From contig JANTHB010000001.1 in NCBI GenBank assembly GCA_024762655.1, positions 20,015-84,014 on the forward strand: DNA of 64,000 nt. The letters are read 5' to 3'. Under the pieces are notes generated by a model. That model was not told the origin of the DNA and made no database searches. It saw nothing but the letters and a program-made list of their open reading frames with translations. Of this stretch, positions 1-64,000 are shown piece by piece (position 1 is the stretch's first letter; each line of letters starts with the position of its first letter). Origin of the DNA: Bacteroidales bacterium. GTDB taxonomy: Bacteria > Bacteroidota > Bacteroidia > Bacteroidales > VadinHA17. The translations under genes were made by a program, and so were the position numbers.

Positions 1-80
1 GATAAAAATATAATAGGTTCTTTATAGAAATTTGATATCAGATTACCGATCAAAGAGAAAAAGGAGTAACTTATGCCCTT

Positions 81-920
81 ATGACAGTAGTGGCCGACAG
101 TGGATCAACCAAGACAGAATGGGCCCTTGTGAAGGATCCCGGGAATATTGTATTATTCAGGACTGCCGGTTACAATCCCTATTTTAATCAACAGGTAAGC
201 TGGAGCAAGGAAGTGGCCGACCGGTTGAGCCGGGAAGGGGTGGATCGCATCTATTATTATGGAGCAGGATGTGATGTGGATAATCACAGAAATAGGGTTA
301 AGAACGCACTGCTGGGAATTTTCCCATCGGCAAAAATAACCGTGGAGGACGATCTGACAGGTGCTGCCAGATCCTTGTTTGGCACAAAACGGGGAGTGAC
401 ATTAATTCTGGGAACAGGAACGAATGTGGGTTTATGGAACGGAGAAACCCTGATAAAAAGAAATCTCCCGTTGGGATATTTGCTTGGAGACCATGGTAGC
501 GGAGCCGTACTTGGCTTGCGGTTGGTGAAAGCATGGCTCGACAGGGAGTTAACTCCGCAAGTGAGTAAAGCGTTTGAAAATCAATATAAGGTGAATATAC
601 CCGTACTAAAAAATGAAATTTATCTGAAAGGTAAACCCAATTATTATCTGGCGGGATTTTCTCCTTTTTTAGGGAAACATCAAACGGATAAAACCATCTA
701 TTCCATTTTGGAGTCTGAATTTGGAAAACTGTTTGATATCCAAATAAAACCGTTGCTTTCTTCTCCTGATGATAAGATAAGAGCTACCGGGTCGGTGGCC
801 TATTATTTTCAGGATATCTTAAGAACCATAGCCGGAAAACGGGGTATGGAAATTGATAAAATTGTCCGTTATCCTCTGAAAGACCTGGTAGGGTTTCATT
901 TAAAGCACATGGAAACATAA
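81..920 (+). CDS. BadF/BadG/BcrA/BcrD-type ATPase (N-acetylglucosamine-kinase-like, ASKHA fold)
   Basis: 279-aa ORF. N-terminal ADSGSTKTEW phosphate-binding motif, then GTGTN and GDHGSG motifs typical of this kinase/ATPase family. Confidence 0.65.
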   Translation: MTVVADSGSTKTEWALVKDPGNIVLFRTAGYNPYFNQQVSWSKEVADRLSREGVDRIYYYGAGCDVDNHRNRVKNALLGIFPSAKITVEDDLTGAARSLFGTKRGVTLILGTGTNVGLWNGETLIKRNLPLGYLLGDHGSGAVLGLRLVKAWLDRELTPQVSKAFENQYKVNIPVLKNEIYLKGKPNYYLAGFSPFLGKHQTDKTIYSILESEFGKLFDIQIKPLLSSPDDKIRATGSVAYYFQDILRTIAGKRGMEIDKIVRYPLKDLVGFHLKHMET

Positions 921-1062
921 TATAACCCGACAAAAAAACACAGGATAGAGTTCGCATTTGTTCTGCGAGCTATGGCGGATAAAAGACACAGAGCCCAGGG
1001 CATAGCGAAATTTAAAATTTGCAGTAAAAACTAAGAACTAAGAACCTTAAAAACCAGGTATT

Positions 1063-2934
1063 ATGAATAAACAGGAGATTAAAAAATTTATCAGGACCAT
1101 AGAGCTTTTCAGGGGGCTAAATGATAAAGAGCTTTCTGTTGTAGCAGATGAACTTACAGCCCGCACCTATAAGGAAGGCGAATATCTGTTCAGGGAAAAT
1201 GATCCCCGGGAAAACATATTTGTAATTTATTCCGGTGAGGTTGAGTTGTTTAAATTTCTTACCAATGGTCAGGAAAAGAAACTTGTCTTTTTCCAGAGCG
1301 GGGATTTTCTTGGGGAGGGATCTCTTGCCGGGGATAGTGTTCATTCGACATCGGCACGTGCTATCGAGGATTCTGAGGTATTGATCCTTAACAGGGACTA
1401 TTTCTTGCAACATGGGAAAACAGCTATTAATATCTTTTCCAACATTATACGTGTCATATCGCGTAGGATGAAATATTCCAACGCCCGGATTTTGCATGCT
1501 GCCGCACAGTATGTATCCGGCAAGAAAAGGAAAGAGCATGATCTTTTGGGAGAGCGGGAGGTGCCCTATGAGAGTTATTTTGGGGTGCAGACTTTAAGGG
1601 CGATGGAAAATTTCAACATAACGGGGGTGACGTTAAGTTTTTATCCCGTTTTGATTGAGTCGTTAGCCATGGTGAAACTGGCTGCTGCCGAAGCCAATTA
1701 TGAGCTGGGGCTTCTGGAAGAGCCTGTTCATAGTGCCATTGTACAAGCATGTCGTGAGATCATCAAGGGGAAGTATCATCAGCATTTTGTGGTGGATATG
1801 ATCCAGGGGGGCGCCGGAACCTCTACCAATATGAATGCCAACGAAGTGATTGCCAACAGGGCCCTGGAGATAATGGGTCATGAAAAAGGAGAGTATCAGT
1901 ATTGTCATCCGAACAACCATGTAAACCTCTCCCAATCCACGAATGATGCATATCCCACTGCGGTAAAGCTGGCACTGATTTTCAGCAACCAAAGCCTGAT
2001 TATTATTCTCGAGGAGTTGGTGCAGGCGTTTCGTAAGAAAGCCGAAGAATTTTCGCAGGTGATCAAAATGGGCAGGACACAGTTACAGGATGCCGTTCCC
2101 ATGACTCTGGGGCAGTCTTTTGAGGCGTATGCTGCTACCCTGGAAGAAGAGATACAGCGGCTGAATGAGAATGTGGATCTGTTTCTGGAGATCAATATGG
2201 GAGGGACAGCCATAGGCACAGGGATCAATGCCGACCCGGATTATGCAAAAGTGGTTGTCAAATACCTGCGTAAGATTACAGGGCTGGAGGTGAAAACTGC
2301 CAAGAACCTGGTGGAGGCGACCCAGGACACCGGTGCTTTTATTATGTATTCTTCAGCCCTGAAGCGGCTTGCTATCAAGTTGTCTAAAATATCCAACGAC
2401 TTGCGTTTGCTTTCTTCCGGTCCGCGGGCGGGCCTGAATGAGATCAACTTGCCGGCCATGCAGCCGGGATCATCCATTATGCCGGGGAAAGTCAATCCGG
2501 TCATCCCCGAAGTAGTCAACCAGATTGCTTTTAAGGTAATCGGCAATGATCTTACTGTGAGCCTGGCCGGGGAAGCCGGACAACTTGAACTAAACGTTAT
2601 GGAACCGGTAATTGTGCAGAGTCTTTTTGAATCGCTTGAAATGTTGAAAAACGGCATGAAGACCTTCCGGGCTCGCTGTATTGAAGGAATCACCGCCAAT
2701 GAAAAACAATGCCGTGAGATGGTGCAAAACAGTATCGGTCTGGTGACAGCACTGAATCCTGTATTGGGATATGAAACCTCTTCTATGCTGGCCAAAGAGG
2801 CTGCAGAGACGAATAAGGGGGTTTATGAACTGGTGCTGGAGAAAAAACTCTTATCCAGGAAGGAGCTGGATGAGCTGCTTGCACCGGAGCATATGATTCA
2901 GCCGCATAAACTGAAAAAGCCAAAAGAAGAATAG
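1063..2934 (+). CDS. aspA: Cyclic-nucleotide-binding domain fused to aspartate ammonia-lyase (class II fumarase/aspartase family)
   Basis: 623-aa ORF. Residues ~1-150 look like a CAP-effector/cNMP-binding fold (FRGLNDKEL, GEYLFRENDP, FLGEGSL). Residues ~157-623 are aspartase-like (DLLGEREVP, QGGAGTSTNMNANEV, SQSTNDAYPT, signature QPGSSIMPGKVNPVIPEVVNQ). Confidence 0.85.
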   Translation: MNKQEIKKFIRTIELFRGLNDKELSVVADELTARTYKEGEYLFRENDPRENIFVIYSGEVELFKFLTNGQEKKLVFFQSGDFLGEGSLAGDSVHSTSARAIEDSEVLILNRDYFLQHGKTAINIFSNIIRVISRRMKYSNARILHAAAQYVSGKKRKEHDLLGEREVPYESYFGVQTLRAMENFNITGVTLSFYPVLIESLAMVKLAAAEANYELGLLEEPVHSAIVQACREIIKGKYHQHFVVDMIQGGAGTSTNMNANEVIANRALEIMGHEKGEYQYCHPNNHVNLSQSTNDAYPTAVKLALIFSNQSLIIILEELVQAFRKKAEEFSQVIKMGRTQLQDAVPMTLGQSFEAYAATLEEEIQRLNENVDLFLEINMGGTAIGTGINADPDYAKVVVKYLRKITGLEVKTAKNLVEATQDTGAFIMYSSALKRLAIKLSKISNDLRLLSSGPRAGLNEINLPAMQPGSSIMPGKVNPVIPEVVNQIAFKVIGNDLTVSLAGEAGQLELNVMEPVIVQSLFESLEMLKNGMKTFRARCIEGITANEKQCREMVQNSIGLVTALNPVLGYETSSMLAKEAAETNKGVYELVLEKKLLSRKELDELLAPEHMIQPHKLKKPKEE

Positions 2935-2940
2935 CATTTT

Positions 2941-3150
2941 TTACACTTCTTCTTCTTCCATGTTTTTCAGTATGCCGGTGACATCCTCGGAGGCTTTTCT
3001 TAGCTTCTTCTGGCAGAAACGAAGCAAATAGGCTGCCCTTTTGACTTTGCCGGTCAGTTCATCCACATCGGGTTCGTTGTTTTCAACCTCTGCCAGGATC
3101 TTCTCGAGTTCCGAAATAGCCTCGGAATACGTTGGTTGTTTTTTTGTCAT
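2941..3150 (-). CDS. xseB: Exodeoxyribonuclease VII small subunit
   Basis: 69-aa helical protein with the typical XseB N-terminus (YSEAISELEKILAEVEN). Size and composition fit, and xseA is on the same strand. Confidence 0.8.
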   Translation of the reverse strand: MTKKQPTYSEAISELEKILAEVENNEPDVDELTGKVKRAAYLLRFCQKKLRKASEDVTGILKNMEEEEV

Positions 3151-3154
3151 GGGA

Positions 3155-5104
3155 TTAGTTATTATCTTTTTTTTGCATTAATGAAAAACTGAAACAACTT
3201 CCTTTACCCGGTTTGCTTTCCACCAGCAATGTACTATGATGAAGCGCCAGCAGTTCTTTGCAGATAATAAGCCCCAGTCCGGTACCCTGCTCGCCGGAAG
3301 TTCCTTTCCTGGTGAAATGGTGCTCCAACACAAAGAGTTTATCAATTTCTTCTTTTGAAATACCGCATCCGGTATCACATACCGAGATGGTTACCTTATC
3401 GTTTTTCAGGGTGCCTTTAATTCTTACGGAACCTCCCTCCCCTGTATATTTGATTGCGTTATGGATCAGATTCTGAAGAATAACGGTAATCATTGAATCG
3501 TCTGCGTACACGATCATATTATCTTCTATGCTAATCGATAATGTTACTTTCTTTTTGTCAGCCATGAACTTGTAACTTTCAGTAACATCGCGAAGGATTT
3601 TGTTAACTTCCACATAGGATGGTACAAACTTGAATCGTCCGGTCTGGATCCTGGCCCATTGAAGCAAGTTCTCAAGAAGAAAATGAAGCTGTTTGGATGA
3701 TTGGTAAATGAATTCACTGTGACGCTTTATCTCTTTTCTGCTGTATTCCTGTATGTCTTCCGAAAGTAATCCGGCAAAACCAAGGAGTGCATTGAAAGGA
3801 TTGATCAGATCATGTGCCAGAATCATGAAAAGTTTATTCCTGACCTGATTCTCAAATTGTTGTTTCTCTTTTCTTTTTTTAAGCTCCGTATTGATTTTTT
3901 GAAGTTTTTTGTTGGCTTCAAGTAATTGACGGTGTGAGCGCCGTCTGATCATGTACACTGCAAACAATAGGATCAGCGTAACCAGGAAAAAGAAAAATAA
4001 CCCCTGAATGATGTGTTTATAAAAAATGTTTTTTTGGTAATACAAATCTTGAATTTCATTATTCTTTTTTAAGAAGTCCAGTTCTTTGATCTTGGATTCG
4101 GTATTGTACCTGATATCCAAAAGATTTTTTACCAGTTTGAAGTACTGATTCTGTAAAGAATCTTTTGATTCCAGGTATTTGTTAAAATATTGGTAAGCTT
4201 TCCGGGGGCTGTGTGTTTGATCATAATACCCGGACCATATCAAAAAGACCTCTTGTTTTAATTCTATATCCTCCAGGGACGAAGCACAGGAATCTCCTTT
4301 TGCAAGCAGGGATCTGACTTGATCCGTGTTCCCCGTTTCAAGAAAACAGTGAGCCAATTTTATCATTGACTTGCACGTGCTATGCTGTTTATGAGAGCGT
4401 TTAGCAAGCTGTAGGATCCTTTGAAGTACTTCCTGTTCTTTCAGATAGTTCCCTGTTTCCTCCCAAAGATCTGCTATATAAAATAAGGCTTTAATAATTC
4501 CGGAAGTATCCATTTCTTCCTGTAACACAGAAAGAGATTTGTTATAATCATTCAGAGCGGCCGTATAATTTTTAGTATTTTTTTCAAGCTCTCCTGTAAG
4601 AATCAGCAAAATATTTCCCCATTTTCTCTTGTTTAACCGAGATATGTATTTTCCGGAAAGGTCCAGATAATATCTGGCGGAGTCATATTGTTGTAACATG
4701 TTATAGGTTTGTCCGAGAAATAGGTAGGTGCTGGCCAGGTTATAGGTAAGGGTTGTATCTTTCAGAATATTTTTGCTTTTAAGATAAAATTCCAGAGCCG
4801 TATTATGGATATTAGCAAATGAGTAACTATTTCCAATCCTCAGATATGCGGTACTCATGGTCTTGACATCATCGGCTCTTGTAGCGAATTCAAGTGATAT
4901 GTATGCGTATTGTAAACTCAGCAGTATGTTGTTGTGCTTCATATATTGAATGGCCAAGAGGTTGGCCAGATGAGATTTTTCCTGGTCAGAAAGATTATGA
5001 CTGAGTTCTTTTTTCAGGCTGTCAATGACATGAGTCTGTCCGTAACCAGTATAGGGACATAGGATTATTAGTAACAGCAAGACTATGACAGCAACTTTCT
5101 TCAT
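3155..5104 (-). CDS. TPR-repeat sensor histidine kinase (no cognate response regulator nearby)
   Basis: 649 aa. Signal/TM N-terminus, TPR-like repeats, one TM (FFFFLVTLILLFAVYMI) and a coiled coil. H-box AHDLINPF; HATPase_c boxes NAIKYT, DTGCGI, GTGLGL. Confidence 0.85.
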   Translation of the reverse strand: MKKVAVIVLLLLIILCPYTGYGQTHVIDSLKKELSHNLSDQEKSHLANLLAIQYMKHNNILLSLQYAYISLEFATRADDVKTMSTAYLRIGNSYSFANIHNTALEFYLKSKNILKDTTLTYNLASTYLFLGQTYNMLQQYDSARYYLDLSGKYISRLNKRKWGNILLILTGELEKNTKNYTAALNDYNKSLSVLQEEMDTSGIIKALFYIADLWEETGNYLKEQEVLQRILQLAKRSHKQHSTCKSMIKLAHCFLETGNTDQVRSLLAKGDSCASSLEDIELKQEVFLIWSGYYDQTHSPRKAYQYFNKYLESKDSLQNQYFKLVKNLLDIRYNTESKIKELDFLKKNNEIQDLYYQKNIFYKHIIQGLFFFFLVTLILLFAVYMIRRRSHRQLLEANKKLQKINTELKKRKEKQQFENQVRNKLFMILAHDLINPFNALLGFAGLLSEDIQEYSRKEIKRHSEFIYQSSKQLHFLLENLLQWARIQTGRFKFVPSYVEVNKILRDVTESYKFMADKKKVTLSISIEDNMIVYADDSMITVILQNLIHNAIKYTGEGGSVRIKGTLKNDKVTISVCDTGCGISKEEIDKLFVLEHHFTRKGTSGEQGTGLGLIICKELLALHHSTLLVESKPGKGSCFSFSLMQKKDNN

Positions 5105-7056
5105 TTCCTTTTCCTATCGTGGGGTTTGGGTAAGGTGAAATAAAAAACCGTTCCTTTATCTTTCCGGCTGGATACATGGATTTTGCCCCCGTTTTTTTCC
5201 ACGAACTCCTTACAAAGGATAAGCCCCAGTCCGGTTCCTTCCTCATTTTGTGTTCCCCGGGTGGAAATAGCCGATTCAAGGGAGAATATTTTTTCTAACC
5301 TTACAGGATCAATGCCGGTCCCGTTATCTTCTACAGAGACCTCTACGAAATCTTTTTTTACTACGGCGTCAATTTTAACATATCCGTTAGTATTGGTAAA
5401 CTTAATGGCATTACTGACCAGGTTCCGGATGATGGCACTTACCAGTTCCCTGTCTGCATAAACGAGAATATTCTTATCGATATGATTCAATAAATGAATG
5501 CTCTTGAGCCGTGCGTTTTCCTTATAAAACGAAAGAATCTCATTGACAAGTTCCGACAGGTATATGTTTTCAGGATCATAATTGAGTCTGCCGGTTTGTG
5601 CCTGTGTCCATTTCAGTAAATTGCTTAGCAGGTTAAACAACCTCATGGCGGAGTCTTTGATCAGGGAAGCATATTTCTTAATGTCTTCATCGGACAACCG
5701 TTCCAGGTCGGTAACCAGCAGTTCAGATAAGCCCAAAATAGGTTGAAAAGGATTGATCAGATCGTGGGCTATGATGGAAAAAAACTTGTCTTTGGTTTGA
5801 TTCAGAGTTTTAAGTTCTTTTTCGGTTTCAAACAATCTGATATTGGCTTCTTCCAGAGATTTGTTGCGGAGATCCAACTCATTCTTTAACCTTTTTAACC
5901 TTTTGAAAGCCCATACTGTAAAAAGGACCAGGACAAATAAAAGAATAGAGAAAATACCCAATTCCAATACCCTTATTCTCCCCTTTTTAAGTTTTAGTTG
6001 TTTGATCAGTTGATTTTGCTTAAGCGTACGGATCTGATATTCCATAATTTGGGAGTCATAACTTTTTTGCATGCCCAGAATCTTGTCATAGGCATTTTTT
6101 TTACGGCTGGTATCCTGATAGGCTGATGCAATCTTCAGGTATTTATAGGCGTTTCCGTAATCCCGGATACTTTTGTAATACGCGGATAGATTCTTGTAGA
6201 ACCCTTGTAACACAGTGGAGTTGTAATAATTGTTCAATATCTCTTCCTCTTTTTGAAGGTAGCTGTAAGCTATGGCAGGTTCCTGAAGATCCAAATAAAG
6301 CTGCACCAGGTTGTTTAACAAGAGCGTTTTAGTAAATGTGTTATTCAGCGAGGCGGAAGTAGCAAGGGCTTTCTGATAATTTTTCAGTGCCCGGTTGTAA
6401 TGTTTCTGTTTATGGTAAATTTCTCCTATGTTCAGATATGCATCGGCAACAGACTGGAGGTCTTTCACTTTCTTATTATAATCAAGGGTTTTGTATCCCC
6501 AATATAGGGAGTTGGTCCAGTCATTTACCTTCTGATAGAAAATCATCATGTTATTGTAGTTGACACCGAGGTTTTTTGTAATCCCCAGTTTCTTTTTCAG
6601 CTCAATGGATTTTGTATTGTAATAGATGGATTTATTGTATTCCTGGAGAGCCATATACATTACGGCAAGGTTTGTGTAAGAGGAGGCTATTTCAGGCAGT
6701 TCATCCAGGTTCTCTCTGATCTTTAGGGACTGGATAATATAGAAAATGGCTTTTTCATAATTGTTCAGGTAATAATAGACGGTCCCGGCACGGTTATATG
6801 CTTCGGCAATCAGGTGCTTATTCCCCAGACTGTCTGCCAATGACAGAGCTTTTAGCGCATAATCCATACTGGAGGACAGAGAGGTGTTGATATACCTTTT
6901 TGCGATCTCGGAAAAAAGAACAACTCTTAGCGAATCTGAGCAGGTGCTTGCTTTTTGTATAAGACTGTCTATCTGCGAGGTGTTTGCATGGGACAAGATC
7001 AGCCCGTATAGGGAGAGAAAAGTAATAAGGGATATTTTTTTCAGTGAATGTCTCAT
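5101..7056 (-). CDS. TPR-repeat sensor histidine kinase, paralog of the downstream gene
   Basis: 651 aa with the same architecture. H-box AHDLINPF; boxes NAIKFT, DNGTGI, GTGLGL. Its stop overlaps the next kinase start by 4 nt. Confidence 0.85.
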   Translation of the reverse strand: MRHSLKKISLITFLSLYGLILSHANTSQIDSLIQKASTCSDSLRVVLFSEIAKRYINTSLSSSMDYALKALSLADSLGNKHLIAEAYNRAGTVYYYLNNYEKAIFYIIQSLKIRENLDELPEIASSYTNLAVMYMALQEYNKSIYYNTKSIELKKKLGITKNLGVNYNNMMIFYQKVNDWTNSLYWGYKTLDYNKKVKDLQSVADAYLNIGEIYHKQKHYNRALKNYQKALATSASLNNTFTKTLLLNNLVQLYLDLQEPAIAYSYLQKEEEILNNYYNSTVLQGFYKNLSAYYKSIRDYGNAYKYLKIASAYQDTSRKKNAYDKILGMQKSYDSQIMEYQIRTLKQNQLIKQLKLKKGRIRVLELGIFSILLFVLVLFTVWAFKRLKRLKNELDLRNKSLEEANIRLFETEKELKTLNQTKDKFFSIIAHDLINPFQPILGLSELLVTDLERLSDEDIKKYASLIKDSAMRLFNLLSNLLKWTQAQTGRLNYDPENIYLSELVNEILSFYKENARLKSIHLLNHIDKNILVYADRELVSAIIRNLVSNAIKFTNTNGYVKIDAVVKKDFVEVSVEDNGTGIDPVRLEKIFSLESAISTRGTQNEEGTGLGLILCKEFVEKNGGKIHVSSRKDKGTVFYFTLPKPHDRKRK

Positions 7057-7122
7057 GCCGGTTAAAAGGCTGTGTTTTCCTTATATTTATGCAAAAATAG
7101 GAAAAGTGTTTAATTATAACTA

Positions 7123-8496
7123 TTATTTTATGGTCTTGCTTTTGATCTCTCCTTCAAAAAGCTTTGTGTTCAGGAGCTCTCCCGGCCCGACATCCTTGGA
7201 TCGCTTCAGAGCGTGTCCCCGGAATCTTGTAATGGAATACCCTCGGCTTAAAACATTGACCGGGTCAAGATAGGAGAGACTCTTCCCCAGAATCGTCAAC
7301 TGATGTTTCCGGACCGTAAAATATTGTTTTGCCAACCGGGTCATCTCCGGGGTAAACATTTCTGTTTTCTGACGGTTCCATTCCAGATACTTTCCGGCTC
7401 CCTGTTCCAGCTCCCGGATGTATTTTGACAGTTGATGTTTTTTCCCCTGTAGGGTTTTTCCCGAGAGATAATACAGTTTTTGTTTGATGTTGTCCAGTTT
7501 TCTAACATGGCCTGAAAGGCGGTTCAAAAGTTGATTATTCATTTCATAGACAAAATGTCTGAGTTTATTGTTGCAGGTTGATATTTGTTTTTCTGCCATC
7601 TGAAAGATAATGCCGGCAGTTCCGATAACCTCTTCTTCAAAATTTCTTACTCTGTCGAGGATAAACTCTGCCACTGCTGTTGGAGTTTTCAGGTTGGTGT
7701 AAGCCACCAGGTCGGTAACGGTTTCATCCTTTTCGTGACCGATGCCGGTAAGAACCGGTAGCGGGAACTGGGCAATATGTTCAGCCAGCCGGTAGTTGTC
7801 GAAACTGCTCAGGTCGGCCTGGGAACCTCCTCCTCTTATAATGACGACAACATCAAAATCTTCTTCCCTTTCATAGATATTTTCCAGGGCCTCTATCAGC
7901 GTGTCTTCTACTTCCGGCCCCTGCATGATCGCCGGAAAAAGTGTATGGTTGAAGCGATATTTCCAGGGATTGTTGTTGAGCTGGTGAACAAAATCCTGAT
8001 AACCAGCGGCTGTTTCAGAGGAGATGATAGCGATATTTTGCGGCACCAACGGGAAGGGGAGGTTTTTGTTCATGGTAAGGATGCCTTCTTTTTGCAAGCG
8101 CTCAATGATCTCTTTACGTTTCAGCGCCATCTCTCCGACGGTATAAGCAGGGTCTATGTCTTTAATAGTCAGTGTGTATCCGTACACTTCATGGAATGTG
8201 ATTTCTGCTTGCACGAGTACTTTAAGTCCCGGGGCCAGGGGTCTGCCGGCGGTGGTCTCAAAGTAAGGCTTAAGCATCCTGAAAGTATAGGCCCAGATGG
8301 CTGCCCTGGCTTTTGCAGCAGGAAGATCGCTGTCGAGCTTCTTTTCAATGAGCTCCAGGTAACAATGTCCGCTGGCATTGATTTTTATTTCACTGATCTC
8401 GGCAACCACCCAGAGAGGTTGCGGAAACTTTTCTTCAAAGGTTTTCCTGATTCTGTGATTAAGCGCTGAGAGGGTCAGATATTCTTTTGTTTCCAC
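7123..8496 (-). CDS. xseA: Exodeoxyribonuclease VII large subunit
   Basis: 457 aa. N-terminal OB-fold region (LSALNHRIRKTFEEKFPQPLWVVAEISE), a central catalytic region (IIRGGGS) and a long C-terminal helical tail, as in XseA. Confidence 0.9.
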   Translation of the reverse strand: METKEYLTLSALNHRIRKTFEEKFPQPLWVVAEISEIKINASGHCYLELIEKKLDSDLPAAKARAAIWAYTFRMLKPYFETTAGRPLAPGLKVLVQAEITFHEVYGYTLTIKDIDPAYTVGEMALKRKEIIERLQKEGILTMNKNLPFPLVPQNIAIISSETAAGYQDFVHQLNNNPWKYRFNHTLFPAIMQGPEVEDTLIEALENIYEREEDFDVVVIIRGGGSQADLSSFDNYRLAEHIAQFPLPVLTGIGHEKDETVTDLVAYTNLKTPTAVAEFILDRVRNFEEEVIGTAGIIFQMAEKQISTCNNKLRHFVYEMNNQLLNRLSGHVRKLDNIKQKLYYLSGKTLQGKKHQLSKYIRELEQGAGKYLEWNRQKTEMFTPEMTRLAKQYFTVRKHQLTILGKSLSYLDPVNVLSRGYSITRFRGHALKRSKDVGPGELLNTKLFEGEIKSKTIK

Positions 8497-8498
8497 GG

Positions 8499-10163
8499 TT
8501 ATTTGATTTTTACAATTCTGATGTTTGCCCTGGTTTGCCCATTGATGACCTGCATGATATATCCTCCTGCCGGCAGGGTGCTTCCTGTCTCCGTTTGAAT
8601 GATTCTCATCCCTTGCTTTGTGTTGGCATAAATTTGTTCCAGAACTTTTCTTCCTGACAGGTCGAACAGTAATAGCTTAATAGATGCGGGTTCTTCGGCT
8701 TTTACGACGATTGTGAGATGATCCCTGAAAGGATTGGGATAAACCAGCAGGGGGGAGGGATGTCCCGAAAAATACCGGACCAGTTTTAAACGGGTATAGG
8801 CAATGAGGTAATTGGGTATGCCATAGCCGGTCAGATTGTCCGGCGACAGATAATGATCTGTGCTTTCCCGCACTGTGCGGATGATCTCTTGTGCGTTCAT
8901 TTCGGGGAAAGCCTGCCACAGACAGGCTGTCAGTCCGCTGATGAGGGGGGAGGAAAAAGAAGTTCCGCTTCCGCGTACTACGGTGCCGTTGGAGCCCTGT
9001 ATCAGAACGTTAACTCCCATGGCGCTGACATCCGGTTTGACACGGTTATCGGAAGATGGTCCGAAGGAGGTGAAGGATGCCGGATATTGAAGCGAGTCCA
9101 CTGCTCCGACAGCGAGGATACTGTCTGCGTCTGCAGGAGAGATAATATAATGCCAGACTTTGTTTCCTTCATTGCCTGCACTGACAACCACGATCATGCC
9201 GCGTCGTGCTGCCATCACAGCGGCTCTGGCAACCGTAGTTGTCCTGCCGTTCATGTCCTGATAGGAATAACTGAGAGTCGGGTTGTCGAAGAGAGAATAA
9301 CCCAGTGAGGAATGGATGATATCGGACCCTACGCTGTCGGCAAATTCGGCGCCGGCAGTCCAGTATTCCTCTTCCACCGGGTATTCACTGTACACATCTT
9401 CGGTACGCAGCAGCCAGTAATCAGCTCCGGGGGCAGACCCTCTTAGCTGCCCGGGAACAATGCCCGCCAGGATGCTTAGGACATTCATCCCGTGAGGATG
9501 ATCATCAAACACCTGGGGGTTATGTGCGATAAAATCCCAGGTACCCCTGATCTGCCCGTTCGACCACAGGGAATCAAAGGCCGGAAGAACGTCTGCATGA
9601 TAAAAACCGGCATCCAGAATGGAGATGAGCAACCCTTTTCCGGTAAAACCCATCCGGTGAAGGGTGTCGCCATGCAGCATGCGAAGCTGGACCGGAAAAA
9701 ACGAATCCCCTGCAGGGCTTTCGGGTTCGGTCCATTTTATTTGCTTCGATTTGACGGGATGATCCGGCTTGACCAGTCTTATCTCCCTGACAAAGGATAA
9801 CCATGTGAGCGTGTCAAGCAAAAGCGTATCTCCGCAGTAGGCCGTAACCGTATTGAACCATTTTGACCGGCAGACAATTTTCATACCCAGCGTACGCAGG
9901 CTGTCAATATATCTCTGAGAAACAGGCAGATCGTTATATGTGACAGGGATGTGACAGCGTGCCCGTCGCTGCAGAGAACGAGGGGATAAAAAAGCTTCGG
10001 GATGATCAATGCTGAAGGGAGTTCCTTCCTTATCGGCAAGAACGATGGTGTATATTCCGGCTTCCCGGCAATGTCCCTGCACGATGAAAACGAGAACAAA
10101 CAGAAACGTCAAAACCGATCTGAAGGTTGTATTCATGGGCAGGGGCCGGTGTAGGGTCAGCAT
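8499..10163 (-). CDS. Secreted S8 (subtilisin-like) serine peptidase with T9SS C-terminal sorting domain
   Basis: 554 aa. Catalytic triad contexts ILDAGF (Asp), HGMNVLS (His) and GTSFSSP (Ser). The C-terminal ~80 aa look like a Por/T9SS CTD (LLVYPNPFRDHLTIVV...). An alternative start lies at 10136 (MNTTFRSVL signal peptide). Confidence 0.85.
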   Translation of the reverse strand: MLTLHRPLPMNTTFRSVLTFLFVLVFIVQGHCREAGIYTIVLADKEGTPFSIDHPEAFLSPRSLQRRARCHIPVTYNDLPVSQRYIDSLRTLGMKIVCRSKWFNTVTAYCGDTLLLDTLTWLSFVREIRLVKPDHPVKSKQIKWTEPESPAGDSFFPVQLRMLHGDTLHRMGFTGKGLLISILDAGFYHADVLPAFDSLWSNGQIRGTWDFIAHNPQVFDDHPHGMNVLSILAGIVPGQLRGSAPGADYWLLRTEDVYSEYPVEEEYWTAGAEFADSVGSDIIHSSLGYSLFDNPTLSYSYQDMNGRTTTVARAAVMAARRGMIVVVSAGNEGNKVWHYIISPADADSILAVGAVDSLQYPASFTSFGPSSDNRVKPDVSAMGVNVLIQGSNGTVVRGSGTSFSSPLISGLTACLWQAFPEMNAQEIIRTVRESTDHYLSPDNLTGYGIPNYLIAYTRLKLVRYFSGHPSPLLVYPNPFRDHLTIVVKAEEPASIKLLLFDLSGRKVLEQIYANTKQGMRIIQTETGSTLPAGGYIMQVINGQTRANIRIVKIK

Positions 10164-10164
10164 A

Positions 10165-10995
10165 TTATCTTTTCTGCAGAATATCTATGCCATATTTTTC
10201 AGGATCCTTGAAACGTCCTTTGTTTTTTATGAGTGAATCCAGCAGAGCATTTTGTTGTTTGTCAAGTGCATCGGCATTTTCAGCAAAGCCGTTCTGGTAG
10301 AAAATCGTAAGATTAACTTTTCCATCTTTGCCGAACATCTCCCATTTTCCATCACGGGAATTTTGTCTGTAAAAGCCGCAGACTTGTTTTTCCCCGGTGG
10401 GATAGAAAAGAATAAAAGAGCCTTCCAGTCTGTCATGTTTGTACCATGCCTGTAGCTTTGGGTTACCCCCCGGAAAGAATTGCTCCCATTTTCCCTCCCT
10501 GTGTCCTTTTGAGAACTCCAGGATCTCTGCGGTGTCTCCGTTGGCATAAAATTTAATGCTGGCCCCTTCTTTCAGTCCGTCTTTATAGTTTTCAATATAA
10601 GACAAAAAATCCTGGTAAAAAGAGTAATATTTCCAGGTGCCTGTTTTTTTCTTTTGATAATATTTCCCTTCCGCGGCTTTTTTCCCGTTCTGATAATAAA
10701 AGGTTACCTCTGCCGTGTCCTTGGCCGGTTTATAAAACAGGAGAGATTTCAGCGTTCCGTCCGGATAATATCTTTTGAAAGCTCCGAGCGGTTTATTATC
10801 TTTAAAGTAACCCCGGTAAATCAAATGACCATTTGCATCTGTTTTCTTCCAATATCCCTGTTTTTTCCCGTTTCTGTCGGTTTGATTAAAGACCGTATCG
10901 ATGGTTGTCTGTCCCTGAGCCCGAAAGTGAATTACCGGGCAAAGAAGAAACAGGGACAAGCCGATATGAAGCAGGTGGATTTTCAATATTTTCAT
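10165..10995 (-). CDS. MORN-repeat-variant / YwqK-like secreted protein
   Basis: Repeated G.W..Y..NG.....G.Y motifs. The start is moved to the internal Met (MKILKIHLLHIGLSLFLL), which gives a signal peptide; the ORF-track start at 11073 is less likely. Confidence 0.6.
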   Translation of the reverse strand: MKILKIHLLHIGLSLFLLCPVIHFRAQGQTTIDTVFNQTDRNGKKQGYWKKTDANGHLIYRGYFKDNKPLGAFKRYYPDGTLKSLLFYKPAKDTAEVTFYYQNGKKAAEGKYYQKKKTGTWKYYSFYQDFLSYIENYKDGLKEGASIKFYANGDTAEILEFSKGHREGKWEQFFPGGNPKLQAWYKHDRLEGSFILFYPTGEKQVCGFYRQNSRDGKWEMFGKDGKVNLTIFYQNGFAENADALDKQQNALLDSLIKNKGRFKDPEKYGIDILQKR

Positions 10996-11052
10996 TTTTT
11001 CAACAAGAACGGAATCATGTACTCTTTCATTTTCTCTCGGGTATAAAAATAG

Positions 11053-11084
11053 TATAAAAAAAGCTGTTCTCACAGAACAGCTTT
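11053..11084 (-). terminator. Rho-independent terminator downstream of dnaK
   Basis: Perfect 8-bp stem agctgttc/gaacagct with a 5-nt loop. On the minus strand it is followed by a T-run (the plus strand shows the matching A-run). Confidence 0.6.
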
Positions 11085-11110
11085 CTTTATATTACAATAT
11101 TTCACAGATT

Positions 11111-13030
11111 TTACTTCACTTCTTCAAAGTCAACATCCGTAACTTCGTCGTCGCTGCCTTTTGATTCGCCGCCCTGGCTGCCTTCAGGGCCGGCTGAGGC
11201 TCCTGCTTCGGCTCCTGCCCCGGCTGTCTGACCGGCTTTGTACATCTCTTCGCTGGCAGCCTGCCAGGCTGTGTTGAGTTCAGTGGTAGCACGGTCTATA
11301 GCTTCCATGTCCTCATTCTTGTGGGCAGCCTTCAGCTCTTCCAGTGCTTTCTCGATAGCTCCTTTTTTATCGGCGGGGAGTTTATCTCCGAATTCTTTCA
11401 ATTGTTTGTCAGACTGGAAAATCAAGCTGTCTGCGGCATTCAGTTTGTCTATGCGCTCTTTGGCTTTCCGGTCAGCTTCTTCGTTGGCCTTGGCTTCTTC
11501 TCTCATTTTCCGGATTTCGTCTTCTGTCAGGCCGGAAGAGGCTTCGATGCGGATTTTCTGTTCTTTTCCGGTGCCTTTGTCTTTGGCAGAGACATTCAGT
11601 ATGCCGTTGGCGTCGATATCGAAAGTCACTTCAATCTGGGGAACTCCTCTCGGTGCCGGGGGGATCCCGTCCAGATGAAAACGTCCGATTGTTTTATTGT
11701 CTTTGGCCATGGGGCGTTCTCCCTGCAGTACATGTATCTCCACCGAAGGCTGGTTGTCCGCCGCTGTAGTGAATGTTTCCGTTTTCTTGGTGGGGATGGT
11801 CGTATTCGCTTCGATGAGTTTGGTCATTACTCCACCGAGGGTTTCAATACCCAGGGACAGAGGCGTTACATCCAGCAACAGAACATCTTTCACTTCTCCG
11901 GTAAGCACACCTCCCTGGATGGCAGCCCCGACAGCCACTACTTCATCCGGATTAACCCCTTTGGAGGGAGCTTTTCCGAAAAACGACTCAACCTTTTGCT
12001 GTACGATAGGGATACGTGTAGATCCTCCTACCAGGATCACTTCGTCAACGTCGGAAGTGGTAAGCCCGGCATCTTTCAGGGCCAGCTTACAAGGCTCTAA
12101 GAACCTTGGAATGAACGGATCAATCAGTTTCTCGAACTGGGCTCTTGTCAGCGTTTTGACCAGATGCTTGGGTATTCCGTCAACCGGCATGATATACGGA
12201 AGATTAATTTCCGTAGAAGTTGAGCTGGATAATTCTATTTTTGCTTTTTCAGCAGCTTCTTTCAGGCGTTGCAGAGCCATCGGATCCCTGCGGAGGTCGA
12301 TATTTTCATCTTTTTTAAACTCATCTGCCAGCCAGTTAATAATCGCCTGATCGAAATCATCTCCCCCAAGATGGGTGTCCCCGTTGGTTGATTTGACTTC
12401 AAAAACGCCGTCCCCCAGCTCCAGAATTGAGATATCAAATGTACCGCCTCCCAGGTCAAAGACAGCTACCTTCATGTCTTTTCCCTTCTTATCCAGACCG
12501 TAAGCCAATGAGGCGGCGGTAGGTTCGTTGATGATCCTTCGAACTTTCAACCCTGCAATCTCTCCTGCTTCTTTGGTGGCCTGACGTTGAGAGTCATTGA
12601 AGTAAGCCGGGACGGTGATGACGGCTTCGGATACTTCCTGCCCCAGATAGTCTTCTGCCGTTTTTTTCATTTTCTGCAGAACCATGGCAGAGATCTCTTG
12701 CGGAGAATATAAGCGGTCATCTATCTTCACCCGTGGGGTGTTGTTTTCTCCCTTCACCACCTCATAGGAGAGACGTTTAATCTCTTCCTTTACCTGGTCG
12801 TAGGTTTCACCCATCAGACGTTTGATAGAATATACCGTACGCTTGGCATTGGTAATCGCCTGCCTTTTGGCCGGATCACCAACCTTACGTTCCCCGTTAT
12901 CAACAAATGCCACTACCGAAGGCGTCGTCCGTTTGCCTTCGCTGTTGGGTATAACAACGGGCTCATTCCCTTCCATCACAGCCACGCACGAGTTTGTAGT
13001 TCCTAAGTCGATTCCAATTATTTTACTCAT
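11111..13030 (-). CDS. dnaK: Molecular chaperone DnaK (Hsp70)
   Basis: 639 aa with the Hsp70 signatures [18 protein letters not shown] and [11 protein letters not shown]. Confidence 0.98.
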
Positions 13031-13415
13031 AAGTTTCAGTTTTTATTTCGTTTGTATTAAATTGTTTCAAAATCATTTCGCCCTGTCGAAACAATCATTA
13101 TGCCAGTTTACATTTCTTTGGATAATCTGACATAAAAAATGAGAGAAAAATTCAAGGCTATACCCGGTAAAAATAGATAGAGCTATCTCAGGAGTGTCTT
13201 GTAAGTATCAGATAAACAATATGTAAGAGCGTATTGTAATTTTCTTGATATTTTGTTAGACCCTTCTTCCCTTTCTGAAACAGGTCTATATCCGTTCCTG
13301 TATTTATTGCTGAAGAGCTGAAGAACCGGGTGACAAAAAGGCAGACCTCTTCCTGCAGACAGGCTTTCTCCTGAAACTTAAACGGTAAAAAAACTTGTTT
13401 TTCGCAATAACTTCG

Positions 13416-13423
13416 TAGCTTTG
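13416..13423 (+). promoter_or_regulatory. Bacteroidota sigma-A -7 element (TAnnTTTG) upstream of panB
   Basis: tagctttg matches TAnnTTTG 26 nt upstream of the ATG. A cttg lies ~18 nt further upstream as a possible -33 element. Confidence 0.45.
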
Positions 13424-13448
13424 TAATAGGATTAAAATAATAAAAAAG

Positions 13449-14264
13449 ATGTCATTTTATAAACAGGTTAAGCGGGTAACTACTCATGTGTTACATGAGA
13501 TGAAGTTGCGGGGTGAAAAGATTGCCATGTTAACGGCTTACGATTATTCCTTTGCCAGGATTATTGACGAGGCGGAGATCGATGCTATTCTGGTAGGGGA
13601 TTCCGCTTCCAATGTGATGGCGGGCTTTGAGACCACGCTACCTATCACGCTGGATAATATGATCTATCATGCTGCTTCGGTGGTGCGTGCCGTTAAGCGG
13701 GCACTGGTGGTCGTGGATATGCCCTTCGGCACGTATCAGGGCAACTCCAAGGAAGCCCTGGCATCGGCCATACGGATCATGAAAGAGACGGGTGCCCATG
13801 CTGTAAAAATGGAAGGGGGTCGGGAAATTATCGAATCGGTTGAACGCATTCTCTCTGCCGGTATTCCGGTGATGGGGCATCTGGGGTTGACGCCGCAGTC
13901 GATACACAAATTCGGAACCTATGTGGTGCGGGCACGTGATGAAGAAGAAGCGAGGAAACTGAGAGAAGATGCCGTTCTGCTTGAAAAAACCGGTTGTTTT
14001 GCTGTCGTGCTGGAAAAAGTGCCTGCCACACTGGGGGCAGAGGTGGCCAAAGATCTTAAGATTCCCGTCATAGGAATCGGGGCAGGTCCGGATGTGGACG
14101 GACAAGTGCTGGTGCTGCATGACATGCTGGGAATCACACAGGAGTTCTCACCCCGTTTCCTGCGGCGTTATCACAACCTTTATGAAGAGATCAGCGGAGC
14201 CGTAAAGGCTTATATCAATGATGTGAGGACGGTTGACTTTCCCAACGAACGGGAACAATACTGA
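13449..14264 (+). CDS. panB: 3-methyl-2-oxobutanoate hydroxymethyltransferase
   Basis: 271 aa. PanB-typical MLTAYDY, LVGDS and VKMEGG blocks along the full length. Confidence 0.92.
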
Positions 14265-14291
14265 TCCCTGTATTCCAAATATCCTGAAAGG

Positions 14292-14978
14292 ATGACTTTT
14301 CCGCCGGTACTGTATGAGGATAATCATCTGATCGCTGTAAATAAGCGGGTGTCGGATATTGTCCAGGGGGATAAAACGGGAGACCTTTCCCTGGATAAAA
14401 TCATGAAAGCTTATCTCAAAGAAAAATACTCCAAACCCGGCAATGTGTTTCTCGGTGTGATCCACCGTCTGGACAGACCCGTAAGTGGCGTGGTTTTGTT
14501 TGCCCGTACCGGCAAGGCATTGGCCAGGATGAATGAACAGTTCAAATCACGTGAGACGAAAAAAGTATATTGGGCGATTGTTAGAAACCGTCCCCCGGAA
14601 GAAGAAGGGCATCTGGTGCATTATATGATACGAAACCGGGAGAAAAACAAATCCTATGCCTACAGCCGTGAACGAGCCGGCTCAAAAAAGGCAGAATTAA
14701 AATACAGGGTAGTCGGCAGCTCAAGCAAATACTGGTTTCTCGAGATTCGTTTAATGACAGGCAGGCATCATCAGATACGGGCTCAGTTGGCAGCGATAGG
14801 ATGCCCGGTGCGGGGAGATCTGAAGTACGGGTATCCCCGCTCAGACCCGGGTGGGGGAATCCATCTTCATGCCCGGGAGCTACATTTTAATCATCCTGTG
14901 GGAGGGAGAGAAATAAAAATAATTGCAGATCCGCCGGTGGATGAGCTATGGAGTATTTTCCTGTCCACGTGTTCCTAA
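14292..14978 (+). CDS. RluA-family RNA pseudouridine synthase
   Basis: 228 aa. Catalytic motif HRLDRPVSG and downstream GRHHQIR. Confidence 0.85.
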   Translation: MTFPPVLYEDNHLIAVNKRVSDIVQGDKTGDLSLDKIMKAYLKEKYSKPGNVFLGVIHRLDRPVSGVVLFARTGKALARMNEQFKSRETKKVYWAIVRNRPPEEEGHLVHYMIRNREKNKSYAYSRERAGSKKAELKYRVVGSSSKYWFLEIRLMTGRHHQIRAQLAAIGCPVRGDLKYGYPRSDPGGGIHLHARELHFNHPVGGREIKIIADPPVDELWSIFLSTCS

Positions 14979-15454
14979 GCCAGGTCTTTATGGTTGAAGT
15001 TACGGGGTAACAGGTCAGAGGCCGAATCCACCACGTCAACACGTTCTTTTCCGGCCATCAGAATGCGCATCGGTTTTTGAAAACGATTCTCCGACTCTAC
15101 CAGCACCTGTCGGCAGGAACCACAGGGATAGACGGGCTCTTCCATGAAGTCGCCTTTCTTAAAAGCCGTGATGGCCAGTGCCCTGACGGGGATATCCGGA
15201 TAATTGGCATTCGCATAAAATACCGCTACCCGTTCGGCACATAATCCTGACGGATACGCTGCATTTTCCTGGTTGTTAGCCTGAATAATTTCTCCGTTGT
15301 CCAACAACAATGCTGCGCCGACGCGAAATTCAGAGTAGGGAGCATATGCTTTACCTGCGGCCTCTCTGGCTTTTTCAACCAGGTTCCTGTCCGGCTCATC
15401 CAGCTCCGAAAGATGATATCCCCGGATAAGTAGGGTGATCTTTTTCTGTTCCAT
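14975..15454 (-). CDS. cdd: Cytidine deaminase
   Basis: 159 aa. Zinc-binding motifs CAERVA and PCGSCRQ. Confidence 0.88.
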   Translation of the reverse strand: MEQKKITLLIRGYHLSELDEPDRNLVEKAREAAGKAYAPYSEFRVGAALLLDNGEIIQANNQENAAYPSGLCAERVAVFYANANYPDIPVRALAITAFKKGDFMEEPVYPCGSCRQVLVESENRFQKPMRILMAGKERVDVVDSASDLLPRNFNHKDLA

Positions 15455-15532
15455 AAGTCAAGAAAAGATAAGGTACAAAATCTCTTTTCAACAAAAGTAA
15501 GATAATTAATATGAAAATTATATTTTTGAGGA

Positions 15533-16561
15533 ATGAACATCCGGGAAAACATGCTTGTTCGAATATCCCTGCGGTCAGGATCTCTTTTTTTTGGGCTTAT
15601 GGCCATCCTCCTGTTGGCCACCGCATGTGGTACCTCCCGGAAAGCCACCATAACCCATGTAAGCATGGACAGGCACCAATATATCCGCAAATATGCCGAT
15701 CTGGCGATCGAAGAGATGAACCGTACCGGTATTCCTGCCAGTATCACGATGGCTCAGGCTCTCCTCGAATCGGATGACGGAAACAGCTATCTTGCGGTAT
15801 ACGGGAACAACCATTTCGGCATAAAATGTCACAAGGACTGGAAAGGGAAAAAAATCCGATTTGACGACGATAAAAGGAATGAGTGTTTCCGGAAGTACAA
15901 TTCTGTAGAGGAATCCTACAGGGATCATTCCGATTTTATCCGTAACGGACAGCGCTATGCTTTCCTTTTCTCCCTGAACCCGAAAGATTACAAAACCTGG
16001 GCCAAAGGACTGAAAAAAGCAGGGTATGCCACCAACCCCCATTATGCCAGGATGCTTATTAAAATCATAGAAGACAATAAGTTGTATTTACTGGATGACC
16101 GGAAAACACCCCCTGTGGACGGTACTGCCGGGAGAGCGCCACGCGAAACAAAGCATAAGAAGGAAACGCAGGCGGTTTCTATGCCGGAGATGTCGGATGA
16201 GTTTGTCATCGCATCTCCTTCCCGCAAGGTCATGACCAATAACCGGATCAATTATATTATTGTTAAGCCCGGCGACACCTTTAGCTCCCTGACCCGGGAG
16301 TTACAGTTACTGCCCTGGGAGTTGTACAAATACAACGAGCTGCCCAAAGATGCGACCCTGATCCCCGGGCAGATCCTTTATCTGCAGCCGAAACGGAAAC
16401 AGGCCGAGCCCGGGAAGAAGGTGTATATCGTTAAAGGGGGGGATACCATGTATTCTATATCTCAGAAGTTCGGAATCAGGCTGAAGTCGCTGCTGGAAAT
16501 GAATGGGATGAAACAGGGGCAGGAACCGGTACCCGGGCAGAAGATAAAATTAAGGAAGTAG
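15533..16561 (+). CDS. Peptidoglycan hydrolase: glucosaminidase domain plus two LysM repeats
   Basis: 342 aa. Lipoprotein-like N-terminus (LLATAC), glucosaminidase/FlgJ-like block (AQALLESDDGNS, NNHFGIK) and two C-terminal LysM units (YIIVKPGDTFSSL; YIVKGGDTMYSIS). A TAnnTTTG match at 15521-15528 suggests the true start may be the Met at 15551. Confidence 0.8.
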   Translation: MNIRENMLVRISLRSGSLFFGLMAILLLATACGTSRKATITHVSMDRHQYIRKYADLAIEEMNRTGIPASITMAQALLESDDGNSYLAVYGNNHFGIKCHKDWKGKKIRFDDDKRNECFRKYNSVEESYRDHSDFIRNGQRYAFLFSLNPKDYKTWAKGLKKAGYATNPHYARMLIKIIEDNKLYLLDDRKTPPVDGTAGRAPRETKHKKETQAVSMPEMSDEFVIASPSRKVMTNNRINYIIVKPGDTFSSLTRELQLLPWELYKYNELPKDATLIPGQILYLQPKRKQAEPGKKVYIVKGGDTMYSISQKFGIRLKSLLEMNGMKQGQEPVPGQKIKLRK

Positions 16562-17512
16562 GTGGTATCCTTCCGTACGGACCCCTCTCAGAAAATCCTG
16601 TATATACATTCTTTTGCGTCCTTCCAGTTGCACTTCTTTCAGGGATACAAAGCCTTCCTTCACAGCAATGTCCAGAAAATTTTTTCCGTCGGTAACAAAC
16701 CCGGGTGTCGGGAGACTGTGTTTTTCAACCCTGGGGAAAGCGGAGAAAATTTTCAGGATCAATGTCCGGCCGTCGGCTGTCCGGATCCGGGTACGTGCGC
16801 CGGGGGTGGGGCTGAAGGCACGGATGCGGTTGCATATATTTCCGGAGGTTTCGTTCCAGTCGATAAGCAGATCTCCTTTCTTAATCTTCGGGGCCTTTTT
16901 CAATAACGCAGGATCCGCCACTTTCTGTTCAATCAACGCTACCTGTCCATGAATGATTCTTTCAATGGTCGTGACTGTCAACCGGGCACCGGCTTTCATG
17001 AGCTTATCCGTCAGGGTGCCTGCATTATCATCAGGCAGGATAGGCACTTTGTCCTGCAGGATAATCCTGCCCGTGTCGATTTCATGGTTTATGAAAAAAG
17101 TGGTTACCCCTGTTTCCGTTTCTCCGTTGATCAAAGCCCACTGTATCGGGGCTGCTCCGCGGTATTGCGGTAGCAGGGAAGCATGCAGATTAAAAGTGCC
17201 CAGGCGGGGATAAGCCCATACCACTTCGGGCAACATCCTGAAAGCCACCACCACCTGTAACTCCGGTTTCCACCTGTTCAGTTGTTCGAGAAAAGCGGGA
17301 TCTTTCAGTTTCAGCGGTTGGGCAACAGGAATGTTTTTACTTAGGGCATATTTTTTTACCGGGGATGGTTGAGGTTTTCTCCCCCTGCCTGCCGGTTTGT
17401 CAGGCGCCGTTACCACTCCCGTTACCGGGATCTCCCGGCGAAGGATATAATCCAGAATCCCTGCCGCAAACTCCGGCGTGCCATAAAATACAATGGAAGG
17501 GGCCGCTATCAT
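16550..17512 (-). CDS. fmt: Methionyl-tRNA formyltransferase
   Basis: 320 aa. N-terminal formyltransferase domain with NLHASLLPQYRGAAPIQWALING and an Fmt C-terminal domain. Confidence 0.92.
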   Translation of the reverse strand: MIAAPSIVFYGTPEFAAGILDYILRREIPVTGVVTAPDKPAGRGRKPQPSPVKKYALSKNIPVAQPLKLKDPAFLEQLNRWKPELQVVVAFRMLPEVVWAYPRLGTFNLHASLLPQYRGAAPIQWALINGETETGVTTFFINHEIDTGRIILQDKVPILPDDNAGTLTDKLMKAGARLTVTTIERIIHGQVALIEQKVADPALLKKAPKIKKGDLLIDWNETSGNICNRIRAFSPTPGARTRIRTADGRTLILKIFSAFPRVEKHSLPTPGFVTDGKNFLDIAVKEGFVSLKEVQLEGRKRMYIQDFLRGVRTEGYHLLP

Positions 17513-17567
17513 ACTCTCAAAAATCTTTTTTTGTAAACCCTTTTGGTCATGTGGTCACGCCTGACCC

Positions 17568-18878
17568 TTACTCGTCATCATCCGTATCTTCCGGAAATTT
17601 TTTACTATCATCCGGGTTGACCAGTTCAAGGAGATGTCCCATTTTTACTTTTTTTGTTTGCAGGTAATAAGCATTGTATTTATTGGGTTTTACCTCAATG
17701 GGAACAACTTCTACGATCTCGAGTCCATAACCTTCCAGCCCGGCTCGTTTTACCGGGTTGTTGGTCAGCAACCGGATTTTCCCCACCCCCAGATCGTGAA
17801 GGATGCTTGCCCCGATGCCGTAATCTCTTTCGTCGGCCTGGAACCCCAGTTCGATATTGGCCTGGATGGTGTCTTTCCCTTCTTCCTGCAGTTTATAAGC
17901 TTTGATTTTATTAAACAGTCCTATGCCCCTGCCTTCCTGGTTCAGATAAACAACCACTCCTTTCCCTTCCCTGTCGATCATCTCCATGGAATTGTGCAGT
18001 TGGTCGCCGCAGTCACAGCGTAACGACCCGAAGATATCTCCGGTAACACAGGAGGAGTGCATCCTGACCAGGATCGGCTCGTCGGGAGTCCAGTGCCCTT
18101 TCAGCAAGGCAACATGTTCGAGGTTATTGGATTTTTGACGAAAAGGGATCAGTCTGAATTTCCCGTAACGGGTAGGGAGTTTAACTTCCACCCCTCTTTC
18201 TATAAGACTTTCTTCACGGATACGATAGGCGATGAGGTCTTTGATAGAGATCAGCCGTACATTGAATTTTTCAGCCAGTTTCTGCAGCTGCGGCAAACGG
18301 GCCATCGTCCCGTCCGGGTTGAGGATCTCTACCAGGGCTCCTCCGGTACGCAGTCCTGCCAGACGGGTAAGGTCGACCGCTGCCTCCGTGTGACCGGCAC
18401 GCCGGAGCACTCCGTTGGATTTTGCCTTGAGCGGAAAAATATGACCTGGACGTCCCAGGTCTTCCGGACGTGTAGCCGGATCGACCAGCGCTTTGATGGT
18501 GGCAGCCCGGTCGTACGTGGAAATTCCGGTGGAGGTGTTTTCGCCGATAAAGTCCACGGAAACCGTAAACTGAGTCTCATGCAGAGCCGTATTTTTACCC
18601 ACCATCAGATCAAGCTGCAGCTGCTGGCAGCGTTCTTCTGTCAGCGCCACACAAATAAGCCCGCGCGCCTCCGTGGCCATAAAATTTACCATGTCGGGAG
18701 TGATCAGCTCGGCGGCAACAATAAAATCTCCCTCATTTTCCCGGTCTTCGTCATCTACAACGATCACAGGCTTTCCTTTTCTTATCTCTTCTATGGCAGC
18801 CGGGATGGTGTCGAAGACAATTTCCCGGTTGTTGTCTGCAGTAATCTTATTGATTTCTTTCTGTTGGTTCCCAGACAT
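17568..18878 (-). CDS. ribBA: Bifunctional 3,4-dihydroxy-2-butanone-4-phosphate synthase / GTP cyclohydrolase II
   Basis: 436 aa. DHBP-synthase half ([13 protein letters not shown]) followed by a GTP cyclohydrolase II half ([17 protein letters not shown]). Confidence 0.93.
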
Positions 18879-20019
18879 TTGTTTTGACCCCTTTCAATGC
18901 TTTTATCAAACCGGCGGCAAGTGCCAGGTTCATGGAATAAAAATGTGTAACGAACCGCAAAATTACAATTTGTTTTCCGAATATTCCTAAAATATTATCA
19001 ATGAATATCAGGATAAGAAAAAGCAAATGTATAAGAAGAAGGGCAAGATATAACGGATAATGCACAGCCAGAATGAGGTTTGCTGTCAGATTCAGCAGGA
19101 TAAGCCAGGGAACAAACCAACGGATTCCCTTATGAGACCAGAAACAAAATCCCGCAGGTTTGAAAATATTCCTGAAAAGTTTCCGGAAAGCGCGGAGATT
19201 CTGAAAATTCCCGGTAGCTATTCTGACTTTCCTGCGGAAAGCTTCTTTCAGTTTATAGGTGGTGTCCTCGAATACCCTGGCCGAAGGCTCCACAATGGCT
19301 TTATGGTTTTGTTCAAGAACTTTCATATTTATGTAGAAATCGTCCACCAGAAAGTTAGAGGGCACCGGGCTGAACAGGGTCTTACGGATTGCATAGCAGG
19401 CACCGGAAGGGCCCATGATAATGCCCCACAACAGGCCTTCTTTATATTTTATCATAATTTCCCGGCTGGTATATTTTTTTTCCTGATAAGCAATCCCCTG
19501 ATTTTTAGTCTGGGTCAATCCGGTCAGATAGGTGTCTACCAGTCCCGTTTCCGGATCTGTGAAATGCCGGGTAAGCAACCCGAGCGTGTCTTCAGCCAGG
19601 AGAACGTTGGCGTCGGTGAGCACAACGATCTCTCCGGAAGCCTCTTTCACCAGACGATTCAGTATGGAAGGTTTGCCTATCCGGTTGTCTGACCTGTAAA
19701 AGCGGAGAGAGGAATACTTGTTTTTTAATTCGAGAACGATGGCATCGGTACGGTCGGTGGAAGCATCCGACATTACCAGTACCTCCATTTTGTCCTTTGG
19801 ATAACTACCGGAATACACGCTTTCAATCTTTTTCCGGATCACGCTCTCTTCATTATATGCCGGAATGATAATGCTGATGAACGGGGAGTATGCCTCCGGG
19901 GAAGGGAATTTTTTCCGGGACCCTTTTACCCGGATGTCCAGCCACAACGGAAAAACCAGATAGGTATGCAGGATGAGCGCCAGTGTTACCCAAAAGAGGA
20001 TATGTAAAAATAACATCAC
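18847..20019 (-). CDS. Membrane-bound family 2 glycosyltransferase
   Basis: 390 aa. N-terminal TM, GT2 core ([15 protein letters not shown]) and multi-TM C-terminus. The 3' end overlaps the ribBA start by 32 nt. Confidence 0.75.
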
Positions 20020-21236
20020 AGGTTCCGGTAAAAATTATCCAGGTTACGGATGATCATTGATTTGTCAAAATGTTTCTGTAATAAAAATAAGGCATTTTCT
20101 GTTATTTTCCGGTAAAAAGCCCGGTCTTTTATTAACCTTTCCACGGCATTGGCAAATTCACGGGGATGATTGGCGATAAGAATATCATGACCATGGGTTA
20201 CAGGGATCCCGGCAGCGCCTGTACTCGTGGAAACGACAGCACGATTACGGGCCATTGCTTCCAGAATTTTAATACGTATGCCACTCCCCGCCATCAACGG
20301 AACGATAAATATGGTTCCACTCTGGAAAAAAATTTCTGTGGAGTCAATTTCTCCCGGAAAATCTATAGCATATGTTTTTCCCTCCCCTTTTTTTATTTTC
20401 TGAATTACATGCACCAGTTTTTCCTGCGGGTTACGTCCGGCTATTCTTATTTTAATCCCAGGTATTTTTTCTCTGATCACAGGCCAGATATCCGTAAGAA
20501 ACCAGATAAGTCCCCGGATGTTGGGCTGCCAGTCCAGCGACCCCAGAAACAGCAGGACGGGGGAGGCCGGCAGATCAGCCTCCTTTTTCGCAGCAGGAAT
20601 ATCCACTCCGAAAGGCACTGTCAGGATGGTGGCTTTGGAATTCCATGCCATAAACCGGATGCTGTCATCCCGGCTGATGGGCAGAATCGTTCTGAACATA
20701 CCGGCTGTAGCCCTCTCGTATTTCCTGATTTGACGGGCAAGCAAATGAAAGTATATCTTTCTGGCAGGATTTTTTTCTGTCTGCGCCATTTTCTGCCATA
20801 TCACATATTCGGCATTGTGAGGTCTGAAGACAATATGGGTGTCAGGTGTAGAGGGAAGAGCTGCTGAATAAGGGACCATCGATAATCCTTCTATCTGGAT
20901 AATGTCAAAGGAATGTTCCTTTAGAAGCCGTTGTAACTTCTTTCGGCTTTCTTCATTGATAAAGCGGCTGACCGTGTAAGGAGTAACGGAGAAAAGCAGG
21001 GATAAAACAGCAGGGAAATACCGGATTATTGTTTGTATAGATACCGGAGTGAAAGACACCTCTTTCAGGGAGGAGGGTATTCTGTCTGTGCCGGAGGCAT
21101 GTTTGGAAGTGTTCAGATAGAAAACATGTATTTCATGACCCAAAGAATTCAGACCCGTAATCATTTGTGAGGTGGCCAGAGAACTGCCGTCACGAGGAGG
21201 GTAAGGGGGCTTATTCGTCAGAAACAGTATCCTCAT
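20016..21236 (-). CDS. Family 4 (GT-B) glycosyltransferase
   Basis: 406 aa with a GT-B layout and a C-terminal nucleotide-sugar-binding region (ILEAMARNRAVVSTSTGAAGI). 4-nt overlaps with both neighbours suggest an operon. Confidence 0.7.
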   Translation of the reverse strand: MRILFLTNKPPYPPRDGSSLATSQMITGLNSLGHEIHVFYLNTSKHASGTDRIPSSLKEVSFTPVSIQTIIRYFPAVLSLLFSVTPYTVSRFINEESRKKLQRLLKEHSFDIIQIEGLSMVPYSAALPSTPDTHIVFRPHNAEYVIWQKMAQTEKNPARKIYFHLLARQIRKYERATAGMFRTILPISRDDSIRFMAWNSKATILTVPFGVDIPAAKKEADLPASPVLLFLGSLDWQPNIRGLIWFLTDIWPVIREKIPGIKIRIAGRNPQEKLVHVIQKIKKGEGKTYAIDFPGEIDSTEIFFQSGTIFIVPLMAGSGIRIKILEAMARNRAVVSTSTGAAGIPVTHGHDILIANHPREFANAVERLIKDRAFYRKITENALFLLQKHFDKSMIIRNLDNFYRNL

Positions 21237-22747
21237 GCGGGGTGATGGTTAATCTTTTTTTTATGTAAGAAGAAGTGAGTAAAACGATCTATCAGTCTGC
21301 GAAAAAAGTGACTGTACGCATCGGGACTCATGATGGCTGCATCGTTGGTGGATTTATATGTCAGATATATTCCTATCGGCAAAAGAATGAAAGTGGAGAT
21401 CCACATGCCGGAAAAAGGGCTCCACACATCTTCCCTGACGAATTTCTCCCCTGACATGGAGATGATATAATAAAATACAAAAAACACTACAGATATGGTA
21501 ATGGGCATGCCCAGCCCTCCTTTTCTGATGATGGCTCCCAGAGGAGCGCCAATGAAGAAAAAGATAACGCAGGCAAAGGACAACGTAAACTTCCGGTGCC
21601 ATTCAATCTGGTGGCGCCTGATCCATTTGATCTGCGCTTCGATAACCCTCTGAACACTTCGTATGTAATCATAGGAGATCGTTGCGTCCGTAACTCCTTC
21701 GTCGATGACATTCTGTTGTTCCGGCATACTGAGCTTGGAGATAGCCTGCCAGATATCAAAGCGGGCAGCTTTCAGGCTGTCGGGCCGGGGTTTTTTAGAC
21801 AAAGAATCTGTCTTATCGTATTTGGAAAACGTGTAGGCGTATTTAAAACATTGCTTCTTAATGGTTGTTTTAAACAGAGCTTTTCTGTTATCCAGTTGCC
21901 GGTTGAGGGAATCGATAAAATGCTGTAATTGCGAAAGGTTCAACATGGAATAGTTGTTCTTGAAAAGATTCTCATCCGTTCTTTTCAGACCAAAACCGGT
22001 TAATTTGATTACCAGGATCTGCTCGGAAAAATAATCCTGCCGGAAAGGGTAGGTCTTGTTTTTTCTGTAAACAGGGCGTTTCTCGTTTTTTAGGATTTCC
22101 TCGTAGGACTGTCCGTGGTACAGATTGAAGATCAGGTCTTCCTTGTTGGGGGTGATAATCATCTTTCCGGAATCGGCATAGGTGACGGATATATTTCCTT
22201 TTTTGGCTGAATGGTCATAAATGAGAATATGGTACAACGTGTTGGTCTTGAAATCCTTCCTTCCGATCTTTATACTGTATCCATCAATGCCGTTGTAAAA
22301 TTCTCCTGCTTTTATATTTAGCTCGGGTCTTTGTCTTTGGATATCCCAGAGAAGGGATCTGGATTTCAGGTTGGCAATGGGTAAGATATTATTGGCAAAA
22401 TAAAAAGCAAAAACAGTCAGGAAAATCATCAGATAAAATACGGGGAGCATGATTCTCTGTAAGGGGATTCCCGATGATTTCATGGCCGTCAGTTCAAAGC
22501 GTTCGCCAAAATTCCCGAAGGTCATCAAAGCAGCCAGAAGGATGGCCAGCGGAAGGGCCATGGGCACGAAGCTGGCAGCCAGGTAAAAAAGCAACTCAGC
22601 CAGTACATTGAAATGGAGCCCTTTCCCTACCAAATCGTCAATATATTTCCACAGGAACTGCATGATCATCAAAAACATGACGATAAAGAAGGTGAGCACC
22701 AAAGGCCCCAGGAAAGATTTTAAAATATACCGGTGAAGTCGTTTCAT
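21233..22747 (-). CDS. LptF/LptG (YjgP/YjgQ) family permease
   Basis: 504 aa. Typical N-terminus MKRLHRYILKSFLGPLVLTFFIV, three N-terminal TMs, a large periplasmic insert and three C-terminal TMs. Confidence 0.8.
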   Translation of the reverse strand: MKRLHRYILKSFLGPLVLTFFIVMFLMIMQFLWKYIDDLVGKGLHFNVLAELLFYLAASFVPMALPLAILLAALMTFGNFGERFELTAMKSSGIPLQRIMLPVFYLMIFLTVFAFYFANNILPIANLKSRSLLWDIQRQRPELNIKAGEFYNGIDGYSIKIGRKDFKTNTLYHILIYDHSAKKGNISVTYADSGKMIITPNKEDLIFNLYHGQSYEEILKNEKRPVYRKNKTYPFRQDYFSEQILVIKLTGFGLKRTDENLFKNNYSMLNLSQLQHFIDSLNRQLDNRKALFKTTIKKQCFKYAYTFSKYDKTDSLSKKPRPDSLKAARFDIWQAISKLSMPEQQNVIDEGVTDATISYDYIRSVQRVIEAQIKWIRRHQIEWHRKFTLSFACVIFFFIGAPLGAIIRKGGLGMPITISVVFFVFYYIISMSGEKFVREDVWSPFSGMWISTFILLPIGIYLTYKSTNDAAIMSPDAYSHFFRRLIDRFTHFFLHKKKINHHPA

Positions 22748-22813
22748 AAAAGAAGATATTCTTTCTATGGGAACGAATGCAAAAGTAAGATATTTTTGCA
22801 GCCTGGAAAAGGT

Positions 22814-23191
22814 TTATAAACCGAGGTTCCTTTTTAATTCTGAGATCTGTGAATTCCAAAGATCCACAGCGTCATCTTTCTCGTCTTCTTCTGCAAAATC
22901 GGTAACCATGAGCGCCAGGTCTTTGGTCAGCTCATCAATATTGATGCGGAATTCGAAATAAGATTTCGGATCTTCATCGTCCACCCAGTGAAAACGTACG
23001 TATTTATTGTCTTTGAGGCCTGTAAGTCTGGCTTGCTGTTCTGTCCCTTCCCAAACGAAGGTAAACACATCCCCATTCACATATACATCGTCGGCAAACC
23101 ACTCGCACAGCCCTCCCGCCGTACTCAGACGGTTAAACAAAACCGATGGTGACGTATTGATCGTGTATTCCAGCTCATATTTTGTTTTCAT
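22814..23191 (-). CDS. START-like / SRPBCC (AHSA1-like) small protein
   Basis: 125 aa. The N-terminal pattern ELEYTINTSPSVLFNRLSTAGGLCEWF matches the SRPBCC ligand-binding fold family as I recall it. Confidence 0.55.
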   Translation of the reverse strand: MKTKYELEYTINTSPSVLFNRLSTAGGLCEWFADDVYVNGDVFTFVWEGTEQQARLTGLKDNKYVRFHWVDDEDPKSYFEFRINIDELTKDLALMVTDFAEEDEKDDAVDLWNSQISELKRNLGL

Positions 23192-23410
23192 GCGTTCTCA
23201 GTTTTTATTGACCCTTGTAAAGTATGATCATCCCTAATTCATAGTTTGAACTCTGCCAACACCGCTTTATCCGGCACAAAAATAAGTTTGCATGCAATAT
23301 AAAAAAAAAACGGTAATAAAAAACAGTTTGAGGTTGTTTCCCCCGGATGAAATCTGCAAAGAGTTGGATATTTTCTGTTTTAACCGGGATTGGAATTAAA
23401 CCGAAAATTG

Positions 23411-23418
23411 TATATTTG
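23411..23418 (+). promoter_or_regulatory. Bacteroidota -7 promoter element (TAnnTTTG) for the tRNA gene
   Basis: tatatttg matches TAnnTTTG, 29 nt upstream of the mature tRNA 5' end. Confidence 0.5.
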
Positions 23419-23446
23419 CACCGCTTAAATGAAATGATTCGGAAAC

Positions 23447-23520
23447 GGCGAGGTAGCTCAGCCGGTTAGAGCGCAGGATTCATAATCCTGAGGTCGAGGG
23501 TTCGAGTCCCTCTCTCGCTA
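23447..23520 (+). tRNA. tRNA with CAT anticodon (elongator tRNA-Met, or tRNA-Ile2 if lysidine-modified)
   Basis: 74-nt cloverleaf folded by hand. Acceptor ggcgagg/tctcgct (two G-U ends), D-arm gctc/gagc, anticodon stem cagga/tcctg with loop ttCATaa, T-arm gaggg-ttcgagt-ccctc, discriminator A. No encoded CCA. Confidence 0.9.
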
Positions 23521-23526
23521 CAGAAT

Positions 23527-23554
23527 CCCGTATTAATACGGGGTTTTATTTTTT
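23527..23554 (+). terminator. Rho-independent terminator after the tRNA
   Basis: Hairpin cccgta-ttaa-tacggg followed by ttttatttttt. Confidence 0.7.
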
Positions 23555-23558
23555 GGAG

Positions 23559-23587
23559 AAAAAAATACCCGTTTGAATAACGGGTAT
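23559..23587 (-). terminator. Rho-independent terminator after the DUF1987 gene (convergent with the tRNA terminator)
   Basis: 7-bp stem atacccg/cgggtat with a 9-nt loop. An A-run on the plus strand gives a T-run on the minus strand after the hairpin. Confidence 0.55.
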
Positions 23588-23619
23588 TTTCTTTTCTGTT
23601 CCGTGTGCATGTATTTTAT

Positions 23620-24000
23620 TTATTCCAGCACTTCAATCATCTTAAAGGGGACTTTCAACATGGTCCGGTAATCCTCTCCACATTCTTTCATATCATAATC
23701 GTCAACCTCGTAATACCAGTTGATGCGAACTTTCCCCTTTTTCTTAGGAATATCTTCCAGTTTTTTAAAAATTTGTAAAAACGTCTTGGAGGAGCTGGTA
23801 TTGAAATACTCCAGTTTAACATCCACTTCGGTCTCTTCCGGGGGGGAGCCGGCAAAATTCTCAAACCAGTTGAGAACGGGATTGAAAAAATCGCGGGGAT
23901 CTTCGGGTATGGATTTTCCTTTAATCTCAATCTTGTTCTTCTCCGGAATATAACGGATTCTGGGCGTTCTGGAGGTTTCCTCTATGTTTAGTGGCTCCAT
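23620..24000 (-). CDS. DUF1987 (SiaC-like) domain protein
   Basis: 126 aa. TPRIRYIPEKNKIEIKGKSIPEDPRDFFNPVLNWFENF and KLEYFNTSSSK match the DUF1987 family pattern from memory. Confidence 0.55.
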   Translation of the reverse strand: MEPLNIEETSRTPRIRYIPEKNKIEIKGKSIPEDPRDFFNPVLNWFENFAGSPPEETEVDVKLEYFNTSSSKTFLQIFKKLEDIPKKKGKVRINWYYEVDDYDMKECGEDYRTMLKVPFKMIEVLE

Positions 24001-24073
24001 ATTTCAGGCAAATGATTGACTGAACGAATATATAAAAAAAACAGATATTATTACGGGATTTTTGTCATAAATT

Positions 24074-25549
24074 TTACTTTTGATTTTCATAGTCTTCAAT
24101 GTTCCCGTGTGGTCTGCGGTTTTCCCCGGGCTGTCCGGTCAGATCGTCTCCCAGGTCTTTCCGGGCTTTCTCCACTTCTTTCATGATGTCTTCCACAACG
24201 TTCGGGTGTTGCTCAATGACGTTGTATCTTTCACCGGGATCCCGCCGAAGGTTGTACAAGGCCAGTCCTGTGGAATCTCTATTATAGGGGCCGGGGAACC
24301 CGTCATGACCCGGTAAAACACCTACATACGAGCGGTATTTATGCGGGAGCACCAGTTTCCAGTGTCCTTTTCTGACCGCTTCAAGACTGTTGCGCTGATA
24401 ATAATAGTAAAAAACGTGGCGCGGATTGGCTTCGGGGTCTCCTTTCATCAGGGGCAGGATATTCACCCCGTCGATAATATGGTCCGGCAATTTGGCTCCT
24501 GTGATAGCTGCCAGGGTGGGCAGGACGTCTATGGTAGAGGAGAGTTTGTTGCAGATGCTGCCTTCCGGGATCACCCCCGGCCAGCGCATGATGCAGGGCT
24601 CGCGCTGTCCGCCTTCCCAACTGGTTCCTTTCCCTTCACGCAGCCCCCCGGTAGAGCCGGCATGGTTGCCGAAGTTGAGCCACGGACCGTTATCGCTGGT
24701 ATAAATCACCAGTGTATTATCACGCAGGTGATATTTATCCAGGGCTTTCATGATCTCTCCCACCGACCAGTCCACTTCCATCATAACATCTCCGAAAAGT
24801 CCCTGTTTGCTTTTGCCTTTGAACTTTTCCGATACACCCAACGGAACATGCACCATCGAATGGGCTACATACAGGAAAAAGGGTGCATTATGGTGCTGGT
24901 CAATAAACTTGACAGCCCGCTCTGTATACATGGTGGTCAGTTTCCCCTGATCATCGAGGGTGCGTATCTCCTCAACCTTTTTGTTCCCGTCAATGACAGG
25001 CAGAGGGGGATACTTTGACTTCCAGGGTTTTGAGGAATTTTTTGTCACGGGGGTACCGTCATAATCCACCGGCCACATATCGTTGGAATAGGGGAGTCCC
25101 AGGTAATCGTCGAAGCCATGCTGTAACGGAAGAAAAGGTTTCAGATGGCCCAGGTGCCATTTGCCCACCATGCCTGTAGCATACCCTTTTTGTTTCAGTA
25201 ACTGGGCAATGGTCATCTCTTTGTCGCTGATACCGATTTTTGCCCAGGGCATCAATGCTCCTGAAATACCAATCCTGTTAGGATAACATCCGGTAAGCAG
25301 GCCGGCCCGCGAAGCGCTGCAGACAGCCTGGGCTGCATAGAAATTGGTGAAACGCATCCCTTCCACAGCCAGTTTGTCGATGTTGGGCGTGTTATAGTCA
25401 ATGGCTCCATTGGGGCCGATGTCACCATACCCCTGATCATCAATGAAAATAATAACTACATTGGGAAGGGAGTTCTTTTTTTCTGTTTTACATGATGAGA
25501 TAAAAATCAGAACCAGGACAAGAAATGAAAGAGGCCACAAACGTTTCAT
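24074..25549 (-). CDS. Secreted sulfatase (formylglycine-dependent, arylsulfatase A / GALNS-like)
   Basis: 491 aa. Signal peptide, metal-binding FIDDQGYGD, formylglycine motif CSASRAGLLTG and GKWHLG block. Confidence 0.88.
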   Translation of the reverse strand: MKRLWPLSFLVLVLIFISSCKTEKKNSLPNVVIIFIDDQGYGDIGPNGAIDYNTPNIDKLAVEGMRFTNFYAAQAVCSASRAGLLTGCYPNRIGISGALMPWAKIGISDKEMTIAQLLKQKGYATGMVGKWHLGHLKPFLPLQHGFDDYLGLPYSNDMWPVDYDGTPVTKNSSKPWKSKYPPLPVIDGNKKVEEIRTLDDQGKLTTMYTERAVKFIDQHHNAPFFLYVAHSMVHVPLGVSEKFKGKSKQGLFGDVMMEVDWSVGEIMKALDKYHLRDNTLVIYTSDNGPWLNFGNHAGSTGGLREGKGTSWEGGQREPCIMRWPGVIPEGSICNKLSSTIDVLPTLAAITGAKLPDHIIDGVNILPLMKGDPEANPRHVFYYYYQRNSLEAVRKGHWKLVLPHKYRSYVGVLPGHDGFPGPYNRDSTGLALYNLRRDPGERYNVIEQHPNVVEDIMKEVEKARKDLGDDLTGQPGENRRPHGNIEDYENQK

Positions 25550-25591
25550 GATAATATGTTTTTAAGTTTACAGGTAAAATTAGTCTTTTTT

Positions 25592-27406
25592 TCATTTGTT
25601 TCCTGTTGCTTTCTCAAGTTTTTTCATTATCAGAAAGATAAACCCTGCTGAGAGCAGGCTGGTAGTGACAAAGATTAGCCAAAGCTCCCATAGTTCGATC
25701 TTGTTCCATAGTGTGCTACCTATAAAAAGGAGTTTATTGCCTACAGCAGTGGCGAGTAGCCATCCTCCCTGCATGACTCCCTGAAAACGCATGGGTGCAA
25801 CTTTCGAGACAAAGGAAAGTCCCATGGGGCTCAGAAACAGTTCGGCAATGGTCATTACCAGGTAAGTGGACATGAGCCAGTAGGGGGTCACCCTGGATGA
25901 ATCGGGGACCGGTTTGTATTTTATGACCCCGGAGGCGTCCGTGATCTGGAGATCATGGGGTGAAACAAGATGAAGTGAAGCGATGACCATAATCAGGAAA
26001 CCCATAGCTGCGATGATCATGCCGATGCCTATCTTGCGGGGGGTGGAAGGCTCTTTTCCCCGTTCGCGAAGCCAGGAAAAAATACCTATTACCAGGAAGG
26101 TGAGCGCCACGATGAAAAGAGGATTAAAGCTTTGAAAAACTTCCGGGGCAATAGGGTTTTGCGGGGCTGCCTGGGTGTAGAAATAATAAGCAAAAGAACC
26201 GCCGCCGAGGGTGAAAAGAGCGCCGATCAGGCGCATGGTTCCGGTTCGTTTTTTACCCAGCAGAAGCACAAGGCCCGAAAGGAAGAAAATGACCGAGAGA
26301 ATATTTCTCAGAGTGAAAAAAAGATATGTGAAAGGCCCGACGGTTTTTACCGTATAATCACGGGCAAAGAAGGTAAGGGTAAGTCCGTTCTGATGAAAAG
26401 ACATCCAGAAAAAGATGACCACAAAGAATACCAACAAGAGGGAAACCACCCTTTCCCGCTCCTCTTTTTTAGCTAAGATAAAGATCCATGTCACGAATCC
26501 TACAAAGAGACCGATCGCCATACCTGTGGCGAAGTCTCTGACGAGGCTGATCAGGAAAGCTGCAAGGGCACCTGCTACGAGAGCCGCCGGAAGGGCTGCC
26601 GGTTTTTCACGGATGGTAATGGTCTTTTCACCCTTCTTTTTTTCCTTGTTGGGCAGGTGCTTGATAAAAAAGATATATACCAGCAGGGACAGCAACATAG
26701 CGCCGGCAGCTATCCCGAAAGCGTAGTTGTATCCACGGGAGAAGACCTCGAGATAGCTGGTGGCGAAATCATGAAGGTTGGACACCGTACCCCCCAGGTT
26801 GACTCCGTTGGCCAGAGACTGAAACGTGGTGACATCCTGGAGCGTACCGTCAAGATACTGATGACACAAGGCCGGCAGACTACCGTCATGCAGAAATCCA
26901 TTGGTTTTCAGCCACCAGTTGCGGACGCCCATGGCAGCAAAAGGTGCAAAGAATGCACCCACATTGATCCCCATATAAAAGATTAAAAAAGCATTGTCCC
27001 GGACCTTGTCATATTTCGGGTCGTCGTAAAGTTGTCCGACCACGGCCTGCAGGTTCCCCTTGAACAACCCGTTGCCAAAAGCGATGGTGAACAAACCTAT
27101 AATGGTGATGCTTAAAGATAAGCCGGGCATTGCCATAAGAAAATATCCGGCGAACATGATCACCTGTCCCATCATGATGATCAGCTTGTATTTTCTGCTT
27201 GCATCAGCGAGAATTCCTCCTACCAGAGCCAGTGCATAAATGGCAAAGTAGAACCAGCTGTATATACTGCCGGCCCTGTCCTCGGTAAGCCCGTATTTGG
27301 CCTGAAGAAACAAAACCAAAATAGCCATCATGGTATAGAAGCCGAACCGTTCTCCCATATTGGTGAAAAAAGCAACAAACAATCCTTTCGGGTGTCCTTT
27401 GAACAT
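25592..27406 (-). CDS. POT/PTR2-family di/tripeptide:proton symporter
   Basis: 604 aa polytopic protein. N-terminal PTR2 signature GHPKGLFVAFFTNMGERFGFYTMMAIL. Confidence 0.88.
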   Translation of the reverse strand: MFKGHPKGLFVAFFTNMGERFGFYTMMAILVLFLQAKYGLTEDRAGSIYSWFYFAIYALALVGGILADASRKYKLIIMMGQVIMFAGYFLMAMPGLSLSITIIGLFTIAFGNGLFKGNLQAVVGQLYDDPKYDKVRDNAFLIFYMGINVGAFFAPFAAMGVRNWWLKTNGFLHDGSLPALCHQYLDGTLQDVTTFQSLANGVNLGGTVSNLHDFATSYLEVFSRGYNYAFGIAAGAMLLSLLVYIFFIKHLPNKEKKKGEKTITIREKPAALPAALVAGALAAFLISLVRDFATGMAIGLFVGFVTWIFILAKKEERERVVSLLLVFFVVIFFWMSFHQNGLTLTFFARDYTVKTVGPFTYLFFTLRNILSVIFFLSGLVLLLGKKRTGTMRLIGALFTLGGGSFAYYFYTQAAPQNPIAPEVFQSFNPLFIVALTFLVIGIFSWLRERGKEPSTPRKIGIGMIIAAMGFLIMVIASLHLVSPHDLQITDASGVIKYKPVPDSSRVTPYWLMSTYLVMTIAELFLSPMGLSFVSKVAPMRFQGVMQGGWLLATAVGNKLLFIGSTLWNKIELWELWLIFVTTSLLSAGFIFLIMKKLEKATGNK

Positions 27407-27524
27407 AACCTGTTTTTTTTATGATGAATAACGGAAACTGTCAGTGACAAAAATAATTATCTTTTTTTACTGACAAAGAAACCGATGGAAGTATTATGAT
27501 ACGATCATTACCGAAAAATTATTT

Positions 27525-27546
27525 CCTACGTAGGCGCCTACGTAGG
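27525..27546. promoter_or_regulatory. Perfect 22-bp palindrome (two tandem CCTACGTAGG units), candidate operator
   Basis: cctacgtaggcgcctacgtagg reads identically on both strands. It lies ~120 nt upstream of the POT transporter start, in the divergent POT/nnr intergenic region. Confidence 0.35.
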
Positions 27547-27731
27547 TGCCGATTTGTAATTACCAGAATAACAATAATAAATAACTTCTTTCTGAAGGAG
27601 ATTCCCGGAAGAACATGAAAAAGCCTGCGGGGGTTGCTGATCCGGTTGCAGAAGTTAAATGCCATCCGGCGGGCTGTTTTTTTTGTTTCCCGGAAGGGAT
27701 TTCAGGTTTGTGAGATATTAACTGACTTTAT

Positions 27732-27739
27732 TACCTTTG
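27732..27739 (+). promoter_or_regulatory. Bacteroidota -7 promoter element (TAnnTTTG) upstream of nnr
   Basis: tacctttg lies 26 nt upstream of the ATG at 27765. Confidence 0.45.
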
Positions 27740-27764
27740 TATATCTTAACAAGGGAGGTGGATT

Positions 27765-29303
27765 ATGAAGCTTTTTCGAACAAGTCAGGTACACGCGATC
27801 GATGCCTATACGATCGAACACGAACCGATTGCGGACATTGATCTGATGGAACGGGCTGCAGGACAACTGTTCAAGTGGGTCACTGCACATTTCCCTCCTG
27901 AAAAGCAAGTGTTGGTTTTTACCGGGCCCGGAAACAATGGCGGGGACAGCCTGGCCTTGTCGAGGATGCTGACCGGAGCGGGTTATAAGGTAAAAGTGTA
28001 TCTCCTCCGGATAGGCGATCATCTGTCCCCAAGCTGCCAAACCAACCTGGAGAGGTTGAAAAAACTGGATCATGCTGATATTACATGGGTCAGGGATGAA
28101 AAAGAATTGCCGGACATCGGGAAAGAGGTCCTGGTGATAGACGGGATGTTCGGGTCGGGCCTGACACGGCCGTTGAAAGGCTTGCCCGAAAAAGCCGTTA
28201 AGAAGATCAATGAATCCGGCGCCACCGTTGTGGCCATTGACGTGCCTTCCGGGTTGTTCGGTGAGGATAACGGGGAGAATATCCCTGAGAATATTTTGCA
28301 GGCGGACTATACGCTGACATTCCAGTTCCCCAAACTTTCCTTTTTCTTTCCCGAGAACGAAGCCTTTACCGGTGAGTGGGTGGTGTTGCCGATAGGTCTT
28401 CATCCGGACATTATCGCCCGGGAACCTACACCTTACCATTACCTGACGCCGGAGGACATAACTCCTCTCATCAGAAAAAGAAAAAAATTCAGCCACAAGG
28501 GCACTTTCGGGCATGCGCTCCTTATTTCGGGATCGTGCGGGCGTATGGGGGCTGCGGTGCTTGCCTCGCGGGCCTGTCTGCGTGGAGGGGTAGGGTTGCT
28601 GACCACGCACATTCCCCGGCTGGGCAATGATATCCTCCAGACTGCCGTGCCGGAAGCCATGCTGAGCCGCGACCAGTCGGACATCATTTTCAGCGAGGTG
28701 CCTGATCTGACCCCTTACTCGGCGATTGGCGCAGGCCCCGCCCTGGATACACGGAACAATACACAAAAAGCATTGCTTCTCCTGCTGCAGAAAGCCTCCG
28801 TACCGCTGGTGCTGGATGCCGATGCCCTGAATATGCTGGCTCTTCACTCCGAATGGTACGGGGAATTACCGGAAAATACCATCCTGACTCCACACCCCAA
28901 AGAGTTCGAACGGCTTGCAGGACCGGCAAAGAACGGTTATGACCGGGTGCATAAAGCCATGGAATTTGCCGGGAAGTATGCTGTAATCGTCGTCCTGAAA
29001 GGAGCACATACGGCCGTTGCGACACCCGACGGGAATGTGTACTTTAACATGACGGGCAATCCCGGCATGGCTACGGCAGGGAGCGGCGATGTGCTTACCG
29101 GAATTATACTATCCCTGCTGGCACAACGTTATAAACCTTTGGAGGCTGCCTTGACAGGGGTATACGTGCATGGCCTGGCAGGGGATCTGGCCCTGAAAGA
29201 ACGCGGCGAAGAGGCCCTGATCGCTTCGGATATCATAGCGCATATGGGAGACGCCTTTTTAAATTTAAAAAAACAAATAAATGAAAGGATTCATGAATAT
29301 TAA
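27765..29303 (+). CDS. nnr: Bifunctional NAD(P)H-hydrate repair enzyme (epimerase / ADP-dependent dehydratase)
   Basis: 512 aa. YjeF_N half (FTGPGNNGGD) and carbohydrate-kinase-like half (GAGPALD, ATAGSGDVLTG). Confidence 0.92.
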   Translation: MKLFRTSQVHAIDAYTIEHEPIADIDLMERAAGQLFKWVTAHFPPEKQVLVFTGPGNNGGDSLALSRMLTGAGYKVKVYLLRIGDHLSPSCQTNLERLKKLDHADITWVRDEKELPDIGKEVLVIDGMFGSGLTRPLKGLPEKAVKKINESGATVVAIDVPSGLFGEDNGENIPENILQADYTLTFQFPKLSFFFPENEAFTGEWVVLPIGLHPDIIAREPTPYHYLTPEDITPLIRKRKKFSHKGTFGHALLISGSCGRMGAAVLASRACLRGGVGLLTTHIPRLGNDILQTAVPEAMLSRDQSDIIFSEVPDLTPYSAIGAGPALDTRNNTQKALLLLLQKASVPLVLDADALNMLALHSEWYGELPENTILTPHPKEFERLAGPAKNGYDRVHKAMEFAGKYAVIVVLKGAHTAVATPDGNVYFNMTGNPGMATAGSGDVLTGIILSLLAQRYKPLEAALTGVYVHGLAGDLALKERGEEALIASDIIAHMGDAFLNLKKQINERIHEY

Positions 29304-30423
29304 AATGTTGCTTGTGAAACGATCCATATATATTCTCTTTTTCCTTCCGGCATTAATCTTAACATCATGTTTTGGCCCCAAACCCATGGTTGAAAAGACT
29401 GTGAAAAATCTGGCACCCGGATCCCCGCTGCCCGGCAGGACTGTTTTATTTGCACTGCCACGTACCTCTCTGGTGGTAAGGGTGCAGGCCGTGAAAACGA
29501 CTTATGTCCCGGGACCGTTCCGGAAATATTCGGAAAAATACCTGGGTATAAAGCCGGAGGTGAACAAAAAACAAGCGCTCTGGAGCCTGAAAGAAGCTGG
29601 AATATCTTCTTATACCGAACCGGATCCGGCAAATTATTTCACGCTTACAACCAATGGGGTTCTTGCTGAAAATGCCCTGACGCTTACCCGAAAGGGGTTG
29701 ATCCTGGATGTGGCGCGTGCAACAGGGCAGGAAACACCGGCTTTTGAGGTGACCAGTGATGAACCTGACGGGAAACCTTACTTTACGGATCTGTCTGTCA
29801 AAAGAAATATTATAGAAAAAAAGGATACGGTCTACCGGACAGTGATGCATGACACCGGTTTTGTCCGGATTCCGGTGGTAAAGACCACCGAGTCACCCAT
29901 GACCCTGGATGAAAAAGCCGAAGCAGCAGCCAACTTTATTATCAAGATACGGAAACGGCGCTTTAAACTGATGTCGGGACAGTATGATACATATCCCCGG
30001 GATGAAGCCCTTGAATTTGCTGTAAAGGAAATGACACGCCTGGAAAATGAATACCTGGCTCTCTTTCTGGGCAAGAAAGTGCATCAAACCTGGTATTACC
30101 GTTTCCTTTTTACCCCCACCGATCCGGCTAAACAGCAGGTTTTGTTCCGTTTCTCAATGGAGACGGGGATTTGTCAGAATGACGGATGCAAAGGGATGCC
30201 GGTTTATTTTACCTGGACAACGGCAGGCAACGCTCCGGACCTGCCTTCCGGAACGGTTTCTGTGGCTGACAGCAGCAGAATTTATTACCGTATTCCGGAG
30301 TTAACCGATGTCCGTTTGAACTATAACGACCGGATTCTGGCACAGAAACATCTGTTTATTTATCAGTTCGGCCCGGTCCTTGAACTGGCGCCGAATGTTA
30401 TATTGGATAAGGCAGGGAAGTAG
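29281..30423 (+). CDS. Hypothetical lipoprotein (possibly DUF4831 family)
   Basis: 380 aa with a lipobox-like N-terminus (LPALILTSC). I recognise no catalytic motif and the family assignment is from memory only. The start is ambiguous (29281, 29293 or 29302). Confidence 0.5.
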   Translation: MKGFMNIKMLLVKRSIYILFFLPALILTSCFGPKPMVEKTVKNLAPGSPLPGRTVLFALPRTSLVVRVQAVKTTYVPGPFRKYSEKYLGIKPEVNKKQALWSLKEAGISSYTEPDPANYFTLTTNGVLAENALTLTRKGLILDVARATGQETPAFEVTSDEPDGKPYFTDLSVKRNIIEKKDTVYRTVMHDTGFVRIPVVKTTESPMTLDEKAEAAANFIIKIRKRRFKLMSGQYDTYPRDEALEFAVKEMTRLENEYLALFLGKKVHQTWYYRFLFTPTDPAKQQVLFRFSMETGICQNDGCKGMPVYFTWTTAGNAPDLPSGTVSVADSSRIYYRIPELTDVRLNYNDRILAQKHLFIYQFGPVLELAPNVILDKAGK

Positions 30424-30425
30424 TC

Positions 30426-30959
30426 CTATTTGATCTCGCTGATAAAATTCTTCTGATAATTTTCCCACGATTCCGTTTTGTAACTGTCCGTGGCGAAATA
30501 CTGCAAAATGGGTTCCAGGTTTTTTGCCGTGAAAAACCCGGGGACCACGGTCAGTAACTGGAATTTCTCGTCCAGATAAGCCACCGAAGGATACGCCATT
30601 TTTCCCTGAAGTAATGCCACTGCCAGTTGGTGTGGGCTGCGGGATGAGCTGCCGTCATTGACAAAAGTCTTCCCGGCGACGGTTACCGGATCTTTGGATT
30701 CGGCATTGAACTTGACCGGATAAAATCTGGAGTTGAGAATATGTGCTATGATGGGATCCATATACGTCGTCTGATCCATTTTTTTACACCATCCGCACCA
30801 GTCCGTATAAACATCAATGTAAAACTTACGGGGTTCGTTTTTATTCAGTTCCAACGCTTTTTGAATGGTCAGCCACTTTACGCCCTTCGTGTCTCCCTGA
30901 CTGAATACCTGTAAGGTAAAGGCTGCCAGAATGCCCGCTATTAGTAAGGTCCTTTTCAT
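30426..30959 (-). CDS. Secreted thioredoxin-fold protein
   Basis: 177 aa. Signal peptide and redox motif WCGWC. Confidence 0.75.
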   Translation of the reverse strand: MKRTLLIAGILAAFTLQVFSQGDTKGVKWLTIQKALELNKNEPRKFYIDVYTDWCGWCKKMDQTTYMDPIIAHILNSRFYPVKFNAESKDPVTVAGKTFVNDGSSSRSPHQLAVALLQGKMAYPSVAYLDEKFQLLTVVPGFFTAKNLEPILQYFATDSYKTESWENYQKNFISEIK

Positions 30960-31331
30960 AATCTCGTTCTTTAGTGAATCTATTTTTAAACCGCCTATTT
31001 TAAAAAAAATTAAGGTACAAAGGTATATAAATATTTAATTATATAGAATTGTTCAAAATAAAAGTTTGGTTTGATATTTATTCACCCCTTTCAGGGATGC
31101 CGGACCCATGGTTGCAGTACCCTCCTGATGCCGGGTCACCGGCAACAGGAGGGTTATTCATTATTCATGTATTGCCCCTCCCGGGGCAAAAGAATACATT
31201 ATCCCAGGTCGGAATTTACCCGGTACCCTGCCGCAGGCGGGTGTGCAATAGAAGATATTTTCGAAATCGCTATTGCGCAATCCCGGGATTATTTCCGGTA
31301 AATGCCAGGGTCCATCCTTCAAATCCTAAAG

Positions 31332-31375
31332 GTCCTGTGATGTCATCCACAGGACTATCTTTGCTTATTTTTCGT
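31332..31375 (+). terminator. Terminator-like hairpin plus T-rich tract inside a long non-coding gap
   Basis: 8-bp stem gtcctgtg/cacaggac with an 8-nt loop, followed by tatctttgcttattttt. There is no upstream CDS, so it could mark the end of an ncRNA. Confidence 0.3.
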
Positions 31376-31523
31376 GCCTTTTCCCACATGAATAAAACAC
31401 ATAGGAATCATTGAAACCTGAAGAGCCACTCTAACCAAAAGTGGCAGGAACAAAGGTGTGGCAGCGTGACATAAACTCTTTTTCTTAATTTGCTGCTTTG
31501 CCACGGAGTGACTAAATATGAAT

Positions 31524-31546
31524 AACCGTCCGGGTACCGGACGGTT
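31524..31546. repeat. Perfect 10-bp-stem hairpin (aaccgtccgg-gta-ccggacggtt), REP-like
   Basis: Seen directly. It shares the cgtccg/cggacg core with the hairpin repeats at 42.5-42.9 kb. Confidence 0.5.
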
Positions 31547-31830
31547 AGAACCCTCGCCCAAAACAATCCCTGAAGGGGGTCAATAACAGATAAATATGGA
31601 TAGCTATCGTCAAATTCTCTATCATCTTATCTTGTGGGTCCAAAACAGCATAAAAACAATACCCCTCTGACAGTCAGATAAATTTCAGTTTTATGTTACA
31701 GGTATTATTTTGAAGAAGAAATACCGGGTTCTATACTGTAAATTCGAATATTGCGGATGAGTCAAAATTTTATACATTTACGAGTTCTTTTTCATAAATA
31801 TTACAACAATAAATATAGGAGAGAAAAGCT

Positions 31831-33294
31831 ATGAGTAAAGAAATTTTAAATCTGGAACCGAAAGAAGTCTGGAAATATTTTTACGAACTGACGCAAATAC
31901 CGCGGCCTTCGAAGAAAGAGGGTAAGGTAATTGAGTTTATGAGAAAATTCGGAGAGGACCTGGGGCTGGAAACGATCGTAGACGAGGTTGGGAATGTAAT
32001 CATCCGCAAACCGGCTACCCCGGGTATGGAAAACAAAAAAGGAGTGATCCTGCAGGGACATTTGGATATGGTTCCCCAGAAAAACAGTGATGTGGCACAT
32101 GATTTTGAAAAGGACCCCATTGATGCTTATGTGGATGGAGAATGGGTGACGGCCAGAGGAACCACCCTGGGGGCTGATAATGGCATTGGCGTGGCGGCAG
32201 CCATGGCTGTGCTGGCCTCCAAAGATATTCAACACGGTCCTCTGGAAGCACTCTTTACCATAGATGAGGAAACGGGAATGACCGGAGCTTTCGGTCTGAA
32301 GCCCGGAATCCTCAAAGGAGAGATCCTGATCAACATGGACTCGGAAGATGAGGGAGAGCTGTATGTGGGTTGTGCCGGAGGCACCAACGCCAATCTTTCT
32401 TTCTCTTATCAGGAGGAAAAAGTCCCCGGCGATCATGTGGCTTATAAGGTTGTGCTGACAGGATTGAAAGGCGGACACTCCGGGGTTGATATTGCCATGG
32501 AACGTGGAAACGCCAATAAACTGATGAACAGAATTCTTTGGAACGCCGCCCGGGAATATGGACTGCGCGTGGCTGACGTGAAGGGGGGCGACCTGCGTAA
32601 TGCCATCCCCCGCGAAGCTTTTGCCATCGTAACCATTCCGTCTGACAAAGAAGAAGGTTTTGTGCGTTATGTGAAAGAAATGGAGAATGTGCTGGTCAAT
32701 GAATTGGGCTCGGTGGAACCGGACCTGAAGCTGGAGACCGAACGTACGGAGACTCCCGCCACGGTCATGGATGAGGTTTCCCAGGCAAAAATACTGGATG
32801 CTGTATATGTTAGTCCCCATGGAGTGATCCGGATGAGTACCGATATGGAAGGGCTCGTAGAAACATCCAACAATGTGTCGGTCGTAAAGATGGCCGACGG
32901 GACTTTCGAAGAGTTGTGCCTGTTACGCAGTTCGGTGGATACCGCCAAAGATGATTTGAAAAACGTTTTCTCTGCCATCGCCGACCTGGCAGGAGGGAAA
33001 ATTACCTTTGACGGGGAATACCCCGGATGGAAACCCAATATGAATTCGGAGATCCTCAAGGAGATGCAGGAGATCTATAATCATAAGTTCGGAAAAATAC
33101 CCGAGATCAAAGCGATTCATGCCGGATTGGAGTGCGGACTGCTGGGAGGCGTCTATCCGGGGCTGGATATGATCTCTTTCGGACCGACGATCAGGTATCC
33201 CCATTCGCCGGATGAAAAAGTAAATATCAAAACGGTTCAGAAATTCTGGGATTTCCTTTTAGAGACCCTGAAGAATATACCGGAGAAAAAATAA
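31831..33294 (+). CDS. pepD: Aminoacyl-histidine dipeptidase (M20C, cytosolic non-specific dipeptidase)
   Basis: 487 aa. PepD-typical N-terminus (LEPKEVWKYFYELTQIPRPS) and metal ligand blocks HLDMV, ADNGIG and DEETGMTGA. Confidence 0.92.
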   Translation: MSKEILNLEPKEVWKYFYELTQIPRPSKKEGKVIEFMRKFGEDLGLETIVDEVGNVIIRKPATPGMENKKGVILQGHLDMVPQKNSDVAHDFEKDPIDAYVDGEWVTARGTTLGADNGIGVAAAMAVLASKDIQHGPLEALFTIDEETGMTGAFGLKPGILKGEILINMDSEDEGELYVGCAGGTNANLSFSYQEEKVPGDHVAYKVVLTGLKGGHSGVDIAMERGNANKLMNRILWNAAREYGLRVADVKGGDLRNAIPREAFAIVTIPSDKEEGFVRYVKEMENVLVNELGSVEPDLKLETERTETPATVMDEVSQAKILDAVYVSPHGVIRMSTDMEGLVETSNNVSVVKMADGTFEELCLLRSSVDTAKDDLKNVFSAIADLAGGKITFDGEYPGWKPNMNSEILKEMQEIYNHKFGKIPEIKAIHAGLECGLLGGVYPGLDMISFGPTIRYPHSPDEKVNIKTVQKFWDFLLETLKNIPEKK

Positions 33295-33400
33295 TTACTT
33301 CATCACCTTGATGCCTACTCATTTTTAATAAAAGTATCTGTGAATGAGTTGCTTTTTGTGAGAAAAGCTCCATTGTTGCAATGAGCAAGGAAGAGGCCTG

Positions 33401-33431
33401 AAAAACCACCTGTAACAGGGTGGTTTTTTTC
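33401..33431 (+). terminator. Rho-independent (bidirectional-type) terminator after pepD
   Basis: aaaaaccacctgtaacagggtggttttttt: a GC-rich stem flanked by an A-run and a T-run. Confidence 0.7.
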
Positions 33432-33494
33432 ATGAAAAAGAAAGGACTGGCATATTTATTGCATGAAAAATCAATGGATTGGACTTAAATATAT

Positions 33495-34331
33495 ATGGAG
33501 ATGAAACGTTTAGCCAGGCTTTTTATCTTTTTCTTACCTGCTGTGTTGTTATTTGCCTGTCAAAAAGAAGATCTCTTTCAAAACGAGGATACTTTTTACA
33601 TAAATAAAGATCGTAAATTAAAAAGAAAACTTGTTTATTCTTCTTCAAAGGCTGAAGAACCGTATGCACGTACGGATTATTATTACGATCGTTTCGGGAA
33701 TCTGATAAAGGAGCTCATCACAGTTGATCCTGATCCGGTAACTTTTAAAAATATATTTATGTACGATCAAAAAGGAAGATTGTTGGAGAAAAGACATTAT
33801 GGTATTCCACAAGGAGCTTCATCCACAGGGCTCACGGAAGATAATCTGACCTTATATACCGTCTCTCATTATTCATACCCTGATGAAAATACAAAGGTTG
33901 AAACCATATATTTACTGGATGAATTTGAAGACAGTACGGTGTACGAATATGAAAACAATTTATTAATCAAGGAAACGCATTTCAAAAAGAGCGGTTCAGT
34001 ATTCTGGTACAAAACGTATACATATGATGAAGACGGAAATCTTATCCAGGATTATGAAGAGCCTGGCGGAACTAAAAATGTTTATACTTATAAGGATGGC
34101 CATATTGTCAGCATGAAAGACTATGTAAATGATTCTTTGAGGGTGGTCAATGATTATGTGTACCATAAAGAAGGGACACGATGGATTGTAGAAGTAAATT
34201 ATTCGGGTCCGTATGGGAATTTTATTTCTGAAAAGTCAACATATGAACATGGACTTCTTATTGAATATATAAAATACCATCCTACTTTCATAGGTGCTGA
34301 GTGGTTTTGTGCACGTTACGAGTATTATTAA
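33495..34331 (+). CDS. Hypothetical lipoprotein with YD/RHS-like repeats
   Basis: 278 aa. Lipobox (LLFAC) and repeated Y.YD..GNLI / YDQKGRLL motifs. The gene is visibly AT-rich relative to its neighbours. Confidence 0.45.
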   Translation: MEMKRLARLFIFFLPAVLLFACQKEDLFQNEDTFYINKDRKLKRKLVYSSSKAEEPYARTDYYYDRFGNLIKELITVDPDPVTFKNIFMYDQKGRLLEKRHYGIPQGASSTGLTEDNLTLYTVSHYSYPDENTKVETIYLLDEFEDSTVYEYENNLLIKETHFKKSGSVFWYKTYTYDEDGNLIQDYEEPGGTKNVYTYKDGHIVSMKDYVNDSLRVVNDYVYHKEGTRWIVEVNYSGPYGNFISEKSTYEHGLLIEYIKYHPTFIGAEWFCARYEYY

Positions 34332-34464
34332 TCCTTTGTCCTCCTGAGGCCGGGCGTAAACGCTATCTATTACTGATTTTGTATTTTGGGTTGCTTTCTT
34401 TTTATAAGGAAGGCGTATAACCTCGTTTTTTTCTTTATATCTTTAGCGTTATAAATTTTACGCC

Positions 34465-36783
34465 ATGAAAAAAACGGTTCTTTTACCTGTTATGTTTATT
34501 CTGCTTCTTGGGGCGTCCGGAAGCTATGCACAGGATTCCGGATCGGTGAAAGTCACCAAAGAAGATTATGCCCGTGCTGAAAAGTTTTTGTCGGGAAACA
34601 CCTTTCCTCTTGTACATGGATACAGCATCCGGCCCGAGTGGATCAGCAGGGATTTTTTTTGGTACATGAAGGCAGTAGACGGCGGAACGGAATTTCTTCT
34701 GGTAAATGCCCGGAAAAAAACCAGCCAACGTGCATTTAATCATGAAAAACTGGCGGCTGCTCTCTCGGAAGCCACGGGAAAGGAATACAAACCGCTTGAA
34801 CTGCCTTTTTACAACCTCTCTTTTTCCCAGGATAGAAAACAAATCTCTTTTCGTGTAAAGGGTGAAGCCTATACGTGGAATATTCCGGATAACAGCCTTT
34901 CCAAAGGGGAGAAGGCGCCGCAAAACACCAGGCCTGAAAGAAATTCCGTAATATCTCCCGATGGAAAATATGCAGCATTTATCCGTGATTATAATCTGTG
35001 GGTCCGGGATCTGGCAACAGGGGAAGAAACCCGGTTGACAACCGATGGGGAGAAGGACTACGGTTATGCCACCGACAATGCAGGCTGGAAAAAAAGCGAC
35101 CGCCCGGTGTTGCTCTGGTCTCCCGACTCAAAGAAAATTGCTACTTTCCGGATGGATGAACGCGGAGTCGGGATGATGTATCTGGTTTCTACAAAAGCGG
35201 GACATCCCGAACTGGAAGCCTGGAGATATCCTTTGCCGGAGGATTCGGTCATTTTCCGTCTGCACCGTGTGATCATCACCCTGGATGGACCGCACGTGAT
35301 CAGGTTGAAGATGAGCCCCGATCAGCATCGCTCCACTGTAACGGATGATATTGCGGGAAGGGGCGGAAAGATGCTGGATGCGGAATGGAGCCCGGACGGA
35401 CGGCAGTTTGCATTCGTCTCCGTATCCAGGGATCATCATAAGGTTGTATTGCGGCTGGCCGATGCGGTAACCGGTGAGGTCAGGGATGTGCTCAGCGAGG
35501 AGTCCCCAACCTTTTTCGAGTCGGGATACAATGTTTTCAACTGGCGCTTTCTCCCGGAAAGTGGAGAGGTGATCTGGTACTCCCAGCGGGATGACTGGGG
35601 CCATCTTTATCTGTATGATCTTAAGACCGGCGCTTTGAAAAACAGAATCACTTCGGGAGCCTGGAACGTGCTGGAGGTCCGACGGATAGACCGGAAAAAA
35701 GGGAAGATCTATTTTCTTGGCAACGGACGGGAGCCTGGCGATCCTTATTTCAAATACCTGTACAGTGTGGGGATGGACGGCAGAGACCTGAAATTGCTGA
35801 CTCCCGACAGTGCCAACCATTCGGTCACTTTTTCTCCTTCCGGAAGATACTTTACCGACAGTTATTCCACACCGGTGGAACCTCCGGTAACCGTCCTGAG
35901 AACGAGTGAAGGAAAAAAAGTCCTGATACTGGAGAAGGCGGATATCAGGGAGTTACGGGCTGCCGGCTGGATGCCTCCTGTGCCGTTTATCGTGAAGGCC
36001 CGTGACGGGGTGACCGACCTGTATGGCTTAATGTTTAAGCCTGTGAACTTTGATCCTTCCGGAAAATACCCTGTTATCGATGCCATTTATCCGGGACCGC
36101 AGACCGGCAGCATTCGTGGCAGGAGCTTCCTGCCTGCCCGGGGGGACAAACAAGCCCTGGCGGAACTGGGATTCATTGTGGTTTCCATAGATGCCATGGG
36201 CACTCCCATGCGCTCCAAATCGTTCCATGCAGCCTATTACGGCAATATGGGCGATAACGGCTTGCCGGATCAGATCGCAGGAATACGGCAACTGGCTCAG
36301 AGATATTCATGGATAGATACGAACCGGGTAGGTATTTACGGACATTCCGGTGGCGGATATGCTGCTGCCGATGCGATCCTGAGGTATCCGGACTTTTTCA
36401 AGGTGGCGGTCAGCGAATCGGGAAATCATGACAACCGGATCTACGAAGACGACTGGGGAGAAAAATGGCAGGGTCTGTTGAAAGTGAACCCCGACGGGTC
36501 CACCAACTATGATAACCAGGCCAACCAGAATCTTGCTAAAAATCTGAAAGGCCATCTGCTCCTGGCACATGGCACCATGGACGATAATGTGCCGTTGAAT
36601 AATACCCTGATGCTGGTCAGGGCGTTGATCGCAGCCAACAAGGATTTCGACCTGATTCTCTTCCCGAACCGGCACCATGGCTATGGCCCTGATTCAAAGT
36701 ACATGATGCGGAGGAAATGGGATTATTTTGTCCGCTATCTTCTGGATACAGAACCCCCGAAAGAGTATGAGTTTGGTAAATGA
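34465..36783 (+). CDS. S9B-family dipeptidyl-peptidase IV-like serine peptidase
   Basis: 772 aa. Signal peptide, DPPIV-type beta-propeller N-region, and a C-terminal alpha/beta hydrolase with GHSGGGY (Ser), HGTMDDNV (Asp) and NRHHG (His). Confidence 0.88.
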   Translation: MKKTVLLPVMFILLLGASGSYAQDSGSVKVTKEDYARAEKFLSGNTFPLVHGYSIRPEWISRDFFWYMKAVDGGTEFLLVNARKKTSQRAFNHEKLAAALSEATGKEYKPLELPFYNLSFSQDRKQISFRVKGEAYTWNIPDNSLSKGEKAPQNTRPERNSVISPDGKYAAFIRDYNLWVRDLATGEETRLTTDGEKDYGYATDNAGWKKSDRPVLLWSPDSKKIATFRMDERGVGMMYLVSTKAGHPELEAWRYPLPEDSVIFRLHRVIITLDGPHVIRLKMSPDQHRSTVTDDIAGRGGKMLDAEWSPDGRQFAFVSVSRDHHKVVLRLADAVTGEVRDVLSEESPTFFESGYNVFNWRFLPESGEVIWYSQRDDWGHLYLYDLKTGALKNRITSGAWNVLEVRRIDRKKGKIYFLGNGREPGDPYFKYLYSVGMDGRDLKLLTPDSANHSVTFSPSGRYFTDSYSTPVEPPVTVLRTSEGKKVLILEKADIRELRAAGWMPPVPFIVKARDGVTDLYGLMFKPVNFDPSGKYPVIDAIYPGPQTGSIRGRSFLPARGDKQALAELGFIVVSIDAMGTPMRSKSFHAAYYGNMGDNGLPDQIAGIRQLAQRYSWIDTNRVGIYGHSGGGYAAADAILRYPDFFKVAVSESGNHDNRIYEDDWGEKWQGLLKVNPDGSTNYDNQANQNLAKNLKGHLLLAHGTMDDNVPLNNTLMLVRALIAANKDFDLILFPNRHHGYGPDSKYMMRRKWDYFVRYLLDTEPPKEYEFGK

Positions 36784-36933
36784 ATAAAAACGCAGGCAGG
36801 CAGCAGGATTTGGAATACCGGAATATTTTGAGTCACCCGGGCCCCTCTCTTCATGCAGTTGATGGCTGAGCCAGCCTCCCTGAATCCGTGTAATCCGTTT
36901 TTTTGTTTTCTTTGTGCTCAAATTTTTCCGGGG

Positions 36934-38127
36934 ATGATCACAAGAGGGCTTGTTTTGTTTCTTCTGGTTTTATGTACACAAAGTGTACAAGCTGCGTCTT
37001 ATCCTGAAGCACCAGACACTACCTCAGGGTATGCTCCTGTCCCCCATGCTTCGGATACGCTCGGTTTGCAGGACACCCTGCCTGAAGTGGTGCTGGCCAG
37101 AAAAGCCCAGGATATGTTTGAAAAACTGTTCAAATATGTTCCCGTGCCTTATCTGGGTTACTCTACCGAGACCAGCCTGACCTTCGGGATTATCAAATAC
37201 AATGCTTTTAAGTTCCATAATCGTCAGATTCCCGATTCCTTGATGCAACTGTCCAGTGTCTCTCTGTATGGCTTTTATACCCTGAAAAATCAGTATGAAA
37301 TTAAGCTGAAAGGAGATCTGATGTTCGGCCCGAACCGTTTTAATACGGTGTTTGAGTTTTCATACCGGGATTTTCCGACTTTATATTTCGGCGTGGGAAA
37401 TACTACCCGGGAAAATGACGGCATGCTGACCGACTTCAAAAATTTATTACTCAAACCGGGATTTAATTATAAGGTATATTCAAGGCATTATCTGGGGGTA
37501 GTTTATATCTTTAATAGCTTTTTCAGGGTTAATCCGGTTGTCAGTTCCGGGGAAGGGCCGGTTCTGAAAGAAAACGAAGGGGTTCAGGCCGGTTTGGGGA
37601 TTAAATATTTCAGAGAAGGCCGGGACAACAGATTGCGCGCAAAGAAAGGTTCCTATATTTATTTTTCCTACGACGGGTACACACATCTTCTCGGTAGTCA
37701 ATTTGATTACGGAAGTTTTACGGTGGATTTGCGAAAATATTATTCTCCTTTGCCGCAACTGACGTTGGCGGGTCAGTTGTATTCGGAGATCAAAACCGGG
37801 GAGGTGCCGGTACAATCGCTGGCCGTTGTAGGTGGCAAAAACAGGATGAGAGGCATCTACCGGGGACGTTTCCGTGATAAAACGATGGCCATGGCTCAAC
37901 TGGAAATGCGTTTTCCTCTTTTCGGTATTGTGGGAGGTACTGTTTTCGGAGGGATGGGACAGGTGGCGTCGCGGCCGGTGGATTTCAAAAGCAGCGGTTT
38001 CCATTATGCCGGGGGCGGGGGAGTAAGGATCTTCATCGACAGGGCCACCAGCTCGGTGCTGCGGATAGATGCAGGCTTTTCCAGGGAGGGATATACGCTG
38101 TTTTTCGGGTTTGGAGAAGCGTTTTAG
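36934..38127 (+). CDS. Omp85/BamA-type (surface antigen D15) outer-membrane beta-barrel protein
   Basis: The start is moved to the internal ATG, giving a signal peptide (MITRGLVLFLLVLCTQSVQA). Alternating beta-strand pattern with a C-terminal aromatic end ...FGFGEAF. Confidence 0.6.
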   Translation: MITRGLVLFLLVLCTQSVQAASYPEAPDTTSGYAPVPHASDTLGLQDTLPEVVLARKAQDMFEKLFKYVPVPYLGYSTETSLTFGIIKYNAFKFHNRQIPDSLMQLSSVSLYGFYTLKNQYEIKLKGDLMFGPNRFNTVFEFSYRDFPTLYFGVGNTTRENDGMLTDFKNLLLKPGFNYKVYSRHYLGVVYIFNSFFRVNPVVSSGEGPVLKENEGVQAGLGIKYFREGRDNRLRAKKGSYIYFSYDGYTHLLGSQFDYGSFTVDLRKYYSPLPQLTLAGQLYSEIKTGEVPVQSLAVVGGKNRMRGIYRGRFRDKTMAMAQLEMRFPLFGIVGGTVFGGMGQVASRPVDFKSSGFHYAGGGGVRIFIDRATSSVLRIDAGFSREGYTLFFGFGEAF

Positions 38128-38158
38128 GAACGATGATCGACGAACGATGATCGACGAA
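38128..38158. repeat. Tandem 14-mer (gaacgatgatcgac x2.2) starting directly after a stop codon
   Basis: Seen directly. The first unit starts at the base after the TAG of the preceding gene. Confidence 0.8.
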
Positions 38159-38164
38159 TGCTTG

Positions 38165-38183
38165 TCTGCGCAAATCTGCGTGA
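38165..38183. repeat. 19-nt motif tctgcgcaaatctgcgtga; an inverted copy lies at 60373-60390
   Basis: It equals the reverse complement of 60373-60390 except for a 1-nt indel. Both copies sit next to cgat-containing tandem repeats. Confidence 0.7.
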
Positions 38184-38499
38184 TCAGCGAGGAAATAATG
38201 AATATGAAACCAGGCAAAGGTCTTTGGACATTTTAAGGATTTTCATTATCTTGCATGCATAAATGTCCTGATATGCCGGCAATTAAAAAATACAAGAAGC
38301 TTTTTGTGCACCATCTCTTCGAGTGTTGGATTTATTAGTGTTTTAATTGTTTTTTGCGTCCCAGAAGACGCCGATCCCTTTTATTTTTTACATTCTCATT
38401 CCTGATAACCATGTGTTATTTTAATTTTTATCATGAATCCTAATCCCAACTTTCCCTCCAGGGGAAGAGGGGGCAGGAAAGGGTATTATTATTTTTTGG

Positions 38500-39297
38500 A
38501 TGAAAGGTTTGATTTTCGATATTAAACGGTTTGCCGTGCATGACGGTCCCGGGATCCGGACGACCGTATTTTTTAAAGGCTGTCCGCTGCAATGCTGGTG
38601 GTGCCACAACCCGGAGGGGATACGGAAGGACGAGGAAGAGGTGGTGTCCGTTCATAAAATGGAAGGCAGGGATTTTCCGGTGAAAGAGACTGTTGGGCGT
38701 TGGATGGATACGGAAGAGGTCATGAATGAGATTGTCAGGGAGCGCGTATTTATGGAAGAATCGGGGGGAGGCGTGACCTTCTCGGGAGGAGAGCCCCTGG
38801 GACAGGTGGATTTTCTGGAAGATCTCCTGCTCGCCTGCAAAAGGGAAGGATTCCATACGGCAGTTGATACCACCGGATATACTTCCCGGAAGAACCTGAT
38901 GAAAATAATGGCGTTGACCGATATCTTTTTATATGACGTGAAACATATGGATGACCGCAGGCACTTGGCATATACCGGCGTATCCAACGGGAGGATCCTG
39001 GAAAACCTTACCTTCCTTGCTTCTCAGAACAAAAAGATAATGATCCGCTTGCCGGTACTCCCTGCCATGAATGATGATGATGAAAATATTGGACGGACCC
39101 TGCATTTTCTGAAGTCCCTCACACCTGCCATTGTGGAAGTGGACTTGTTGCCTTATCATGCCATGGCTACCCATAAATATGAAAAGTTCGGCATGGATTA
39201 CAAAATGTCCGGCATCCCCGAACCGGGAGCGGATGACCTGGAACGGATGAAAAAGAAATTTGAAAGGGCCGGTTTTCAAGTAAAGATCGGAGGATAA
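38500..39297 (+). CDS. Glycyl-radical enzyme activating protein (radical SAM), lacking auxiliary Fe-S cluster motifs
   Basis: 265 aa. N-terminal FDIKRFAVHDGPGIRTTVFFKGCPLQCWWCHNPE (CX3CX2C) and GGGVTFSGGEP SAM-binding block. There are only 4 Cys in the whole protein. Confidence 0.88.
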   Translation: MKGLIFDIKRFAVHDGPGIRTTVFFKGCPLQCWWCHNPEGIRKDEEEVVSVHKMEGRDFPVKETVGRWMDTEEVMNEIVRERVFMEESGGGVTFSGGEPLGQVDFLEDLLLACKREGFHTAVDTTGYTSRKNLMKIMALTDIFLYDVKHMDDRRHLAYTGVSNGRILENLTFLASQNKKIMIRLPVLPAMNDDDENIGRTLHFLKSLTPAIVEVDLLPYHAMATHKYEKFGMDYKMSGIPEPGADDLERMKKKFERAGFQVKIGG

Positions 39298-39400
39298 TGG
39301 GAACGGAGATCAAATATAAAATATCAATGAAAAAGGAGCATTAATTTGTATTGAAAATGTAAAGACAAGGCATGCCTTGTCTCCCAAAAAAAGAGAAATT

Positions 39401-41764
39401 ATGACATCACGTGTTGAAAAACTAAGAGAGCAGAGCCTGAATGCGGTCAACCGCATCTCGCCCGAGCGGGCCGTGCTGATCACGGAATTCTACAAGAGCC
39501 AGGATGCCCGGGGCCGGTCGGTCCCGGTGCAGCGGGCGCTGGCGCTGGATCATTTCCTCAGCCACAAGAAACTCTGGCTGGGAGAGGGAGAGATGATCGT
39601 AGGGGAGCGTGGGCCGGCACCTAAAGCTACGCCCACCTATCCCGAGATCACCCTTCACTCGCTGAAAGACCTGGAGATCCTCGACGCCAGACCCAAGGTG
39701 TCATTTAAGGTGGAGGAAGAAGTGTACCGGGTCTACCGCGAGGAGATCATTCCTTTCTGGAGAGGCCGCACCAACCGCGACCGGCTCATGACTGCGATGG
39801 ACAAGAGCTGGCTGAACGCATATCATGCCGGCGTGTTCACTGAGTTTCAGGAGCAAAGAGCGCCGGGACATACGGTGCTGGGAGATAAAATCTATCACAA
39901 AGGGTTGATAGATCTGCAGCAGGAAATACGCCGGCAGATCCGGGCGTTGGATTATTTCCATGACCCGGAAGCGCTGGATAAACGGGAAGAGCTGACGGCC
40001 ATGAGCCTGGCTGCCGGCGCCGTGATGCGCTTTGCAGGACGCTATGCTGATCTTTTACACGGGGAGGCCGCCCGTGAGAAAGACCCCTTACGGCGCCGCG
40101 AGCTCGAAGAGATGGAGGCCGTCTGCCGGTGGGTGCCGGCCCACGCTCCCCGCACCTTCCACGAGGCTTTGCAGTACTATTGGTTTGTTCATCTGGGGGT
40201 GGTGTCGGAGCTGAATCCATGGGACTCTTTCAACCCGGGCCGTCTCGACCAGCACCTGCTGCCTTTCTACCGCAAAGGACTGGAGGAAGGTTCCCTCACG
40301 GAAGAAAAAGCCCGGGAGTTGCTATCCTGCTTCTGGGTGAAGTTCAACAACCATCCCTCGCCGCCGAAAATAGGAGTGACGGCACAGGAGAGCAACACCT
40401 ATACCGACTTTACCCTGATCAACCTGGGCGGGGTTACGCCCGGCGGGGAGGATGCCGTCAATAAACTGACCTTCCTGATCCTGGATGTGATAGAAGAGAT
40501 GCGACTCCTGCAACCCTCCTCCATGATCCAGGTGAGCCGGAAAAACCCGGACCGGTTTATTCACCGGGCGCTGGATATTATCAAGACCGGTTTCGGACAA
40601 CCCTCTGTGTTCAATACCGATGCTATCGTGGCAGAACTGGTACGGCAGGGTAAGGACATTGAAGATGCCCGGAGAGGAGGCGCCAGTGGTTGTGTGGAAT
40701 CGGGGGCATTCGGGACCGAAGCCTATATCCTTACCGGATATTTTAATTTCAACAAAGTGCTGGAGGTAACCCTGCACGACGGGACGGACCCACGCAGCGG
40801 GAAAAAGATCGGACTGACGACCGGCGATCCGCGCGGGTTTAAGAGTTTTGAAGAACTGATGCAGGCCTTTGAGAAGCAGATGAATTATTTCCTTGACATA
40901 AAGATCAGAGGAAATAATATCATCGAAAGGATCAATGCCCGGTATCTGCCGGCGCCGTTTCTGTCTTTATTCATTGACGATTGCATTGCCAACGGCAGGG
41001 ACTACAACGCAGGCGGGGCCCGCTATAATACCAGCTACATCCAGGGGGTGGGGCTCGGAAGCATTACGGACAACCTCACCTCTTTGAAATACCATGTTTT
41101 TGATAAAAAAGATATTTCCATGTCTTCCATGCTGAATATGCTGGAAAAGAATTTTGACGGGTATGATGAGATCCGGCACGACCTGGTGTATATGACCCCT
41201 AAATTCGGGAACGATGACGACTATGCCGACGTGAAGGCACGGGAGGTCTTTGAGATATTTTTTGAAGCGGTGGACGGTAGGCCTTCTTCACGTGGCGGGA
41301 CGTTTCGCATCAACCTGTTGCCCACGACCAGTCATGTGTATTTCGGGTCGGTGATCGGTGCCATGCCCGACGGGCGAAAAGCCGGAGAACCTCTTTCGGA
41401 AGGCATCTCGCCGGTGCAGGGCGCCGACCGTCAGGGTCCGACATCTGTGATCAGATCGGTCTCAAAGATCGATCATTTGCGAACGGGAGGGACCCTGTTG
41501 AACCAGAAATTCTCACCGGAATTTTTCAGCGATCAGGATGCCAAACAAAAGCTGACTGCTTTAATTCGTTCTTATTTCCGGTTGGACGGTCATCATATCC
41601 AGTTCAACGTGGTACGTGCCGAGACCCTGCGGGATGCACAGAAACATCCTGAGAGATACCGCGACCTGATCGTACGCGTGGCCGGATACAGTGATTATTT
41701 TAATGATTTGGGAGTGGAACTGCAGAATGAGATTATAAAGAGAACGGAACATGAGGGGATGTAA
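39401..41764 (+). CDS. hypD: Glycyl radical enzyme, trans-4-hydroxy-L-proline dehydratase-like (PFL2/eliminase class)
   Basis: 787 aa from the ATG at 39401 (the ORF-track TTG at 39377 is less likely). Glycyl-radical motif RVAGYSDYF and thiyl/acid loop GGASGCVESGAFG. Long stretches match my recollection of C. difficile HypD (FTEFQEQRAPGHTV, YWFVHLGV, GRLDQHL, LLPTTSHVYFG, GGTLLNQKF, DGHHIQFNV). Confidence 0.7.
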   Translation: MTSRVEKLREQSLNAVNRISPERAVLITEFYKSQDARGRSVPVQRALALDHFLSHKKLWLGEGEMIVGERGPAPKATPTYPEITLHSLKDLEILDARPKVSFKVEEEVYRVYREEIIPFWRGRTNRDRLMTAMDKSWLNAYHAGVFTEFQEQRAPGHTVLGDKIYHKGLIDLQQEIRRQIRALDYFHDPEALDKREELTAMSLAAGAVMRFAGRYADLLHGEAAREKDPLRRRELEEMEAVCRWVPAHAPRTFHEALQYYWFVHLGVVSELNPWDSFNPGRLDQHLLPFYRKGLEEGSLTEEKARELLSCFWVKFNNHPSPPKIGVTAQESNTYTDFTLINLGGVTPGGEDAVNKLTFLILDVIEEMRLLQPSSMIQVSRKNPDRFIHRALDIIKTGFGQPSVFNTDAIVAELVRQGKDIEDARRGGASGCVESGAFGTEAYILTGYFNFNKVLEVTLHDGTDPRSGKKIGLTTGDPRGFKSFEELMQAFEKQMNYFLDIKIRGNNIIERINARYLPAPFLSLFIDDCIANGRDYNAGGARYNTSYIQGVGLGSITDNLTSLKYHVFDKKDISMSSMLNMLEKNFDGYDEIRHDLVYMTPKFGNDDDYADVKAREVFEIFFEAVDGRPSSRGGTFRINLLPTTSHVYFGSVIGAMPDGRKAGEPLSEGISPVQGADRQGPTSVIRSVSKIDHLRTGGTLLNQKFSPEFFSDQDAKQKLTALIRSYFRLDGHHIQFNVVRAETLRDAQKHPERYRDLIVRVAGYSDYFNDLGVELQNEIIKRTEHEGM

Positions 41765-41772
41765 GACAGAAG

Positions 41773-42261
41773 TCATTTTACCTCCAGGGCGATCTTCTTC
41801 ATGGCATCCCAGTCAAACTTTTTAGCCAGATCGAGAGCGGTCTGCCAATCCGTATTTTGATAGGTTAATACAAAGATAGCCGACTGCGGACTGGCAGTCA
41901 GAACGATAAATATGGCTCCGGATTTATCCGATTTGTCGTAAGAAATATAGAGGGGATAGTTCTTGATTTTCTCGGATCTTAAAAAACCTTCATCCGTTTC
42001 ATAACTGACTTTGGGGATGTCGTAAGAAGAGGCCGCTTGTCCGATCAGGACAGACCCTTCCAAAGTTGCATCACCCCGGGTATATTCACGGGTGGCTGTA
42101 ATCATGTACGTATTGTTGAAGCTTGCATCCATTCCCTGCGGACTGTCAGCATTCCATCCCGGTAGATCTATGAGTAGCGGCTTAAGTTGGTTGGAGTATT
42201 GCTGTGCCTGCAGGAGTGAAGCAGCCAGAATAAAAGCCAAAGCAATGTATAAGCGTTTCAT
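41773..42261 (-). CDS. Hypothetical secreted protein
   Basis: 162 aa with a signal peptide (MKRLYIALAFILAASLLQA). No recognisable family. Confidence 0.5.
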   Translation of the reverse strand: MKRLYIALAFILAASLLQAQQYSNQLKPLLIDLPGWNADSPQGMDASFNNTYMITATREYTRGDATLEGSVLIGQAASSYDIPKVSYETDEGFLRSEKIKNYPLYISYDKSDKSGAIFIVLTASPQSAIFVLTYQNTDWQTALDLAKKFDWDAMKKIALEVK

Positions 42262-42489
42262 GACGGTTGATTTTTTAATGAGTTTGTAAGCGATTAAATC
42301 AAAATAAATAAAAAGTTTCTAATCAAACAAATACACAGGAAAAAGATTTATGAATGACGGTTTTTTGGGGATGAAAGGATAAGTGTAAGTCCGGTTTCTT
42401 CCAGGTGCATGGCTTGTATCATACGTTCCCGTCCGGTCATAATGAGTTATGTGTTTAAATGTTTTCGAAGGTTAATGAAGATTGGGGAA

Positions 42490-42529
42490 ATGGAATAATG
42501 GAAAGATGGAAGAATGGCATGATGGAATG
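42490..42529. repeat. Degenerate 8-nt tandem repeat (ATGGAANN x5), C-depleted
   Basis: atggaata atggaaag atggaaga atggcatg atggaatg, read directly. Confidence 0.75.
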
Positions 42530-42584
42530 AGTAAATGATAGAATACTTTGCCCGTCCGAAGCCTTAGCGAAGGCGGGAATAAAT

Positions 42585-42606
42585 GATTGATTGATTGATT
42601 GATTGA
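42585..42606. repeat. Tetranucleotide repeat (GATT)5
   Basis: gattgattgattgattgattga, read directly. Confidence 0.9.
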
Positions 42607-42692
42607 ATGAAGGAATGATGGGAGGATGGTATATTTATCAGTATTGTTTTTGAGCAATTATAAGAATAAACTTTAATCAAAAAATTCCTCGG

Positions 42693-42735
42693 GGCTTCCG
42701 CCCGGCTGAAGACGTTCGGACGGGTTGCCCCGGGG
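42693..42735. repeat. REP-like GC-rich hairpin element, copy B
   Basis: ggcttccgcccggctga...tcggacggg... shares 16/17 and 9/9 nt blocks with copy C at 42900-42942. An inverted degenerate copy lies at 42550-42577. Confidence 0.65.
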
Positions 42736-42899
42736 TTCCGCTTGTACCTCTCCTTGAGGAGAGGTCAAAACTTTCGGTGAAAGTTTTGGGAGAGGTGAAA
42801 CAAAAAATTTCGGTTTTTGTACCTTTAGGTCAAAATAAAACGAGCGCCTGCCGATTGCCTGCCGGCAGGGTAGGCAGGGCAGGCAGGAAATACTCTGAT

Positions 42900-42942
42900 G
42901 GCTTCTGCCCGGCTGACGCCAGTCGGACGGGCAGCTTCGGGG
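42900..42942. repeat. REP-like GC-rich hairpin element, copy C
   Basis: ggcttctgcccggctgacgccagtcggacgggcagcttcgggg. It folds with a ctgcccg/cgggcag outer stem and a gac/gtc inner stem. Confidence 0.65.
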
Positions 42943-43000
42943 ATAGTTCGTTTTAAGAAATGTTTTATTTTAGGGCACTGTAATAAGACAAGAAAAGATC

Positions 43001-45340
43001 ATGAAAGTTGTAAAGCTGTTTTTTTTTCTGACCGTATTGATGCAGTTAAATGGTATCGCTCAATCTGCTGAAGATATCATTGTGTATAAAATTGGTTTGG
43101 GCGACTCCCAATATGGCTACCGTATTCCGTCCCTGGTGACTACCCGGGAAGGGACGCTGCTTGCCTTTGCGGAAAGAAGGGTAGGACTAGGGGATCATGC
43201 TCAAAATGATATTGTAGTTCGAAGGTCTGCCGATAACGGGAAAACATGGAGTTCTGTTCACGTAATTGCCGATTATGGGAAAAGCTCACTCAACGACCCT
43301 ATGGCCGTGGTACTCTCGTCCGGGCGCATCCTGCTGATCTTTCAGGAATATCCGTATGGTATCCATTCCCGTAACAGCGGCTGGATACAGATGGCGGATG
43401 AGGGATATGACGGTCCGCGCAACACCCACAGCTGGCTGACATCCAGCGATGATGACGGTCTGTCCTGGAGCCGGCCCCGGGAAATCACCGGCATGATCCG
43501 GCCCCACGACCGTATATCGGTGGGAAGTCCCGGTATCGGGATACAACTGAAAAGAGGGAAATTTGAAGGACGGATTGTTATCCCCCTTTATCTTACGAAA
43601 AAGATTGATGACAACAACCGGGTTTGGACCAATGCGGTAGCCTGGAGCGATGATGAAGGGAAAACATGGAAGATTAGCAATGATATGCACCGGGAAGGGC
43701 AGACCGGCTATGGCAATGAAGCCCAGGTAGCAGAACTGTCCGACGGTAGTGTTCTGTTTGTGGCCCGCAATCAGGGAGGACTCTACCGGCAGGTGTCGGT
43801 AAGCCGTGACGGTGGACGCACCTGGTCGCCTATGCGTCTTGATTTCGGACTGCCGGGAACTGCGTGTCAGGGATCATTGCTGGGCATTGACGCTCCTGAG
43901 AAAGAAGGTCGTCTGATACTACAGGCTTCTCCGGCCAATAAATATGCCCGGAATACCGGAACAATACGCATGAGTGATGATGAGGGTAAAAACTGGAAAT
44001 ACAGCCGCACCGTTACCCCTGCTTTTTTTGCCTATTCTTGTCTGACACAGCTTCAGAACGATCAGATCGGATTATTGTACGAAGCGGATCACTACCGTAC
44101 CATCCGCTTCAGGAAGTTCTCATTGGATTGGATCAGAAAAGGCGATGAGGAGACCAAACCAGCACCTTATTTGAGGATTCCCGTGATTGACCTGGACGGG
44201 GACAGATCGCGGCAGATAGTGGTGGATAAGGAAAAAGGACAATACCTGGGTCACCCCACCACGTTATTGCTGGAAGACGGGAAGACCATGCTGGTGGTCT
44301 ACCCGGAAGGACACGGCAGGGGACAGATCGTATACAAACGCAGTGCCGACGGAGGACGCACCTGGAGTGAAAGACTTCCTGTCCCGGCATCCTGGAAGAC
44401 CTCCAAAGAGGTACCTACCTTGTTCCGGACCATGGATAAATACGGGAAGAAGAGAATCCTTCTTTGGTCGGGATTGTACCCTGCACGGTTCTCTGTATCG
44501 GAAGATAACGGAGCTTCCTGGAGTGAGCTGGAACCCGCCGGCACCTGGGGCGGTATCGTGGTGATGGCTTGTATGACCCCCGTAAATACCGGGAAAGGAC
44601 ATTACATGGCTATGTTCCATGACGACATGAGATTCTTTACACGAAAGGGCCCCGAATGGTATAAAAATGATAAAAAAGACTTCAACAGTCGTATGTTTAC
44701 GTTGTATAAAACTTTTTCCGACGACGGGGGCCTGATCTGGACCTATCCTGAAGCCGTTGTTCAATCCAGGGAAATACACATTTGCGAGCCGGGTATTATC
44801 CGTTCACCGGATGGGACACAACTGGCGGTGCTATTGCGGGAAAACAGCCGCAGGGACCATTCACAGATCATTTTTTCCAATGATGAAGGAAAGAGCTGGA
44901 GCCGTCCCCGGCCGCTCCCCAACGAACTGACCGGCGACAGACATGTGCTGAAATATGCGCCGGACGGACGACTTGTGGTCGTTTTTCGGGATGTGAGCCC
45001 GGAAAGTTTTCATCGTGAGTTGATCGGGATGGCCAAAGAAAAACACGAATCCAATTACAGCAAGGTCGCGGAAGAAACAGGACTGGGCAGCCCGACGGAA
45101 GGAGACTGGGTCGCCTGGGTGGGGACCTATGACGACCTGGTACACGGTGGGAAAGGTGAGTACAGGATAAGATTAAAAGATAACAAGGTCGGATGGGATT
45201 GTGCCTATGCCGGACTGGAGTTGTTGCCTGACGGAACCTTTGTTACCACTACCTATGGACATTGGGAGAAGAATGAACAGCCTTATATTCTAAGTGTAAG
45301 GTTTAATTTGAAAGAGTTGGATGAGAGAAATGAGAAATGA
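43001..45340 (+). CDS. Secreted two-propeller BNR/Asp-box protein: N-terminal GH33 sialidase-like domain plus second BNR propeller
   Basis: 779 aa with a signal peptide. The N-half has the sialidase YRIPSL motif and Asp-boxes SADNGKTWS, SDDDGLSWS, SDDEGKTWK, SRDGGRTWS and SDDEGKNWK. The C-half has SADGGRTWS, SEDNGASWS, SDDGGLIWT and SNDEGKSWS but no RIP motif. Confidence 0.75.
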   Translation: MKVVKLFFFLTVLMQLNGIAQSAEDIIVYKIGLGDSQYGYRIPSLVTTREGTLLAFAERRVGLGDHAQNDIVVRRSADNGKTWSSVHVIADYGKSSLNDPMAVVLSSGRILLIFQEYPYGIHSRNSGWIQMADEGYDGPRNTHSWLTSSDDDGLSWSRPREITGMIRPHDRISVGSPGIGIQLKRGKFEGRIVIPLYLTKKIDDNNRVWTNAVAWSDDEGKTWKISNDMHREGQTGYGNEAQVAELSDGSVLFVARNQGGLYRQVSVSRDGGRTWSPMRLDFGLPGTACQGSLLGIDAPEKEGRLILQASPANKYARNTGTIRMSDDEGKNWKYSRTVTPAFFAYSCLTQLQNDQIGLLYEADHYRTIRFRKFSLDWIRKGDEETKPAPYLRIPVIDLDGDRSRQIVVDKEKGQYLGHPTTLLLEDGKTMLVVYPEGHGRGQIVYKRSADGGRTWSERLPVPASWKTSKEVPTLFRTMDKYGKKRILLWSGLYPARFSVSEDNGASWSELEPAGTWGGIVVMACMTPVNTGKGHYMAMFHDDMRFFTRKGPEWYKNDKKDFNSRMFTLYKTFSDDGGLIWTYPEAVVQSREIHICEPGIIRSPDGTQLAVLLRENSRRDHSQIIFSNDEGKSWSRPRPLPNELTGDRHVLKYAPDGRLVVVFRDVSPESFHRELIGMAKEKHESNYSKVAEETGLGSPTEGDWVAWVGTYDDLVHGGKGEYRIRLKDNKVGWDCAYAGLELLPDGTFVTTTYGHWEKNEQPYILSVRFNLKELDERNEK

Positions 45341-45554
45341 GAAATGAGAAGTTAGAAGGGAGAATTAAAGTTAAATGCATAAATATTTTGGAAGTCGGAA
45401 GGGAAGAATATCCTGATATAAAAAAAGTTAAAGGAATGATGACCTTATTTGTGTAAAAACAATTTGGCTAATATCTGTAGACAAGAAACGGGAGAGCCGG
45501 TCTTATATTTTGTAAAAGAAACAGTTAAGCCGATGTTGTGAGTAAAAATATATT

Positions 45555-45562
45555 TATATTTG
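45555..45562 (+). promoter_or_regulatory. Bacteroidota -7 promoter element (TAnnTTTG) upstream of the corrinoid protein gene
   Basis: tatatttg lies 30 nt upstream of the ATG at 45592. Confidence 0.45.
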
Positions 45563-45591
45563 GGGCAACATCGAATTAAAACCCTATAAAA

Positions 45592-46266
45592 ATGGTAGAT
45601 ATTCTTGAAAAACTGACGATTGTTGTAAAACGGGGGAAAGCGGATAAGAATTCGCCTTATCCTCCGGATCTGAAAGGTCAGGACGGCGCTGATGAGCTTA
45701 CGGCCGAAGCCTTGAAAATGGGGTTTACGCCGGACGAAGTATTGCAAAAAGCGCTGGTCAAAGGGATGCACCTGATCGGTGAGGATTTTAGTGCCGGCAG
45801 GGCTTTTGTCCCGGAGATGCTGATGGCTGCCAAGGCTATGAAAGCAGCCATGAAGCATATCGAGCCTTTTTTTAAGTCCGGTTCGGTGAAACAAAAAGGT
45901 ACCGTAATCATGGGAACGGTGCAGGGAGACCTGCATGATATCGGGAAAAACCTGGTGGCCATGATGATCGAAGGAGCCGGTTGGAAAGTGGTCGACCTGG
46001 GTTCCGATACCTCTTTTGAAAAGTTCTTGGCTGCCCTTGAAGAATATCCGGACGCTATTGTAGGCATGTCCGCCCTGCTAACGACTACCATGGTCAACAT
46101 GAAAGGAATCACAGAAAAGATCAAGGAGGTGAGTCCGAAGACGATTGTGATGGTGGGCGGAGCGCCCCTTTCACAGGATTTCTGCACCCAGATCGGGGCC
46201 GATTTCTATTCGCCCGATCCTCAGGGAGCTACGGAGTACCTGGATGCTCTGGTGAAAAGTGCATAG
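45592..46266 (+). CDS. Methyltransferase-cognate corrinoid (B12-binding) protein
   Basis: 224 aa. Helical cap domain followed by a Rossmann B12-binding domain with DxHxxG (GDLHDIGKN), SALLTTT and GGAPL blocks. Confidence 0.85.
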   Translation: MVDILEKLTIVVKRGKADKNSPYPPDLKGQDGADELTAEALKMGFTPDEVLQKALVKGMHLIGEDFSAGRAFVPEMLMAAKAMKAAMKHIEPFFKSGSVKQKGTVIMGTVQGDLHDIGKNLVAMMIEGAGWKVVDLGSDTSFEKFLAALEEYPDAIVGMSALLTTTMVNMKGITEKIKEVSPKTIVMVGGAPLSQDFCTQIGADFYSPDPQGATEYLDALVKSA

Positions 46267-46312
46267 TTTGTGGCTTTGCCAGGCGTATCCGCCAATCGGC
46301 GGAGGAGTTGGG

Positions 46313-46382
46313 TTTGTAGTTTGTAGTTTGAGGTTTGTAGTTTGAGGTTTGTGGTTTGTAGTTTGTAGTTTGTACTTTGTGG
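46313..46382. repeat. Heptanucleotide tandem repeat (TTTGTAG-like x10), nearly C-free on the plus strand
   Basis: tttgtag tttgtag tttgagg tttgtag tttgagg tttgtgg tttgtag tttgtag tttgtac tttgtgg, read directly. It lies between the corrinoid protein and the activase genes. Confidence 0.9.
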
Positions 46383-46437
46383 TTATTGTGAGCATTGATA
46401 AATTTTCACGTAACATTTTTCACTCCGGACTCAATAG

Positions 46438-47931
46438 ATGAAAGATCATTTTACAGTACATCTGGAGCCTTTGGGAAAGAAGGTGGAGGTGCCGGAGGGA
46501 ACCCCTTTGAAAGACGTATTGTTTTCCTACGGGGTGGAATTTCCCTGTGGAGGAAAAGGGATCTGTGGCGGATGCCGGGTGAAGGTGTTGAAAGGGGATG
46601 TATCTTTCGATGAACGACACAGGAGCCTGCTGGAGAAACTAAATCTGGATTTTTCCTGGCGGCTGGCATGCCAGAGTTATGTTACAGGAGATGTTACTCT
46701 GGAAATCGGACAGTTCGACACATTTATCCTGGCCGATAGTTCTCCTTTTCTTTTTAAGCCGCAGGAAGGATATGGCATTGCCTTTGACCTGGGTACCACA
46801 ACCATGGTGACCCAACTGGTCAACCTGAAAACCGGAAAGGTAATAGGAGTGGAGACCGCTGTAAATCCGCAGGCACAACATGGGGCGGATGTGATCTCCC
46901 GCATCGAATATGCCGTGTTGCAGGATGGACAGGCAACGCTTACCCGCCTGGTACGTGAGAAATTTGCCACCATGATCCACCGCCTGATCAGGAAAGCCGG
47001 AGGTATAGCTCCGGAAAAAATTGTAGTGGTAGGCAACACAGTGATGCATCATCTTTTTTGCGGCAGGGATCTGACACCCATGGCCTCTTATCCTTTTGAA
47101 ACCCCGGAGGGGGGCGCTTGTCATTTTACACCGGAAGAACTGGGTTTAAAAACGGATGATCATACGGATATTGAATTTCTTCCGGTGCTGGGCAGTTTCG
47201 TAGGAAGCGATATCCTGGCGGGCATCCTGGCCACAGGCATGGCAGAGAGCAAGGATCCTTTAATTCTGGTGGACCTGGGGACAAATGGGGAGATCGTAGT
47301 GGGAAACAGAGACAGGATCCTATGTGCCTCGACGGCAGCAGGCCCTGCCTTTGAAGGTACCAATATCCATATGGGCATGCGTGCCACAACAGGGGCCATC
47401 TCCTCGGTGACAAGGTCAGAGGAGGCAATCAGGGTGCATATAATCGGCAATGAGAAAGCCCGGGGGATCTGCGGCAGCGGACTGATAGATGCCATTGCGG
47501 TCTTTCTGGAAACCGGTAAAATTGATATCGGCGGCAGGATCAAAGGAGAATCCGGCCGTATTGACCTCACACCCGAAGTTTTTCTTACCCAAAAAGATAT
47601 TCGTGAATTGCAGCTGGCCAAAGGGGCTGTGGCTTCAGGCATTCAAATCCTGAGGGAAACGCTGGGCTTTGCCCCGGAAGATATCCGGAATGTGTATGTG
47701 TCCGGTGCTTTCGGTAGCTTTATCAATCTCGAAAATACCCGCCGGATTGGTTTGCTGAAATATCCGGCGGATAAGATCATCAAGATGGGAAATACGGCCC
47801 TGCTGGGGGCAAAAATGTCACTTTTTGAAAATGGAGATAAGATACGTGACATCCTGCAGAAAACCATCCATCTGTCTCTGGAAACCAATCCTGATTTTCA
47901 GGATATTTTTGCAGAGAACATGATATTCTGA
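46438..47931 (+). CDS. RACo/RamA-type reductive activator of corrinoid enzymes (2Fe-2S ferredoxin domain + ASKHA/DUF4445 ATPase)
   Basis: 497 aa. N-terminal ferredoxin Cys pattern CGGKGICGGC...C, then an actin-fold ATPase body (GIAFDLGTTTMV, DLGTNGEIV). Confidence 0.8.
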   Translation: MKDHFTVHLEPLGKKVEVPEGTPLKDVLFSYGVEFPCGGKGICGGCRVKVLKGDVSFDERHRSLLEKLNLDFSWRLACQSYVTGDVTLEIGQFDTFILADSSPFLFKPQEGYGIAFDLGTTTMVTQLVNLKTGKVIGVETAVNPQAQHGADVISRIEYAVLQDGQATLTRLVREKFATMIHRLIRKAGGIAPEKIVVVGNTVMHHLFCGRDLTPMASYPFETPEGGACHFTPEELGLKTDDHTDIEFLPVLGSFVGSDILAGILATGMAESKDPLILVDLGTNGEIVVGNRDRILCASTAAGPAFEGTNIHMGMRATTGAISSVTRSEEAIRVHIIGNEKARGICGSGLIDAIAVFLETGKIDIGGRIKGESGRIDLTPEVFLTQKDIRELQLAKGAVASGIQILRETLGFAPEDIRNVYVSGAFGSFINLENTRRIGLLKYPADKIIKMGNTALLGAKMSLFENGDKIRDILQKTIHLSLETNPDFQDIFAENMIF

Positions 47932-48047
47932 GGTATATTATGTTTACCGGCGCAATTTAAATACATATTAAAATATTTATTTAAATACATATTTAAAAGA
48001 GGGGGCTGTGGTCTTTCCGGGAGCCGGCCAAAAGGGGGCTGATACGA

Positions 48048-49508
48048 TTATTTAGGCGTACCGGAGTCTTCCATAAGCAGCAAATCTATCCAGGATTCTT
48101 TTTTACGGCGGTGTTTTTTATAGCGTTCGTTCATGTATTTTTTAACTTTTTTATGAAACAACCAGCAGGTTTTCATACGCAAGTTTAGTGTTTGGGATAA
48201 CTGAGTGATGTTAATGGTTCGGCCTGTGCTTGTGATGATCAGTATATACAAGGCTTTTTCGATCGGAAAACGGAGGTGGTGAAAAATGGTCCCTGCGGTA
48301 ACTGATTCTTTGTAGTTGCAAATCTTGCATCTTCTGACAAAAGGTTCATCCACACTGTATTTAGTGCTCCCACATTTCTTACAGGTAAATCCCTTCCCCC
48401 ATTTCAGATTGGCCAGAAGTTTGTAGCACGCATCTTTGTTTGGAAAGAATTTTCTGAATTCGTTGTAGTCCAGGAGCTTCTGCATAACACGTGCTTCCGA
48501 GATTCCTTTCAGTTCTTCCGACAGTTTGATATTGTGTTTTTTCAACAGTTCATTCATCCGGCGTATTTCATGGGATTGTTGTTCTATCTGCTCTTTTTGC
48601 TGCAGGATCTCATCTCTTTGCCGGCGTATTTCTTTGGTACGGACAGCTACCTGCATTTGCAATAACTTTTTCTGTCTCCGTGTGATCAGGAGTCTTGCTT
48701 CGAAGTACAGAAAAACAACCAGAATGATCAGGGACAGAATGATGAATTTGAAAAGAAGGGTCTTGGTAAAAGGAGGGATGATATGAATGATCAATTCAGC
48801 GGGTACAGGATTCCATACCCCATCGCTGTTGGCTGCTTTTACCTTGAAAATATATTTTCCCCCGTCCAGGTTGGTGTAGGTTGCTTCGCGACGGTGTGCA
48901 TCGGTATATTGCCAGGTCTTATCAAAGTTCTCGAGCATATAAGCATACTTGTTTTTTTCAGGATATTCGAAATGCAATCCCGTGAACTCAATGGTAAATA
49001 CATTGTGTTTATAATTAAGGATGATCTCCCTGGTTTCGGAGATGGGTTTAGTGAGTATGGTTTTCCCCAGGATCTTTTGGTGTGGGAATACCGGTTTCTG
49101 AAAGATTCTCAGGCCTGTGATCATGCAGATCGGAGGGATGGGGTTGTCAACGATTTTGTACGGATGGAAGAGGTTAAAACCGTTGGTTCCGCCAAAAAAC
49201 ATCGTTCCGTCCACCCCCGTGAGAGAGGAATTTTCAAGAAATTCCTCATCCTGCAGACCGTCTTCCACATCAAATTTTTTTATACGTATGATTTTATGTG
49301 TAACGCTATCCCTTATGATCTCTGCAAGGCCTTTGTTTGTACTAACCCATAGATTTTTATCTTTATCCTCTTCGATGGATTTGATGAAATTGGAAGGCAG
49401 TCCGTCTTCAGTGGTAATGCGGGAAAATCCTTTTCGGGGAGAAATTAGTTTATTTAATAGGTATGGTTTGTTTCCCGTGATTAACAGGAATGGTTCTTTT
49501 CCCTTCGA
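48048..49508 (-). pseudogene. 5'-truncated Reg_prop/Y_Y_Y sensor fused via TM and coiled coil to an IS1595-type zinc-ribbon/HTH module
   Basis: The ORF-track CDS 48048-49268 starts at a GTG. The same frame stays open upstream to 49508 and encodes a propeller repeat (GLPSNFIKSIEEDKDKNLWVSTNKGLAEI) with no start codon. It runs into the 3' end of the upstream gene. The C-terminus KWGKGFTCKKCGS...RRCKICNYKESVTAGTIFHHLRFPIEKA matches the IS1595 transposase N-terminal pattern, but no DDE domain follows. Confidence 0.55.
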
Positions 49509-51921
49509 TCAGGTAGCCCCTCAGTCCCGGAGGCAGTGTGACGGTAAAGGTTTTTTTATTATTATTTCCGGAATAGTCTACGATAATCATGCCACCGGGG
49601 TGAGGGAAAGCTGCATGAAACCTAGAGAGGTTTCCGGGATTAGGCTGTATTATCACCGTGGAGAAACCCGGTGATCCCGGATAAATACCTGCAATGGTAT
49701 GTAAAAAGTCAAAACAAGGGCTGGCACTCCATCCGTGGCATTCCGACCGGGGATTGATATCTGTTTCTCCGAAAGTAGTCATACCGTTCCTGATCATGTG
49801 AGTCCAGGGACCCAGCATTTCGGTATAGCGGTTTCCCATGCCTGTTTTTTGCAGGGCTCTGAAAAGATAGAACCTGAAGTAGATGGTGGCTTGTATCAGG
49901 GAAGAATCGGTCAGGATGCGATTCATAAGTGCCTGCTGTTCACTTTTTGGCAAAACATCGGCCAGGATTGCAAAGACATTGGTGTGTTGTGAGAAGATCT
50001 TTTTTTCCGGTGTTTCTGCAATCATCTTTCTGCCGGGGTCATAGCACAAACGGGTTACCTGCTCTGATATGCGGGTGGCCAGGGTCCGGTATTTTCCGGC
50101 TTTTTCTTTCAGACCAAAGAAATCAAATAATTCTGCAGCATTTTTCAGGGCGATCACGAATTGGAGGGAGACATTGGCAGAATGACCTTTGTCGGCACCC
50201 GGGGGAATCCCGTTTGGAAAGCCCCGGGCCCAGTCGGTAAAGTTCCACCATTCGAGACCGGACAACAAGCCGGTACTGTCAATGTGTCTTTCGAACCATT
50301 CCAGAACATCCGAAATACCTGGGAGAAAATCCCGGATAAAGCCGGGATCGTTCCTGTACATGAAATAATCGTGGATCATATCGATCCAGAGCAGGGAATA
50401 GGGCGGAATAATCTGGGTGATATAAGCAGGGTATCTGCTTTGGGTGAGACCGTCCGGGATGCGTGAGTTGTCGAACTGTCGTATGGCCTTGCGCATCAGC
50501 CGGTCGTCGCCTGAGACACACAGGGATACCAGTGCTTCTATCCGTGTATCCCCGATGTATTGTAGTTGTTCATAGTAAGGATCCATGTAGGTTTCTGCCG
50601 CAGAATTACGGATTGTTCTCCAGGCAACCTGCCAGATCCTGGTAAGCAGGGTATCGTCAGATTCAAAACGGGCTTTCTGCTGGAAAGGATAAACCGTGTA
50701 AACACTGTGGTAATCTTCCAGGATAAGGGGTTCGTTACCGGTTTTTATTTCAAACTGAACAAACCGGTAGGTGCGTCTGCCCCAGGGAACAAAGCTCCTG
50801 TGGTCACCACCGTCGGGTAGCAGGATATCGTAGATGCCGCGGATTTCTTTATTTTTGAAAATATTCCTGTTTCCTTTAAGGTCGTAATAGCTGAGGTTCC
50901 CGTCCGAAGTGTTCTCATATGATGGGGTTGTTTTAAATAATGCTTCCGCATAGGTGATTTTGATACGGCTGTTTTTCCCCTTGCTATAAGTCAATTCAGG
51001 ATATCCGGTGGTGTGAAAGGTCTGGTCGAGTAAAAGAGAGATTGTGGTATTGGAAGGAATAACCAGATGGCCGGTACCATTCAGAAAGGCCGGGTCCGGG
51101 TCCATGTTTTCAGATCTTATTATCTTCGGGAACCTTTGTGTTTCTCGTTCCATAAATGGTATCGTGCGGGGTACGAGGAACCAGGTGCTACCGTATAAAA
51201 ATCCTCTGCCTACGGCAAATTCCACGGTGGCTTTTTTGGGCCTGAGCCAGTCCGAATCATCATATCCGGGTTGTTTCCATCCCCAGGGATGTTTTTTCCC
51301 ATCCATTTTATCTCCGGGGCCGGCGGCATAATAAGCCCCCAGGGAATCACTGACAAAAGGGATGTCTTCATACGCAGCATCCCGTATGACTTTCCATGTC
51401 ATTGTTCCCGTATTGACATTTAAGGGGAGATTTTTATCTCCTTGCAGGATCAATGCGGTTTGAAAGGTCTGTTGGGCAGCTTTCCGGTATTCTCCGAAGT
51501 TGATCACTTCCATGGCCAGGGTGTTTTTACCTTTTAGCAGATAGGGTGCTATATCGGTAGTCTCATAACGCCAGTTTAAGAGATCCCCTTCTGCGGGTCC
51601 TGAGCATATGAAGGTGCCGTTGACGTAAAACCTGTAACGGTTATCGGCAGATAAAAAAACCCTGAACGAATCCGGGATGGCGGTGAGAGTGAAATCTTTT
51701 CTGAACAGAAAAACTCCATAGTCCAGGGTTGAGGCTTCCGGATGAGTAATCCATTGAGCCGTCCAGGCATGTTTAAGCTGAGTATAGTCTTTCCCTTGGA
51801 AGTTAACCTCTACAGAGGATTCCTGTGCCTCTGAGAGACGCGGAAAAAACAGGACGCTTGTTCCCACGAGAAGAAGGAACAAACATACAGGCCGGAATAT
51901 GGAATGCAGGGTTCGGTTCAT
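49450..51921 (-). CDS. GH78-like alpha-L-rhamnosidase family glycoside hydrolase (secreted)
   Basis: 823 aa with a signal peptide. Rhamnosidase-N-like region (AQWITHP, LFRKDFTL, RYRFYVNG) and a six-hairpin region (DPYYEQLQYIGDTRIEAL). Assigned from motif recall only. Confidence 0.55.
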   Translation of the reverse strand: MNRTLHSIFRPVCLFLLLVGTSVLFFPRLSEAQESSVEVNFQGKDYTQLKHAWTAQWITHPEASTLDYGVFLFRKDFTLTAIPDSFRVFLSADNRYRFYVNGTFICSGPAEGDLLNWRYETTDIAPYLLKGKNTLAMEVINFGEYRKAAQQTFQTALILQGDKNLPLNVNTGTMTWKVIRDAAYEDIPFVSDSLGAYYAAGPGDKMDGKKHPWGWKQPGYDDSDWLRPKKATVEFAVGRGFLYGSTWFLVPRTIPFMERETQRFPKIIRSENMDPDPAFLNGTGHLVIPSNTTISLLLDQTFHTTGYPELTYSKGKNSRIKITYAEALFKTTPSYENTSDGNLSYYDLKGNRNIFKNKEIRGIYDILLPDGGDHRSFVPWGRRTYRFVQFEIKTGNEPLILEDYHSVYTVYPFQQKARFESDDTLLTRIWQVAWRTIRNSAAETYMDPYYEQLQYIGDTRIEALVSLCVSGDDRLMRKAIRQFDNSRIPDGLTQSRYPAYITQIIPPYSLLWIDMIHDYFMYRNDPGFIRDFLPGISDVLEWFERHIDSTGLLSGLEWWNFTDWARGFPNGIPPGADKGHSANVSLQFVIALKNAAELFDFFGLKEKAGKYRTLATRISEQVTRLCYDPGRKMIAETPEKKIFSQHTNVFAILADVLPKSEQQALMNRILTDSSLIQATIYFRFYLFRALQKTGMGNRYTEMLGPWTHMIRNGMTTFGETDINPRSECHGWSASPCFDFLHTIAGIYPGSPGFSTVIIQPNPGNLSRFHAAFPHPGGMIIVDYSGNNNKKTFTVTLPPGLRGYLIEGKRTIPVNHGKQTIPIK

Positions 51922-51958
51922 GATGCATTTTTCCTGAAAGGATTAATAACGGATAAAA

Positions 51959-52936
51959 TCATTTGGCTATCTTAGATTTGTCAACGCCCAGAAAAGAGAT
52001 ACCATTCCACACATCACTGACCACCAGGTTGTTCTCAATGGTCCAGTTGTAAAAGTATCCGTCAAAGCAACCGATCCCCTGCATCATCGATTTCTCGATC
52101 TGATTGGTATCCGTATAGCTGATGATGATATTATTGCGGAGGACCACGTCACGGACGGTCTCTTCCACACCGCCCACCGCGCTGGTGTAGCTTTGGAACC
52201 CGTCGTCATGGTTGCCGGGACCTTCATCAGAAGGACTGTAACCGGTCACGTCATAACAGTTTTTTACAAAATTGTTTTCATACCGGCAATAGCTGGCCAG
52301 CCCGCGTATGGCATCACCTACAAAATTCTCGATCGTGTTGCCTTTTATTATGGTATGCTGCCCTTCCACCACCAGAGCAAAGTTAATATTTCGGATATGA
52401 TTGTTATACAGACCACTTTCGCTGCTTTTTATCATAAAACCGCTGGAGGTGCGGTTGAACCAGTCGGTGCGATTCCAGTTTTTGGTGTCGGCGTTGCTGT
52501 AAACGTCACAATCCTCAAAAAGAATGTGATCCGAATTGGAGCTGGTCTGTACCAGGAAGATCATGTCGTATACATCATTGCCTTCAGGCAGTTCCGAGGA
52601 GATATGCAGGCCCTCGATTTTCCAGTAGGAGGCGCTGGAAAATTTGATTGACTCCACCATTGCCGTATCACTCCCGGTTGGGATAACGACCACATAATTG
52701 CTGTTTCTACCGAAGAGATAAGGCTTGCCATGGTTCCCCGGCATCAGGAAGATCGTGTCCCCCGCCTGAAAGGATTTGTGGGCTTCAAAAACAGCCTGCA
52801 ACGTGCTCCATGCTGTTGCCGGTGTATATCCGCTGTTTGCCATGCTGCCATTCACCAGATCGCAATAATAACTCACAGCAACAGCTTCTAACGAATAGAA
52901 CAGGACCAACCCTGCCAGTATTATGAACTTCCTCAT
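51959..52936 (-). CDS. Secreted right-handed parallel beta-helix repeat protein (glycan lyase/hydrolase-like)
   Basis: 325 aa. Signal peptide and PbH1-like repeats (NNHIRNINFALVVEG, KGNTIENFVGDAIRG, ENNFVKNC, RNNIIIS). Confidence 0.45.
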   Translation of the reverse strand: MRKFIILAGLVLFYSLEAVAVSYYCDLVNGSMANSGYTPATAWSTLQAVFEAHKSFQAGDTIFLMPGNHGKPYLFGRNSNYVVVIPTGSDTAMVESIKFSSASYWKIEGLHISSELPEGNDVYDMIFLVQTSSNSDHILFEDCDVYSNADTKNWNRTDWFNRTSSGFMIKSSESGLYNNHIRNINFALVVEGQHTIIKGNTIENFVGDAIRGLASYCRYENNFVKNCYDVTGYSPSDEGPGNHDDGFQSYTSAVGGVEETVRDVVLRNNIIISYTDTNQIEKSMMQGIGCFDGYFYNWTIENNLVVSDVWNGISFLGVDKSKIAK

Positions 52937-53075
52937 TTGTACTACCCTCTTATTTTAGCAGATTTTAACAGACAAAATATTCCTGCTTCAAAAATACAAT
53001 TTTTTAACTGAATCACACAATCGTTTGCGTTAATCGTTAAGAAATGTTTTATTTGTACTTCAAATCATAAACGAC

Positions 53076-53408
53076 ATGAATCCTTTACTGGGAAATTTTT
53101 ATCACGCGTTGGGGGGGCAGGCGGCTGCCAGTGTTTATATTCCTTACAACAAAGTAAAGGACTGGGCGTGGGAGGTGTACTGGTTGACGGGAGGTTTTTT
53201 CTCCTGGATTCTGATGTCCTGGCTGGTCTCTCTGATTTTTGTTCCCGGCCTGCGGGAGTTGATGCACAGTGTCCCGTTGAATAATCTGATCTGGCCTTAT
53301 GTTTTTGGTGTGTTGTGGGGGATAGGAGGGCTTACCTTTGGTCTGACCATCCTGGTGGTATCCATTTTTAACATAGGAGCCGGGAATTACATTCAGCAAT
53401 TTGAATGA
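53076..53408 (+). pseudogene. rhaT: Truncated L-rhamnose:proton symporter (N-terminal ~90 of ~340 residues)
   Basis: The 110-aa ORF aligns by eye with the E. coli RhaT N-terminus (YHALGGQAAASVYIPYNKVKDWAWEVYWLTGG vs [32 protein letters not shown]; ...WGIGGLTFGLT vs WGIGNINYGLT). It then diverges and stops, overlapping the next gene start. Confidence 0.7.
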
Positions 53409-54508
53409 CAGAAATAAATAATATAATGACACCAAAAGAGCGTTTTGCAAAGACCATGCGTCACGAAAATCCTGACCGGCCCCCCATTTTTGTGACGTTC
53501 ACCCCTCAGGTGGCACGGAAAATGTCGGATCATCTGGGTATGCCTTACGAGGATCCCTATGATTCGCTGCTGTCCACGCGTATCTCGCACATGGACCTGC
53601 TCACCTCACTGGGCAACGACTTCGTTGGTATCGCAGCCTGTGCCCCGGACAATTTTCCTACCCGGGATACCGGAAACGGGATTTTAGAAAATGAATGGCA
53701 TATGAAGTTCATTGATCAGGGGATTTATTTTGAGTTTTATGAATATCCCCTTGCACATGCAGCCACCAAAGCGGATATTGATAATTTCGATTTTCCGGAT
53801 CCTTATGCTCCCGGACGATTCGATGTTGCCAGGGCAAATTACAGCAAGTATAAAGATGAATATGTGATCGTAGCGGACCTGGAAACGGCTATTTTTGAAA
53901 CATCCTGGTACCTGGTGGGTCTGGAAAAGCTGCTTGTTGACATGATGATGAGCGCTGAATATGTAGAGCCTCTGCTGGATCGTATCATGGAGGTGAATCT
54001 GGCCATTGGAAAAGAGCTGATTGCCATGGGGGCCGACATGATCTGGGCCGGTGATGATTTCGGCTCACAGAAGGGGATGCTGATCTCCCCGGACTTGTGG
54101 AGACAATATTTCAAACCCCGAATGAAATATATGTTTGAAGAATTCCGGAAAGTGAATCCGGACATTAAGATCGCCTGGCATACATGTGGCTCTGTCCTGC
54201 CCATCATCCCAGAGCTTATAGAGATCGGTCTGGATGTGCTTAATCCCATTCAACCGTTGGCGGCAGGGATGGATGCGGAATTCCTGAAAAAGACTTACGG
54301 AGACCAGTTGGTCTTTTTCGGCGGCTTAGATATACAGAAACTGATGCCTACCGGGACGCCGGAAGATATCCGGGCCGAGGTGCGACGTTTGAACAGGATC
54401 CTGGGAGAGAACGGCGGGTATATCATCGCCCCGGCACATAACATTCAGGATGATACCCCCGTGGAAAATATTATGGCCTTTTTTGATGAAGCCAAAAAAC
54501 CGCTGTAG
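53405..54508 (+). CDS. Uroporphyrinogen-decarboxylase (URO-D) family protein, MtaA/CmuA-like corrinoid methyltransferase candidate
   Basis: 367 aa. URO-D/MtaA-like N-terminus (TPKERFAKTMRHENPDRPPIF) and C-terminal blocks (WAGDDFGSQKGMLISP, AWHTCGS, LNPIQP). An alternative start lies at 53426. Confidence 0.7.
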   Translation: MTEINNIMTPKERFAKTMRHENPDRPPIFVTFTPQVARKMSDHLGMPYEDPYDSLLSTRISHMDLLTSLGNDFVGIAACAPDNFPTRDTGNGILENEWHMKFIDQGIYFEFYEYPLAHAATKADIDNFDFPDPYAPGRFDVARANYSKYKDEYVIVADLETAIFETSWYLVGLEKLLVDMMMSAEYVEPLLDRIMEVNLAIGKELIAMGADMIWAGDDFGSQKGMLISPDLWRQYFKPRMKYMFEEFRKVNPDIKIAWHTCGSVLPIIPELIEIGLDVLNPIQPLAAGMDAEFLKKTYGDQLVFFGGLDIQKLMPTGTPEDIRAEVRRLNRILGENGGYIIAPAHNIQDDTPVENIMAFFDEAKKPL

Positions 54509-54822
54509 TTCCGGAGAAAAAGCCATTTGTCGATAATTATTTCAATTATTGCGCAAATAGCAAAAAAGTAAAACCTGAAAACCGGCAGGCATTGCGATAA
54601 TGCATCCGGTTTCTCCGATAAACGTATAAACTCCCTGCAATACCGAAAAGGATCTATTCATTCGAGAAGAATATTTTTTCAGTTCTTTTGTTTTGCATTT
54701 TTGACTGGCTTTTTACCGGACACTACTGAAAAAATAAGTTAAAGTAAAAATAAAATGATTTGTAAATAGTAAACATTTAAAGGGAAAATGTATCTTTATC
54801 CCTCTTATTATTATTTATAAAT

Positions 54823-55590
54823 ATGAAACGCAGAAATATGCTTGGCCTTTCGGCAGCAGCTGCCGGAGCCGCTTTTTCCCGTCCTTTGGATGCCATGAAT
54901 CCTGAGAAACCGGAACTCCCTGAAAAGAAACTAAAGATTCTGGTGGCGGGTGCCCATCCCGATGATCCCGAAACCGGCTGTGGAGGAACAATCCTGAGGT
55001 ATACTCAGGCCGGGCATGATGTGACGGCATTTTATCTGACCCGTGGCGAAGCTGGTATTCCCGGAAAAACCCATGAAGAAGCTGCGAAAATCAGAACCGC
55101 CGAACTCCGTGAAGCTTGTAAAATTATGAAAGCGAAACCTGTGTTTGGCGGCCAGATTGACGGGGATACTGTCGTAGACAGGAGTCAGTATGAATTAGTG
55201 CTGGCCATGATCAAAAATGAAAACCCCGATATCATCTTTACCCACTGGCCGGTGGATACACATCGCGATCACCGGGCCTGCTCAATTCTGATCTATGACG
55301 CTTGGCTGGCGCAGGGAATGAAAGCAGCGCTCTATTATTTCGAAGTGGATGCAGGGGGACAGACCCAGACTTTCCATCCTACGGATTATTGTGATATCAC
55401 ACCGGTGATTCAAAAGAAACATGAAGCCTGTTTTGTGCATAAAAGCCAGAAAATCAAAGAAGAAACCTATCCCGAATTCCATACAAAAATGGAAAGGTTC
55501 CGGGGCCTTGAATACGGTTGTGACTATGCCGAGGCGTTTGTACGGCATTCGCGAAGTATTGAAGGTTGGATCCCTCCAAAAATGATATAA
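54823..55590 (+). CDS. PIG-L/LmbE-family deacetylase with Tat-like signal
   Basis: 255 aa. N-terminal MKRRNMLGLSAAAAGAAF (twin-Arg) and zinc motif AHPDDPE. Confidence 0.75.
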   Translation: MKRRNMLGLSAAAAGAAFSRPLDAMNPEKPELPEKKLKILVAGAHPDDPETGCGGTILRYTQAGHDVTAFYLTRGEAGIPGKTHEEAAKIRTAELREACKIMKAKPVFGGQIDGDTVVDRSQYELVLAMIKNENPDIIFTHWPVDTHRDHRACSILIYDAWLAQGMKAALYYFEVDAGGQTQTFHPTDYCDITPVIQKKHEACFVHKSQKIKEETYPEFHTKMERFRGLEYGCDYAEAFVRHSRSIEGWIPPKMI

Positions 55591-55628
55591 TATTTATTGT
55601 CCGTATAGTATTTCAATGAAAATATAAA

Positions 55629-57011
55629 ATGATGAAAAAGGCAGGTTTACTTTTAATTTTTGTGGTATTGGTCATTAATGTCCGAGCCCAATGGTTGCAT
55701 ATCAGTCCCGATGGCCGGCATCTGGTAAAGGATGACGGTTCGGTTTTCTTTTATATGGCGGACACCGGCTGGGAGCTCTTCCACCGCTGTACGAAAAATG
55801 AGACGGAGATGTATCTGAAGGATCGTCATGCCAAGGGCTTCAATGTGGTCCAGGCAGTGGTGCTGGCCGAGCTGGACGGGCTGCATACTCCCAACGCGGA
55901 AGGGGAAGTTCCGTTGGCGGATGATGATCCTCTGCACCCCAATGAAAAATACTTTCAGCATGTGGATTGGGTGATACAAAAAGCTGCCGAGCTGGGTATG
56001 TATATTGCTGTGCTTCCCACCTGGGGAGACAAGTGGAACAAGCGATGGGGGGTAGGGCCGGTGATCTTTGATACACCAGAGAAAGCCCGAAAATATGGAA
56101 AATGGCTCGGGGAAAGATACAAAGACCAACCCAACATCATCTGGATCCTGGGGGGTGATCGGAATCCGGAGAAACCTTTGCATTTTGAGATCATTCGCGC
56201 CATGGCCGGAGGAATCCATGACGGAGATCAGGGGAAACATCTGATTACCTATCATCCCAGCGGAGGGAAATCGTCATCGCAATGGTTTCACAGTACATCC
56301 TGGCTTGATTTTAATATGGCACAGACGGGACATGGAATGAGAAACAATCCGGTGTACATTCAAGTTGATCATGATTATAATCTGCATCCTGTGAAACCCT
56401 GCCTGGACGGAGAACCTCAGTATGAAGATCATCCCGTAGCCTTCTCTGCATTGAATGAACGGTTTGTGGCCTACGATGCCCGCCAGGCAGCTTATTGGGC
56501 TGTACTGGCCGGCGCTTTGGGGCATACTTATGGCAACCATAATATCTGGCAGATGTGGACCCCTCAACGAACGCCGATCACCTGGGCCCGGATCCCCTGG
56601 TACTATGCCATCCATCAGCCGGGAGCGATGCAGATGGGGTACATGCGCAAACTTTTCGAATCACGTCCTTTTCTGGAGATGGTCCCGGATCAATCCCTTC
56701 TGGCCAATGTTTACGGACAGGATAAAAATGTGATCCGTGCAGCCCGGGGTGCAGACCGTTCGTTTGTGATCGTCTATACCTCCTATGGCGCACCTGTTCA
56801 TCTGCGTATGGAGAAAATGACGGCCGCCATGCTTAACGGATACTGGTACAATCCGCGTGAAGGGAATAGCATTCCGATAGAGGCGTTTGCCAATCCGCAT
56901 AAAACGAAAGTTTTTGTTCCTCCGTCAGGCGGTACCCGTACCGACTGGGTGCTGGTACTGGATGATCCGGATAAAAACTATCCCGATCCGGGGAAATTTA
57001 TGCTGAAATAA
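55629..57011 (+). CDS. GH140-like (DUF4038) glycoside hydrolase, secreted
   Basis: 460 aa with a signal peptide. Matches the DUF4038/GH140 pattern: FFYMADTGWELFHR, GFNVVQAVVLAELDG, PNEKYFQHVDWVIQKAAELGMYIAVLPTWGDKW. Confidence 0.7.
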   Translation: MMKKAGLLLIFVVLVINVRAQWLHISPDGRHLVKDDGSVFFYMADTGWELFHRCTKNETEMYLKDRHAKGFNVVQAVVLAELDGLHTPNAEGEVPLADDDPLHPNEKYFQHVDWVIQKAAELGMYIAVLPTWGDKWNKRWGVGPVIFDTPEKARKYGKWLGERYKDQPNIIWILGGDRNPEKPLHFEIIRAMAGGIHDGDQGKHLITYHPSGGKSSSQWFHSTSWLDFNMAQTGHGMRNNPVYIQVDHDYNLHPVKPCLDGEPQYEDHPVAFSALNERFVAYDARQAAYWAVLAGALGHTYGNHNIWQMWTPQRTPITWARIPWYYAIHQPGAMQMGYMRKLFESRPFLEMVPDQSLLANVYGQDKNVIRAARGADRSFVIVYTSYGAPVHLRMEKMTAAMLNGYWYNPREGNSIPIEAFANPHKTKVFVPPSGGTRTDWVLVLDDPDKNYPDPGKFMLK

Positions 57012-57053
57012 ATTTTCGTCTCTTTCTCAATAACAGATTAAAGGCTTTATCAG

Positions 57054-57515
57054 ATGAAAACAAAAACAATCGCTTTGGTAGCTCATGATAACCGGAAAGA
57101 GGACCTGCGGGAATGGGTTGCCTATAACTACAGGAAGCTATTGCCGAACAGGTTGGTTTGTACGGGGACCACCGGGAAACTGGTCAAGGAGACCATAGAA
57201 AAGAATCTGGAAGGGAAAGAGTCCATGGACTTTGATATAACCCTTTTAAAGTCAGGTCCTTTGGGCGGAGATCAGCAATTGGGGGCAATGATCGCTGAAG
57301 GGAAAATAGATATGGTCATTTTTCTCTGGGATCCCATGGAACCCCAGCCCCATGATGTAGATGTAAAAGCCCTCCTTCGCATTACGGTGCTGAATAATGT
57401 CCCTACGGCCAGTAACCGTTCTACAGCCGATTATATGATTACTTCACCCTTGTTTGAGTCGGATTACACACCTGTGTTAAAAGATTATTCTTCCTATATT
57501 AATCGCCCTCTGTAA
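57054..57515 (+). CDS. mgsA: Methylglyoxal synthase
   Basis: 153 aa. IALVAHDNRKEDL, CTGTTG and GPLGGDQQ motifs. Confidence 0.9.
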   Translation: MKTKTIALVAHDNRKEDLREWVAYNYRKLLPNRLVCTGTTGKLVKETIEKNLEGKESMDFDITLLKSGPLGGDQQLGAMIAEGKIDMVIFLWDPMEPQPHDVDVKALLRITVLNNVPTASNRSTADYMITSPLFESDYTPVLKDYSSYINRPL

Positions 57516-57651
57516 CAATATTTTTTATTTTGGATAAGACTGCTGGTTCCCTGGTGATGGAGCGCACCTATATGGTAACTGGTATTGAAGATGATAACCG
57601 AAAAGGAACAGAATATATTATTTTTTATAAATTGGCGGGTAAAATATTCCT

Positions 57652-59034
57652 ATGAATACAGCAGCGACTCTTTCCCAGCGTCTGGATGCCCTGTATGAGT
57701 TTGACCGGGAGCCGGTAACTGAAAATAAACTTCAGAGTATAGGCAATTTCCTGGGCATGTATGCCGGCGAGCACGTGGCCGGCACCGAATTTGTCATCGG
57801 GATGCTGTTCGTCGCTCACGGGGTATCTGTGACGGACATGTTCCTCGGAGGCCTTATCGGGAATATCCTGGCGGTCTTCAGTTGGGCTTTCCTGACGGCC
57901 CCTATTGCTGTAAAAAAACGCTTGTCGCTGTATTGGCAGTTGAAGAAGATTGCCGGACCGGTCCTGGTTTTTATCTACAATATTGTCAATGCCCTGATGT
58001 TTTGTTTTCTTGCCGGGGCGATGGTGGCGGTTTCTGCTACGGCTGTGGGGATTCCTTTTCACATCACCATGCCCACGCTCCAGGACCTGTTTCCTAACAG
58101 TGTAGGCTGGGTAATTACCGTTTTTGCGGTCGGGGCCGTGATCACGACCATGGCCATTCTCGGGTTTGATGCGCTGGCACGTTTTGCCAAGGTCTCGGCA
58201 CCCTGGATGTTTCTGATTTTTTTAGCGGCAGCCATTGCCGTGATGCCCAAGCTGGGGGTATATCCCGGTTCCGGCAATTTCTGGGAAGTGGCCCGGACCA
58301 AGATATGGACCGGTGTAGCGCTCAAGGGTCAGTCTCAGTTTACGATCTGGCATGTGATCTTCTTTACCTGGCTGGCCAATGCGGCCATGCACCTGGGCAT
58401 GTCCGACCTGACCATCCTGCGGTATGCTAGAAAATGGACCTACGGTTTTGCCTCGGCAGTAGGAATGTTCCTGGGACATTATGTGGCCTGGATCGCTTCC
58501 GGGATTCTCTATGCTGCCGCTCACTCCGACGCTCCGGGGGTGGTGGCGTATGAGGCCCTGGGCGTTTCAGGGGCTCTGGCTGTGGTGATCGCAGGCTGGA
58601 CCACCGCCAATCCCACCCTGTACCGTGCCGGCATGGCGCTGCAGGTAGCCTCCGGCTGGAGCCGCTGGAAGGTGACCCTGGTGGCCGGTCTGGTGACCAC
58701 CCTGGCTGCTCTCTTCCCCGCCCTGGTGATGCGGTTGCTCGATTTTGTGGCACTCTACGGGCTTATCCTGGTGCCTATGGGCGCTGTCATCTTTGTCGAT
58801 TTCTATCTGCTGCCCCGGATGGGCCTGGAAGATGATTATGCCGAAAGACACGGTTTGTTGTTTAACCAGGCTGCCGGATGGACCTGGTTCCTGATGCTCG
58901 CGGCAGCATTGGCTGCAAACCTTTACCTGCATATCGATCTTTTCTTCCTGCCTTTTCCGGTATGGCTTATGGCAGGATTTTTATACATTCTCTTTAGTAA
59001 GCTTTATCAAAAACCAAAAACCGTTGCAGCATGA
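57652..59034 (+). CDS. NCS1/purine-cytosine-permease-like transporter, substrate unknown
   Basis: 460 aa with ~12 predicted TMs. The N-terminal region (GNFLGMYAGEHVAGTEFVIG) resembles CodB-like permeases; assignment from memory. Confidence 0.5.
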   Translation: MNTAATLSQRLDALYEFDREPVTENKLQSIGNFLGMYAGEHVAGTEFVIGMLFVAHGVSVTDMFLGGLIGNILAVFSWAFLTAPIAVKKRLSLYWQLKKIAGPVLVFIYNIVNALMFCFLAGAMVAVSATAVGIPFHITMPTLQDLFPNSVGWVITVFAVGAVITTMAILGFDALARFAKVSAPWMFLIFLAAAIAVMPKLGVYPGSGNFWEVARTKIWTGVALKGQSQFTIWHVIFFTWLANAAMHLGMSDLTILRYARKWTYGFASAVGMFLGHYVAWIASGILYAAAHSDAPGVVAYEALGVSGALAVVIAGWTTANPTLYRAGMALQVASGWSRWKVTLVAGLVTTLAALFPALVMRLLDFVALYGLILVPMGAVIFVDFYLLPRMGLEDDYAERHGLLFNQAAGWTWFLMLAAALAANLYLHIDLFFLPFPVWLMAGFLYILFSKLYQKPKTVAA

Positions 59035-59213
59035 TAAAGATTGTTTTTAAGATTACGGCTATGGCAGGGTTGCTGCTGACACTTGTCCCTCCGGTATTAC
59101 GTTATATGGAAACCATGTCTGAAGAAGCTATGAAATCCTGGGTGCTGGTGGGAGCGGTGATCTGGTTTATCGGGGCAACCCCCTGGTTGGGAAAAAAGAA
59201 ATCCAATGTGTAA
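59031..59213 (+). CDS. Small two-TM membrane protein, translationally coupled to the permease
   Basis: 60 aa with two hydrophobic helices. The ATG overlaps the permease TGA (ATGA). Confidence 0.4.
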   Translation: MIKIVFKITAMAGLLLTLVPPVLRYMETMSEEAMKSWVLVGAVIWFIGATPWLGKKKSNV

Positions 59214-59226
59214 AAAAGAGAGAGTC

Positions 59227-60351
59227 ATGCAAATGGAACTCGAACAGCTGGTTGAAATCTCAAGATATTATGGAGCCAATCCGGATTATGTGATTGCGGG
59301 GGGAGGAAATACTTCCTGGAAGAATGATCGCTTTATATGGGTTAAAGCCAGTGGGGTGGCCATGGCTACCATTACGGTCGACGGTTTTGTACAACTGGAC
59401 AGGACCAGGTTGAAAGTTGTTGGAAAAAAGCAATACAGCCGGGATGTTCATAAACGGGAAGCGGAGGTAAAGGAAGACCTGATGGCGGCACGCGCTCATC
59501 CTAAAAAGGGCAAGCGTCCTTCGGTAGAGACCTCCCTGCATGATCTGATCGAGTACCCTTATGTGGTGCATACCCATCCCACGCTGGTCAATGTGTTGAT
59601 GTGTGCTCAACATGCTGAGGTGAAAACAAAAGAGCTGTTCGGGGAAGAAGCCTTGTTCGGCGATCACGGTGCCGGCTATTCCCTTTTCATAAACATGAAG
59701 GATGCGCTTAAAAGATACCGGAACAAATACGGGAGGGATCCACAGCTTATTTTTCTACGTAACCATGGCATTTTTGTCAGTGGTACGAGTACGGAAGAGA
59801 TCAGGCAACAGTATGACAAGGTGATGGGAACATTGAATGAGCTGATTAATGTTGAGAAGGAGGAAGAACTGCCCTTGCCGGAGAAAATGCCATTGATCCT
59901 GGATAAGATCCTGGATTTATCCGGAGGAAAGAAGGTCCTGTGCCGCCATAATACCCTGCACAGGTATTTTTACGGGAGCCGGGAATCATTCGGAAGGATC
60001 GCAAAGCCATTTACTCCGGATATCGTTGTCTATTGTGGATCAAATTACATCTATATTGACAAAGAGGATCCTGACGCGATCCTTGTAAGTCTGGAGAAGG
60101 AGTTTGAAGATTACAGAAAAAAATATAAAAAAGAGCCGAAAGTTATTTTGATAAAAGGTCATGGGCTTGTCGGATTGGGGGAAACGGAATCTTCTGCAAG
60201 GATCGTGCTGGATGTCTTTGAGGATTTTATGAAGATCAGCAAGTACACGGATATTTTTGGCGGTCCTCATCCACTTTCTGAAAAAGATATTGATTTTCTG
60301 GATCACTGGGAGGTGGAGCAGTACAGGAGAAAAATAGGAGAAGGTTTTTAA
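59227..60351 (+). CDS. Class II aldolase/adducin-family protein (YuxG/RhaEW N-terminal-like, no SDR domain)
   Basis: LVEISRYYGANPDYVIAGGGNTSWK N-terminus and VVHTHP metal motif. It is ~375 aa from the Met at 59227; the alternative start at 59206 overlaps the small ORF. Confidence 0.7.
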   Translation: MQMELEQLVEISRYYGANPDYVIAGGGNTSWKNDRFIWVKASGVAMATITVDGFVQLDRTRLKVVGKKQYSRDVHKREAEVKEDLMAARAHPKKGKRPSVETSLHDLIEYPYVVHTHPTLVNVLMCAQHAEVKTKELFGEEALFGDHGAGYSLFINMKDALKRYRNKYGRDPQLIFLRNHGIFVSGTSTEEIRQQYDKVMGTLNELINVEKEEELPLPEKMPLILDKILDLSGGKKVLCRHNTLHRYFYGSRESFGRIAKPFTPDIVVYCGSNYIYIDKEDPDAILVSLEKEFEDYRKKYKKEPKVILIKGHGLVGLGETESSARIVLDVFEDFMKISKYTDIFGGPHPLSEKDIDFLDHWEVEQYRRKIGEGF

Positions 60352-60372
60352 ATTACCCTCTCTTTAAGTGTT

Positions 60373-60390
60373 TCACGCAGATTTCGCAGA
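60373..60390. repeat. Inverted copy of the tctgcg(c)aaatctgcgtga motif
   Basis: tcacgcagatttcgcaga. Its reverse complement matches 38165-38183 with one indel. Confidence 0.7.
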
Positions 60391-60418
60391 TATAAGCAAA
60401 ACCTGTTCTTCTTCTGTT

Positions 60419-60444
60419 CAACGATCAACGATCAACGGTCAACC
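60419..60444. repeat. Heptanucleotide tandem repeat (caacgat x3.7) between convergent genes
   Basis: caacgat caacgat caacggt caacc, read directly. Confidence 0.8.
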
Positions 60445-60447
60445 TTC

Positions 60448-61443
60448 TTATAGTCCCGACAGATATTCATCTATCAGGTTTAGTTCTTCCCCGGAAAATC
60501 CGGTGTTTTCCATACATTTCATTGAGTCGAGCAGTTGTTCCTTATTACGGGCCCCGATAAGCACGGAGGTAACCCGCGGATCTTTGAGCACCCAGGAGAG
60601 GGCCATCTGGGCCAGGCTCTGACCCCGTTCTGCGGCCAGGTTATTCAGCTTGTTCAAAACCTCTACCAGTTTAGGGGTGATGGCTGATTTCTGCAGGAAC
60701 CCGTAGGGGCTGGCAGCTCTGGAGGTTTCCGGTATGTCTTTCAGGTATTTGTTTGTAAGCAGTCCCTGTGCCAGGGGGGAGAAAGCGATGCATCCGATGC
60801 CTTTTTCCTCCAGTGTGTTAAGCAATCCTTTTTCCACCCAGCGGTCGAGCATGGAGTAACGTGCCTGGTGGATCACACAGGGGGTGCCCAGTGATTGCAG
60901 GATTTCGGCAGCCCGGGCGGTGCTGTCCGGGTCATAATTGGAAATGCCGGCATAGATGGCTTTGCCCTGTTTGACAGCATGTGCCAGGGCTCCCATGGTT
61001 TCTTCCAGGGGGGTATCCGGATCAAAACGGTGGGAGTAAAAGATATCCACATATTCCAGTCCCATGCGTTTCAGGCTCTGGTCGAGGCTGGCCAGCAGGT
61101 ACTTCCTGGAACCCCACTCGCCGTAAGGCCCGTCCCACATCAGATAACCTGCTTTGGTGGAGATGATCAGCTCGTCACGATAGGGGGCCAGATCGTTTTT
61201 CAGGATCTTCCCGAAGTTTTCTTCGGCACTTCCCGGAGGAGGTCCGTAGTTGTTGGCCAGGTCGAAATGAATGATTCCCCGGTCGAAGGCGGTCAGGAGT
61301 GTTTCCCTGCCGGCCTCGAAGTCGTCCACATGGCCGAAGTTATGCCACAGCCCCAAAGAAACAGGGGGTAACAGTAAACCGCTGTTGCCGCTGCGGTTGT
61401 ATTGCGTATCTTTATATCTGTCAGGATTCGGATTGTATTTCAT
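60448..61443 (-). CDS. gpr: Aldo/keto reductase, L-glyceraldehyde-3-phosphate reductase (YghZ/Gpr)-like
   Basis: Near-colinear with my recollection of E. coli YghZ (LGLWHNFG, HFDLANNYGPPPGSAE, ELIISTKAGY.MWDGPYG.WGSRKYL.ASLDQSLKRMGLEYVDIF). The start is set at MKYNPNPDRY (61443) rather than the ORF-track 61470. Confidence 0.88.
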   Translation of the reverse strand: MKYNPNPDRYKDTQYNRSGNSGLLLPPVSLGLWHNFGHVDDFEAGRETLLTAFDRGIIHFDLANNYGPPPGSAEENFGKILKNDLAPYRDELIISTKAGYLMWDGPYGEWGSRKYLLASLDQSLKRMGLEYVDIFYSHRFDPDTPLEETMGALAHAVKQGKAIYAGISNYDPDSTARAAEILQSLGTPCVIHQARYSMLDRWVEKGLLNTLEEKGIGCIAFSPLAQGLLTNKYLKDIPETSRAASPYGFLQKSAITPKLVEVLNKLNNLAAERGQSLAQMALSWVLKDPRVTSVLIGARNKEQLLDSMKCMENTGFSGEELNLIDEYLSGL

Positions 61444-61559
61444 GGTTGTATTTATTAACGTTCGTTTCACAAAAATAATAAATTTAATATGAATTATTAC
61501 AGAGACGCGTTATGCAATTCCATCCTATTCCCTACCTTTACCCTGCAAACCAAAATGCC

Positions 61560-64000
61560 ATGCTAAAGGTCTATCATGCATCTGCCGGCACCGGCAAAAC
61601 ATTTACGCTGGTGCTGAACTACCTGACACTGTTACTGCGTGATCCGGACAAATACCGCCATATTCTCTCCGTTACATTCACCAATAAGGCTACCGCCGAA
61701 ATGAAGGAACGGATCATACGGGTTTTGTACGGACTGAGTCACCTGGGGACGGACCGTCCGGAAAACCGGAAAGAGACAGCGGAGGCCTGGCTTTATCTGC
61801 TGAACATGCCGGAGGAGTTGAAGAATGAGGACCGGGAAGTGATCCGCAAGAAGGCTTCCCGTGCCCTGCGGTGGATCCTGTATGACTATTCCTATTTCTC
61901 TGTTCAGACCATCGATAGTTTTTTTCAGCGGGTGCTCCGCGGTTTTGCCCGTGAGCTGAACCTGCGGTTTGGCTATAATATCGAACTCGATACGAGGACA
62001 ACGCTCGAAAGAGTGGTGGATCTGCTGCTGAAGGATGTCGGTGACAACCCGGTGCTGCTCGACTGGTTGGTGCGGTTTATGGATGATGTGAGCGAAGAAA
62101 CCGGTAAATGGGATGTAAGGAAACTGATCCTCGAGCAGGGACACCAAATCTTTTCGGAATCCTTTAAGATGATCCCTCCGGTGGTACTGCAACATATTAC
62201 CGGCAAAGAAGATGATTACCTGAAAAAATACCTGGACCGTCTGTATACCCTTATCCGGAGTTTTGAGGGGAAAATGAAAGATTACGGGGAGAGGGGCCTG
62301 GAGATCATATACGGAAATCATTTCTCGTTGGATGAGTTTACTTCGGGCAACAGGGGGCCTGCAGGGATCTTTCAGAAAATGACCGAACGGAATTATGTTT
62401 TCGGGATCCGTTTTCTGACGGCGCTGGACGACCCGGCCAAATGGCTGACAAAAGTCCGGCAGCAGGATCCGGAGCTGATGCGCCTGGTGCGGGAACACCT
62501 GCATCCGCTGGCCCGGGAAATGTATGCTTTTTTCAAAGCCCATTACGAAGACTATTATACGGCCCGGGCCATCCGTTCGCAGATTTACATCCTGGGAATC
62601 CTGGCTGACCTGAAAAACGGTTTGCTGCAGTGGATGAACAAAGAGAACCGCTTTCTCATCACCGAGGTAGGGCCTCTTATCCGTCAGATCATCGGCGACA
62701 ATGAGACCCCTTTTATCTATGAAAAGATAGGACAGTTCTATGAGCATTATATGATCGATGAGTTCCAGGATACCTCGAGGATCCAGTATGAAAACCTGAA
62801 GCCTTTGGTAATGAACAGTCTTTCTGCCGGGTATTTTTCTCTGATCGTAGGGGATATCAAACAGTCCATCTACCGCTGGCGCAACGGCGACTGGAAGATC
62901 ATGGGCAAGCAGTTGTACGGCGACTTTCAGCGTGAACAACTGGGAAAAAAGGTCTTGCGTGAGAACAACCGGAGCCATGCGTCCATAGTGCGGTTTAACA
63001 ATGTCTTTTTCAGAACAGCTCCGGATCATTTGTGGGATCTGTATGTGGATAGCTTCGGGGATTTTCTGAAGAAGAACCGGTATCTCGATTGGCCGGATCA
63101 TACTTTTCTGGAGGAAGCCGGGCTGCAGGATCAGAAAGAAAATCTGCTCGGGATATACAACGAAGAAGAGGTTGTGCAGAAAGTTCGTACGGACATGCCG
63201 TACGGTTATGTATATGTGAGCTTTCCGGAAAAAGTCAGGAAAGAGGAGTGGATGGAGCGGGTGATGGCGCAGGTGGCCGACAGGATCGGGAACCTGCTGA
63301 CGGAAGAGGGCTACCGGCCTGAGCAGATCGTATTGCTGGTGCGCACCAACGCCGAGGGAAGGGATATGATCCGTTATCTGCTCACACGGCAGCAGGAAGG
63401 CAGTACGGTAAGTTATCCCCTGGTGTCGGAAGACTCCCTCTTCCTGAACAGCTCGGAGACGGTACGTTTTATCGTGGCTTTCCTGCGGTATCTGTCCGAC
63501 CCGGAAGATGATCTGAATTTTGCCGTGCTGTGGCATCTGCACGACCGGCTGACGGGATATACGGGTAATCAGGAGCGACTGCCGGAATTTCACCTGAAAC
63601 AGATCGCCGGGATAAAAGGGGAAGATCGTATTCTGCTGATATCCGGCGTGACACACGAGTGGCTGATTCATTTGAACACCCTTCCCCTGACCGAAGTGGT
63701 TCAGGAGATCATCCGTTTTTTTGCTTTGGAAAAGAAAAAAGAGGAAGTGCCTTTTATCTATACCTTTCAGAATCATTTTCTGGATTTCGTAAACAGCCGG
63801 AGTGCTGCGCTGGCAGATTTTCTGACCTGGTGGGATGAGCAGGGGTGTACACAGTCGGTACAGATGCCGGAGGAGGTGGATGCTGTGCGGGTGATGTCTA
63901 TCCACAAAGCAAAAGGGCTGGGGGCGGAGGTGGTTATCATGCCTTTTGCCGACTGGAATTTTGAGCAGGTAAATACACGGACGGTCGTATGGTGCCGTCC
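61560..64000 (+). CDS. UvrD/Rep-family helicase, AddA/RecB-like (3'-partial, runs off the window)
   Basis: Hand translation of the plus strand gives MLKVYHASAGTGKTF (Walker A), FTNKATAEMKERI, DEFQDTS (Walker B), VGDIKQSIYRWRNGD and SIHKAKGL. It is absent from the ORF track because there is no stop before the window end. Confidence 0.88.
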   Translation, partial: MLKVYHASAGTGKTFTLVLNYLTLLLRDPDKYRHILSVTFTNKATAEMKERIIRVLYGLSHLGTDRPENRKETAEAWLYLLNMPEELKNEDREVIRKKASRALRWILYDYSYFSVQTIDSFFQRVLRGFARELNLRFGYNIELDTRTTLERVVDLLLKDVGDNPVLLDWLVRFMDDVSEETGKWDVRKLILEQGHQIFSESFKMIPPVVLQHITGKEDDYLKKYLDRLYTLIRSFEGKMKDYGERGLEIIYGNHFSLDEFTSGNRGPAGIFQKMTERNYVFGIRFLTALDDPAKWLTKVRQQDPELMRLVREHLHPLAREMYAFFKAHYEDYYTARAIRSQIYILGILADLKNGLLQWMNKENRFLITEVGPLIRQIIGDNETPFIYEKIGQFYEHYMIDEFQDTSRIQYENLKPLVMNSLSAGYFSLIVGDIKQSIYRWRNGDWKIMGKQLYGDFQREQLGKKVLRENNRSHASIVRFNNVFFRTAPDHLWDLYVDSFGDFLKKNRYLDWPDHTFLEEAGLQDQKENLLGIYNEEEVVQKVRTDMPYGYVYVSFPEKVRKEEWMERVMAQVADRIGNLLTEEGYRPEQIVLLVRTNAEGRDMIRYLLTRQQEGSTVSYPLVSEDSLFLNSSETVRFIVAFLRYLSDPEDDLNFAVLWHLHDRLTGYTGNQERLPEFHLKQIAGIKGEDRILLISGVTHEWLIHLNTLPLTEVVQEIIRFFALEKKKEEVPFIYTFQNHFLDFVNSRSAALADFLTWWDEQGCTQSVQMPEEVDAVRVMSIHKAKGLGAEVVIMPFADWNFEQVNTRTVVWCR

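Follow-up and report, generated by a model that had tools for sequence, protein, structure and literature searches.

A HypD glycyl radical enzyme beside a short activase without the ferredoxin-like domain in a Bacteroidota chromosome

A stretch of 64 kb of DNA (hereafter the window) contains a two-gene operon of a Bacteroidota chromosome, in which the gene for a radical-SAM activase directly precedes hypD, the gene for a glycyl radical enzyme. The operon, the sites recognised in its two products and the neighbouring genes are as follows.

25592–27406, − strand: POT/PTR2 di/tripeptide transporter, context only (Pfam PTR2).
31831–33294, + strand: M20 (PepD-like) dipeptidase, context only (Pfam Peptidase_M20 and M20_dimer).
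34465–36783, + strand: DPP-IV-like S9 prolyl peptidase (Pfam DPPIV_N and Peptidase_S9).
36853–38127, + strand: Omp85-superfamily outer-membrane protein, between the peptidase and the activase (Pfam Omp85).
38500–39297, + strand: HypD-activating enzyme, radical SAM, short form without ferredoxin-like domain (open reading frame, 265 aa).
38581–38604, + strand: CX3CX2C radical-SAM [4Fe-4S] motif CPLQCWWC, Cys28, Cys32 and Cys35 (translation).
38617–38694, + strand: 26-residue Cys-free stub GIRKDEEEVVSVHKMEGRDFPVKETV, a predicted beta-hairpin at the site of the ferredoxin-like domain (alignment and AF2 model).
39401–41764, + strand: HypD, 787 aa from the ATG at 39401 (NF043068, 6VXC/6VXE and Pfam).
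40691–40699, + strand: Cys loop CVE, with Cys431 (predicted thiyl radical site) and Glu433 (alignment to C. difficile HypD).
41675–41701, + strand: glycyl radical motif RVAGYSDYF, residues 759–767, with Gly762 (alignment; Gly765 in C. difficile).

The hypD reading frame opens upstream of this ATG, at a TTG at position 39377. No Rfam matches were found in the operon, and sigma-70 and terminator scans around it gave no excess over shuffled sequence, Bacteroidota promoters lying outside the coverage of the scan. The Pfam domains of the neighbouring genes agree with the PepD, DPP4-like peptidase and POT transporter named in an earlier note made from the sequence, and the peptide/hydroxyproline scenario drawn there is plausible, since proline-specific peptidases repeatedly adjoin hypD in relatives. 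For example, among the 80 genome loci that matched best, 6 have an S9 peptidase in the vicinity of hypD, the order S9 peptidase, activase, HypD is also found in loci L081 and L084, and the order around the Omp85 gene in L090 is the same as in the window. Judging from this context, the DPP-IV-like S9 peptidase is a likely source of Xaa-Pro/Hyp peptides, and the neighbouring peptidases and transporters would supply Hyp-containing peptides to the cell. Neither proC nor a prolidase gene was detected in the 64-kb window, as already remarked of prolidase and P5C reductase, nor was a P5C dehydrogenase gene.

By every sequence test, the glycyl radical enzyme is an ordinary HypD. Its translation contains the two motifs previously reported for the 787-aa protein, the glycyl radical site (RVxG, within RVAGYSDYF) and the CXE of the Cys loop GASGCVESGA, in which Cys431-Val432-Glu433 correspond to Cys434-Val435-Glu436 of Clostridioides difficile HypD, and Pfam assigns it PFL-like and Gly_radical domains. 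Against the NCBI equivalog NF043068 the protein scores 1225.5 bits (cutoff 1100) over profile positions 2–783 of 784, and it matches the C. difficile HypD structures 6VXC/6VXE over its full length (E = 1e-302, 53% identity), in line with the HypD-like character first proposed. In C. difficile HypD, an acid/base network is formed by Asp278, Asp339 and His160, the substrate carboxylate is contacted by Ser334, Tyr450 and Thr645, Phe340, Phe152 and Trp277 provide packing, and Arg156 and Lys326 also belong to the HypD-specific residues (PMC7077986). The alignment to a characterised HypD that the note had called for was made with phmmer on 6VXC, and all 15 catalytic and substrate-contacting residues proved identical (F152, R156, H160, W277, D278, K326, S334, D339, F340, C434, V435, E436, Y450, T645, and G765, in 6VXC numbering). 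The same signature is complete in 80 of 85 related enzymes scored; among the rest, two carry only Val435→Ile, two are truncated and match where present, and one is a mis-picked locus. Alongside this shared identity, and the shared motifs and residues, the locus differs from that of C. difficile in its Bacteroidota host, in its gene order, proC being not adjacent whereas it usually adjoins hypD in Clostridiales (PMC6219649), and in a partner activase without the ferredoxin-like domain.

The activase, of 265 residues, has three cysteines in the CX3CX2C motif (Cys28/32/35) and, as had been observed, one other in the whole protein, Cys113; its Pfam domains are Radical_SAM and Fer4_12. With TIGR02494 (PFLE_PFLC) it scores 289.7 bits, above the cutoff of 174.35. 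The canonical activases of this subfamily (HypD-AE, CutD, glycerol dehydratase AE, HPAD-AE, and BssD) consist of a radical-SAM core and a ferredoxin-like insert with 2x[4Fe-4S]. The window activase resembles them in its subfamily score, in its place upstream of hypD and in its identity outside the insert to insert-bearing HypD activases (46–53%), but it differs from the canonical HypD activase in having a Cys-free hairpin in place of the two-cluster insert. In fact, the eight-Cys insert (two CX2CX2CX3C motifs) that typically follows the cluster loop is missing, and the spacer from CX3CX2C to GGGVTFSGGE has 54 residues and 0 Cys, versus 90–91 residues and 8–9 Cys in canonical HypD activases. 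Alignment with the long forms confirms the reported lack of an insert: some 37 residues are gone, all eight auxiliary Cys among them, and the flanking strands are retained. In AF2 models, the short form has strands at 46–54 and 57–65 at the stub, and the long form has a beta-alpha-beta-beta-alpha-beta domain at 47–102. On alignment and modelling, the short activase is thus a HypD-type activase with the core of the ferredoxin domain deleted, the first and last strands persisting as a predicted beta-hairpin.

Two other accounts of the missing domain were discarded. A sequencing or frameshift artefact does not fit a continuous reading frame, an identical public assembly and 58 genome loci with the same architecture; the public assembly, the Logan assembly of SRR19843167, matches at 100% identity along 5931 bp and may share its source sample with the window. 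The longer activase frame with extra Cys motifs, which the note had foreseen as evidence against its reading, did not emerge, the frame being continuous and no CxxCxxCxxxC motif appearing in any of the six frames across the 64 kb. Replacement of the lost domain by a separate ferredoxin gene was also considered; the window has no such motif, the surroundings of the operon contain no ferredoxin ORF, and relatives show neither flavodoxin nor ferredoxin genes as conserved neighbours.

To our knowledge, no glycyl radical enzyme activase other than E. coli PFL-AE (PflA; 3C8F/3CB8) has been characterised structurally. The AF2 model of the window activase (pLDDT 94.9) predicts a single-domain partial TIM-barrel radical-SAM fold without auxiliary clusters, which Foldseek superposes on PFL-AE 3CB8 with TM scores of 0.87/0.94 and an rmsd of 2.6 Å; this match bears on the working mode and not on family membership. 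Both proteins have one cluster and a single domain, with 34–36% identity by structure alignment and 40% over the aligned core, and share the motifs DGPGIR, CX3CX2C-HN, GGE, D-T-x-G, and DxK. On the other hand, the window activase is longer by about 20 residues behind the cluster loop, which form the hairpin, and has HypD, an eliminase, as partner. The activase domain of Bacteroides vulgatus (3CAN), tried as a solved orthologue, was set aside at only 32% identity.

We consider it very probable that HypD is activated by the adjacent short activase, and that this activase descends from a three-cluster HypD activase whose ferredoxin core was lost. Since the active-site residues are all conserved, the mechanism can be carried over by analogy from C. 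difficile HypD: the adjacent 265-aa radical-SAM activase would install the radical on Gly762, Cys431 of the activated enzyme would abstract a hydrogen from C5 of hydroxyproline, and water would depart with the aid of Asp275, His157, and Glu433, giving pyrroline-5-carboxylate. The ancestor of the short activase would be a canonical three-cluster HypD activase; with its ferredoxin-like core lost, the activase should run on a single [4Fe-4S] cluster, like PFL-AE. This cluster would presumably be reduced directly by a soluble donor, e.g., flavodoxin or ferredoxin, and flavodoxin is the in vivo donor of the insert-less PFL-AE (PMC13450708). Sequence and model suggest that the short activase would be active on its own, and the loss of the domain might carry a functional cost or a need for compensation.

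The pair had been treated as a peculiarity of this locus, but the short activase characterises an entire clade. Of the 80 genome loci with the best matches, 58, mostly from Bacteroidota, have a 54-residue spacer with 0 or 1 Cys in the activase beside HypD, and among the 150 closest clusters at 50% identity about 84 are short. Prolixibacter denitrificans DSM 27267 (L033) and Roseimarinus sediminis DSM 28824 (L048) are examples of cultured bacteria with the short form. Not only in the window but also in most of the 80 genome loci, as well as in loci L081, L083, L084, L086, and L090, the activase gene directly precedes hypD, and where activases were retrieved by their own similarity, a HypD-sized glycyl radical enzyme was again found downstream. 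Single-cluster (4-Cys) and fully trimmed (PflA-like) activases also adjoin HypD. These forms probably constitute a natural deletion series with HypD unchanged: two auxiliary clusters (90-residue insert, 8 Cys), one cluster (60–76 residues, 4–6 Cys), none (the 54-residue hairpin of the window), and fully trimmed, PflA-like (33–42 residues). In a neighbour-joining tree of HypD, the enzymes with short-activase partners cluster, a single short-partner clade having a bootstrap support of only 54%. In the activase tree, short and long forms interleave; as this tree has no bootstraps and is built from short sequences, it was not used for counting losses.

An alternative is that the short activase is degenerate or accessory, and that HypD is activated by a canonical three-cluster activase or a PflA encoded elsewhere in the genome. 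The window covers 64 kb of that genome, and PFL-type glycyl radical enzymes are known to undergo cross-activation by non-cognate activases, both of which speak for this alternative. However, CX3CX2C is invariant in 57 activase homologues ranging down to about 50% identity, and DGPGIR, HN, GGE, D123/T124, D146/K148, R183, and H220 vary little or not at all; the fold prediction is a confident one, and the position directly upstream of hypD recurs in the 58 loci as well as in independently found contigs. The abundance of short clusters points to long-term purifying selection on the short activase, and the alternative appears improbable.

Equally doubtful is a recent horizontal acquisition of the operon, suggested earlier from its G+C content. 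Part of that observation stands, hypD having a GC of 0.544 (z = 1.6) and a GC3 of 0.656 (z = 2.0), the highest of the 42 genes of the window. This weak signal does not extend to the activase, which is average (GC 0.490, z = 0.3), and another gene of the window reaches a GC of 0.548. The codon-usage divergence of hypD (0.067) is modest, most genes of the window lying at about 0.04–0.07, and the high GC3 may also reflect codon bias due to strong expression. Moreover, no mobile-element genes flank the operon, its neighbours are housekeeping or typical Bacteroidota genes, the nearest relatives of both HypD and the activase are mostly from Bacteroidota, and the pair is inherited across a large, mostly Bacteroidota group.

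It is highly unlikely that a PFL-AE-type enzyme was recruited to HypD by non-orthologous displacement, with no loss of an insert; a non-canonical pairing, as proposed in the note, is thus not supported in the sense of a borrowed PFL-type activase. The architecture and predicted fold are indeed those of PFL-AE, and the 40% identity to E. coli PflA comes near the values for the long HypD activases. Nevertheless, the best model is that of HypD activases, NF043069 (T4HPD_activ_SAM), at 319.3 bits, followed by PFLE_PFLC (290), CutD (246), and PFLA (219), so that the HypD-AE and PFLE_PFLC models win by 70–100 bits despite their unmatched insert positions. The match to NF043069 comes in two stretches, the larger at profile positions 97–299, and it falls short of the cutoff of 425 because nothing in the protein matches the insert part of the profile; with TIGR02493 (PFLA) the score of 218.6 bits is below that model's own cutoff (231.75). 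The approximately 20 residues beyond PflA at the insert site line up with the first and last strands of the ferredoxin domain, of which a stub is thus kept, and single-cluster 4-Cys intermediates are found beside HypD. Finally, that the enzyme is a HypD paralogue for another substrate, e.g., an N-methyl-hydroxyproline dehydratase or a hydroxy-D-proline C–N lyase, with its unusual activase reflecting this, as the mention of a different specificity had suggested, is scarcely credible: the related proline-derivative enzymes HpyG, HpzG, and HplG exist (PMC13450708) and are among the PDB matches (8ID1, 8IOF, and 7VUA), but these score 407–453 bits versus 1009 for HypD, and the HypD equivalog cutoff is exceeded with all substrate-binding residues identical.

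The window therefore holds an ordinary HypD together with a variant activase that is widespread yet undescribed, HypD being among the most abundant glycyl radical enzymes of the human gut and widespread in anaerobes (PMC6219649). A 2026 review names only PFL-AE and RNR-AE as activases without the ferredoxin-like domain, in agreement with the earlier view that an insert-less eliminase activase departs from the known pattern, and describes the structure and function of this domain as 'not known' (PMC13450708). No earlier description of insert-less HypD activases was found in the literature, where a passing mention is possible. A large, mostly Bacteroidota group of HypD enzymes would thus use an activase lacking the domain, in effect natural deletion mutants under purifying selection, and because such forms exist, the function of the ferredoxin domain is directly testable on near-identical substrates. 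If the short forms are active alone, the auxiliary clusters would be dispensable and their role modulatory, e.g., in the choice of donor, the lifetime of the radical, or oxygen or iron economy. The short activase could be used to probe what the extra iron-sulfur clusters do and, if our reading is true, would offer a small and tractable protein with which the complex of a non-PFL activase and its enzyme could be solved for the first time. The variant also affects annotation: with the insert missing and the HypD-AE cutoff not reached (319 vs. 425 bits), the NCBI HypD-activase equivalog misses the short form of the window, which is annotated only generically, and the homologues that bear names are called only 'glycyl-radical enzyme activating protein' or 'pyruvate formate lyase activating enzyme'.

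The activase-enzyme pair consists of two genes:

38500-39297, + strand: radical-SAM activase, 265 aa
39401-41764, + strand: glycyl radical enzyme of HypD size, 787 aa (ATG at 39401, frame opening at TTG 39377)

Translation of the larger gene gives exactly the motifs reported in the earlier note, RVAGYSDYF with the radical site Gly762 and the Cys loop GASGCVESGA with Cys431 and Glu433. Pfam recognises PFL-like and Gly_radical domains. After the HypD family model, whose cutoff is passed, the next specific models, sulfopropanediol dehydratase (543) and CutC (480), lie far under their own cutoffs. The top solved structure is C. difficile HypD (6VXC/6VXE; E=1e-302, 1009 bits), with glycerol dehydratase at 517 in the same search and the proline-derivative enzymes HpyG/HpzG (8ID1, 8IOF) and HplG (7VUA) at 407-453. 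Key HypD residues have been defined through structure and mutagenesis (Backman et al., PMC7077986). When these are transferred through alignment with the C. difficile enzyme (53% overall identity), every mapped position is identical in the window protein: Phe152, Arg156, His160, Trp277, Asp278, Lys326, Ser334, Asp339, Phe340, Cys434, Val435, Glu436, Tyr450, Thr645 and Gly765 (C. difficile numbering). Given these residues and the family and structure scores, the suggestion of a HypD-related enzyme of different specificity is without support; judged from its sequence, the protein is HypD, an ordinary new member within the known family.

The activase contains four Cys in total, at 28, 32 and 35 (CPLQCWWC) and at 113, just as had been read before, and matches Radical_SAM and Fer4_12 in Pfam. 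Its best family model is that of the HypD activase, NF043069, whose cutoff is not passed (319.3 bits against 425) because the match, split into two stretches of which the larger covers profile positions 97-299, leaves the insert positions unmatched; the generic TIGR02494 is passed (289.7, cutoff 174.35) and PFLA failed (218.6, cutoff 231.75). Alignment with activases adjoining HypD in other genomes bears out the missing ferredoxin-like insert: the spacer between CX3CX2C and GGGVTFSGGE is 54 residues long and Cys-free in the window protein, compared with 90-91 residues and 8-9 Cys in canonical forms. What has gone is the central part; the flanking stretches (...PELMVR... and ...EVVGR...) survive, and about 20 more residues are retained than in E. 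coli PflA (~34 at this site). In AlphaFold2 models of the short and long forms (pLDDT 94.9 and 95.5), the leftover residues are predicted to form a beta-hairpin (strands 46-54 and 57-65), and residues 47-102 of the long form a ferredoxin fold (beta-alpha-beta-beta-alpha-beta); the short model superposes on PFL-AE (pyruvate formate-lyase activase, 3CB8) with TM 0.87/0.94. Outside the insert, insert-bearing HypD activases are 46-53% identical to the window protein, and PflA 40%. Motifs aligning with the conserved core of PFL-AE are present in the window protein: DGPGIR, an HN that follows the cluster loop, GGE, D123/T124, D146/K148, R183 and H220. In the PFL-AE structure they reportedly bind SAM and the glycine loop, and in 57 homologues they are invariant or almost so. 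On these alignments, the protein is a HypD-type activase minus its ferredoxin core.

A longer activase frame emerging from sequencing correction, as the earlier note allowed, was not seen in the Logan assembly of SRR19843167, which is identical over 5931 bp (100%) and may share the window's sample. At least 120 activase homologues were found among 5.8 billion proteins; nearly all of those listed are about 265 aa long and 48-92% identical, and their named sources are Bacteroidota (Bacteroidales, Prolixibacteraceae, Paludibacter). Across the 80 genome loci whose HypD comes closest (64-73% identity), the spacer has 54 residues in 58, 56-57 in three and 38-45 in three; the six with the canonical 8-9-Cys insert carry the labels Eubacteriales, Bathyarchaeota, Aminicenantes and candidate division B38. 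Cultured carriers include Prolixibacter denitrificans DSM 27267, Roseimarinus sediminis DSM 28824 and Bacteroidales bacterium 6E. When the representatives of 50%-identity clusters were searched exhaustively, the best 150 included ~84 short activases, ~50 long ones with 7-10 Cys and roughly a dozen with 4-6 Cys. The short HypD activase is a whole clade, neither a curiosity nor an error.

In several 4-6-Cys forms the spacer, of 60-76 residues, has just one CxxCxxC...CP motif and would thus presumably hold one auxiliary cluster, and in some of the best 150 the spacer is cut to 33-42 residues. Among the variants P0231, P0270, P0224, P0182, P0234 and P0163, several have the single motif, some have PflA-like spacers of 33-42 residues, and one has a Cys-free, Ser/Ala-rich insert of 84 residues. 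The 4-Cys P0231 (6001-6786 of locus L084) lies directly upstream of an enzyme with the HypD signature (15/15 positions), and P0234, with a 33-residue spacer (2894-3688 of L086), directly upstream of another, whose gene ends at the contig end with 14 signature positions visible. In a neighbour-joining HypD tree with the C. difficile enzyme as root, HypDs paired with 54-type activases group with those paired with three shorter ones (54% bootstrap), and the six long-activase partners group separately (72%); a neighbour-joining tree of the activases was set aside as too noisy. This weakly resolved tree is consistent with one main insert loss and independent reductions elsewhere.

The chemistry of the window HypD would be that of the C. 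difficile enzyme (PMC7077986), and the short activase would work like PFL-AE: a single [4Fe-4S] cluster on Cys28/32/35 would bind SAM and be reduced by a soluble donor, and the 5'-deoxyadenosyl radical would then take a hydrogen from Gly762. The in vivo donor of PFL-AE is flavodoxin (PMC13450708). No ferredoxin ORF was found beside the operon, no ferredoxin motif anywhere in the 64-kb window, and no conserved redox-protein neighbour in the hypD loci of relatives; an in-cis replacement for the lost domain is absent within the window. Short HypD activases are mentioned neither in the HypD distribution paper (PMC6219649) and structure paper (PMC7077986) nor in a 2024 gut metalloenzyme review, and a wider literature search found nothing, passing mention elsewhere being possible. 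The sequences themselves are public under generic annotation. The short activase is an undescribed yet widespread variant, and the short forms offer a natural deletion series bearing on an open mechanistic question.

The G+C richness previously ascribed to the operon holds for hypD (GC 0.544, z=1.6; GC3 0.656, z=2.0, against window genes) and not for the activase, which is average (z=0.3). Codon bias from strong expression would explain the hypD values equally well; with modest codon-usage divergence in hypD and no mobility genes flanking the pair, the proposed horizontal acquisition is not borne out. A lipoprotein-like ORF of 278 aa that Pfam does not match (33495-34331, +) is a better candidate for foreign DNA; it is the one gene in the window whose composition stands out strongly (GC 0.346, z=-3.0; GC3 0.313, z=-3.5; codon divergence 0.143). 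Codon usage is most deviant (0.174; GC1 0.64) in a 757-aa ORF (61632-63905, -), also without a Pfam match.

The window is a stretch of ordinary Bacteroidota chromosome, encoding DnaK, RibBA, Fmt, PanB and LptF/G along with a subtilase that carries a T9SS C-terminal sorting domain. 5' of the operon lie the genes for a DPP-IV/S9 peptidase and for an Omp85-like protein; those for an M20 dipeptidase and for a POT transporter are farther 5'. Neighbours of hypD in relatives include:

M24 Xaa-Pro peptidases: 14 loci
M3 peptidases: 9 loci
S37/S28 peptidases: 9 loci
S9 peptidases: 6 loci, plus L081 and L084
proline-racemase-family proteins: 7 loci
GH127 beta-L-arabinofuranosidase, directly downstream of hypD: L081 9270-11627, L082 3515-5872

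Characterised GH127 enzymes cleave Hyp-linked arabinosides in plant glycoproteins, and such a neighbour would tie hypD to plant Hyp sources. L081 and L082 also have a DPP-IV-like and an M24 peptidase upstream of hypD. The peptidase and GH127 neighbours fit Hyp release from collagen or plant Hyp-rich glycoproteins, sources on which Huang et al. (PMC6219649) speculated. Whereas proC commonly adjoins hypD in Clostridiales (PMC6219649), neither proC nor P5C dehydrogenase occurs in the 64-kb window, in agreement with the P5C reductase gap already remarked on.

Elsewhere in the window, the gene at 55629-57011 (+) joins an apiosidase-like glycoside hydrolase to PF12904, a 'putative collagen-binding domain of a collagenase'; a sulfatase (24074-25549) and a rhamnosidase (49450-51921) are also encoded. 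An Rfam whalefall-1 sRNA motif (42744-42797, +; 41.8 bits, gathering score 37, E=1.4e-7) lies ~200 nt 5' of a BNR/sialidase-like gene (43001-45340). Three genes (45592-46266, 46438-47931 and 53405-54508, all +) look like a corrinoid-dependent methyl-transfer system: their products are a B12-binding corrinoid protein, a reductive activase of RACo type that has a 2Fe-2S domain, and a methyltransferase resembling URO-D/MtaA. No MttB-type substrate methyltransferase was seen in the window. Finally, the 623-aa product of 1063-2934 (+) is a fusion in which a class-II fumarase/aspartase (Lyase_1, FumaraseC_C) is preceded by an N-terminal cyclic-nucleotide-binding domain.

Follow-up and report, generated by a model that had tools for sequence, protein, structure and literature searches.

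Intact corrinoid methyl-transfer genes in a rearranged sugar-degradation locus of a Bacteroidales bacterium, and a possible role in demethylating O-methyl-L-rhamnose

Introduction

A 64-kb stretch of a Bacteroidales genome (the window) contains three intact genes for B12-dependent methyl transfer, coding for a carrier, an activase and a methyltransferase, within a rearranged sugar-degradation locus, and raises the question of which methyl donor they would serve in such a setting. Known O-demethylases consist of a methyltransferase (MT I) of the URO-D superfamily, a corrinoid protein and an ATP-dependent activator (PMC6739815, PMC3727330, PMC8630106, PMC10418091). Methylation of sugars blocks their catabolism, and an O2-dependent P450 is the only route for removing methyl groups from sugars that we found in the literature (PMC6292453). 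From sequence comparisons we give about an even chance (roughly 50%) to a reading in which the window encodes part of a corrinoid O-demethylase for a methylated sugar, O-methyl-L-rhamnose being the likeliest, and its URO-D protein serves as the substrate-specific methyltransferase; a literature search found no published description of such a corrinoid sugar demethylase. Functional roles are drawn from domains, motifs and gene content, the gene content being the part that is directly observed.

The three-gene module

The corrinoid (cobalamin) carrier protein CorP (45592–46266, forward strand, 224 aa) has a cap domain followed by a Rossmann B12-binding domain (Pfam B12-binding_2, E 1.8e-16; B12-binding, E 1.2e-24), and the His-on motif DxHxxG can be read as GDLHDIGKN, with SALLTT and VGGAP likewise present. 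Its top NCBIfam model is that of a methyltransferase cognate corrinoid protein (pyl_corrinoid, 170 bits), and the closest solved structures are Moorella 1Y80 and the MttC corrinoid protein 7XCN. The next gene (46438–47931, forward, 497 aa) codes for a RACo/RamA-type ATP-dependent reductive activase of corrinoid proteins, with a 2Fe-2S ferredoxin domain carrying the Cys motif CGGKGICGGC...C, a middle domain and an ASKHA domain (Pfam Fer2, RACo_middle and RACo_C_ter, E 6e-66); it matches an AcsV-like NCBIfam model at 326 bits, under the cut-off.

The third gene encodes a URO-D-superfamily methyltransferase, a putative MT I (53426–54508, forward, 360 aa). An earlier interpretation of this DNA (the sequence-only reading) had assigned the family correctly but placed the start at 53405 (367 aa), where the open reading frame could begin; 53426 is the start supported by the family alignment as well as by an independent gene call. 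The reading frame 53405–54508 matches Pfam URO-D with E 6.4e-33, and among NCBIfam models the protein scores 86.7 bits with MtaA/CmuA and 23.7 bits with hemE, both far under the cut-offs; by these scores it is nearer MtaA than HemE, yet in neither curated family. The rejection of HemE thus stands, as do the identities proposed earlier for carrier, activase and methyltransferase, which the Pfam and NCBIfam searches and the motifs bear out. The sole PDB sequence match is MtaA (4AY7), with the HxC motif aligned, and an AF2 model (pLDDT 93) has MtaA as its top Foldseek match and an extra beta-hairpin region at residues ~66–106. The model's TM-scores are similar for MtaA and HemE, and the predicted fold by itself does not separate methyltransferases from decarboxylases. 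The family alignment shows an invariant His-Cys-His motif (WH[ST]CG...APAHNIQ), a putative zinc site, whose third metal ligand is invariably His where the thiol-alkylating MtaA has Cys. Strong purifying selection is seen across the module and the downstream NCS1-like permease (dN/dS 0.03–0.09), with values of 0.06 for CorP and 0.09 for RACo against their counterparts in a relative with a contiguous module (locus L002), and 0.03–0.04 for URO-D.

No pterin-binding methyltransferase, MttB, MtaB, second URO-D methyltransferase or MTHFR was found in the 64 kb, either by a Pfam scan of every open reading frame of at least 150 aa not nested in a longer one or by tblastn with relatives' proteins, which upholds the earlier statement that the window lacks a partner methyltransferase; RhaA and RhaB were not found in the 64 kb either. 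What the window lacks is the acceptor-side enzyme, which must be encoded elsewhere, or else the module is incomplete. The contiguous relative also has no adjacent acceptor enzyme, so that a distal partner is normal for this lineage.

A mosaic locus

CorP, RACo and URO-D are contiguous in an 81%-identical relative, and together with the permease and aldolase genes in three independent metagenome contigs (81–95% protein identity). In the window the module is split by an insertion with genes for a GH78 rhamnosidase and a beta-helix protein and with a RhaT that carries an internal deletion. This separation had been recognised as a block of about 5.4 kb; comparison with L002 corrects it to a 5.3-kb insertion with breakpoints near 48143 and 53437. 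Neither of the genes described as truncated at its flanks is a simple truncation. The left one (48048–49448, reverse) is a chimeric remnant joining a piece of an HTCS-like sensor that lacks its N-terminus (propeller repeats, Y_Y_Y, transmembrane segment) to an IS1595-type transposase zinc-ribbon fragment (Pfam Y_Y_Y and Zn_ribbon_IS1595); its frame is open up to 49448, and its final ~30 codons enter the homolog of the ancestral RACo/URO-D intergenic region, with homology to L002 stopping at 48143. The right one (53076–53408, forward, 110 aa) is a remnant of the L-rhamnose/H+ symporter RhaT, matched by Pfam and NCBIfam over the N-terminal ~97 aa only. By tblastn, RhaT residues about 4–92 are joined in one frame to 326–348, and alignment of the junction with two other loci (L008, L009) places the in-frame deletion of ~233 codons at a microhomology between two internal repeats.

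Between these lie the GH78 alpha-L-rhamnosidase (49450–51921, reverse, 823 aa; Pfam Bac_rhamnosid_N, 6H and C domains), a family found near URO-D orthologs in 19 of 83 loci, and a right-handed parallel beta-helix protein (51959–52936, reverse, 325 aa). The latter has no Pfam match itself and is assigned through its homologs (PF13229/PF05048/PF18962); it is shorter than these (430–560 aa), lacks their T9SS tail and is probably a glycan-active hydrolase or lyase, and its family recurs beside RhaT/URO-D in seven loci. A divergent intergenic region (52937–53075) upstream of URO-D is kept and is a possible source of URO-D transcription.

A second insertion (54509–57650), seen as a blastn gap against L002, holds forward-strand genes (54823–57515) for a PIG-L deacetylase (54823–55590; Pfam/NCBIfam), a GH140-type apiosidase-like hydrolase (55629–57011; Pfam 'Apiosidase') and a methylglyoxal synthase (57054–57515; Pfam/NCBIfam). 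Although Pfam confirms the BNR, GH78, GH140-type and PIG-L neighbours named before, the argument drawn from them, that GH140 pointed to rhamnogalacturonan-II (RG-II) decorations as methyl donor, is not supported, because the PIG-L and GH140 genes belong to a lineage-specific insertion, which is missing from the contiguous relative and not conserved with the module. Near URO-D orthologs GH140 occurs in 2 of 83 loci (the window and one other) and PIG-L in 3 of 83, and the BNR protein recurs in no other of the 83.

Downstream is an NCS1-like (cytosine-permease-like) membrane permease (57652–59034, forward, 460 aa; 95% identical to L002 11202–12584) with a weak cytosine permease match. It directly follows URO-D in the contiguous relative, is also present in planctomycete rhamnose operons, and occurs together with URO-D, RhaA and RhaT in L048, L050 and L053; on this gene context it is a candidate substrate importer. 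The following gene (59206–60351, forward, 381 aa) codes for a class II aldolase-like protein (Pfam Aldolase_II; NCBIfam bifunctional aldolase/SDR and RhaD_aldol-ADH N-terminal matches) that corresponds to the N-terminal domain of the bifunctional rhamnulose-1-phosphate aldolase/SDR and is a probable rhamnulose-1-phosphate aldolase; its family is found in 19 of 83 loci, lying between RhaA and RhaT in L016. An aldo/keto reductase gene (60448–61470, reverse; L-glyceraldehyde-3-phosphate reductase-like, NCBIfam PRK09912, 465.8 bits, over the cut-off) has a 94%-identical counterpart in the contiguous relative, in synteny with the module there.

The present gene order is a mosaic, and an independently assembled Logan contig has the identical arrangement. 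The operon would have been ordered CorP-RACo-URO-D-permease-aldolase until its original URO-D region was exchanged for an IS-associated 5.3-kb cassette, which brought in a divergent URO-D allele together with GH78, the beta-helix gene and the RhaT remnant.

Ortholog loci in four phyla

URO-D orthologs were surveyed in 79 non-redundant loci from Bacteroidota, Ignavibacteriota, Calditrichota and Planctomycetota, with neighbours taken within 10 kb. L-rhamnose utilisation genes (RhaT, RhaA, RhaB, RhaM, RhaD-like, GH78, GH106) lie beside the ortholog in 49 of the 79, corrinoid-system genes in 20, and 18 have neither context; the two kinds of context are interleaved inside one compact orthogroup. 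The immediate neighbours include RhaT upstream (12 loci), CorP downstream (10), GH78 downstream (8) and RACo upstream (6). A Melioribacteraceae chromosome (L014) has rhamnose and corrinoid genes in a single same-strand array–GH94, RhaT, URO-D, LutC, LutB, rhamnulokinase (exceeding its equivalog cut-off), RACo, CorP, pterin methyltransferase, MetV-like, MTHFR and MetH-activation-like–and the Saprospiraceae-type order is URO-D, CorP, MTHFR, pterin methyltransferase and RACo, closed in L015 by a bifunctional rhamnulose-1-phosphate aldolase/SDR. Some loci encode complete systems, with URO-D, CorP, RACo, pterin methyltransferase and MTHFR in one same-strand array. Planctomycete loci have a full rhamnose operon without CorP, with URO-D flanked by RhaM and RhaA. 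Sulfatases, GH106 and beta-helix proteins are added in many loci.

URO-D, CorP and RACo are the constant components, and the acceptor module is either a pterin methyltransferase with MTHFR, an MtaA-like second URO-D protein with CobW, or none, as would be expected of a system in which substrate specificity resides in URO-D. This makes URO-D likelier to be the substrate-specific enzyme than the MtaA-like, methyl-corrinoid side of a system missing its substrate methyltransferase, as first supposed. A methylated sugar as donor fares better: the RG-II grounds lack support, but the orthologs in L-rhamnose operons of four phyla favour it, the conserved context pointing to methyl-rhamnose rather than 2-O-methyl-fucose or 2-O-methyl-xylose. 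TRAP transporters, KDPG aldolase and UxaE, present in some loci, leave room for an acidic sugar as substrate, 4-O-methyl-glucuronate for example.

A proposed pathway

Methylated rhamnose would be freed from glycans by rhamnosidases (GH78, possibly with the beta-helix protein) and imported by a permease; the ancestral importer would have been RhaT, and as this is deleted here the NCS1-like permease is the likely one. The His-Cys-His metal site would activate the sugar methyl ether, and the methyl group would pass to the Co(I) corrinoid protein, giving free L-rhamnose and methyl-Co(III). Whenever the cobalt is accidentally oxidised to Co(II), RACo would restore Co(I) at the expense of ATP and a low-potential electron. 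The methyl group would, in relatives, be handed to tetrahydrofolate by a pterin-binding methyltransferase and oxidised by the adjacent MTHFR; in another locus type the acceptor side would be formed by the second URO-D protein, which is MtaA-like, together with CobW as chaperone. An MTHFR running oxidatively beside a demethylase has precedent (PMC11868366). The freed rhamnose would enter the isomerase, kinase and aldolase pathway, to which the aldolase-like gene (59206–60351) would contribute.

Several points count against this reading. The known corrinoid O-demethylases have aryl methyl ethers as substrates, and a sugar alkoxide leaves far less readily than the phenolate of such an ether. In this window the acceptor methyltransferase, RhaA and RhaB are lacking and RhaT is destroyed.

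Alternative explanations

Gene content does not tell which way the methyl group flows, and URO-D may instead be an acceptor-side enzyme in the manner of MtaA, MtbA or MetE, passing the methyl group of methyl-CorP to a thiol such as homocysteine in a split methionine-synthase-like or methyl-sulfur pathway; we regard this as unlikely, though by a small margin the likeliest of the alternatives. The closest solved relative is MtaA, with the HxC zinc motif kept, and the combination of URO-D and CorP with a pterin methyltransferase, MTHFR and MetH-activation-like protein is also reminiscent of a split methionine synthase, Type A loci encoding every functional part of MetH as a separate protein, plus MetF. 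A 41%-identical URO-D paralog adjoins an MttB-family substrate methyltransferase gene, where it would normally be the acceptor side, which counts against an MT I role, and orphan multi-URO-D clusters have been proposed to function in methyl-sulfur or methyl-selenide metabolism (PMC10418091). An acceptor role nevertheless leaves the place of URO-D in the rhamnose operons of four phyla unexplained; its scores are far under the MtaA/CmuA and MtbA cut-offs, and the invariant His replaces the Cys of MtaA, a Cys-bearing MtaA-like paralog being already present separately in Type B loci.

Slightly more doubtful is a B12-independent rhamnose or glycan enzyme with some other zinc-dependent reaction, for which proximity to CorP and RACo would be a side activity or coincidence. 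The planctomycete operons and the similar TM-scores to MtaA and HemE fit this, and about 75% of loci have no corrinoid gene within 10 kb, so that B12 dependence is not established for the whole orthogroup. Against it, the adjacency of CorP and RACo to URO-D, contiguous in the closest operon-type relatives, is far above chance for a family of few copies per genome, methyltransferases outscore HemE among the NCBIfam models, and the metal site has a methyltransferase-type motif.

About as improbable is a conventional aryl methyl ether O-demethylase acting on methoxylated aglycones (flavonoids, phenolics) freed by GH78/GH106 and hence co-regulated with rhamnose use. Phenyl methyl ethers are the substrates of all characterised O-demethylases with a URO-D-type MT I (PMC3727330, PMC6739815, PMC8630106). 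GH78 often neighbours URO-D, and flavonoid rhamnosides are well known as GH78 substrates. The tightest linkage, however, is with the cytoplasmic sugar pathway (RhaT, RhaM/RhaA, rhamnulokinase, aldolase) and not with glycosidases, and the sulfatases, GH106 and beta-helix proteins typify use of polysaccharides, not flavonoids. Many of the source MAGs also carry labels that we take to denote marine or hydrothermal samples or isolates.

Least probable is a decaying leftover broken by IS-mediated rearrangement and no longer used, as the two insertions, the chimeric IS1595/HTCS remnant, the deleted RhaT and the 64 kb without MT II, MTHFR, RhaA or RhaB might suggest, given that CorP, RACo, URO-D and the permease are full length and under purifying selection, URO-D retains a possible upstream transcription start, and the contiguous relative likewise has no adjacent acceptor enzyme.

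Comparison with known systems

The window was compared with the four-component corrinoid O-demethylases of Acetobacterium dehalogenans (Odm/Vdm), Desulfitobacterium hafniense, Moorella (MtvABC) and Methermicoccus (MtoABCD) (PMC6739815, PMC3727330, PMC8630106). As in those systems, its MT I belongs to the URO-D superfamily and is accompanied by a two-domain corrinoid protein with DxHxxG and by an activating enzyme that depends on ATP; its relatives also share the pterin-binding MT II feeding tetrahydrofolate, which the window lacks. Those systems act on phenyl methyl ethers, whereas the conserved context here is L-rhamnose catabolism and glycan degradation in non-acetogenic members of the four phyla, and the window-type MT I forms its own clade with no curated model over cut-off.

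The best sequence and fold match is to the MtaA/MtbA methylcobamide:CoM methyltransferases (PDB 4AY7), which have the TIM-barrel URO-D fold and the HxC part of the zinc site in common with the URO-D protein. They differ in identity (about 20%), in score (46–87 bits against cut-offs of 235–600), in the third ligand and in lacking the extra beta-hairpin region. CoM metabolism is not known in these bacteria. Type 1 mlp gene clusters (Kountz & Balskus, PMC10418091), mostly from Firmicutes and with a proposed methyl-sulfur or methyl-selenide role, have by definition at least Mlp2 and Mlp3, whereas only one URO-D gene is present in the window; Bacteroidota, sugars and rhamnose are not mentioned in that paper. 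In Sphingobium SYK-6, MTHFR beside the genes of tetrahydrofolate-dependent aryl O-demethylases recycles methyl-tetrahydrofolate, as it may in the Type A and L014 loci, but the LigM-type enzymes use tetrahydrofolate directly without a corrinoid (PMC11868366), and no LigM-type enzyme is present here.

The P450 6-O-methyl-D-galactose demethylase of marine bacteria would share the job proposed here, removal of a sugar methyl ether to allow catabolism, and is likewise encoded in polysaccharide-utilisation contexts, but belongs to an unrelated family and catalyses an O2-dependent hydroxylation that releases formaldehyde (PMC6292453). The presence of URO-D in rhamnose-utilisation operons of four phyla suggests an undescribed, oxygen-independent route of sugar demethylation, in which, unlike the P450 route, the methyl group would be conserved as methyl-B12 or methyl-tetrahydrofolate.

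Corrinoid protein and reductive activase

The first two genes of the module encode a corrinoid carrier protein (CorP; 45592–46266) and a RACo-type reductive activase (46438–47931). The identities given to them in the sequence-only reading, and that of the third product as a URO-D-type methyltransferase, are borne out by Pfam and NCBIfam models and by motifs. CorP is a two-domain protein of 224 aa, with a B12-binding_2 cap (E = 1.8e-16), a Rossmann B12-binding domain (E = 1.2e-24) and the His-on DxHxxG ligand motif (GDLHDIGKN), the features of the corrinoid proteins of O-demethylase systems, and it also contains the motifs SALLTT and VGGAP. Its top NCBIfam model is 'methyltransferase cognate corrinoid protein', and among solved structures it is nearest to a corrinoid protein from Moorella and to the trimethylamine corrinoid protein. 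The 497-aa activase has Fer2, RACo_middle and RACo_C_ter domains and the motif CGGKGICGGC...C, giving it the Fe-S domain and ASKHA ATPase of ATP-dependent reductive activases of the RACo/RamA type. It scores under the NCBIfam equivalog cut-offs for AcsV and RamA, and is thus a family member rather than either named ortholog.

An Rfam gathering scan of the entire window revealed no cobalamin riboswitch, the matches being one tRNA and a Whalefall-1 sRNA (42744–42797, plus strand; 41.8 bits, gathering score 37), the latter about 200 nt upstream of a BNR/sialidase-like gene at 43001. Scans for sigma-70 promoters and terminators, with models ill-suited to Bacteroidota, were no better than shuffles.

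The URO-D protein

The third gene encodes a URO-D-superfamily protein of 360 aa, within an ORF at 53405–54508; both the alignment of the family and a gene call made independently set its start at 53426. It matches the MtaA/CmuA models TIGR01463, NF040654 and NF041608 with 86.7, 61.6 and 46.3 bits (cut-offs 235, 400 and 600), and the HemE model TIGR01464 with 23.7 bits (cut-off 303); the scores favor MtaA/CmuA over HemE, and since both are far under the cut-offs, the protein lies outside both curated families. MtaA (4AY7) is its sole PDB sequence match and is also ranked first by Foldseek using a predicted model (pLDDT 93), with HemE structures close behind; TM-scores are 0.65–0.72 for both, and Foldseek cannot part methyltransferase from decarboxylase here. 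The zinc motif HxC of MtaA is kept in the family as WH[ST]CG, and the position of the third-ligand Cys is taken by an invariant His (APAHNIQ), a departure from the His-x-Cys...Cys pattern. HemE identity is ruled out by the NCBIfam scores, and the metal motif is of the methyltransferase type though the fold is common. Placement relative to MtaA, MtbA, OdmB, VdmB and MtvB is by NCBIfam scores, the PDB match and motif comparison. The gene is co-conserved with CorP and RACo across relatives, and we infer from genomic context that its product probably acts as a substrate:corrinoid methyltransferase (MT I) and not as an acceptor-side methyltransferase (MT II).

Other genes in the window

A Pfam scan covered all window ORFs of at least 150 aa, except those nested inside a longer ORF. 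None of them encodes a further methyltransferase, an MTHFR or a homolog of MttB or MtaB, and the 64 kb lack a pterin-binding methyl-corrinoid:tetrahydrofolate MT II of the kind that adjoins orthologs in eight other loci. The window had rightly been described as devoid of a partner methyltransferase; more likely it is the acceptor-side enzyme than the substrate-side one that it lacks. The only rhamnose genes left are those coding for a GH78 rhamnosidase, a RhaT remnant and an aldolase-like protein.

The rest of the window includes housekeeping and peptide utilisation genes and a glycyl radical enzyme of the hydroxyproline dehydratase type. This enzyme, trans-4-hydroxy-L-proline dehydratase (HypD equivalog, 1225 bits, above cut-off), is encoded with a glycyl-radical activase at 38500–41764 (plus strand), and together with the upstream POT peptide transporter, M20 peptidase and DPP-IV genes forms a peptide/hydroxyproline fermentation island. 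HypD-like glycyl radical enzymes (48–54% identity) are also found near URO-D orthologs in loci L054, L074, L082 and L085, where they may be a different enzyme, e.g. propanediol dehydratase for rhamnose-derived 1,2-propanediol. An unusual architecture is seen at 1063–2934 (plus strand), which encodes a 623-aa protein whose cyclic-nucleotide-binding domain is fused to a class II fumarase/aspartase (Lyase_1, FumaraseC_C). The 757-aa ORF at 61632–63905 (minus strand) has no family match and is probably a shadow ORF; the counterpart region in L002, a relative with the three module genes side by side, codes from 19669 for a plus-strand UvrD-type helicase that would overrun the window end.

Rearrangement of the locus

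CorP, RACo and URO-D are contiguous in three independent metagenome contigs. The gene order is a 65-aa ORF (predicted on two of these contigs), CorP, RACo, URO-D, a 460-aa permease, a 63-aa ORF and a class II aldolase-like gene, closed by an opposite-strand AKR gene. Proteins of the window and the contiguous relative are closely related (CorP 93%, RACo 89%, URO-D 81%, permease 95% and AKR 94% identity), and nucleotide homology extends through RACo to 48143, resumes at 53437, and resumes again from 57651, including the AKR region. Because homology breaks off and resumes twice, the window holds two insertions.

The first insertion (48144–53436) includes a chimeric ORF, the GH78 rhamnosidase gene, a gene for a 325-aa protein with right-handed beta-helix homologs that carry T9SS tails, and the 110-aa RhaT remnant. 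In the chimeric ORF (48048–49448, minus strand) an HTCS-like sensor fragment (propeller repeats, Y_Y_Y, transmembrane segment and coiled coil) is joined in frame to the zinc ribbon of an IS1595 transposase. An independent assembly has a gene call of 406 aa for this ORF, which is probably a rearrangement scar, though still translatable. The RhaT remnant results from an in-frame internal deletion fusing residues ~4–92 to 326–348, with the junction in a short stretch of microhomology between the two internal repeats of the transporter. The second insertion (54509–57650) carries PIG-L, GH140-type hydrolase and methylglyoxal synthase genes. An earlier argument for a methylated sugar or glycan decoration as the methyl donor drew on the GH140 gene, and with it on rhamnogalacturonan-II, and on the PIG-L and BNR genes; it is not supported, these genes being lineage-specific insertions or singletons. 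The rhamnogalacturonan-II/GH140 rationale in particular is rejected, as it relies on a non-conserved insertion.

The URO-D gene has itself probably been exchanged. Its dS relative to the contiguous relative is 2.8, compared with 0.65–0.73 for the flanking genes, and it is nearer to the allele at L008 (92% aa identity), which adjoins an intact RhaT; since it diverges beyond its flanks and is nearer to this allele, the incoming cassette probably replaced a resident URO-D. All four conserved genes have dN/dS values of 0.03–0.09, reflecting strong purifying selection, and a separately assembled Logan contig has an arrangement identical to that of the window.

Orthologous loci

In a scan of one genome per species, there are 80 ortholog loci at 57–92% identity, in many Bacteroidota families, Melioribacteraceae (Ignavibacteriota), Calditrichota, Pirellulales and Phycisphaerales; one carrier, Carboxylicivirga sp. 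RSCT41, is a cultured strain. Neighbours were surveyed at 83 loci by de novo clustering of all adjacent ORFs, followed by Pfam and NCBIfam annotation. The most common are RhaT (25/83 loci), a RhaD-like class II aldolase and GH78 (19 each), CorP (16) and RACo (14), followed by a MetH-activation-domain-like protein (12), sulfatases (11), L-rhamnose isomerase RhaA, MTHFR/MetV and an AraC regulator (10 each), GH106 rhamnosidase (9), a pterin-binding methyltransferase (8), and CobW and RhaM (6 each). Among 79 non-redundant loci, 49 are linked to the L-rhamnose regulon (RhaT, RhaA, RhaB, RhaM, RhaD or rhamnosidases), 20 have corrinoid-system genes, eight have both and 18 neither. Directly next to URO-D, the most frequent genes are RhaT on the upstream side (12 loci) and CorP on the downstream side (10 loci). 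A neighbor-joining tree gathers the orthologs into a single compact group, with rhamnose-linked and corrinoid-linked members intermixed.

Several layouts are informative. A Melioribacteraceae chromosome (L014) has a same-strand array of GH94, RhaT, URO-D, LutC, LutB, rhamnulokinase (above its equivalog cut-off), RACo, CorP, pterin methyltransferase, MetV-like, MTHFR and MetH-activation-like genes. Saprospiraceae-type loci are ordered URO-D, CorP, MTHFR, pterin methyltransferase and RACo, closed in L015 by a bifunctional rhamnulose-1-P aldolase/SDR, and planctomycete loci contain a full rhamnose operon with URO-D between RhaM and RhaA. A third module consists of CorP, a 450-aa MtaA-like URO-D paralog, CobW, MetH-activation-like, RACo, URO-D and RhaT. 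The paralog (L062 and L063, 4328–5689 in the latter, and L005, 12377–13729) has a C-terminal thioredoxin-like domain, is without the His of HxC (FVCG...GCD), is always followed by the CobW-type GTPase, and is a candidate acceptor-side methyltransferase. The MetH-activation-like protein, of ~230 aa and weakly similar to the AdoMet-binding domain of MetH, lies beside RACo or CobW at its 12 loci, which include L014, L015, L024, L034, L052, L056, L062, L063, L066, L070 and L083.

The wider URO-D branch comprises 1,399 clusters at 50% identity (E <= 1e-30). Sampled paralogs from this branch (L088–L091; 41–45% identical to the window URO-D) neighbour CUT2 sugar ABC transporters, a sulfatase, a GDSL esterase, KDPG aldolase and a PfkB sugar kinase, and in one case an MttB-family methyltransferase, contexts that suggest a larger family of sugar-linked URO-D methyltransferases.

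A putative demethylase of methylated sugars

URO-D, CorP and RACo are the constant parts across loci, and the acceptor side varies, being a pterin methyltransferase with MTHFR, an MtaA-like paralog with CobW, or none nearby. Because of this, we read URO-D as the likely substrate-specific MT I, the pattern being that expected for this role by comparison with O-demethylase architecture (PMC6739815, PMC3727330, PMC8630106). As operons for rhamnose uptake and breakdown contain URO-D in four phyla, the substrate would be a methylated sugar yielding rhamnose, with O-methyl-L-rhamnose the simplest candidate; the proposal of a methylated-sugar donor is thereby strengthened. We put the probability that the module is a sugar demethylase at about 0.5. 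In the proposed mechanism, Co(I) attack on the aliphatic sugar ether would cleave the methyl group from O-methyl-L-rhamnose; the freed sugar would enter metabolism, as would the methyl group in the form of methyl-tetrahydrofolate. Where an MTHFR is encoded alongside in relatives, it would suit the oxidative recycling of methyl-tetrahydrofolate, a role described for the MTHFR of another demethylase (PMC11868366).

The substrate might instead be an acidic methyl sugar, a possible alternative in view of the uronate-type genes (TRAP transporter, KDPG aldolase and UxaE) in some loci. The loci with pterin methyltransferase and MTHFR also resemble a split methionine synthase, and the direction of methyl flow is not readable from gene content. 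Two further points weigh against sugar demethylation: most ortholog loci have no corrinoid gene nearby, and an aliphatic ether is chemically harder to cleave than an aryl ether.

Relation to known systems and significance

The nearest 'orphan' system is the type 1 mlp cluster, which has at least the URO-D homologs Mlp2 and Mlp3 together with CorP and Ram/RACE, and was described without Bacteroidota or sugars (PMC10418091); the window, with a single URO-D gene, is set apart by this cluster definition. Our literature searches found no corrinoid- or B12-dependent carbohydrate demethylase, no paper tying URO-D homologs to rhamnose, and only occurrence reports for O-methyl sugars. Algal, plant and bacterial glycans commonly bear methylated sugars such as methyl-rhamnoses, methyl-fucoses and 6-O-methyl-galactose. 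The sole sugar demethylase that our searches turned up is an O2-dependent P450, and methylated sugars reportedly act as a block to ordinary sugar catabolism (PMC6292453). We tentatively suggest that the widespread URO-D, found in at least four phyla, could together with CorP and RACo constitute the first O2-independent, cobalamin-dependent demethylase of carbohydrate methyl ethers, acting on O-methyl-L-rhamnose. The sugar-demethylase reading is directly testable, since one carrier is in culture and the spectroscopic assay is simple.

If correct, it would account for how glycan degraders that are anaerobic or live in sediment cope with methylated sugars, and would widen corrinoid O-demethylase chemistry from aryl to aliphatic sugar ethers. 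Polysaccharide degradation would gain a B12 requirement, glycan breakdown would be tied to one-carbon metabolism, and a large branch of the 'uroporphyrinogen decarboxylase family' that is now unannotated would acquire a function.

What the first reader, a model, noticed from the sequence alone, without database searches (positions are those of the whole stretch)
48048..49508. Membrane sensor (Reg_prop/Y_Y_Y) ending in a transposase-derived IS1595 zinc-ribbon/HTH instead of a kinase, and 5'-truncated
Seen: the protein runs from the last propeller blade(s) through a Y_Y_Y-type domain (YAYMLENFDKTWQY...YIFKVKAANSDGVWN). One TM and a ~70-aa coiled coil follow. It ends in a module matching the N-terminus of IS1595/ISXO2-type transposases (RKFFPNKDACYKLLANLKWGKGFTCKKCGS...RRCKICNYKESVTAGTIFHHLRFPIEKALY...MKTCWLFHKKV). 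There is no DDE catalytic domain and no HisKA/HATPase or AraC/LuxR output. Upstream of the GTG start, the same frame stays open for 80 more codons encoding a further propeller repeat without any start codon. It collides with the 3' end of the GH78-like gene. Inferred: a transposase DNA-binding domain has been domesticated as the output of a one-component transmembrane glycan sensor. In this genome the copy has lost most of its periplasmic propeller, so it is a likely pseudogene or a rearrangement product.
Basis: partly seen in the sequence, partly recalled or inferred. Interest (0 to 1): 0.55.

Follow-up and report, generated by a model that had tools for sequence, protein, structure and literature searches.

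The report
Deletion remnant of transposase-derived glycan sensor
This is the surviving back half of a membrane sensor gene that a 3.6-kb deletion cut in two; it matters because the intact family, found across Bacteroidota and often placed just before sugar-uptake genes, uses a DNA-binding module borrowed from an IS1595 transposase in place of a kinase, and no paper in the searched library describes it.

Summary
The frame at 48048-49508 (-) encodes one Reg_prop blade, a Y_Y_Y domain, one TM helix, a 75-aa helical linker, and a C-terminal Zn-ribbon plus helix-turn-helix. That C-terminal module is 53% identical (E 1e-38) to the N-terminus of true IS1595 transposases. There is no DDE, kinase, receiver, AraC or LuxR domain.

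Three syntenic orthologues (L003-L005) are full length at 1029-1039 aa. The window carries a ~3.6-kb deletion that removed a 612-aa gene and about 560 sensor codons. It fused the remnant to the last codons of the GH78 gene (junction 49445-49456). A second assembly has the same junction. The remnant has no start codon for 80 codons and no promoter motif of its own. It also has no stop codons and no excess dN, so it is most likely a recent pseudogene.

The fusion itself is real and conserved. Two architectures carry the module: propeller/Y_Y_Y sensors and 7TMR-DISM sensors. At least 150 clusters at 50% identity exist, and all genome loci look Bacteroidota by title or gene content. In 16 of 41 loci SusC/SusD follows directly.

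The best reading is a phosphorelay-free, membrane-tethered regulator of polysaccharide-utilization genes. DNA binding is inferred, not shown.

The parts
48048..49268 (-). Longest callable ORF of the remnant (406 aa, GTG start): end of the last propeller blade, Y_Y_Y, TM, helical linker, Zn-ribbon/HTH.
   Evidence: The same ORF with one substitution (H to L) is called in a second assembly as P0001 in L002.
49269..49449 (-). Start-less continuation of the sensor frame. It encodes one further Reg_prop blade (nt 49335-49403) and is homologous to codons ~560-620 of the full-length orthologues.
   Evidence: There is no in-frame ATG/GTG/TTG.
49445..49456 (-). Deletion junction. The GH78 3' end is joined to the interior of the sensor gene. 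The GH78 stop codon TAA (49450-49452) is read out of frame from sensor-derived sequence (AAT AAA). About 8 nt (CTATTAAA) can be assigned to either parent.
   Evidence: blastn of the window against L003/L004/L005 and junction alignments.
48780..48971 (-). Y_Y_Y (Ig-like) periplasmic domain.
   Evidence: Pfam PF07495, E 3.4e-19, residues 180-243 of the 486-aa frame.
48702..48758 (-). Single transmembrane helix (LLFKFIILSLIILVVFLYF), with a basic cluster (RRQKK) on the C-terminal side.
   Evidence: Kyte-Doolittle scan; the only window above 1.6.
48474..48698 (-). Cytoplasmic helical linker of 75 aa. Its last ~35 residues (EIxRMNxLLxxxNxKL...ARV) are conserved in both sensor architectures but absent from transposases.
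   Evidence: Alignments A1 and A3; AF2 helix 2-38 of the module.
48312..48440 (-). Four-cysteine zinc ribbon (CxxC...CxxC; frame residues C376, C379, C394, C397).
   Evidence: Pfam PF12760 at 32.3 bits. The Cys residues are invariant in 37 module sequences. AF2 places strands at module residues 78-96 with pLDDT above 90.
48111..48263 (-). Three-helix (HTH-like) domain with a basic last helix (MKTCWLFHKKVKKYMNERYKKH).
   Evidence: AF2 helices 110-121, 128-135 and 139-160. 53% identity to the transposase N-terminus through this region. Weak HTH_11/HTH_24 hits in paralogue L013. Sub-threshold MarR-like matches.
49450..51921 (-). GH78-type alpha-L-rhamnosidase gene. Its last 5-7 codons were lost in the deletion and it now ends directly on the remnant.
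   Evidence: Pfam; C-terminal comparison with the L003/L005 orthologues.

Best explanation
The window holds the 3' 45% of a gene for a membrane-tethered one-component sensor-regulator.

Intact members have this layout: signal anchor, two periplasmic Reg_prop beta-propellers, Y_Y_Y domain, one TM helix, a ~75-aa helical linker, and a cytoplasmic Zn-ribbon plus HTH module. A second architecture has a 7TMR-DISMED2/7TM sensor instead of the propellers. The cytoplasmic module was captured from the DNA-binding N-terminus of an IS1595-family transposase.

Proposed mechanism (inferred): ligand binding outside is passed through the TM helix and the conserved linker, which is probably a dimeric coiled coil. 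This changes how the two Zn-ribbon/HTH heads bind an operator next to the gene, and so switches neighbouring SusC/SusD or glycoside-hydrolase genes without any phosphorelay.

In this genome a ~3.6-kb deletion removed a conserved 612-aa secreted-protein gene and the first ~560 sensor codons. That loss includes the signal anchor and nearly all of the propellers. The rest was fused to the end of the GH78 gene. The remnant has no start codon for 80 codons and no promoter motif of its own, so it is most likely a recent, not yet decayed pseudogene.
For: Shown: domains and topology.
- Domain content and single TM.

Shown: homology to transposases.
- 53% identity, E 1e-38, to transposase residues 6-123, ending where the DDE begins.
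- In an unbootstrapped NJ tree the sensor modules form one clade nested among transposase N-termini.

Shown: a real, conserved family.
- 41 full or near-full sensor ORFs were found in 50 genome loci. The titles are overwhelmingly Bacteroidota, and the two sensor loci titled otherwise have Bacteroidota-type neighbours.
- The top 150 representatives at 50% identity all have lengths matching one of the two architectures or are fragments.
- Of 58 representatives scanned, 52 hit Zn_ribbon_IS1595, 33 hit 7TMR-DISM_7TM and 25 hit Reg_prop plus Y_Y_Y. None has a kinase, receiver, AraC, GerE or DDE domain.
- The four Cys residues and the HTH core are invariant.
- The AF2 model is confident: pLDDT above 90 for module residues 40-160.

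Shown: genomic context.
- SusC plus SusD follow directly on the same strand in 16 of 41 loci, for both architectures. Other loci have GH16, GH78 or T9SS proteins nearby.
- A 17-nt footprint, TTAGTATYCANNNGGGA, is conserved in the sensor-SusC spacer and occurs nowhere else in the 52 loci.

Shown: the deletion.
- Orthologues L003, L004 and L005 are 1029-1039 aa, with the gene order GH78, 612-aa gene, sensor.
- The junction was mapped.
- The same junction is present in assembly L002, which differs by 1 nt in 11,988.
- The deleted parts are absent from the 64-kb window.
- No TAnnTTTG motif lies on the minus strand between 49268 and 51880.
- The window branch has dN 0.058, against 0.048 and 0.068 for the intact orthologues, and no stop in 486 codons. 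This points to a recent event.
Against: - No experiment shows that the module binds DNA or that any member regulates its neighbours.
- Adjacency to SusC/SusD is partly non-independent, because about 9 of the 16 loci are orthologous Cyclobacteriaceae loci.
- In the window's own clade (L003-L009) the sensor sits at the 3' end of a GH cluster, not upstream of SusC/SusD.
- The remnant ORF is completely intact and conserves every family-invariant residue, so retained function cannot be excluded.
- dS is saturated, so dN/dS could not be used.
- Only 64 kb of the genome is visible. The missing half could lie elsewhere.
Confidence: 0.72

Rival explanations
1. The truncated gene is still expressed. It would be co-transcribed with GH78 and initiate at GTG 49268 or ATG 49202. 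It would then act as a ligand-independent (constitutively on or off) regulator, or as a dominant-negative partner of a paralogue.
For: - The 486-codon frame has no stop or frameshift, and all invariant module residues are kept.
- dN on the window branch is not elevated.
- There is no terminator or gap between GH78 and the remnant, so it should be on the GH78 transcript.
- An A/T-rich stretch precedes the GTG.
Against: - The 80 codons after the junction contain no start codon.
- The GTG and its upstream sequence are ordinary conserved coding sequence (IRIKKFDVEDG) in the orthologues, not a newly created start.
- A product would lack the signal anchor, so ~170 aa of periplasmic domain would need export without a signal.
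- The only difference between the two assemblies over 12 kb is a nonsynonymous change inside the remnant.
Confidence: 0.12
2. The conserved C-terminal module is not a transcriptional output. It might bind IS1595 ends to control transposition (like N-terminal transposase fragments such as IS1 InsA), or it might bind RNA or a protein partner.
For: - Very high similarity to active-looking transposases.
- No solved structure or characterised homologue exists to anchor a function.
- The inner part of the IS inverted repeats (CATTTAGTTC in L048, CACTTTGTTAA in L053) weakly resembles the spacer footprint CACTTAGTATC.
Against: - The module is always tethered to environmental sensor domains and placed next to SusC/SusD or GH genes, not next to IS elements.
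- Sensors form one clade distinct from the transposases and have gained a conserved linker.
- The module is strongly basic, with 30 K+R against 12 D+E.
Confidence: 0.13
3. The apparent fusion or truncation is an artefact. Either an IS1595 element inserted into a kinase-type sensor, or there is an assembly or frameshift error, or the gene was split by a rearrangement and its 5' half is active elsewhere.
For: - Only 64 kb is visible.
- One homologue (L001) really is split by a frameshift into 288-aa and 818-aa ORFs.
Against: - There is no DDE coding capacity: only 116 nt lie between the stop and the next gene.
- The fusion is found as intact ORFs in isolate genomes.
- An identical junction is present in a second assembly.
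- The 612-aa neighbour is lost together with the sensor 5' half, as expected for one simple deletion.
Confidence: 0.03

Closest known systems
Bacteroides hybrid two-component systems (HTCS, e.g. BT4663/BT1754 type; from general knowledge)
   Same: - Periplasmic Reg_prop beta-propellers plus Y_Y_Y sensor.
- Inner-membrane protein that carries its own DNA-binding domain.
- Located beside SusC/SusD or glycoside-hydrolase genes.
   Different: - No HisKA, HATPase, receiver or AraC domain at all.
- The TM helix is connected by a helical linker directly to a Zn-ribbon/HTH of transposase origin, so signalling cannot use phosphotransfer.
IS1595-family (ISXO2-like) transposases, Pfam PF12760 + PF12762
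   Same: The Zn-ribbon plus HTH N-terminal ~115 aa are homologous at 42-53% identity.
   Different: - No DDE catalytic domain and no flanking inverted repeats.
- Single-copy gene in conserved synteny.
- Preceded by sensor, TM and a family-specific conserved linker.
7TMR-DISM receptors (7TMR-DISMED2 + 7TM with kinase, cyclase, GGDEF or phosphatase outputs; from general knowledge)
   Same: The more numerous architecture among the 58 representatives scanned (33 of 58) has the same extracellular and 7TM sensor.
   Different: The output is the IS1595-derived DNA-binding module. I did not find this among described outputs in the literature search.
Membrane-bound one-component transcription factors (ToxR/CadC type; from general knowledge)
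   Same: A single polypeptide that senses outside and is presumed to bind DNA inside while staying in the membrane, with no phosphorelay.
   Different: - Opposite topology: the DNA-binding domain is C-terminal here.
- The DNA-binding fold is unrelated (Zn-ribbon plus HTH rather than an OmpR-type winged helix).
- The sensors are different.
Domesticated transposase-derived regulators (eukaryotic THAP/BED/FAR1-type factors; bacterial TnpB-derived TldR; from general knowledge)
   Same: A mobile-element nucleic-acid-binding part has been reused by the host for gene regulation.
   Different: Only the N-terminal DNA-binding region of a DDE transposase is reused, and it is fused to transmembrane sensors. 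Specific to Bacteroidota as far as seen here.

Membership tests
IS1595-family transposase / insertion sequence | N-terminal Zn-ribbon (PF12760) followed by an HTH | tested here: met
   PF12760 at 32.3 bits, above the 25.4 cutoff. 53% identity to P0335 residues 6-123.
IS1595-family transposase / insertion sequence | DDE_Tnp_IS1595 catalytic domain (PF12762) | tested here: not met
   Absent in the window ORF, in full-length orthologues and in 58 representatives. Only 116 nt follow the stop codon.
IS1595-family transposase / insertion sequence | Terminal inverted repeats flanking a ~1-kb element | tested here: not met
   True IS copies show 27-32-nt inverted repeats (L048, L051, L053). The sensor gene instead lies in conserved synteny between the GH78 and RACo genes.
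Hybrid two-component system (HTCS) | Periplasmic Reg_prop propellers plus Y_Y_Y | tested here: met
   Full set in orthologue L003: Reg_prop E 2e-62, Y_Y_Y E 4e-18. The window keeps only one blade plus Y_Y_Y.
Hybrid two-component system (HTCS) | HisKA and HATPase kinase core, receiver domain, AraC-type HTH | tested here: not met
   None detected in the window ORF, in the orthologues, or in 58 representatives.
Membrane-tethered one-component regulator | Sensor and DNA-binding-type domain in one polypeptide, without phosphotransfer domains | tested here: met
   Domain architecture; single TM or 7TM.
Membrane-tethered one-component regulator | Sequence-specific DNA binding and control of target genes | not testable with these tools
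   Indirect only: SusC/SusD adjacency in 16 of 41 loci and a conserved spacer footprint.
Pseudogene (deletion remnant) | Truncated relative to syntenic orthologues, with the breakpoint mapped | tested here: met
   486 of ~1030 codons remain. A ~3.6-kb deletion has its junction at 49445-49456. The same junction is in L002.
Pseudogene (deletion remnant) | Loss of start codon, promoter and export signal | tested here: met
   No in-frame start for 80 codons. No TAnnTTTG on the minus strand between 49268 and 51880. The signal anchor lies in the deleted part.
Pseudogene (deletion remnant) | Signs of decay (stops, frameshifts, raised dN) | tested here: not met
   No stop in 486 codons. Window-branch dN is 0.058, against 0.048 and 0.068 in the intact orthologues.

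The most novel reading that the evidence does not exclude
The intact family is a previously unrecognised class of polysaccharide-utilization-locus regulators in Bacteroidota. They would be transmembrane sensors of propeller/Y_Y_Y or 7TMR-DISM type that act without phosphorelay, through a DNA-binding head captured once from an IS1595 transposase. Their operators might descend from IS terminal repeats. The window copy would then record the recent loss of such a regulator from a rhamnosidase-containing glycan locus.
Probability: 0.5. Interest if true: 0.72.

Novelty: new variant of a known kind. Interest (0 to 1): 0.58.

Why it matters
Known regulators of polysaccharide utilization in Bacteroidota are HTCS, ECF-sigma/anti-sigma pairs, SusR-like proteins and classical cytoplasmic repressors (general knowledge). 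Here a conserved family occupies the regulator position beside SusC/SusD, with at least 150 clusters at 50% identity that include cultured species.

This family has no kinase. Its output is a transposase-derived Zn-ribbon/HTH. Public annotation calls its members only 'transposase', '7TM ... domain-containing protein' or 'propeller domain-containing protein'.

If DNA binding is confirmed, three things follow:
- A new regulator class would be added to PUL prediction.
- It would be a clear bacterial case of a DDE-transposase DNA-binding domain domesticated as a signalling output.
- Transmembrane signalling to DNA without phosphotransfer would become directly testable.

The window copy itself is of limited interest. 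It is a recent deletion remnant.

Tried and rejected
- Word-index search with the 173-aa module alone found only 3 fragments, so it was too insensitive. It was replaced by a genome scan and a profile search.
- The profile from A2 unintentionally kept 7TM columns (363 positions). The global hit counts (11,329 / 2,189 / 429) therefore mix in transposases and 7TM proteins. I use only the top-150 list.
- Foldseek against the PDB gave only generic zinc-ribbon ribosomal proteins, none at E <= 0.001.
- The PDB profile search gave only sub-threshold MarR-like matches, E about 0.07.
- NCBIfam has no model for the family.
- Six literature searches found nothing on this fusion.
- dN/dS was not usable because dS is saturated. 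A dN relative-rate comparison was used instead.
- I looked at whether the spacer footprint derives from IS inverted repeats. The resemblance is a short A/T-rich core found post hoc, so it is left as unproven.
- L013's downstream gene pair is not SusC/SusD. It is PSCyt/PSD1 plus DUF1501, so it was not counted.

Full report
**1. What is in the window**

On the minus strand, ORF 48048..49268 encodes 406 aa from a GTG start. The same frame is open for 80 further codons, up to a stop at 49509-49511. There is no in-frame ATG, GTG or TTG in that stretch.

Pfam on the 486-aa frame gives three domain hits:
- Reg_prop at residues 36-58.
- Y_Y_Y at residues 180-243, E 3e-19.
- Zn_ribbon_IS1595 at residues 357-399, 32.3 bits against a cutoff of 25.4.

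No DDE, kinase, receiver, AraC or LuxR domain is present. A single hydrophobic helix lies at residues 251-269. It is followed by RRQKK and a 75-aa polar helical segment.

The upstream gene, 49450..51921 (-), is a GH78-type rhamnosidase. Its last 58 nt overlap the open sensor frame.

**2. The C-terminal module is transposase-derived**

The last ~118 aa align to residues 6-123 of P0335 at 53% identity, E 1e-38. P0335 is a 297-aa protein with Zn_ribbon_IS1595 and DDE_Tnp_IS1595 domains. Dozens of similar transposases match at 40-53% identity. The match ends exactly where their DDE domain starts.

True IS copies recovered in the same scans have 27-32-nt terminal inverted repeats (L048, L051, L053). 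The sensor genes have none of the IS hallmarks.

An AlphaFold2 model of the 180-aa module has mean pLDDT 86, and above 90 for residues 40-160. It shows:
- a long N-terminal helix;
- two short helices;
- a three-stranded zinc ribbon carrying the four invariant cysteines;
- a three-helix bundle with a long basic last helix.

No solved structure resembles the whole module. Foldseek finds only ribosomal zinc ribbons, none at E <= 0.001. A PDB profile search finds only sub-threshold MarR-type matches for the helical part.

**3. The fusion is a real, conserved family**

A scan of one genome per GTDB species returned 50 loci. Nearly all are titled as Bacteroidota. The exceptions are one Ignavibacteriales MAG that carries a true transposase, and two sensor loci titled Limnohabitans and Bifidobacteriaceae whose neighbours (SusC/SusD, GH16) suggest mis-binned contigs. 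Cultured genera include Algoriphagus, Echinicola, Negadavirga, Rhodonellum, Marinoscillum and Flexithrix.

The ORFs fall into two size classes, which correspond to two architectures:
- 1000-1070 aa: Reg_prop repeats, Y_Y_Y, TM, linker, Zn-ribbon/HTH.
- 610-650 aa: 7TMR-DISMED2, 7TMR-DISM_7TM, linker, Zn-ribbon/HTH.

In a search of 1.84 billion representatives, the best 150 hits all have these lengths or are fragments, with the module at the C-terminal end. Among 58 of them scanned with Pfam:
- 52 match Zn_ribbon_IS1595.
- 33 match 7TMR-DISM_7TM.
- 25 match Reg_prop plus Y_Y_Y.
- None has a kinase, receiver, AraC, GerE or DDE domain.

Across 37 module sequences the four Cys, the FPxxKAFY motif and the TxW of the last helix are invariant or nearly so. 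About 35 residues of the linker just before the module (EIxRMNxLLxxxNxKL...ARV) are also conserved in both architectures, and are absent from transposases.

A rough NJ tree without bootstrap puts all sensor modules in one clade nested among transposase N-termini, with the two architectures intermixed. This fits one capture followed by sensor swapping, but it is tentative.

Public names are uninformative: 'transposase', '7TM diverse intracellular signaling domain-containing protein', 'two-component regulator propeller domain-containing protein', 'LadS' and 'ParA, partial'. NCBIfam has no model for the family. Six full-text literature searches found no description of the fusion.

**4. Genomic context of the family**

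Neighbouring ORFs in 41 loci were clustered. In 16 loci the sensor is followed directly, on the same strand, by a SusC-like TonB-dependent receptor and a SusD-like protein (Pfam). Often a Laminin_G_3 protein comes next. This holds for both the 7TM type and the propeller type (L014, L042).

About nine of these 16 loci are orthologous Cyclobacteriaceae loci, so the number of independent cases is roughly 6-8. Other loci carry GH16 and T9SS-secreted proteins, or a PSCyt/PSD1(CBM6) plus DUF1501 pair.

In the sensor-SusC spacer of the Algoriphagus group the sequence is otherwise only ~64% conserved. One block, TTAGTATYCANNNGGGA, is invariant ~55-65 nt after the sensor stop. It occurs once per locus in six loci, or eight with a degenerate pattern, and nowhere else in the 52 loci held at that point. 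It is a candidate operator or promoter element. Its link to the regulator is untested.

**5. The window copy is a deletion remnant**

The closest orthologues are L003, L004 and L005, from Bacteroidales/Rikenellaceae MAGs. Their C-terminal modules are 76-88% identical to the window's at the protein level, and they are 1029-1039 aa long with an N-terminal signal anchor. Their gene order is GH78, then a conserved 605-612-aa secreted protein with no Pfam match, then the sensor. In L003 and L004 a convergent RACo gene follows, as in the window.

blastn shows which segments correspond:
- Window 48063-49442 matches L003 8528-7147.
- Window 49532-51825 matches L003 3447-1154.

So ~3.6 kb of L003 corresponds to fewer than 100 nt in the window. 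Junction alignments place the breakpoint at 49445-49456:
- GH78 homology runs through ...TIPIK, where the orthologues continue for 5-7 more codons.
- Sensor homology starts at LNKLISPxKGF, about codon 560.
- The new GH78 stop codon TAA is read out of frame from the sensor's AAT AAA.
- About 8 nt (CTATTAAA) can be assigned to either side. This suggests, as inference only, a microhomology-mediated deletion.

The deleted sequences are not elsewhere in the window. A Logan assembly from SRR19843167 (L002) carries the same junction and differs from the window at 1 of 11,988 nt. That single difference is a His-to-Leu change inside the remnant.

No Bacteroidota-type -7 motif (TAnnTTTG) lies on the minus strand between 49268 and 51880. 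The remnant can therefore only be transcribed as a tail of the GH78 message.

The remnant shows no decay. It has no stop in 486 codons. Its branch dN is 0.058, against 0.048 for L003 and 0.068 for L004, with L005 as outgroup. dS is saturated. The simplest reading is a recent deletion. A retained function for a 406-aa or shorter product cannot be excluded but is unlikely. It would need internal initiation on unmodified coding sequence, and membrane insertion without the signal anchor.

**6. Mechanism and rivals**

Shown:
- Architecture and topology elements.
- Homology to the transposase DNA-binding region.
- Conservation of the family.
- Absence of phosphotransfer and catalytic domains.
- PUL-type neighbourhoods.
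- The deletion.

Inferred:
- The periplasmic or extracellular sensor binds a glycan-derived ligand.
- The conserved linker dimerises and transmits the signal.
- The Zn-ribbon/HTH binds an operator near the gene and controls neighbouring SusC/SusD or GH genes.

Rivals:
- A functional truncated product (~0.12).
- A non-transcriptional role for the module, such as IS-end, RNA or protein binding (~0.13).
- An artefact, IS insertion or split gene (~0.03).

**7. Comparison with known systems**

The family works most like a Bacteroides HTCS, or a ToxR/CadC-type membrane-bound one-component regulator. It is not a member of either. The kinase, receiver and AraC domains were tested and are absent, and the DNA-binding fold is different.

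It is homologous to IS1595 transposases only in their N-terminal region. It fails the two other defining tests, the DDE domain and the terminal repeats.

I file it as a new variant of a known kind: a transmembrane one-component PUL-type sensor with an unprecedented, transposase-derived output. The window instance is a recent pseudogene of it.

**8. Verdict**

The local feature is ordinary, a deletion remnant. The family it reveals appears undescribed in the searched literature and is moderately to highly interesting. Overall interest is 0.58.

Noticed in passing
window 45592-47931 and 53405-54508: A corrinoid methyltransferase set sits among glycoside hydrolases. It comprises a B12-binding protein (45592-46266), a RACo-type corrinoid activase (46438-47931) and a URO-D/MtaA-like protein (53405-54508). 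The hydrolases are GH78, an apiosidase-like protein (55629-57011) and a BNR/sialidase-like protein (43001-45340). This could be a demethylation system for methylated sugars of a complex pectin-like glycan.
   Followed up: partly
L003 3547-5385; L005 3549-5366 (also L004, L007, L008, L009): A conserved 595-612-aa secreted protein, rich in DxDxDG-like motifs and with no Pfam match, always lies between GH78 and the sensor in relatives. It is completely deleted in the window.
   Followed up: partly
L026 5106-5122, L029 8598-8614, L030 8588-8604, L033/L050 8595-8611, L035 8599-8615, L036 2110-2126, L045 8554-8570: An invariant block, TTAGTATYCANNNGGGA, lies in the otherwise poorly conserved sensor-SusC spacer. 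A second GGGAAAtt block sits ~55 nt downstream, and a TTTCGGAAAC palindrome lies near SusC. These are candidate operator or promoter elements.
   Followed up: partly
window 47955-47993 and 48000-48041: The 116-nt spacer between the convergent RACo and sensor genes holds a 15-nt direct repeat (ATTTAAATACATATT, twice, 24 nt apart) and AGGGGGCTG twice. In L003 the corresponding spacer is only ~10 nt.
   Followed up: no
L002 versus window 42812-54799: The two assemblies differ at a single nucleotide in 11,988. That difference is a nonsynonymous His-to-Leu change inside the remnant's helical linker.
   Followed up: partly
L001 7159-10406: The homologue in a 259-kb contig is split by a frameshift into 288-aa and 818-aa ORFs that overlap at 7950-8025. 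The same split is seen in a second assembly. It is either another pseudogene or a sequencing error.
   Followed up: no
L013 4954-10107: A 7TM-type family member is followed not by SusC/SusD but by a PSCyt1/PSCyt2/PSD1 protein with two CBM6 stretches, plus a DUF1501 protein. The pair is known mainly from Planctomycetes.
   Followed up: no
window 39377-41764: A pyruvate-formate-lyase-like glycyl radical enzyme (PFL-like plus Gly_radical, E 4e-211) lies a few kb from the glycan genes.
   Followed up: no
P0387 / WP_192007337.1, P0292, P0276, P0281: Full-length or fragmentary family members are deposited as 'transposase' in GenBank and UniProt. Such records may be counted as mobile elements in automated surveys.
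   Followed up: no
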